In this document: piece after piece, positions 1 to 64,000 of the stretch
Numbering within the stretch: position 1 is the stretch's first letter
Layout of the letters: every line of letters starts with the position of its first letter
Assembly (NCBI RefSeq): GCF_033153115.1
Contig: NW_026889786.1
Location: 3,658,001-3,722,000, forward strand
DNA: 64,000 nucleotides
From: Saccostrea echinata
Lineage: Eukaryota
Reading direction: 5' to 3'
Notes under the pieces: generated by a model
Told to the model about the DNA's origin: nothing
Seen by the model: the letters and a program-made list of their open reading frames with translations, nothing else
The model's database searches: none
Made by a program: the position numbers and the translations under genes

Positions 1-9
1 GTCCTCTTT

Positions 10-280
10 CCTTTTACCTGATTATGGTCCTCTCTGAATTAACCTGAGTTGAGTCTTTGTCATTTTATCCCAATTTATAGAATTCTCTTTGACTTTACCT
101 GAATTGAGTTGCATAGTTGAGTTCTTTATTGGTTTATCTGATTTAAGTTCTCTTTGAGTTTACCCGATCTGTGTTTTCTATCACATGTCATTAAGTTCTC
201 TTTGAGTTTACCTGAGTTGAGTTTTCTATCACTTTATCTCATTAAGTTCTCTCTGAGTTTACCTGAGTTGAGTTCTTTGA
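10..280. repeat. Degenerate ~50-bp tandem repeat built from the exon end and splice donor
   Basis: aagttctctttgagtttacctgagttgagtt recurs at ~244, ~193 and ~146, with decayed copies at ~82 and ~30. Confidence 0.75.
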
Positions 281-536
281 CTAGCGAAGACATGGCACTG
301 GTGACAGAATCAGCAGCACACATAAGGTCATTCCGGATCAACCGAACATTCTCCACTGGCCCAGGGTTATAAAATGCCTGTCTCACTTCACCCCCTACTC
401 CTGCTAGCATGGAAGACTCCATGGCTGGTGTTGTGGGGATATTAGGGGCAGCATACCTGTCAGGGAGGGACTGAGAAAGGTTCTGATGGTGGGGAGTGCT
501 GTCTGTGGGTACAGCTCGAGGGGAGGTGGGGTGTGT
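263..536 (-). CDS. DTNB: Dystrobrevin exon, C-terminal region (THPTSPR…[10 protein letters not shown]…[24 protein letters not shown])
   Basis: Acceptor ttttcag at 537-538, donor G|gtaaac; 274 nt, phase 0 to 1; matches the long-isoform tail of dystrobrevins. Confidence 0.93.
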
Positions 537-3500
537 CTGAAAATACAATCATACTGTATTATACATTAATTCACTGGTCCCCCAAAAATAAAGCTTGACC
601 AGTCAGAGTAACTTTTGAATTAAGTTTAGATGATTTTACTCTTTTTCAGTTATGAGTACAGAGCAAAAGTTATGTCCACTTATAACAATATCATGTTCAG
701 ACCAAAAATCTTGAATCTAAGATTGGACTGGTTCCAACATTAGTATAATATTGCTCATGACTTGAGGTTGATTTTGACTCGGTCATATATCAAAGGTCAA
801 GGTCCATGGGCAATAAGAAAGTGAAATGATTTTTGGGAACCCTTGATTGGATATGTATTCCAATTTTAGTATGTTACTATTATAACAGAGACAGATTTGT
901 GCCTCCAAATGGATTTGAACCTGGGACTTCTATCATGCCAGTCCAGTGCCCTACCGATCAAGCTAAAGGGTTAATCCACTAGCTCAAGCTAATAAGATGC
1001 CTTGTACAGGTCATGGTCGTGGTCACTGGGCTACATACTGTAAAAGTGGTTATTTACACTGGTTGTTAAGTACGCGTTTATGACCATCAAACATTACGCG
1101 TGGTTGTAATATACGCGGTCGCACAAGTTACCGAGAAAAATTTACGCGGCCATCGTTATTAACATCGAGTTGTTCCCCTTTGAAAATGATAAGAAAAAAG
1201 ATTAAAAATGATTACAAACTAAACAAATCAATAAAAAATTATACTGTTGGATTAGTAAATATAACGTCGATGTGCACAATCAAATGCGCTGAAGTGTGAA
1301 CAACTTGTGTACGCTTTATTGCAATTATTTACGCAAGTTCAAACTTCAAAGTGGGATATACTTACCTGTATCTGCGTGTCCAGTGTTGACAATTAATTTA
1401 ATTGGTATGTTTGTAGTGACTTTGAGTTTATGTAACATTTTGGACTAATTATTTGAAATTAAGAGAGACATACACGAATATATAAAGGAAATGAAAATGA
1501 GTATCGAAGTTTTGAAGCTTTAATTGCGTGACGTTGCTCTTAAATATCTAACATGAAGATGCATTTTTCATCGCACAATTAAAAAAATGAACAGTTATGT
1601 TTTCATCGCTGTTTGTGATGTATTTATCTACTCACGTGCGTTCAATACCACGATTAATATACGACTGGTTCAACTGGTCTAACAGTTTAAGTAATAATCT
1701 ATAATTATTCCAGAAGTTTGAAATTTTGTGACCATACGCGCAGGGGGTAATTTACGCGGTTCTTAGCTTACCGCGTAAGTAGTGTAAATTTCCCCCACGC
1801 GTAAATAACCACTTTTACAGTAATGAAACTGTGTCTGGGAACTTGAGTCCTTGACTGATATGAATTCAAATTTTAGTTTGTTGTTGCTGTTGACAAAGAT
1901 GTATGAAGACCTTTGATTCAAATACAACATCACGTCATCAAAAATTCCAGTTTAGCTTTTATTCAGGTGAAACAATTCAATTACAATTAATGGCAAATTT
2001 GACTGACAGATAGGGATTCACCTGAATGAAGTAATAAATTTTTTGGTTTAAATCTGCTTTGAAAATTTGCCTTTAAATTAAATGGCAGGATTTACTCATC
2101 TATATTTTATATCAGCAAAAAAACTGTTAACTTCATAAGAAGGACATCAAAAATACACTTTATATCTGAAATCAATAATTTTTTAAAAATTTCTAAATAT
2201 GACTTCATCTTATAGCATAAAATAAGGCCTGCTCATCCATAATTAACCATAGTTCTGATCGTGAGTGAGGAAAATTTCCTTTCAAATCACTATGAAAACA
2301 GATAGATTTCGTAAAATTTGGCAAAGAAACAAATTACTCCTTATAAACAATTATTATTCACATTACATATTACATATCAATGTACAATATAATGTAAATA
2401 CATGTATATTTAACGTGTACGATATTTGGCGGAAATTGATTGATTCTATGTTAGCTTAGATTTGATTTAAATGTGCTAGATATAAATGTTTATATATAAA
2501 GACATTTAGCTATGTACTGATTTAGCTGTCGCTGCTCTCCACCAAATGCGCTAAAAAGAATACATGGCGAAATGTAATATGTTTACAATATTTGAAAAAT
2601 GTACAGCATGAAAAATTGTTAACTTTTTATATTATACTTTCATGTAAATTAGTTCAATCTGATTCGTTGAGAAACATTTGTTAAAAATTACTATTACCCA
2701 CTGAATGATGAAGCCACGCCCTCCAGCGTAGCAACAGTCAACACTGCTTAACGACGGGTGATATTAAAAAAAATAGTGACTGCGCAGAATTTATGCGCAC
2801 AAGGTTCACTGTTATATGTATTTTTATAAAACATTCAGTATAATATAATAAATATTGCATGTAGTTGAGTGTAACATTGAAAATTTTCACCCCTCGAAAA
2901 CCATTGTCGGTTGAATATGGTTTTCTTGGGGTGAAAACTTTCAATGTTACTCAACTACATGCAATATTTAAAATATTATCCTTTTATAGATAAATCTATG
3001 TACTTGTTTGGAAAATGCTTTACAAAAAAAAAAAAAAAAAAATTCATCACATCAGAGTTATGAAATAGTCACAAATCTTCCAGATATACATGTAAGTATA
3101 ATAACAATTTTTAAAATTTTCAATCAATCTGCATTTAATAAATACACTCCCTTACCAAGATACCATGTAAGAATTTTATTGCTTACATCCTAAAGATTTA
3201 TAGAGAAAATACATACCCTTTTCCATATCACATCCTCTATCAGCCCGAGACACTAATATCAGCCAGATTGCCAAAGGCCTGAGGGCTGATATTGGTCGAG
3301 GGCTGATACATAGTGTGATATGGAAAAGGGTATGTATTATTCTGTTTATTACAAATTAATAATAAATACCGGTACAGCAAACATCTACTTGAGCAAAAAC
3401 AAATAAATAATAATTAACCAGCTTATTATATCAAAGAACAATAATTTAAAATCAAGAGAATGTAATAAAAAAAATATTTTAAAATACTTCATGTGTGAGT

Positions 3501-6500
3501 TCACATAAAGTAATTGAAGAATGTTTTGTGCATGTTTAATCTTTAAAATTTAGTAGAGCCAATTTTAAGTCTTTGAAAACAAATTAAAGTCCACAAATGT
3601 TAGTAAAGAATTATTTTACTTGTACATTTAAATAAAATCAAGTTAATTAACTTTCAAACTTTATACAAACGTTACTTCCAGTTTGATATGGATTTTTGCA
3701 TGCCGGTCCAATATGTGATATGGATTTTTGGACCGGTCCTTATATGGGGTATTGTGCCGCACAGTGCAGAATCAGTGTATTTACTACTAAATATATGATA
3801 AAAATCTGCATCAGCCCTGCAGATCCATATTAGCCCTGCAGGAAAAACTGATACATCTTTTGTGATGTCAGGCATATGGCATATGCAGAAAAACTTTATT
3901 TCTTAAAAAAAGTATTACATTGCATTCATGGCATATATATGCTTTGACATGTATACACGTAATAGTAGAATATTTGTTCTCTGATTTTCGAATTCAAGGA
4001 TTGTCAGTATAGATGGATTTTATCAAGAATCTTAACATTTGTCCCTGTGAACACCAGTTACACTGCCAAACCTAAAGGCATATCATCACTCAGAATATCC
4101 TAACACTATCATCTATTAAAGTTGCTGCTGAAATATATCTAATGTAACACCTTATATCTGGCTGCTAACAACCTGCCTATACTGAGCCTGCCCTCTGATT
4201 AATGTTCAGCATCATTCTCCTTCCCCTCTAACAAGAATTCATTCTGCTTTAATTCTATAAATCAACTTTCCTTTGTGTGTGACTAATCCTCTGGGGCTTT
4301 GTACGACTAGGAAATAGCTATATTTTTTATTGCCGAGAATTTGTATATATTTCATATATTTTTACAGCAAACAAACATAACCAAAGAGAGAGAGAAAAAC
4401 AAAGACGCAAAGGAATTTTATAATGAAACTAAGTCAGTGTACAGTAATCCAATGTTTGATCTGTTGACTGTTCACATAACAGTTCTATTAGCTCCTCTTT
4501 TACAGAGTTATCTTCTCCTAACTGCATTTTTATCCCCCCTTTCCATAATATGTTCATGCAATAAGATACAACGTTATATTGTTAAAATGATATTGTCCTA
4601 TAGACCCGTTTAAACATAGAATTATTTCCATGTTTTGGCAATGTAGCAAAATAAACAGAGACAGATAATTCTATTATAAGTTTACACTCAGAAAAATCCA
4701 GAGAGTTCTGAATGTCAACATGTCAATGACATGTCAATTTGAAGCCAGGAAAAACATTAAGAAATCTTTATGTGGATTATATTTTAGAGTAAAAGGTTTG
4801 TTTTAATGATTTACATGTTTATTTTCAGTGCAACTCCTATTTGTCTTCTCCAAAATTGAGTTGGAGCGGATCTGCTGTTTTGCTACATCGCAGTACATGG
4901 GATGTATTCTAACTGTGGTGAGGGTTTGTCCCAAGATGCAGTTAGCTTTTTCTAACTAATGTTCCATACTCATACCTTCAGCAGTTTCATCAGTCCCTCC
5001 AGCTGTACCATGAGCTCTTTCCGGCTGTCCTGTAAGGCGGACATTCTTGACTCAAGCTCATCTTTTCGCTGCCTGAGCTGTCGTAATTCTGCCAGCAATG
5101 TCGGGTTATATTGGGCACTTTCTGTACTCCGTGCATGAGCCTCTTGCTCTGATCGAAGCCTGTGGATTTCTCTCATAATCTCCCTGATCAAAATAAAAAA
5201 TACAATAAAGTTTAATTTGAGTGTGGAATCTTATGTCTGTTTATACATTAAAATTTTATTTTCCTAAAAAAAAAAAAAAACATACTTACACGGTGGCTAA
5301 TAAAGCAGACATATATTTATACTCAAATGTTAAAAGAACCATCTCTAATGAGCCTATGACTTTGTCTTATGTCTTCCAGAAGAAAGCATCGCCTTTAAAT
5401 TGAACAAACTTGTAACCATCATCATAAAATGACATGCCATGTCAAGTTTTATTGAAGATGGCAAAGTGCAGACAGTTCTTGAGAAGTCCAAAATGTGGAA
5501 ATTACCAGACAGATGTCAGACAGACATACCAGGGGCATCTGAAAAGTTCTAAATACTGTTTGATTAAAGTGTTTAACGGAAATCAACATTTATGATATCA
5601 TTTAAAACATCAGGAAAATATACATTTACTTTGACTTCACAATAGTACATAGTGTACTTCTGTTACATAATGACTCCTAAAATGATGTCATAATTCTGTA
5701 ATTTGTAATTCTGCAGTGTAAAAAGAAGTAAGGCATGTATGAAAAACATGTAAATAACTCATTTTTTTTTTTCACAAAAGGATCTTGTAGATATTTTCAC
5801 AATTGTTTTGGAGTTTTAAAGAGGAATGTGTAGGGGAGATAATGAGAGTCAGTGATCTCCCTTTCTCATTTGTATGCCATGTAATTTGGACTGTCTAGAA
5901 TTCATCATGAACATTAATTTTTTTCTGAAATGAAAAATCGGTTCAAGACCAAAGATTTATTTGACATTCTCCAAATAAAAATACAAGTTCAGAAGGTAGT
6001 AAGTGCCATCGCCTTTTGTCTAAGCCAATCATAAATTGTCGCTAGTCTGCAATAAAGCACATCTCTACTCATCTTTATTCTGCCTGCCTTTATTTGCTTC
6101 ATGACTGTCCATTTCTCTCCCTAATAAACACTCAGTAACAATTCTAATTTCTTTTACGTTAATTCTGCCAGAACTAGTAGTGATCAGTTTGAAATAATTG
6201 AAAGATATCACTATAATTTTGCTTTATACTTTCAATTTATCAAATATATAGTTTTTTAAAAATAGTTTAAATTGATAATTTTACTGTATTTCATCATCAC
6301 ATACATAATTATATATTCATTTGGTTTTCAGAAAATTCTGAAATTAAACTGATAATTATTAAAGTTTGATTCTGCAAAATTTTATTTCTTAAATGAGAAT
6401 CCATTCTTCACATGAAATTTGAAAGTATGTGGAAGACTTCTCACAAACAGATTAACAGACAGACAATGTGATCTCTATTTGTCTGCTTTGTTTTGAGGGA

Positions 6501-9500
6501 GATTTCTCCCAGACAGACAGACAATGGACAATGTGATCTCCATTTGTCTGCCTTGTTTTGTGGGAGATTTCTCCCAGACAGACAGACAATGGACAATGTG
6601 ATCTCTATTTGTCTGCCTTGTTTTGTGGGAGATTTCTCCCAGACAGACAGACAATGGACAATGCGATCTGTATTTGTCTGCTATGTTTCACAGGCCTCAC
6701 ATACAGGAATATTCTTGCTCTTGATTTAAGTTGACAGCGAAAACAACTGAGAATGCTAGAATTTGTTCTCCTGGCTTAACAGTAGTTTATATTTACAGAA
6801 TCCTTTGGGGTATAAACCCGATGACAAATTGACTTATTAGTGGGCTGTTAATGTAATTGATAGCGGTCAAACTTCTGCTGATGTTGTTAGTTTCCGGTAA
6901 GGTGTCCTGTGACTGGGAAATCTCTGGGGAGGGTATCCCCCTCTGTCAATAATCTCCTGGTTTGTGACAGTTACAGATAGCTTGTCAAATAAAATCAGAT
7001 GTTTTATGACAATAATTGCTGTTTAAATTCATATCAGAATCTGCAACAGAGTAGTTCAAAATCTGCTACAAAGCAGTCATCCAACCAGTGATTATATCTA
7101 AAGATCTCTGACAAGACTGTAGCCCTACTGTAGTGGTTATAACTAAAGGTCTCTGACAAGACTGTAGCCCTACTGGTAGTGGTTAAAACTAAAGGTCTTT
7201 GACAAGATTGTAGCCCTACCAATAGCGGTTATAATTAAAGGTCTCTGACAAGATTGTACCCTACTGGTAGCGGTTATAACTAAAGGTCTCCGTCAAGATT
7301 GTAGCCTTACTGGTAGTGGTTATGACTAAAGATCTCTGACAAGACTGTAGCCCTACTGGAAGCAGTTATAAGTCTCTGACAAGATTGTAGTCCTACTGGT
7401 AGGGGTTATAACATAAGGTCTCTGACAAAATTATAGCCTTACTGGTAGTGGTTAAAACTAAAGATCTCTGACAAGATTGTAGCCCTACTGGTTTAGATTT
7501 AAAGTGGTCTGAAGAAAGAATGTGAAAATACTCATCAAGTGCCCCTCTTCATGTGACAACTTTTTCTTTACTTAAAGCAGACAGAGAGAAACAGTATTAT
7601 ACTAAAATAATTTCAGGCGTAGCATTTGAGTATTGAGCTCATTCTCATAAATCTTATCTGACATGTATTTTTTTTTTATATTATTTACTGCTACTTTGAT
7701 TTCATTGCATCAACTATGATCATATAATATTTCTTTAAATTTTGATAAACACAAGGGGTCAGTTTTACTTATTATAGCTATACACACTTTTTCATTATCA
7801 TTAATGATCTTTATGTTTTTAAATATAAACATGCTAGAAAATTAATATAATTTTTCAAAAAATATCAGTTGTAATCCTATAGCATTAAATAATATTAAAT
7901 ATGTGACCAATGTCCTATAATGGAAATAAGTACATTTTATATAATCATTCTGTGCTCTTTGGGAATGGGCTATCTTCATTACCAATCAGTTGGGTTTACA
8001 CAAAGGTCTAATGTGACTGCAGAAGTATCTGCTTGTTTGATCTGGTCAACAGTTCACATACAATATCATGTAGTTGGTGTTTCTACATGACATTTGATCA
8101 ACAATAGCCATAATTCTCAAGATCTCCCTACTGATTCTTCTAAATCAGCAAACAGAAATACCTGTTTTTGGCCTCCAGTTGGGATATTAGCTCCCTCTGT
8201 GCTTTGTTGGAGTCTAAACTGAAGTTCAACTCGGTTGGACTTCTTGCCTATAAGAGATAAAAATGTCTTTGCAGTGATTGTCAAATATACAAAAAAAAAA
8301 AACAAAAAAGAAAAAAAAAAAAAAAAAAAAACATACTTACATATTAAAAGAACTCATTACTAGTTTAACAAAGAAGCAAGTTTTCACTTTTAATTAATCT
8401 CATTTTCATTTTTCTGTTTGATAGTTTGACATTTACCAGAGAAACAATGACCGGATTTATAATCTTAATTTAAGGATTTTTCATGAATATTATATTTTAA
8501 ATCTTTGTCCAATATATGTATGAAAAGTAAAGGCATCAATTATCATTTTATTATTTAGGTAACTCAAACAAATTATTCTGTAATACATGCAATCATGTCA
8601 AAAACAATCTGAATTATTAAAGAGGTTTTACTAATATATATTGATTAAATATGATCATTTTACAGAACTAAAATAATGATGTATTGATTATATATTTGGA
8701 ATTATTTTAATATTAATTACATAACCTGCATTATGATTCAGTTCAGTATTGAGAGAACTCATCTAAGTTTTCCACATCTGAACTAGTTGAGGCTTAAATT
8801 ACCCTAGCAAAATTTACCATAAGAGGAATATAAAATTCTTGACAAAACCTACCCAAGTGTAGTTTGTAACAAACCTTGGCAAAATATCCCACAAGCTTGC
8901 AAGAAACGTGTAATTCAATGAATACTTACCACAATCCAACGAACAGATTACCACAAATATCATAATCCAAAGAACTTAGTACAAATGCACTGTGAACAAT
9001 AGTCCAAGGAAAAATTTACCATAAGTGTTCAACAGTCCAAAGAAAAGATTAGCACATGTACTGCAATCAAGCGAAAAACTTACCGCATGTAAAATAATAC
9101 AAGGAAAATTTTGTACCACAGTGCACTGCACATGTACAATATAATCAAGTGTAAAAAAAAAAAAAATTAAAAAGGAGTTCAGTGTAAAAAAAACTGACCA
9201 CAAGTGCATTGCATATAAAATACAGTTGAACTTCGATATCTCGAACACGGATATCTCAAATACCATGGATATGTCGAAGTCATTTTGAAGTCCCATCTGC
9301 TTATTCCTTAAGTATTTTACCCTGGATATCTCAAATCCTCAGTTATCTCGAAGTATTTTCTTGGTCCCTTTGAGTTTGAGATAACAAGGTTTGACTGTAA
9401 TTCAATCCAGGAAAGGACACATTTCAAATGCAGTATACAAAAATGTGACCAAAAAAAATATACCACTGGTGTAACATAATCCAAAAACCCCAGGAAAAGT

Positions 9501-12500
9501 TTATAATAATCCTAGTAAAAACTTACCAAAAGAAACGTGTTAAATAATCCTAGTAAAAACTTACCACAAGTATAGTGTTTAATAAACCCAGTAAAAACTT
9601 ACCACAAGTATATATAGTGTTTAATAAACCCAGTAAAAACTTACCACAAGTATATATAGTGTTTAATAATCCCAGTAAAAACTTACCACAAGTATAGTGT
9701 TTAATAATCCTAGTAAAAACTTACCACAAGTATAGTGTTTAATAATCCCAGTAAAAACTTACCACAAGAACAGTGTTTAATAATCCTAGTAAAAACTTAC
9801 CACAAGAACAGTGTTTAATAATCCCAGTAAAAACTTACCACAAGAACAGTGTTTAATAATCCCAGTAAAAACTTACCACAAGAACAGTGTTTAATAATCC
9901 TAGTAAAAACTTACCACAAGAACAGTGTTTAATAATCCTAGTAAAAACTTACCACAAGAACAGTGTTTAATAATCCCAGTAAAAACTTACCACAAGAACA
10001 GTGTTTAATAAACCTAGTAAAAACTTACCACAAGTATATATAGTGTTTAATAATCCCAGTAAAAACTTACCACAAGAACAGTGTTTAATAATCCTAGTAA
10101 AAACTTACCACAAGTATAGTGTTTAATAATCCCAGTAAAAACTTACCACAAGAACAGTGTTTAATAATCCCAGTAAAAACTTACCACAAGAACAGTGTTT
10201 AATAATCCTAGTAAAAACTTACCACAAGAACAGTGTTTAATAATCCCAGTAAAAACTTACCACAAGAACAGTGTTTAATAAACCTAGTAAAAACTTACCA
10301 CAAGTATAGTGTTTAATAATCCCAGTAAAAACTTACCACAAGAACAGTGTTTAATAATCCTAGTAAAAACTTACCACAAGAACAGGATTTCGATTCCGTT
10401 TCACACTTTGTTGAGATTTGCTCCTTCGAATTTTTTGAAAAAAAGTTTTCATGATTGCAGATTTATTTACCAGGTAATATTTCTCCAATGATATTTTTTC
10501 AAGTTTGAGAAAAATGTCCACATAAAATGTCAGCACTCAAAAGATCAATTCATCATAAACTGTCAATAAATAAAAGAGGGTGACGTGACCAGTGCTATCT
10601 AAACACTGCATTATTGATGGATAATTATATCCATTTGACATATTGTGCATTTGATGAAAACATCAATATGGATAGATTTTTATAAACTAGCAATTGTATC
10701 CTTTATGCTTTTTATCACTTCAATCCGAGGAATCTGGTGTCCGTTCCTCACAATATGAGAGTCTATTATATAATAGATCCACACTGTCTCCCCACTTCTG
10801 TCAAAGAGAGGTGCCATATGTACCGCAATAATCCATATATATAAACCGTGGAACATGTCCCTGCACAGTTCCTAGGACTGCTATAACCTGATTCAGCATT
10901 ATTAGCTCTCCATACCCTCTCTATCTCATCTCGTCAAACACTATTGGCTATATGGGATTTTTTTTCTGGTCTTGTCTCTAAATGACATGAATAATTGCTC
11001 GAATTATGTCAACAGAGGAAAAAAATGGAAAACAATTCAAAAACTGCCTCTGACATTTTCTGCTGTCAAAGCTTAGGGGTACTTTAAGTTGCCTGTACTA
11101 TAATATACAAAGTTGGACCGAAGTGTCAACATGTGTGAAACATTGAATCTGAGTGTGAATCTGGAAGTGTTGATGATACAGGAAATTCCTGACAAAGGCT
11201 GAACAAACATGAAACAAAGGCAGGCAATACTTCAGAGGGACTCATTGCTGCACTTTGCCCATCTCTTTGTTTTACTTCATCAAAAATGAAGCTCCCTTTT
11301 TTTTCCTCTCTCTATTTTTCATGATACATGCCTATATAAATATGCCAATCAATTTTCTGGGAACAAAACTAAAGAACCTATTCATTAACTATTGATGAAC
11401 TGTACGGAGAATAATAAATACACAACGAAAACAGTTGAAAATCTATACGGATCAGTATATCTGTGAATGTTTCGTGATGCTAATGTCGTTATCTTGTTGT
11501 GTAAAAAGAGCCGACCCAGTTGAGCCATTAAAAGCACCTTGATTTAACTGTTAATTTGGTTATTAACATTTGATAAGCTGGTGTTTTTTGGTGGATAAGG
11601 AAGTCATTTTTATCCAAATTATTTTCATCTTGTTCCATTTTCAGCAATCAGACAAACATATTTCATACAATGACACAAACTACTATTTGGAAACAGGCAC
11701 CTTGGAATATCAACTCTAAAATAATGGTGATTATTTTATTATGGAATATGGTTGGGAAAATAAAATATAAATATATAAAATAAAAATTATTTTCAAAAAC
11801 AACAACAAAAAAGTATGTAAGAAAACTGTCCAATTAATAAAACAATATTTTTCAATTGAATCTTGAAATTTACTTCTCTGATTCAATCAAAAACCTCTTA
11901 AAAATGTGCCCCATGGTCCACAAAAAATATGCTCACTCAATTTACTTTAGTTCTGCTTTCTTCAGAAGATTTTTTAAATTCCCATGAAAAAATGTGCATG
12001 CCCCCATATTTTTGGCCCCACCTAATTCTAAAGGGTCTCTGAATCCGCACACCTTGGGGATGCTTCAATATTAATACATGTACATGTATGACTAACATGG
12101 CTTTGCAGTCATGGAGAATAAAACTCTACCCTGCATACATGCATTACATAAAATTTGATCCTAATGTAGCCAACTCTTAACCGGGGGTCCATAATTCAAG
12201 AAAAAAATAATGAATTCACACAGCTTGTGAATATTTGCAAATTAATGGTTCTATTGTGTTCTTTTATAAGATCTTAAAAAAAAAATTTCTTATATGATTC
12301 CATGCAAAACTTTGATTCCCTACAGTGGCCCCATCCTACCCCTCGGGCAATGAATTGAACAGTTAAAAATCTACACTGCCTCAGGAAACTATCATACACG
12401 TTTCATCTCTTCTTGTCCATTGGTTTTTGAGAAGATTTTTAAAGATTTTTCCTACTTATTTTAATGTAAAACTTTGATACCCTATTGTGGCCCCATCCCC

Positions 12501-15500
12501 TGGGGTTCATGATTTGAACAATTTAGAATTTACACTATATCAGGAAGGTTTCACATATGTTTCATCTTTTTTGGTACAATGGCTCTTGAAAAGAACATTT
12601 TGCTTCTACATTTCAATGTAAAAAATTCATCCCCTATTGTGGTCCCATCTTATCCACAGGGTGCATGATTTGAACACTTCCACATAAGTTTCACCTTTTC
12701 TGACCCAGTGCTACTTGGGAAGATTTTTGAATGACCCCACATTTTTTTTTTTTTTTTGCTTTTTCTTGATTATCTCCCCTTGGAATGAAGTTTATTTAGA
12801 ATCCCCTTTAACAAAGGATGCTTTGTGCAAACTTTGGTTACAATTTGCCCAGTAGAAGAGTCCAAATTATGAAAAGTTTACAGACAGACGTATTGATGTC
12901 AGACAACAGGTGATCTCATGAGCTTTAAGCTCAGGTGACCTAAAAGGTCAACATAACAGAATCGCTACAGCAGAAAAGTAAGTAGACAAATTTTACTATG
13001 CAGGTGCTCCCCCTTCTTTAAATAATCTGAAGTTCAAGAAATAATGTATTGCACACAATTCTTTGATTTTTCCATAAATCTAAATAGAAATGCTTATTTC
13101 CACCCTTTTGACTGCTGTTCTAAGTTGTATTATTATTTGATTTAATGAAAAAACTGGGATGAAATCCTCATTTTGTTGTGGTTCATTGGCTTCATCATCA
13201 TTAATTGTCTGCAAGCTAAACTTGGATCATCCATTATTTCTAACTAGATGGTTTTATTACCAATGATTTATTTCTTCTCAGCAGTTTGGGTTGACATTAA
13301 AACATAGGCATGATAATGTTAAAACACATCAATTAATAAAATATATATGATTATCATTTTCAGACAATATATCCTAGGTTTATTAAATCAACATAAATTC
13401 CTCTTACCTGTAAGTGCAGAGATAGTAAACAGTCAGACAACTGTATATTTATGTATGTGCTTCACTATTTTTTAATTTTTTTTTTGCTAGAGCTTTTATC
13501 AAGGAAGTAACGCTTTTTGAGACTATAGAATAGACACTGTGATATCTGTATACAATACTGTAGATTCCTAAATATATGCGAGGAATTAATTATTGCATAA
13601 TTTTGCGAGAAGCACCACACACGAAATAAAATTATTTGCTTTTATTTTTATGGTGCTAAAATCCATGTAAAATCTGTTGATCAACCATTCACTCGCGAAT
13701 TAATGTTCTCGCAATTTGACGTCCAAGAGCCATTTCGCGATAATAAGTAATCGCGCAAAATAAGGAATCTACAGTTTACTGTACTAAGTTAATATTGAAA
13801 ACTTAGACATACTCTTGGTTATGCTCTTAAGTACATTCCATAAGGACACTTTCCACAATAACCCAGATTGAAATTCTTTCTTTACAAAATATTTGATATG
13901 TACTCATTATTGATGGACAGTGATGATTAAAGAAGATTCTATAAAAATTCAATATCTTAACCCATAACATGATAGACGGACAAAAAAGTTCCCCTATAGT
14001 GATAATTGATCTTTTACATGTCCAAAGCATTAAATAATCTGAACATTGCCAACAGCAAACAAAGCAGCCATAAGCTGTATTGACAGCACAAAAAATATGT
14101 TCACTCGACAATGTGAAAAATCTGCTGTTTTTGACACTTAAGGACAAGTCTAGTGAGGGTTCATACTGTCACATGTTCTTAGACCACTATTGATGATATT
14201 CACACATTGATGTTCCTGTATATATTATTATATACACCAGTTTTGAAATTCTACAATTGATCCAATCTCTGCTTTTCTATATTTTAACCATCATTCTCAA
14301 TAGTTCATTTTCTTAACCTCTGATATTTAGGTAAATAGCTGATACCTTTTTTTTTATCATGATTAATTGCCGGGTATTGATTTGTGCTAGATCGATTGAC
14401 ATGAATTTACACAGGATATATCTTTAAATGAAACTTTGTGTGTGTGGGCACAGCTAACATTGCTTTTAAACTCTTGGTTTAATTCATTGTTGGAAAATAC
14501 CAACATTCAAATTTATCACACTTTTTGCTGCCAGGAATCACAATAATTTGACTGTCACTGTTGGCATCAAATTACCTCCTATTATGTAGACATTCAAAGC
14601 TTACTGTAATGCATCAAATTATATTTCAAGATTTTTGCTGTTGAACTCAATAAAAGTCACTTGTATAGTTATGGTAAAAAAATTTACTGTGTGGCTGTAA
14701 CATAAAACATAGGAATGGCTGGCAAAAGAAAATGACACAAATGGTCTTGCAATGCTGTCACATAAAAATGAAGAAAACTGACAACAAAATTAGTGCCTTT
14801 TTAACATTTGGTTAACAAAATTTTCAAACCATACTGAGAACCCCTCCAAAGACAATTCTTTAGATAGCAAGAGGCCTCCACTCTTCAAAGCTCACCTGAG
14901 TGTTCAATAATCCTACAGGAAAATGAATGTGAAACACTTCTGACCTCCTAAATGTATCTAAATTTGCTTGCAAATAAATTTGAAAATTTTAATCTTAATT
15001 ATGTTCCCATAAGGAAGATCTTTAAAGAATTTTACTGATATTTTATTAAACACTGAATGTTTTTTCACCATTGCTCTGGCTTTAGGAGACCAAAATATAA
15101 ACAAATTTGAATCTTTACAAGGTAATAATTTAAAAGTTGTTTTTTTTTCTTTTTTAAATGGTCAGCTTATGAAAACATTTTTTCTTATCATAAATTAAAA
15201 CACACTTATAGTGAAGTATCAGGGACAAAAAATATAAAGAAACTTAATTTAAGTTATATCCAGTAAGTTTATAATGTTATGTAAAATAAAATTATGGGGA
15301 ATAAATATCACTTAGCTGTTACCATAAATTCATTATAACCATGTGTGCTGTGGACTAATATTTCTAGTGAAAAAAATTAACGTACCTTAGTATAAAAAGA
15401 ACAGTCTTGATGTTAAGTGTTTGACAAGTCATCTTAATTAATATCTTTTTCTTTTTAAGAAGTTTTGTCTTTGTACAGGAAAGCTCAGGTGAGCTAAAAA

Positions 15501-18500
15501 TGAAACTTGAAAAGAGCAGAAAATTCAAATCATTGCTTTTCCTGTCAAAACCCCCTAGATGTCATGCAAATTTTGCCTAAAATGACACTGAAATTGTTTC
15601 TACACATGAATATCCTGAACTCTGGAGTGGCAAGGGTCTCTAGAGAAAAAGATGACTGATTCATCACACAATATGCTGGCTAATGACAATTAAACTAAAG
15701 CCTGCACAGTACCTTGCTCAAAATAGGCTGCATAAAAAAAATTTAAAGCATTCAGTATATTGTTTGAAGATTTACTTCACTTTCAATCTTTATTTTAAAT
15801 CTGCCCATTTTTTCAAAACTTTCATTAATTCTTTATAATGATGCAATGAATACTTCATCATTGCTTATTAAAAGTCATGTCAATTCTAATTTCACTTTTA
15901 ACTTCTTGCATCCCTTTTTTGGGACAAATATGTGGCTATCTATAATGCTTTTGGTGTGGGTTTGGTATGTAAAGTATTCTGTAGGGATGGCAGACTAATA
16001 CATCGTCAAACTGGCGGGACTAGGGTCGAACACAATAATTATCTAGACAAAATTCAGTTAAACACAATATAATACTATTCATTAATAACAAATTCATTAA
16101 TCAATAATCCAATCTATGTAAGGGAGTGGGACAAAATTACACACATGGACGGCAAGCTTAATTTGGACTCAACCGATTAAAAAATGAGATAATGGCTCAT
16201 TTTTACCAAATAATCATCCTTCACGATCTACAAATATCAATCTGTTACTCAGTAAAGTGCATTTTAGAGTACCATTGGAATTTCATAACCTTTGAAAACA
16301 AGGAATTGACCATTAAAATGCTTACTATGTTGGAAGAAAGTTTATGTCCAAATGTTTCATGGTGGGTGATTTAAAATTTCAAAGTTCAATATCTTAATTA
16401 TAGCAGAAATTGTGACCATTGACTGCAATTTTTAAAACAGCTTTTGATGTATTACAATCTTCTTTACCTGAACATCAACATCTAGATTAATCTGCCCACA
16501 TGGCATTTAATCACTGTGTATGCAGAATAATTTTATAGTGGAATGCTTCATCAAGGTACAATTGTAAATCAAAATATTATATAGTGTGAACAAGATGTGT
16601 TTGTGAAACACTGATGCCCCTGTATGGCAACTTATAGGGAAGGTTAAACCTTCTCAAATGCAAATCAAATATGTTGGTACCAAAAGTAAGGTCTTGTCTT
16701 GAAAAATATACCTGTGAAAAATGAAAGCCCTAGCAGCAACCATTGAAAAGATATGAAAAAGGTTAAAGTTTTTCAAAAGTGAGGCAAACATCAAAGTCAT
16801 GGTCAAATGGTCAAAATTAATGGTGCCCAAGAAAAGGCCTTCTCACAAGAAATACACATGTGAAATATGAAAGCCCTAGCACAAACCATTCAAAAGTTAT
16901 GGCCAAGGTTAAAGTTTTTCAATTGTAGGTCAACCTCCAAGGTCAAAAGGTCAAAGTTCTTGGTCTCCAAAGTTAGGTCTTGTCACAAGGATTACATATG
17001 TGAAGTATGAAAGCACTAGCACCATCTGTTCAAAAGAAATGGCCAAGGTTAATGTTGGTTAAAATTTTGCAAAACTGGGTCAAACTCCAAGGTCAAGGTC
17101 AAAAGGTCAATTATGATGGTACTCAAAGAAAGGTCTTGTTACAAGGAATACACACGTGAAATATGAAAACCATAGCTCCAACCAATCAAAAGTTATGGGC
17201 AAGGTTAAAGTTTTTGCGGACAAACAGACAGACAGACGGACGGACAGGGCAAGAACTATATGCTCCCGAATCTTCGATTACGGGGGCATAAAAAACCCCA
17301 GAGTGGCTAACCTATTGCTTTAAAACTTAGGTTTCATGAAACTTGTCAAATCTTTTCTTCATAACATACTGTAAACAAAATAAATGCCAAGTACTAAATC
17401 ACGTAAAGTTGGTCAACCTCCAAGTCAAGGACAAAAGGTCAACATTGTTGGTACCTAAGGAAAGGTCTTTTCACAAGGAATACACATGTGAAATATTAAA
17501 GCCCTGGTACAACCTGTTCAAATTTTAAGGCCAGGCTTAAAGTTTTTCAAAAGCAGGCCAAACTCCAAGGTCACTGAGTCAAAATTTTTGGTATGCAAAG
17601 GAGAGGTCTTGTCACAAGAAATATTCATGTGTAATATGAAAGCCCTACCTTCAACCATTCAAAACTTATGGCCAAAGTTAAAGTTTTTCTTTATAAGTGG
17701 GTAAAACTCCAATGTCAAAATTGTTAGTACCAAAGGAAAGATCTTAAGGAATATATGTGAAGTACAAAAGCCCTAGCACCAAACATTCAAAAGTTATTGC
17801 CAAGGTTAAATTTTGCAAATGTTGGTCAACTCCAAGGTCAAGAGGTCAAATAAGCTGGTACCCAAAGAAAGGTCTTATCACAAGAAATATACATGTGAAG
17901 TATGAAAGCCAGAGCTCCAACCAATCAAAAATTATGGCAACGTTAAATTTTTTGTGGACAAACAGACAAACATACAGACAAATAAATGGACAGAGCAAAA
18001 ACTATGCAGCATTTGCCCCTGAATCTTCAATTATAGGGACATAAAAATACCATGAAAAGTTTTATGTTGATTAAGATAATTGTATAAAAGATGTAGATAT
18101 GGTAATGTCACTGTAATTTAAAAGACAAAACAATTCATTAAAAGACACCTTGCTTTCTTTTCTAAATGTATATGATTTCTTAACATGACTTCATTAGATT
18201 ATTGCAGCATCTTACACATACATGCAAATACTTTACAGGAGCCTTGAAAATACTAGACTTCAGGTGAAAATACTGCACATTGTTCTTCAAAAAACTACAA
18301 AATTTCAATTAATTGTTTTATTACATTAACCAAGCACAGTAAGTCACACGTCAAACAATTTCTGGTGTTGTGAGAGGAATAATTAAAGGAAATTAGTGGT
18401 TTCTGGTAAACAATTCAAAAATACAGGACAATTTTTCATTTCGCATGAATTTTTGGTGTCCCGCCATATAATCCTGTGAATGGGGTAATAAATGTGATAC

Positions 18501-21500
18501 AGTTGAACTTCGGTATCTCGAAGACAGATATCTTGAATACCATGGATATGTCAAAGTGATTTGGAAGTCCCAAGCACTTAATATTTTAATTAAGTATTTT
18601 ACCCCAATATCTCGAACCCTCGGATATCTCAAAGTTTATTCTTGGTCCCATTGAGTTCAAGATAACGAGGTTTGACTGTATTTTGTGTACATGTAGCCTG
18701 AGTAATTTCACATGTAGGCTTACAATTCTTGAGCCAAATCAATGCTTATCATGGACATTGGAGACATATAAAACCATGGTTTTAAATGTCTCTGTGCACA
18801 TTAAATTAATATTTTTTGAAAGACGTAGTCTAATAGCAGCAACAGTGCATGCAATCAAATTTTTATAATGTGCAAACACGTGCAACTCAATTTGGTTAAA
18901 AAACCATTGCAGTTATGAGATTCTTTCAAAAAAATAATTCAATGCTAAAATAATGTCAATATACATTATCATAATTTCTTCAGCAGTTATATCCTTATAT
19001 CACTATATTTCTGTTTACATAGTGTGCACTTATCCTTTCTTTAATAATTTTTTTTTCATATATAAATTACATTAAAAGAAAACTATGAAAAAAAGATTAA
19101 TATAAAACTTTATGGCAGATACTTGCTCAATAAACACAAAAGAGGCATTTACTCAAGATAGAATTCTTTTAAAATTTTCTATCATTCTAGACTGTATACA
19201 AGCATCTGCCTCCTGAAATAAATTCCTTGCTGAAGACTTAATTCTGAATTTCATTGGCATATTGGTGAAACTATTTCTGCGACAGCTCTGCACAAATCTG
19301 TTTCCATGACAATTAATGTGGAAGACAAGTAATATTTTCAGGAATAGAGAATATATCCATTCATGAATACCAATGACAGCTCAGAATAGACGGTATCCTA
19401 CAGAAATTGGTTCAGATGTGATTATGGGCTTTATAATCAAAATTAATATTATATGTCCACTTGTGATCAACTCCATATGAAACATAATGTGTCCCCTGAC
19501 ATTATTGTGCTTAAGAAGAATTTTGACTGTGTCCATGTCTTAACTTTGTCAATTCAAATTAAAGCTGACCTAACTCTTCATTAGAGTGGAATACATGACT
19601 GTTACTGTTCAAAGTAACAATATAATTCAATGTATATTATTTTAAAGAAAAAGCCTCATTTCCATTTACAAACTTTAAATTTTTTTCATTTCAAAGAGAT
19701 GACTACGACCATGCTTATGTCAGCTAATCTGAGGTCATGGCCCCCATATTGAATTTCTTGGATAAAGAAAAAAAAATGCAGTGCTTTCTTTCTTTCTCAT
19801 TTACTCATTTAACAAAAGAAATTAAGACATAATATTATCTAGAGAACAAATCTTCACTTCATAGCTCCTGTACAATATAAAATTTTCCACAAGCAAGACC
19901 ATGACATTGCCTCAGCCTGCTGTGGGTCAAAGGACCCAAAAGTAGGTTGTCGCCATTTATGGTTTTTTCCTGTCATAAAAATTGGTTTCATCTGATTTGC
20001 TGGAATTTGTCATCTTGGATTTAATATCAAACATAAGAAGAATCCCGAGATATCTAATGATTACTTAGACAACCACAGACATATGACTTCTAATGAAGAT
20101 GGTGTACTAAACACAAGAGGAAATTAAAGCTGAGTACTGAGACAGACGTTTGATATAAAATCTACTGTAACACAACATTCAACATCTAAGATGAGATTAG
20201 AGTACTTAAAAATGATGTATTGTGACAAAAGTTTAAGTACTTCTACAAGACTATGAAGGCAGAAATCAAATGTCTAGAAATAATTCAAAATATCTAATAT
20301 TCACTTCTAGACTTATTTAAAGTTGGAATGTCATCAAGTTTCACATATTTTTAGAACTAATATTGGATTCACAAAAGGCATAACCAATAATTTTGAGCTA
20401 CAGAAAGTAAAACATATGAAAACAGAAGTTTAATCTTATTAAACCTCATACTTTTTAAATTATTTTATAGGATTTTTTTTTTTTATTTACAAATTTTAGA
20501 GACTAATTTTTCTTTATTATTCATTCCAAGTTGTTAAATCTAATAAAGGAAATCAAATAAAACCTATAGCTTTTCACAGTACAATGAGAATATCTGATGC
20601 ACATGGTGCCTTTGTTGCAATGACATCTTTGAGCTAAAAAATATTGTGTGCTAATTTTATAAAATTTGGTTTAGTAAATTTTTTTCTGGGTAATATACTT
20701 CACATATCCTGTACATGTTTTCTAATGTTTCATATAGCACATATAAGAATTTAGTATTAGATTGTAAACCTGTGGTATGTTTTTAAAATCTAATGCATTA
20801 ATCAGTGTTGTAATATCACCAAATTCTGTACATTTCAAATAATTATGTGTTATGTCTACTTTTGCAATACATGATTTACTACCGTATAGCGGGAATTTTT
20901 AGCAGGGTGCTAACTTTGACTTAAATTTATTTAAGCAGTTCTGAAGCAGCCTGCTATAATTAAAACTAAATTTGCACCCTTACATATAGATATGGAATAC
21001 AACAAAAATAACTTGGATCAGTCTCTTGTTACATGTAAGCAATATTTACACCCACTAAAGAAACCCACTATAAGGTATTTAAAAGATTTTATATATACTT
21101 TCAAAACATAATAAACAAGAGGCCCATGGGCCATTCTGCTCACCTGAGTCACTATGACCGTACTGTTCTTCATCAGATTTTCCCCCTTATATATTCCTAT
21201 GTAAAACTTTTATCCCCTATTGTGGCCCCACCCTACCCTGGGGAGTAATAATCTGAATAAACTTCAATCTACACAACCTGAGGATCCTCACATAACAATA
21301 TAAATAATCATGCCTTCTTAAAGAAGAAGATTTTTAAAGATTTTTTCCCCTATATATTCCTATGTGAACCGTTGATCGTCCATTGTGGTCCCAACCACCC
21401 TGGGGATCATGATTTGACAAAATTTGAAAAAAAACTTAAACATACGCTATGTAAGGAAGCTCTCATATAAGTTTCAACTCTTCTGGCCCGGTGGTTCTTG

Positions 21501-24500
21501 ACAAGAAATTTTTTTCCTATACATTCCTATTTAAAACTTTGATAATCTATTATTTAATGCCTTTGGCTCAGGTGAGCTAATTAAACTATGATTGGTATCT
21601 TTACTTTTTGAATTCTTTTATCTTTTGATAACTTTGACACTAACTTTTGGCTGCATAATTGACACTATGTTTATGGCAAACTGACCATAATTATTGTCCA
21701 CTGAACGACCAACAAAATTTAAATGAGGATTTTTGGATTTAGTTCTACACTGCTTCTATTAAATTACTACTATCTTAAGAGGAACAGTTAATTTTGGTTA
21801 TAAATATACTATTCACTAATGACACATCAATAAGACTAAGTACTTTGGATTCCTCAAAGTCTGACTACAACAGTCTATTTGATACCCCTCACACCATTTT
21901 CTACCGAGTCTCAATGAAGCATCTACGCAGCTCACCTTACAGCACAATATGAAAATCTACAAGGAAAATTTCACTCCAACTTTTGCTTGATACAGGCATA
22001 CTATTACAAAGTTTTCAAACATAATTCTTTAATATGCTAAAATTTTGATTTAAAACAAAATAGCACTTATTTCTAATATTATACTTTCATGTAAATTACT
22101 TGAATTTGATTCATCCATAAAATTTTTATCTGAATGATGAAACCACACCCTCCAGCGTGGTAGAACTTAGCAACAATCAACATTGCTTGACAACAGCTGA
22201 TATTCCCCAAAAATTATGACTGTGCGGAATCTATGCCTGCTCTCTTTACCTTTATTTGTATACAATGTTCAGTATAATATAATAAATACTGCATGTAGTT
22301 GAGGGCATCATTTGAAAATTCCACCCCTTGAAAACCATTGTCAACCTCGACTGCACCTCTATTGTCAATGGTATTCTTCGAGTGAAAATATTTACTGATA
22401 TTCCTTTAAAAATTGCTTCAATAGAGACCTATACTTAACCAGAAGGCTTTGATGAAACTGAAGCTCTACTTTTGTGTACTTGGTGTAATTTAGTATAGTG
22501 TACTTGTGTACCAAGTCTTATTGAAATTGGACCAAAACTGTAGAAGGAGTAGCATTTTGAACAAGATGTGTTTGTGAAACACTGATGCCCCTGTATGGCA
22601 GCTTATACGGTTTAAGGTTTTTATCACGTCTCAAAATTTTTTGATATAACAAAGTTTACATGCTATTAAAATCATATATTTAAAAATCTTTGCTAGAAAA
22701 TTAATATTTCTGATGTTTCAGCGATTCAAAGTTTGAATTTCTCAATATGCATATTTTGATCACCAATGTTACGTGCCATTGCTCTGACGTCATAGGTGTC
22801 AATCCTGGTCAAGCGAAGTACTTATCATGTATACAAAAAGGTTCATTTGTAGTGTCTATTAAACCTGTTAGAAAATAATTAAGAGATAATTGGATAACTG
22901 ACAGCTAGTAAGGTATAATTTAAAGCTTTAGGATGCACAAATGTGCACAGGAAAGATTTTAGGAAGAAATTTTTTTCCACATTTTCTGGACTTGATCGAG
23001 AGATGAAAGGGGGACCTTTTTCTGCAAATGCAATGAAGTTTATCTCCATTCAGAACAATCGTTTATGCCCGATAGATCACAAATTTTTTCTGTCCTATTT
23101 TTAGGAAAGATACAATTTAAAAAAATAATAAATGACAAACAGACATTTTTTAAAAGTTGCACAGAATCTAGTAGGAATGTTGTGAACTTCGTAATGGCGT
23201 ACGGCACCATTGAGGAAGTGTCATTTCCAGTACATGATATTCAGTGCTGGAACAGATAGAAGATATACAGGATTTATCGATATATAATTCATTAAAATAA
23301 TAATGAAGGAGAATTTAAAATTCCCATATTTATAAATGTTTACGAGGTTAAACTTTAGTAATTCGTTCTATTAAGTCGAAGTCCCGAGTTGTCAATGGCT
23401 TCATCTTCGGTGACCTCTCCAATTGTCGGCATATTTTCTGCTTATTTCTCTCTGCTAATCGTTCATACATAGAAGATTGACCGCCCATAACCAAAGGAAT
23501 ATAGCCGATGTCAAAATTTCAATCGGCCATATTGTGTATCCTATTTATTTAGCATAAAAATCTATTCAATATATTTTTTCTTACGATAAGCTTTACGAGT
23601 TCTATTGACCATTGACACCTATGAAGTTTCAGTACTACGTGACCCCTATCTAATTAGTGGAGATTTTTACTTCGAGGGCCCTATGTGAAGTGTGAAAGCC
23701 CTAGCACCAACCATTCAAAAGTTATGACCAAGGTTAAAGTTTTTCGAAAGTAGCTCAAACTCCTTGTCAAGGTCAAAGAGTCAAAGTGGTTGGTATCCAA
23801 AGGAAGGTCTTGTCACAAGGATTACATATGTGAAGTATGAAAGCCCTAGCACCAACCATTCAAAAGTTATGGCCAAAGTTAAAGTTTTTCAAAAGTATGT
23901 CAAACTCCTATGTCAAGGTCAAAGGGTCAAAATGGTTGTGTCCAAAAAAAGGTCTTCTCACAAGGATTACATACGTGAAGTATGAAAGCCCTAGCTCCAA
24001 CCATTCAAAAGTTATGGCCAAGGTTAAAGTTTTTCAAAAGTATGTCAAACTCCTAGGTCAAGGTCAAAGGGTCAAATAGGTTGATATCCAGGGGAAGGTC
24101 TTGTCACAAGGAATACACATGTGAAGTTTGAAACCCCAAGCACCAACTGTTCAAAAGTTATGGCCAAGGTTAAAGTTTTACAAAAGAAGGTCAAACTCCA
24201 AGGTCAAGGTCAAAAGTTCAAAGTTGTTGGTATCCAAAGGAAGGCCTTGTCACAAAGAATACACATGTGAAGTTTGAAACCCCAAACACCAACTGTTCAG
24301 AAGTTATGGCCAAGTTTAAAGTCTCATAAAATTTTGCAAAAGTGGATCAAACTCCAATGTCAAGGTCAAAAGGTCAAATATGATGGTACCCAAAGAAAGG
24401 TCTTGTCACAAGGAATACACATGTGAAATATGAAAGTCATAGCTCCAACCAATCAAAAGTTATGGACAAGGTTAAAGTTGACAACAGACAGACAGACAAA

Positions 24501-27500
24501 CAGACAGACAGGACAAAAACAATATACCCCTGGGATCTTTCGATCCTGGGGCATAAAAAGTGTTTATGGACAGCTAGACAGACAGATAGATGGATGAAAG
24601 ACACCTTAATATGACAAACTCTTTTGGTCTCTGACCAGTAAAAGCTAAAAAAAAGTCTGCAAGTCCAATGCATTACTGAGTGGTCAAAAAAAAAATTGAT
24701 GTTGGACTTCAGAGTGAGATATTGGACCTATTGATGAGATATTGGACCCCTATGACGTCTTTTTATGTCATCACACTGTAGGCAGGATCAGCTATCAAAT
24801 ATTGCAATAATGGAAGCCAAGATGTGTAAAAATAAAAAGTAAAAGGTATAACAAAACATTTATTGACTGTGTTCTCGGCCAACATGCGTTTTGTTGACCT
24901 CTCAAACCTAATGGCCTCAGGAAAACAGTTTGATTTTTCGGTCTGACAAAACGCATGCCCTTGAAGCCAGTCAAAAAATGTATAACATTACCCTCAATTA
25001 CATGCAGTATTTATATACTGATTACCTGCAGTAGTGATTGTCTGTGAGTGTATAGTTCTTACATCTATAGATTTGTCTATATATACTAGGAGTTACTTAT
25101 TTTGATCAGTACTTACATTAATAGATTTATCTAAATTTATCTAAAGCAGCTACCTTTTTGTGTTCAGTTCTTACAACCATAAAGTTACCTTTAGCAATGG
25201 TCCTTTGCGTTTGTACTGTACATATATTTGTACATTTATAAGCACTTTCTGTGTTTAAAAAATAAAATACCACCTCAGTAGATATATCTGTAGAAATACT
25301 TTACCCGTGGAAATAATTGTGTGGGGGAAATTTTTTGTGAATTTTGTGATTAGTAAAGTTTCACAAAATTTATTACCTGGCCAGAGATTTCACATAAGGT
25401 AACATACTAAACAACAAACCAACATATTTTCTGTAAATTCTTTAACTTCCGCAAAAATAATCCCTATGCAAACACTTTGTTCCACAGAAATTGTAGAATT
25501 TTAGCCCGTAAAAACATCCACGTTGACAGTGGTACTTTGTATGTTATAAAATACTTACATCTGTATATTTATCTGTAGCAGTGGTTACTTTCCATTTATA
25601 AAGTACTTACATGTACACTTATATTCCTGTGTTTTGTACTTCTAACACAAATGTAGATTTTTTTGTTATTTTACTAGACAGAGCCTTTATTTGACACATA
25701 TCCAGAGCTAGAAAGCCTCAATTTTGACTCACTGTATTTTCTGCATCTGCTGCCAGGCGAGCTGCATACCGGGCAATCAGACGATGTTCATCGTCCACAG
25801 GAACACACTCTACGCTAGCTGTCATCTTCCTGGGGCTAAAATCAGGAAGTTGTTCATCTTAATATAAGTATAAACTTGGAGGGTGTATATCTTTGTCTTA
25901 GCCTTCTTTTAGACTTGAATTAACTGGTATAGATCTCTATTTATAAATTAATGCTGAACAATTTATAGTAACTATTTAAAAAAAAAATTAATATTATAAC
26001 TACAGTAATTTCTCTTTTGTTAATGGGGCCCCTGAATGGAAAATTACTAGATCCACCCTAGAATATAACCTTGATCTCCTTTGTAATATTAATTATTTTA
26101 AGTTCAATTCTACCTTTTCTGAGGTTCCCCTCCATTCAGCTGTAATGAGTTGACTGCTTGATGCAACAGAGTGTCATGGAAACCATTTCTAGGTTGCTGT
26201 TGTTGTGGAGTTGGAGGTCTAGAAAAATAAGACAGCCAGATAATTTTGTATTATCAAACAGCACAAGATGTGTTTGTGCAACACTGAGGCCCAAGTGGCA
26301 GCTCATGCCCAAGGTTAAAGTTTTTCAAAAGAATGTCAAACTCCAAGGTCAAGGTCACGAGTTAAAAAATGTTGGGACCCAAAGAGAAGTCTTGTCACAA
26401 GGAATACATATGTGAAGTATGAAAGCCATAGCACCAACCATTCAAAAATTAAGACCAAGGTTAAAGTTTTTAAATGTAGGTCAAATTTCAAGACCAAGGT
26501 CACATTATATATTGGACCCCCCCCCCCCTTTCCCCAAGTCTTGTCACAAGGACTGCACAATCCATGTGAAAAATGAAAGCCCTTGCACCAACTGTTCAGA
26601 ATTTATGGCCAAAGTTTAAGTGTTTCATAGCTAAGTCAAATTTTAAGCACAAGGTCATGAGGTCAAAAATGTTGGTAATCAAAGAAAGGTCTTGTCACAA
26701 GAAATACGCATATTAAATATGAAAGCTCTAGCACCAACCATTCAAAAGTTATTAACTGGGGTAAGTTTCAGCAGACAGAAAAACAGACAGACCAAACTAT
26801 ACACCCCTGTATCTCCAATAGGGGCATAAAAAGATATAAAACATTTCCTCTCAAAAACTTAATCTTATTGATAAAAACAGTCCACATAAAATGAGCTTAA
26901 GTGAATTATCATGACCATGCAAGTTCTTCCTGAAGAGAACTGGACATTGAGGTACATTTACCAAAACAATATGTATAAGCATATAGTCATGTTACACAAC
27001 TGTTGATACAGACATAGATTAATTATAATATGAAATGTTAATATATTATACAGTTGAACTTCGCCATCTCGAACACTAATATCTTGAAAACCATAGATAT
27101 GTCGAAGTGATTTGGAAGTCCCAACCACTTATTCGAATATGTTTTTTAACCCTCGGTATCTCAAATAATTGGATATCTCGAAGTTTTTTCTTGGTCCCAT
27201 AAAGTTTGAGATAACGAGGTTTGACTGTATATGTACATGTGCATTCACATTAACTTTGCTACATTTGAAGATATGAGACTCCAGAATTAAACATTCCCTA
27301 TTCATCCCAATCACTGCTTCTACTCCTAAATATGTGCTCCATGAAGCTACATGTGTTTCAATGAATTATAAGAAACACTATGTATCTAAAAGTAACTATA
27401 TACACTTATATTTTTTAAAGTCAAAATAACTAAAATCTTTAAAATTTGTTTCAATAAAGCAATTACTGTAAAATCCAATATTTTCGTGAGTCAAATTTTT

Positions 27501-53286: not shown

Positions 53287-54198
53287 TAGGGATTTCAAAT
53301 CAGTCAATTTTTGATAATCAGTTACTCGGACGTATTTCCGATCAATTACCCGGGTACTCGGTGAAAATGCAAATTCAAGTGTGTTAATTTTCTTGAGCCC
53401 CATTAAGCTCTGTTAAAAAGCTGGGTTTTTTTAATCACGTTTTATGAATGTATATAAACATGGGGTCCAACGGAAATGATTTTTTGGTACTAAATTTATT
53501 TATCAAATAAACACAAAAGACACAATTAATACATCAAGAATTACAAATGGTTTACAGTTCTTCTTTAGGATCTATTTCATCAACGCAAAAGGAGGACAAT
53601 CTGTTACACAGCTTTGTGATGATCAGACTAGCGAAAGAGAAGGAAAGGAACGTTGTGGGATCACTAGTCTAATATTTTTTCATTTGTTGGTTGTTTCCCT
53701 AGTATACACTAAACTTACTATGGAAACTGACTTTAAACATTTTTTTGAATCTTTACTTATTTTGAAGTGGGAAGCGACATTTCTACGCATGTCCAATTTC
53801 TCTGCAGTATATTAACTAAACAATTTATAAATGATTTGAAGATAATAGACATATTATAGGATGTTCACCGAAAAACAATCATTGAAGTCATAAAAAAATT
53901 AAGGACTACATGTACAATAGGTGAGAACAGCTGTGTACCAGGTGATTGGTCACTAATTACTGTACTAACAGTATATACACAGCCATGGGCGATAACGGGG
54001 TGTTTTACAGGGTGTAGATGACTACACACTGATTACCCGTGTGCATACTTGTATTATTTTTTGAGAAGTTTTTGATAAAAATATGTACTTTGAAATAAGG
54101 AAAAATACACATCCGAATAACCAAGCACCATTTTTAGTATTCGATACTCGGATGTTCGATCGAGTACCCGGTTAACAGGGTACTCGTTGACATCCCTA
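53287..54198. mobile_element. hAT-like MITE, sister of 39690-40641
   Basis: TAGGGATTTCAA / TTGACATCCCTA termini; colinear similarity with the other copy. Confidence 0.8.
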
Positions 54199-54589
54199 GT
54201 TGTAACACATATATATAATCTGTAGTGTATCCCATGTTGAATTTCCCAATACTGATATTTTGGATGAAATTTTTAAAACTCCTCTTCTCTACAGTGCTAA
54301 TGCAGACAGCCAAAGGCCTTTACTCTTACAACTCACATAAGTGAAATCATAAAACTAAAATCAATCAATCAAATTGATATATTAACCATGCTTTCTGTTG
54401 AATGCAAATCATACAGGGAACCAAGAAATGGTTTAAAGGACATACAAGAAGACAGGCCATTTGGAAAGTACAAGTCAAGAGCCAGCACACACTGCAACAT
54501 ACATATTCATAAGGAACTAATGTCATTTGGATATTAAAGTGTTAATATACTTTGCCATCTGAATTCATTGTTATTGTACTAGCCTCAAA

Positions 54590-55200
54590 GTTTAACTAGT
54601 GTTAACTAGATAAAGTATTATTGCACTGATATCATCTAGTGCATACAGTATAACAGCACTTATGTTAACTAGATAAAGTATTACTGCACCGATATCATCT
54701 AATACATACAGTGTGTCTGCACTAATATTAACTAGATAAAGTATTACTGCACCGATATCATCTAATACATACAGTGTGTCTGCACTAATATTAACTAGAT
54801 AAAGTATTATTGCACTGATATCATCTAAATACAGTGTATCTGCACTGATGTTAACTAGACAAAGTATCATTGCACTGAAATCATCTAGTACATACAGTAT
54901 AACAGCACTGATTTTAATAGATAAAGTATTATTGCACTTAAAGTCCATCTGCACTGAAGTTTACTAGATATCTGATGTCATTAAAATACAGTGTATTTGA
55001 TCTGCACTGCATGATGTCAACTATACTAACTTAAGTATAACTGAACATCCAACTGATGTCATCTGAATAAAGTAATAGCACTTAATTAGTAGCTTTATAG
55101 TGTTACTATGCTGATATCACCTGCATTAAGTATCTGTATCTAAGTAAACTATCTTGATACAGTGTATCTGTGTTAGCTACACTGATGCCATCTACATGAA
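54590..55200. repeat. 63-bp (2 x ~31) higher-order minisatellite, decaying rightwards
   Basis: Unit gttaactagataaagtattattgcactgatatcatctagtgcatacagtataacagcacttat; gives the 21-aa periodic ORF. Confidence 0.85.
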
Positions 55201-56536
55201 ATATAACGAACATGCAGTGATCAATTTTCAAAAACCTACAAACAATACAAATCTCTGAACAGGGCATAAAACACGGACTCCTGGAAGATTCCAAAGTGGG
55301 ATCATGTGCTTAGGAGGAGTAAGTATCCCCTGTTGACCGTCACACCCACTGTGAGCCCTAGGTAATGATCAGTCATATGGAATATTCTGTAGTCAAATTT
55401 AGTATAAAATCAAAGACCTAACAATTGGTTTCAACTATGTCAGTCAAATATAGTTTCTGTACCATATTATCTGGTGACAGACAAGTCAGATGTTTGAGTC
55501 AATCACTGCTTTTCATTCCTATTGTAGTTTCAATTTCAGATATTCAAGCTAATCACATCTGACTTTAATAATTAGTGGTGGATCTAGAATTTTACAGGAG
55601 AGATTACAAAACAGTTTTTGTCTTGTTCCAAGAAATACCATTCATGAAACAGTCAGGATTTTTTAGGGTTCCCTGATATGTTTATGACAGAAATCTTTAA
55701 CTGCACCAGAAATGTGTCTGTGATTTTATGGTAAAAAGTTACCTGGGGTAATTGTTGAAATATGCATGTATGTCACTTCCAAAGTCACAAGAAGACATAC
55801 TTGAAAAATTGCTGCTAGTAACTTAGAGATTCAACAATTATAAATGAAAATTACAAAGGTAATGTCTGTGGCCTTGGTTCAAAGCCATGTTATGTTTTCT
55901 ATTCATAAGCAACTCCATATAAAACATGAATCTAATGATTTTGTTACCTAACCAAAAGGTCAGTTTGGAAGAGAATTTGTATCAACTTCAACTGAACTAT
56001 GACTTTGGCTCACTTCAGGCTACTCCAATAATATTTAAGCTACCTCTTTGTAAAATGCATGCATTTAGAAGTCTTGAATGTTTTTCCATTAAACTTGCAA
56101 TTATACATGAAGATAGAGGATAGAGACAAGGTAATTTCACCCCCCCCCCCCCCCCAAAGAACATATATTCATTTATGAGATACCTAATTGAAGACTGAAA
56201 TATTATACACATGCCCATATTATACAATATTTCTCATTCAGTGATGAATGTTAAATAGGACACTCATTCTCAATCTTGATCAAAGTATGTGATTGTCAAA
56301 AATGTTAGCATGTAATGTGACTGAAAAATTGCCAAAATCAATGCGTTTCACTTAATTAAAGTCCAAACACTGAATCACAACATAATGAAAATTAATCCCC
56401 AAATGTTTTTATATAAACAAAAGCTGAATATTTCACAGACGTTTATGCTCATATCTTATATGAGCAATTATATGTCATACATGTCCCTTTATATCCCAAA
56501 AGGACCAGTTTGAATCTAAACTCTACCAGTCCTCAC

Positions 56537-56635
56537 CTTTTTCTTGCAATTCCTGGTTTATATTCTGAATAACAGAAGCAAACTTTGCTTGATTATATGC
56601 CAGTAGCTCCATGCTTGGTGTCAAATTTTCATTTA
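56537..56635 (-). CDS. Candidate alternative 5' or cassette exon of dystrobrevin (…MELLAYNQAKFASVIQNINQELQEKG)
   Basis: Strong phase-1 donor AAG|gtgagg; in-frame ATG at 56612; also a possible acceptor ttttcctcag giving a symmetric 99-nt exon. Confidence 0.45.
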
Positions 56636-57808
56636 CTGAGGAAAATTTGCAGATATCCTCTTCATTTTTAGTTTTCCAATCACCGTTTTTGTGTTGACAA
56701 TATGCCACACATCATCCAATAATCCCCCAGAACATTTACCCACCACTGGAACACAGTGACAGTGAAATTACAAGAAAAGCCATCATTTAATCGACAAATG
56801 CACTGCAATTAACAGCACTCACAATGATCAATGGGAAAAAAATGTTCACGCCAATAGTTTATCTTAGAGTTATCCCCCTTGCACAGGAAAAAAAAAACAC
56901 ACATGTAGTGATTCACTGAGGCAGTCTGGGAAAGCTCTTGAGAGTGTCAAGCATGTCTCAATTGTTCCAATACATCTTTATAGAGGTAAACATGTGATTA
57001 CAGGTCCGTCGATCAAGTTCCCAGAGAGGGAGGTACTTGCGTATTGATCTGGGGGTGCTGTTGAGAATGGCCTACCCACAGGTATGTAAACTAACTGTAC
57101 TGAAGAGTGCATTGCACATAATTTATTCAAGAATTAACACTGTTCTACATGGGGAAGTTAATTATTGAGTACCTTAAATGGGTTAAATTTCAGTGTTTTA
57201 TGAGAATGGCATGCACAGATGACTGATTATGTATTGATTATCAAAAACAGGAGAAAGTCAGTGGAGAGATTCTAATGATCAATATCTAACAAATAATCCA
57301 TCATTATCTTCATCATTTTGTGCCAAACTCACATGACCGAGTTAAATTAACACGAGGGATGCTACTGTTGTTACCAAATCAAATAGTGGAATATGTAATT
57401 GATCATTTTAAAATTTATCAAAAATTAAAAAATAAATAAATAAATACATGAAGCCCATGGAAAATTCAAATAACAAGAAGATTGTCGAGATACGTACATC
57501 CTATGGTATATGTATACTGTTTAATTCTGGATACTTTTTAACTTCCTGTGTACACATATTAATCCTATAATGGTGCCATCTTAGCTATAGGGAGGCATGA
57601 TTAGAACACTGAGAAAACTTGCTGATCAATTTCAAAAAATTTGGATAATTTGTTTATGCCTGGAAGATTATATTAAGATTTTTTTTTTACCTATACAGTA
57701 AAGTACATGTATACTAGGTAAAAATTTTATTGCCATTTGCAAATCATCACCATCCCAGTCATGGGGATAAATAATTATTTTGACAAATTTGAATCCAAAC
57801 AATATATA

Positions 57809-57982
57809 CAGTAAAACTTGCTTATAGTGGAGACTGACAGGGATGGATGATTTCACATCGTTATAAGCACAAGTCGTTATATCCATCAGGCTCACAATAT
57901 ATTTAGAAGAGACACAGGGAATGAAAACCACTTTGCTGTAAGCATTAATTATGAGCATGTTTGCTACAAATGTGTTTTACTG
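57809..57982. mobile_element. TA-flanked MITE; decayed relatives at ~36751-36930 and ~15190-15350
   Basis: CAGTAAAAC / GTTTTACTG TIR with TA flanks. Confidence 0.75.
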
Positions 57983-58663
57983 TACTACCATACTATTTTG
58001 ACAATAGGTAGATTTTTTATTTAAGTGAGGAGATTTCAAAGTTTTTTAAATATACACATTGATTTGTAAACATTTGAATCTTCATTATGGCCTTGTCTTT
58101 ACTTTAATTGCATTCAACAGACTTGCATAAGAGCACTACAAGAGAATCGATGCTTGCATGTAATTTTGTTTTACTTAAAAGCCTTTTTATCAATATCTTG
58201 AAGCGCGAAGTCCAGTTTTCTCATCCTACAGAAAGACAAATTTTTGGCTTACGTTTAATTTCAGATGAAGATGAAACAGTACATGTACTGTGAAAACACT
58301 TTTTGTGCTAAATACAACACTGTAAGATTGTTCACTTAAACTTAAAATTTTCAAAAAGATTCGGTATATGTTTCCTTTATTTCTAAATTACCTTTTCATA
58401 AAAGTAGACATAGCTTTTTGATTGACTTAATTTGAATTCCTATCACCAAACCATTGAACTTACAAAGTGGTTCTGAAAAAGTTGAAAACCTTCCAAAGTT
58501 TATAGAAAAAGCAAACGCAACAAATCTCACTGTACTCATTTCAAACTCAACCTTGGCATTGAAAAAAAGAAATCATCCCAAAAGCACATCAAGCCGAACC
58601 ACCAGTAAGGAGATTTAACAAATTCATATAACCTACATCAATGACAATGTTGTAATTCAATTA

Positions 58664-58859
58664 CTGTAAACATACTCTTTTCCACAGGGTCATAATTTTG
58701 CAGAAACACAATTTCTGTTCAATCCGTGGGTAGACTGTTGTTGGATTGCCTTTGTGTGTCTAAAATGCACATTAAATACACTGTGACAAATTTCTGTGGA
58801 AAATTTGTGGCAATGTACATAGTGTAAATTTATCGCAATGGGAAAAAGTATGTCTGCAG
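58664..58859. mobile_element. TA-flanked MITE
   Basis: ctgtaaacatact / agtatgtctgcag termini. Confidence 0.6.
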
Positions 58860-59080
58860 TATGTCTTTATAAAAATCAATTCTCAGTCTGAAGGAAAAAA
58901 TGAAAACAAAAGGGCAAATAAATTTCACAGTAATCCATCCCCTATACAGACCACCAAAACAGACAAATCAATAAAGACAACTTCTTCCCACTATAATTTT
59001 TTTCCAACATGCAAACACTGTGTAAGTTCTGTATCATTTTAAAACAAGGAAAGGAGATTTTATTAAGTATTGACGTTCAC

Positions 59081-59495
59081 CTGATTGGAGACTCTCTCCC
59101 ACAGAAATCTTCTGTCTTCTCCTTTCCGGTATTTGTTCAGTATTACTGTTTTCTCTGACCTTTGCTTGTGTCCATCCTTCATTGCAGTCTCCGGCAGTTT
59201 GCTGGTCATTTTCTCCAAGAGACGTATTAGGACATGTCTCCTTCCATGTACATATCTCATGGATGGGAACATCCTCTAATGGCTGTTCCTGGCTAGCCAC
59301 ACAGCACAGGCAGCAACACTTGGGCTTCTTACGTTTGTTCTCTTTACTTAATCTCTGATACCTAGATTTCTTAACACTAGGTACAACATAATTCTGGGGC
59401 TGGGGCATGTATTTATTCGATACACTATCTTCTTTATCCTGTAATGTCTCATTTTCCTCCGATTTTAACAATTCCTCCGAGACTTCTTCATCCAT
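59081..59495 (-). CDS. Candidate first coding exon of dystrobrevin: 138-aa acidic N-terminal extension with KRKKPKCCCLCC
   Basis: Longest non-repeat ORF in the window (59034-59495); phase-1 donor CAG|gtgaac joins exon 47049 in frame (QS-G-YVHG). Confidence 0.6.
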
Positions 59496-61641
59496 TTCAC
59501 ATCACTATAACAATAGTTTGTGTATATATCCCGCAATATCATCCTTCTGACATTTAGGCATTATTTGTTTATCTATTTTTTGTCATTGCGATCCTTTTCA
59601 ATTTCTCTTCCAGGGCTTTCAACTTGCTCATCATAGCAATGCTTTACCTTGAACAATTTGTCTTAGGTATCTCGATCTTCATCTTAGATATTCAACCATT
59701 TTCACACATTTCTGTGATTGCAAGAGTTTTATTCAGCTCTTCATAACATTCAGTAGATTCCAGTACTTGATTCTTAATAGCAGTTGTGCATCAATTATTA
59801 AGAAGCCAAATAATTATCTTGCCGTTTTCTAAATGTAAATATCTTTTAATTGATTGGTAAAAGCAAGCAGCAGTGGAGAGACTTTAGTAATAATAGTTAA
59901 TCCATCTTACACATGCTCCATTGAACAGATACTTCCTCCGTTAATTCTCCTATGATCCACTGTAAACATGAGTCCAAGGACTCCGAGCTCCAGAAAAAAT
60001 GTCACTCAATTCACCACAATATCACATATGACATGACCAGGTAAGAGAAGTGAAGCTATATAGTATCAATGCTATGTATCAGACTTCCTCTCCTGCAATA
60101 TGCATTACCAAACTGATTGCTACAACTTACATAATACGCATTAGCTCGTGTGTCACCCCTGTTTTAATGGACAATGAAACCAAATATCTGTACTTTTCTG
60201 ATATATATACTTCTGCTCTGCATATTTAACCCAAACCATCTTGTTTTTATCTGATCTGGTACCTACACACCATGTTAATAGGATAAAGCTACGATCAGAT
60301 GATCAGATCTGCCCACTACACATCCCCCTTAATGAGCCTCTACACATTTCATCACAAATTGTTCATTATCCAACACTCTACAATATTACAATACTGCTTT
60401 GAAGCAAACGAACGATAATTCTCTTGAGATTCATCAAGGCATATCTTTTCTCCAGATCTAAATGTAGGCCAACATTGATGATTAACTTCACTGAGCATGT
60501 TTTCAATGTGATAACTTAATACTCTGAGCATTCCCGACATGAATATGTTTTCCCCCATAAAAATGCGCTAATTTTCTGAATTACCATGATTCCTTCCATT
60601 CATGAATAAATTAGAACAAAAAAAAAAAATTTTTTAAAGTATATATATTTTGATCACATTTTATATCCCATCCTTTTGCCATTATCATTTGCCTTCAAAT
60701 CATTTTACCTTCCCCATACTCCCACTACCCTCCCCCACTTTAAATCTCTTATCTCTCAGATCAGGCTTGATAATTTTTCATTTTCTTTTAACAGTAAGCA
60801 TGAAAGTCTATAGCATACACATAAAATAGTGACAATGTTGAGTTTGATTGGAGATGCATCAGGGTAAGATGGAACTGAATGAAATAATTCACAAACCAGT
60901 CCTTACTAAAAGTAATGCATTGCAACAGGTTGGAACCATCGCCCAATAGACTGTGTTGGGATAACTGTGGTGCTGTATTGCAGAACAAATTGATATAGTT
61001 TGGTGAAATAAGACATAACATCAGTTGTTTCATAAATGTCATTTAATTATCTGGTAGCAAATCTTTGCCAGACTTTATTAATTTGCCCTGCAAAAGAGCA
61101 GTACCGCAGTTATTGCGAAAGGGTAAATAGAGATCATAGCTCATTTAAGATAAATGATATGCTCCCAAATGAGACAAAAATTACTGTGCAAAAAAGATAC
61201 AAAAATTTGTTGATTTTTTTTAAATCTGCATAAGTATTCACTGAATGCAGTAAATTTTAGCATGCATTTTTTTAAATAACCCTACAGTTTGTGAGATTGA
61301 TCCTCAAGAAGGTTTGGATTTCCTGTGGGATGGAATTGTCATAACCAGTTGGAATAGAGAGATTCTTTCATCAAAAGTTGTTGCTTTTATGTGTTTTTAT
61401 GCAATTTTACAAAATTTTCCATTTTTTGCACATTAAATTTATATCTCATTTGGAATACTGTCTCAATCAGGCTATTTTATCTCATTTTGGGTAATTGGCC
61501 CCAACCTGTCAAATCTTTTTTGACTACTTTCGTTTTACTTAAAATGCACCACATGTTTAAAACTTCACAACAAATACACTGCATCTCGTAGAAAATAATG
61601 ACTGGATATAAATATTTCTTCAGTAACAAAAGTAAATGTAC

Positions 61642-61666
61642 CCCTGAAAAACGTAGGAGATGCCAT
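61642..61666 (-). CDS. Candidate short first coding exon of dystrobrevin (MASPTFFRG)
   Basis: AGGATGG start context, phase-1 donor G|gtacat (weak), next to the putative promoter region. Confidence 0.25.
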
Positions 61667-61689
61667 CCTCCCTTTTCAGTTTCTGTTCA

Positions 61690-62650
61690 CCATCATCCTC
61701 ACCCTAATCTCGCCCTTCGGAACACCTCAAGTGTTTTCATGTGATTTATGGCGGGAGAGACATACAACTGTTTAGACTCTTGTTAAATTTACAAATATGC
61801 TTTATTCAATTCTGATATGTTAAACACTGATATAACATGAGTGTGAGTGATAAAGTTTCAATCCTAATTTAAAGATTCTCAAACGGCGAACGCTGCATCA
61901 ACATCGGTTTCTCAGTTCCTAGTTGCATCTATTTTATTTAACATTAGCCTTTACACAAAATAAGGAAAAGATAACTTAACACGATTAAACTTATGACTAT
62001 TTACTTAACGCAACAGTTTAAGAGGTCAAAGATTAATTTTATCCGAATAAATTTGGTATGATATAACGAGAATGAACTTCCTCCTATGGTTTGTAAAGTT
62101 AAAATTGATTGGTTCATGTACTCTAGGCTTAGCTAATGAAACATTTTGTTTCACTTGCATGAGTTTATCTGTGTCAATATTTATTTCACTTCCTTGATGA
62201 AGAGGAAGAAAAAGTTATTGTGTGAATGCTTTTGTTGGAATTTTATCTGTTATCTGAACACGGCTCTTTTTGCTTTCCAATCTGTTTGAATTATGTGACT
62301 CTTTGTTGGTATGTGTAGGGTGATTTTACGACCACATTACATTCGCTGAGTTGATTACAAACGGTCTCATAATGCACGTGAAGGTGTTTGTGTAATCAGA
62401 ACAAAATCATTTAAATACGTAGTTTTTATGTAGCAATGTTAACGCAATGTTTTACTTTTCATTATTGCTAAGAAATGAAAACATGGCATTGATACATGGT
62501 AAGCATGAAGTGCCACTATTTTAAGTACATATAGAAAATTTTGGTTGTTTCAAAGAAAAAAAGAGTGTCATACCTTTCATTATTAAGACAATTAGTGTAC
62601 TAGCATGTAATATGTCAGACGGTTAAATTGTTAGGGTGAGTACAGTTTCA
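61690..62650. promoter_or_regulatory. Putative shared promoter / 5'UTR region between the divergent dystrobrevin and SYK-like genes
   Basis: Repeat-poor. ATGGCGGGA (YY1/E2F-like) at 61748; ETS-type GAGGAAG at 62076 and 62200; ETS-IRF composite GGAAGTGAAA (minus strand) at 62184-62193. Plus-strand donors near 62499 and 62636 could end UTR exons. Confidence 0.35.
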
Positions 62651-63910
62651 TATGAGTAATAATTGAGGAATTCTACACCTCCCAAATGCTGTTTTGCATA
62701 CTGCTTATGACATTACAAATTTTTAGTTATGCCGGTCCCCGCACCAGAACCACACAACTGCGCTTGAGTGGTTATTTCCCTTCCCATTGATATGCAGAAT
62801 GTACATCAACCATCATTTTCCCTCGCTTAAACAAAACATATTTGATCAAGTGATTAGGGTTAGAGACTTAGAGTATATCGTTTTAAGACTGGAACTATTT
62901 TATAAGTCCACTCTTAAATCTTCCTGACTTTAGGCTAGTTCATGAAATTTTTGCGTATAAAAGTCACTACCAAGTGCCTTTTGTGACCAAAAACTTGCAT
63001 GAATCGGCTTAATGTCAAAACATGCCAATATATTGACAAAGGAGTAAAGCATGAAACATAATTAGTGTTAGAGTATATATATTGCTCTAAGATTAGAACT
63101 GTTTTTTATGTATCCTTATTCATATTTCCTTGACTTTGGGCTAATTCCTGCAATTATTGCTTACAAAAGATACCTGTACTCATGTGAAGTGAGTTTAGTG
63201 ACCAAAAAGTTGCATGAGTCACCCTATTTCAAAACATGTTGATACAGGCCTGTAGCAACAGTTTCAAAAAGGGGGGGGGGGGGCAACTTCCCCAAAAAAT
63301 CTGACAAGCCAAAAAAACAAACAAACCTAAACTGACCAAAAGTGGAAGGGGGGGGGGGGGGGGAGATGAGCCAAAAAAAGTAAAGAGCCAATTTACTGTC
63401 CAAATCCTGGAATTTGCCAGTGCTCAACCTTACAGCATCATAAAGTGGGGGGAGGGGGGGGGGGACCAGCATCTAAAGGAAGATTTACTATAGCAAAATA
63501 CTGTACTCAGCAAAAATTAGTCTGTTTAGTGAGGATGCAAATGATAGTTTTTAATTTGGCATGGAAATTGCAATAAATTCTTGTTAGTAACTCCTGTTCA
63601 AGTAAGTTGTTGCTATGATTAAGCAACAGTGTTTCTGTGTGCAGTAAAAAAGATTGCGAGTTTTAGAATTGTTGCACGCAGTCCCATCTAAATTTCTGAA
63701 CAAGCTTTGAATTTCAACCCAAATTTCTTCTGTTCATAAATGTGGTCTTTATAGAGTTGGGGCTTACAGTGCAAGTGGTGCTAGGCGTCGCTGTCTGCCC
63801 AAGTTAATATGTACCTACTCTTACTCACTTTAAATCATAATATTCACCTATTTCAAACAAAAATTGTAGGTGTTTGACAGAATGCAAGTAGAAAATCAGA
63901 AATAATTGAC

Positions 63911-64000
63911 ATGGCAGCCAAGTTCAACAAGCCATCAGCTGCCCCTTTCTTCTATGGGAGGATTACAAGGGAGGAAGCTGAATGGTTTCTAAGGGAAAGG
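63911..64000 (+). CDS. SYK: SYK/ZAP-70 family tyrosine kinase, start of first coding exon (N-terminal SH2 domain); 3'-partial
   Basis: MAAKFNKPSAAPFFYGRITREEAEWFLRER matches the N-SH2 start of SYK (LPFFFGNITREEAEDYL) and ZAP-70 (LPFFYGSISRAEAE). GACATGG start context; acceptor tttgacag at 63880. Only 30 codons are visible. Confidence 0.75.
   Translation, partial: MAAKFNKPSAAPFFYGRITREEAEWFLRER

What the first reader, a model, noticed from the sequence alone, without database searches (positions are those of the whole stretch)
59081..59495. Candidate 138-aa N-terminal extension with polybasic plus cysteine-cluster (palmitoylation-like) motif
Seen: a non-repetitive, acidic, disorder-like ORF containing SKENKRKKPKCCCLCCVAS, with a phase-1 donor that fuses in frame to the exon at 47049. 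Established: vertebrate dystrobrevins start only ~20 aa before EMRAQ, and Cys strings next to basic residues are typical S-palmitoylation membrane anchors (e.g. RGS RZ family, PI4KII CCPCC). Inference: a second, independent lipid anchor chosen by promoter use. With the CaaX exon this would give a combinatorial N- and C-terminal lipidation system in one gene.
Basis: partly seen in the sequence, partly recalled or inferred. Interest (0 to 1): 0.7.

Follow-up and report, generated by a model that had tools for sequence, protein, structure and literature searches.

The report
Oyster dystrobrevin's optional lipid-anchor first exon
This oyster's dystrobrevin gene (a dystrophin partner) holds an extra start exon whose positively charged, cysteine-rich motif is kept in other oysters, mussels and a scallop and likely receives fatty acids, which would let that form of the protein attach to membranes by itself.

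Summary
59495-59081 (minus strand) is a 138-codon ORF with a phase-1 GT donor, in frame with the dystrobrevin exon at 47049. It is one of five intact coding first exons here. Orthologous exons are already in RefSeq gene models of three other oyster species; 6 of 6 long isoforms join the shared exon directly. A basic stretch plus C-L-C-C core also opens long isoforms of four Mytilus species and Argopecten irradians. The core is conserved; the linker behind it is not. No read crosses the junction in this species. S-palmitoylation is the best reading but is inferred, not shown. The 'combinatorial N- plus C-terminal lipidation' idea is unsupported: 0 of 308 full-length dystrobrevins end in a canonical CaaX, and in-window candidates look like chance. 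Palmitoylated versus plain N-termini chosen by isoform is a known principle (PSD-95, SAP97, GRIP). My literature searches did not find it for dystrobrevin.

The parts
59081..59495 (-). Coding part of the long alternative first exon (138 codons plus 1 nt; phase-1 donor)
   Evidence: orthologous RefSeq isoforms
59496..59566 (-). Upstream sequence contiguous with the ORF in one contig of a probably-RNA run; likely 5' UTR
   Evidence: X1 contig 59314-59566, no differences; in-frame stop at 59504-59502
59349..59360 (-). YxxL motif (Y46-L49); kept in oysters and mussels, Tyr replaced in the scallop
   Evidence: sorting-signal label recalled
59319..59336 (-). Polybasic stretch K54-K59 (net +9 over the 20 residues before the first Cys)
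59301..59318 (-). Cys cluster C60-C65; C61, C62, L63, C64, C65 invariant in 12 of 12 aligned oyster sequences
46945..47049 (-). Shared second exon that the first exons join
61642..61666 (-). Short first exon of the annotated Saccostrea isoform
56537..56612 (-). Ancient alternative first exon (amphipathic-helix-like; has an N-terminal Cys in many other taxa, not in oysters)
52108..52144 (-). Short alternative first exon, matching Crassostrea/Magallana isoforms
47617..47695 (-). Aromatic-rich alternative first exon, matching Ostrea/Crassostrea isoforms
263..44451 (-). Dystrobrevin body exons in the window (EF-hand_2, EF-hand_3, ZZ, coiled coils); the gene ends about 4 kb beyond the window start

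Best explanation
The ORF is an extra coding exon of the oyster dystrobrevin gene, likely used as a first exon spliced straight to the shared exon at 47049, adding a predicted disordered arm whose basic-plus-cysteine motif is likely S-palmitoylated and would anchor this isoform to a membrane. Steps: (1) shown: ORF, donor phase and frame; (2) shown in gene models of relatives, inferred here: the splice; (3) inferred: its own promoter between 59566 and 61642; (4) inferred: the basic stretch brings the arm to acidic lipids, a DHHC enzyme acylates the vicinal cysteines, and the variable linker tethers the EF-hand/ZZ core; (5) speculative: the YxxL motif and nearby serines tune sorting or release.
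For: 6 of 6 long oyster isoforms (C. virginica X1-X4, C. angulata X3, C. gigas X4) carry the orthologous arm joined directly to the shared exon. The distance from CLCC to exon 2 is 73 aa here, 70 and 75 there. Residues 42-70: 16 of 29 identical in all 4 oyster sequences; residues 78-138: 4 of 61. No cluster Cys varies in 16 Magallana-type and 7 C. virginica-type variants, while the arm's three other Cys are not invariant. CLCC preceded by net +5 to +10 in 8 of 8 sequences tested from oysters, mussels and scallop. Cys number and spacing vary around the core (4-6 Cys), which fits acylation clusters better than a fixed metal site (inference). AlphaFold gives no fold for the arm. Palmitoylated Cys tend to have basic or hydrophobic neighbours (PMC3010063, passages). 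Two contigs of probably-RNA runs cover the 5' half of the exon.
Against: No acylation, localisation or proteomic data for any mollusc isoform. No contig crosses the 59081 donor; the covering runs are one sample and only guessed to be RNA. None of the 4 Saccostrea or 6 Ostrea edulis records listed has this arm. RefSeq isoforms are predictions. Oyster-mussel similarity is modest: z about 5 for the window ORF but 1.2-1.8 for the two Magallana-type arms, and Cys-Cys scores inflate it. Within-species variation is not clearly lower in the core (4 of 27 columns) than behind it (18 of 73). Palmitoylation has no strict consensus (PMC3010063). Low pLDDT may reflect a shallow alignment.
Confidence: 0.62

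Rival explanations
1. The exon is real, but the motif is a protein-binding or targeting segment (basic nuclear-import-like run, or YxxL adaptor/SH2 site) and the cysteines are not acylated.
For: YxxL is kept in oysters and mussels; this species' basic run resembles an import signal (recalled pattern).
Against: The dense basic run is broken by glycines in Crassostrea/Magallana and the Tyr is absent in the scallop, while CLCC is kept throughout.
Confidence: 0.14
2. The Cys cluster binds Zn/Cu/Cd or acts as a redox switch.
For: 4-6 Cys within 5-11 residues; oysters accumulate metals (recalled).
Against: Vicinal Cys with hydrophobic neighbours, variable spacing, no second Cys/His pair conserved; no Pfam family above cut-off and no PDB relative.
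Confidence: 0.1
3. The exon is a relic or rarely used in Saccostrea, though active in other oysters.
For: Not in 4 of 4 Saccostrea records; no junction contig.
Against: Intact 138-codon frame, donor at the orthologous distance, conserved core, contig cover.
Confidence: 0.08
4. One reading: the gene combines an optional N-terminal palmitoyl anchor with an optional C-terminal CaaX prenyl anchor.
For: In-phase CaaX-like endings exist: read-through of the donor at 8162 ends in CLLI; a weak acceptor at 34762 ends in CSVL.
Against: 16 of 456 acceptor-like sites give any Cys at -4 (3.5%, about background Cys frequency by my estimate); 0 of 308 full-length proteins end in a canonical CaaX.
Confidence: 0.05

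Closest known systems
Dystrobrevin (DTNA/DTNB family; bivalve RefSeq 'dystrobrevin beta-like' long isoforms, e.g. XP_078317892.1, XP_052688209.1, XP_063415860.1, XP_069127060.1)
   Same: EF-hand_2, EF-hand_3, ZZ and coiled coils; alternative promoter use is known for alpha-dystrobrevin (PMC2796648, passages); the orthologous arm is already in gene models.
   Different: Fetched vertebrate proteins mostly start about 20 aa before EMR and none shows a Cys cluster there. Dystrobrevins are described as lacking a long N-terminal extension (PMC1790709, passages; 'palmitoyl' 0 occurrences). Human DTNB appears in one palmitoyl-proteome list (PMC11740626, passages; site not in the one supplement held).
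Isoform-specific palmitoylated N-termini: PSD-95 alpha/beta, SAP97 alpha/beta, GRIP1a/b, PDE10A2
   Same: A scaffold whose alternative N-terminus adds or omits palmitoylatable Cys and so changes location (PMC6502786 passages; PMC3010063 passages).
   Different: Those Cys lie near the very N-terminus; here a 4-6 Cys cluster sits 60-85 residues in, behind a basic stretch. No sequence homology was tested or is claimed.
RZ-family RGS cysteine string (RGS17/19/20); PI4KII-alpha CCPCC
   Same: N-terminal Cys string that is a palmitoylation site (PMC9513948, passage; the PI4KII motif is recalled).
   Different: Analogy only; unrelated proteins, and no alignment was run.

Membership tests
Dystrobrevin | EF-hand_2 + EF-hand_3 + ZZ domains | tested here: met
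   Pfam on P0002, whose first 627 aa are rebuilt exactly by window exons
Dystrobrevin | C-terminal coiled coils; no WW, spectrin or CH domains | tested here: met
   No such Pfam hits; long helices in the model of orthologue P0062
Alternative first coding exon | Own ATG with upstream in-frame stop and an in-phase donor to the shared exon | tested here: met
Alternative first coding exon | Junction seen in transcripts of this species | tested here: inconclusive
   Contigs cover 59303-59566 only; none reaches the donor. Seen in gene models of three other oysters
Alternative first coding exon | Own transcription start site | not testable with these tools
   Only contigs available; they cannot show starts
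S-palmitoylated Cys cluster | Conserved Cys with basic/hydrophobic neighbours in an accessible segment | tested here: met
S-palmitoylated Cys cluster | Hydroxylamine-sensitive thioester and Cys-dependent membrane binding | not testable with these tools
   Needs acyl-RAC/click labelling and mutants
CaaX-prenylated isoform | An expressed or conserved isoform ending C-a-a-X | tested here: not met
   0 of 308 full-length proteins (two have Cys at -4, neither canonical); window candidates unsupported
Metal-binding Cys motif | Fixed ligand spacing or a known family match | tested here: inconclusive
   CLCC fixed, flanking Cys variable; no Pfam hit above cut-off; no PDB match below E 0.3

The most novel reading that the evidence does not exclude
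Bivalve dystrobrevin picks its membrane from a menu of first exons: this palmitoyl+polybasic+YxxL arm docks it on membranes without dystrophin or dystroglycan, and similar basic, Cys-ended first exons in a brachiopod and a nemertean mark an old lophotrochozoan, lipid-anchored dystrobrevin scaffold that vertebrates lack.
Probability: 0.22. Interest if true: 0.65.

Novelty: new variant of a known kind. Interest (0 to 1): 0.42.

Why it matters
Dystrobrevin is described as a cytosolic protein that reaches the membrane complex through dystrophin and partners (PMC10293626, passages). An isoform with its own reversible lipid anchor would uncouple it from that complex and give a simple natural construct to test what membrane-tethered dystrobrevin can do alone. 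It also adds an exon missing from the Saccostrea records seen. The principle itself is familiar, so the surprise is moderate.

Tried and rejected
No RNA holder on record was listed; three runs guessed to be RNA, one sample. The wide read lay was swamped by repeats. The narrow lay showed no cover over the donor, which is not evidence of absence. The word-based search with the ORF found 0 of 88 candidates, although orthologues exist as cluster members; phmmer found 2 representatives. The Atlas look-up gave no result. Pfam DUF5583 is below cut-off; PDB hits have E of 0.3 or more. The model of the ORF alone has pTM 0.10 and was not used for a fold search. dN/dS could not be computed: no DNA of relatives. 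One search's tblastn part failed on a wrong option and was rerun. Internal-exon use after the 61642 donor through the AG at 59505 meets a stop (read). The match at 47857 to a Magallana N-terminus has a stop before its donor and was dropped as a coding exon. Lingula, Lineus and Capitella N-termini have basic runs and Cys but no significant similarity to the window ORF (42-299 of 500 shuffles reach the score). No such arm in the listed isoforms of three other scallops, clams, gastropods, chiton, cephalopods, deuterostomes or arthropods; lists are capped at 15 per cluster and only the best 120 of 6846 hits were fetched, so absence is not shown. Literature searches (listings only unless cited): dystrobrevin+palmitoylation 23 papers, +oyster 5, +lipid anchor+isoform 1, +S-acylation 1, alternative promoter/invertebrate 4; none by title or abstract start describes this isoform. 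Subscription papers are not covered.

Full report
Observation. The minus strand has an ATG at 59495, 415 nt of open frame to 59081 and a GT donor in phase 1. Joined to the exon at 47049 it stays in frame. The basic+Cys motif is as described, with Cys at 60, 61, 62, 64 and 65. A stop lies two codons upstream of the ATG. The ORF is single-copy in G000. Of 20 ATG ORFs of 100 aa or more in 114 kb around it, only this one has such a motif, and 30 Markov resamples gave none (rule set after the fact).

The gene. Window exons rebuild exactly the first 627 aa of P0002, a Saccostrea echinata RefSeq dystrobrevin, with EF-hand_2, EF-hand_3 and ZZ domains. That record starts from a short exon at 61666. Using N-termini of oyster isoforms as probes, five intact coding first exons lie upstream of exon 47049: at 61666, 59495, 56612, 52144 and 47695, each with a phase-1 donor. 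A sixth match at 47857 has a stop before its donor.

Is the exon used? In C. virginica (4 isoforms), C. angulata (1) and C. gigas (1), RefSeq models begin with the orthologous arm, and 6 of 6 join the shared exon directly. The C. gigas record differs in its first 20 residues. The path through 56635 is in frame but used by 0 of 6. The 4 Saccostrea and 6 Ostrea edulis records listed lack the arm. In this species two contigs from runs guessed to be RNA cover 59314-59566 and 59303-59470, with 0 and 1 differences; none reaches the donor. Two of these runs hold a spliced contig of the neighbouring gene, so they contain mRNA, but all three are one sample.

What is conserved. Across four oyster sequences, residues 1-14 (9 of 14 identical), 42-70 (16 of 29) and, less so, 15-41 (8 of 27) are kept; residues 78-138 are not (4 of 61). 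C61-C62-L63-C64-C65 is invariant in 12 of 12 aligned sequences; the three Cys outside the cluster are not. In population variants no cluster Cys changes (16 and 7 sequences; only 15 of 231 members of the larger cluster were listed), but the core is not clearly less variable than the linker. Eight long isoforms from four Mytilus species and Argopecten irradians X1 open with an acidic start, a basic run and a cluster containing CLCC. Net charge of the 20 residues before the cluster is +5 to +10 in 8 of 8 tested; the spacer to exon 2 is 5 aa in mussels, 12 in the scallop and 70-75 in oysters. Mussel-scallop similarity is clear (z 13.8). Window-mussel is modest (z about 5, 0 of 500 shuffles), window-scallop 4 of 500, Magallana-mussel not significant. 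Common origin across the three groups is therefore likely, not proven. Lingula, Lineus and Capitella isoforms have basic, Cys-bearing N-termini at the same junction without significant similarity.

Structure. AlphaFold leaves residues 6-160 of the C. angulata long isoform almost wholly below pLDDT 50 with no helix, while the core folds well. The ORF alone gives pTM 0.10. The arm's alignment is shallow, so this fits disorder without proving it. No Pfam family above cut-off and no PDB relative.

Mechanism. Most likely the arm is an S-acylation anchor: electrostatic approach through the basic run, acylation of vicinal Cys, and a flexible tether to the core. This follows from general features of palmitoylated sites (PMC3010063, passages) and from analogues: RZ-family Cys strings (PMC9513948, passage) and isoform-specific palmitoylated N-termini of PSD-95, SAP97 and GRIP (PMC6502786, passages). 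It is inference; nothing here measures acylation. A YxxL motif, kept in oysters and mussels, could add sorting control (label recalled). Rivals are a non-lipid targeting motif (0.14), metal or redox use (0.10) and a relic exon (0.08).

The CaaX idea. An in-phase scan of the introns after exon 47049 found 16 of 456 acceptor-like sites, and 2 donor read-throughs, with Cys at -4; the CaaX-like ones are CLLI (read-through at 8162), CSVL (weak acceptor at 34762), CTAM and CAFA. The CSVL stretch gave one match in G000. Among 308 proteins over 450 aa, 2 have Cys at -4 and 0 a canonical CaaX (CaaX rule recalled). The combinatorial model has no support here.

Known or new. The arm is in public gene models of other bivalves. 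Searches (listings) showed no paper on it. A superfamily survey has no mention of palmitoylation (PMC1790709, passages). Human DTNB is listed in one palmitoyl proteome (PMC11740626, passages); its site tables were not in the one supplement held and could bear on whether vertebrate dystrobrevin is acylated elsewhere. Earlier scan notes: none near, none by sequence or words; one unrelated note. Verdict: a real, conserved exon; a new variant of a known kind; interest 0.42.

Noticed in passing
window 62183-62307 and 63869-64000, plus strand; L007:112-285: A gene lies head-to-head with dystrobrevin: spliced 62307^63869 (GT..AG) in contigs of X1 and X3, ATG at 63911, beginning with an SH2 domain. 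It may share a promoter region with the 61666 exon; a Syk/Shark-type kinase is my recalled guess.
   Followed up: partly
window 56537-56612, minus strand: This first exon is ancient: similar N-termini occur in cephalopods, gastropods, chiton, nemertean, brachiopod, hemichordates and amphioxus. 15 of 22 distinct versions have a Cys within the first 8 residues (one from an upstream extension); oysters lack it. A possible second palmitoylation/amphipathic anchor that oysters lost.
   Followed up: partly
window 47617-47695, minus strand: Aromatic-rich first exon with two Cys (mean hydrophobicity 0.77 over its best 18-mer), conserved in Ostrea and Crassostrea; another candidate membrane-binding N-terminus.
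   Followed up: no
window about 47810-47860, minus strand: Matches a Magallana first-exon peptide but has a stop just before the donor and no in-frame ATG; perhaps a non-coding or decayed first exon.
   Followed up: partly
window 8162, minus strand: Read-through of this donor ends the protein in CLLI, a CaaX-like end, cutting it within the coiled-coil region; no transcript evidence.
   Followed up: partly
window 28756-28791, minus strand: 36-nt cassette exon, present in some oyster and mussel isoforms and absent in others.
   Followed up: no
window intron 25733-8247: Crassostrea/Magallana have a short basic cassette exon at this junction; no convincing match was found here.
   Followed up: partly
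window 48748-50075: Very high contig depth with many joints: a high-copy transcribed repeat.
   Followed up: no
L003 about 3000-6400, plus strand: ORFs that look like reverse transcriptase and integrase pieces of an LTR retrotransposon downstream of the gene (label from recalled motifs).
   Followed up: no
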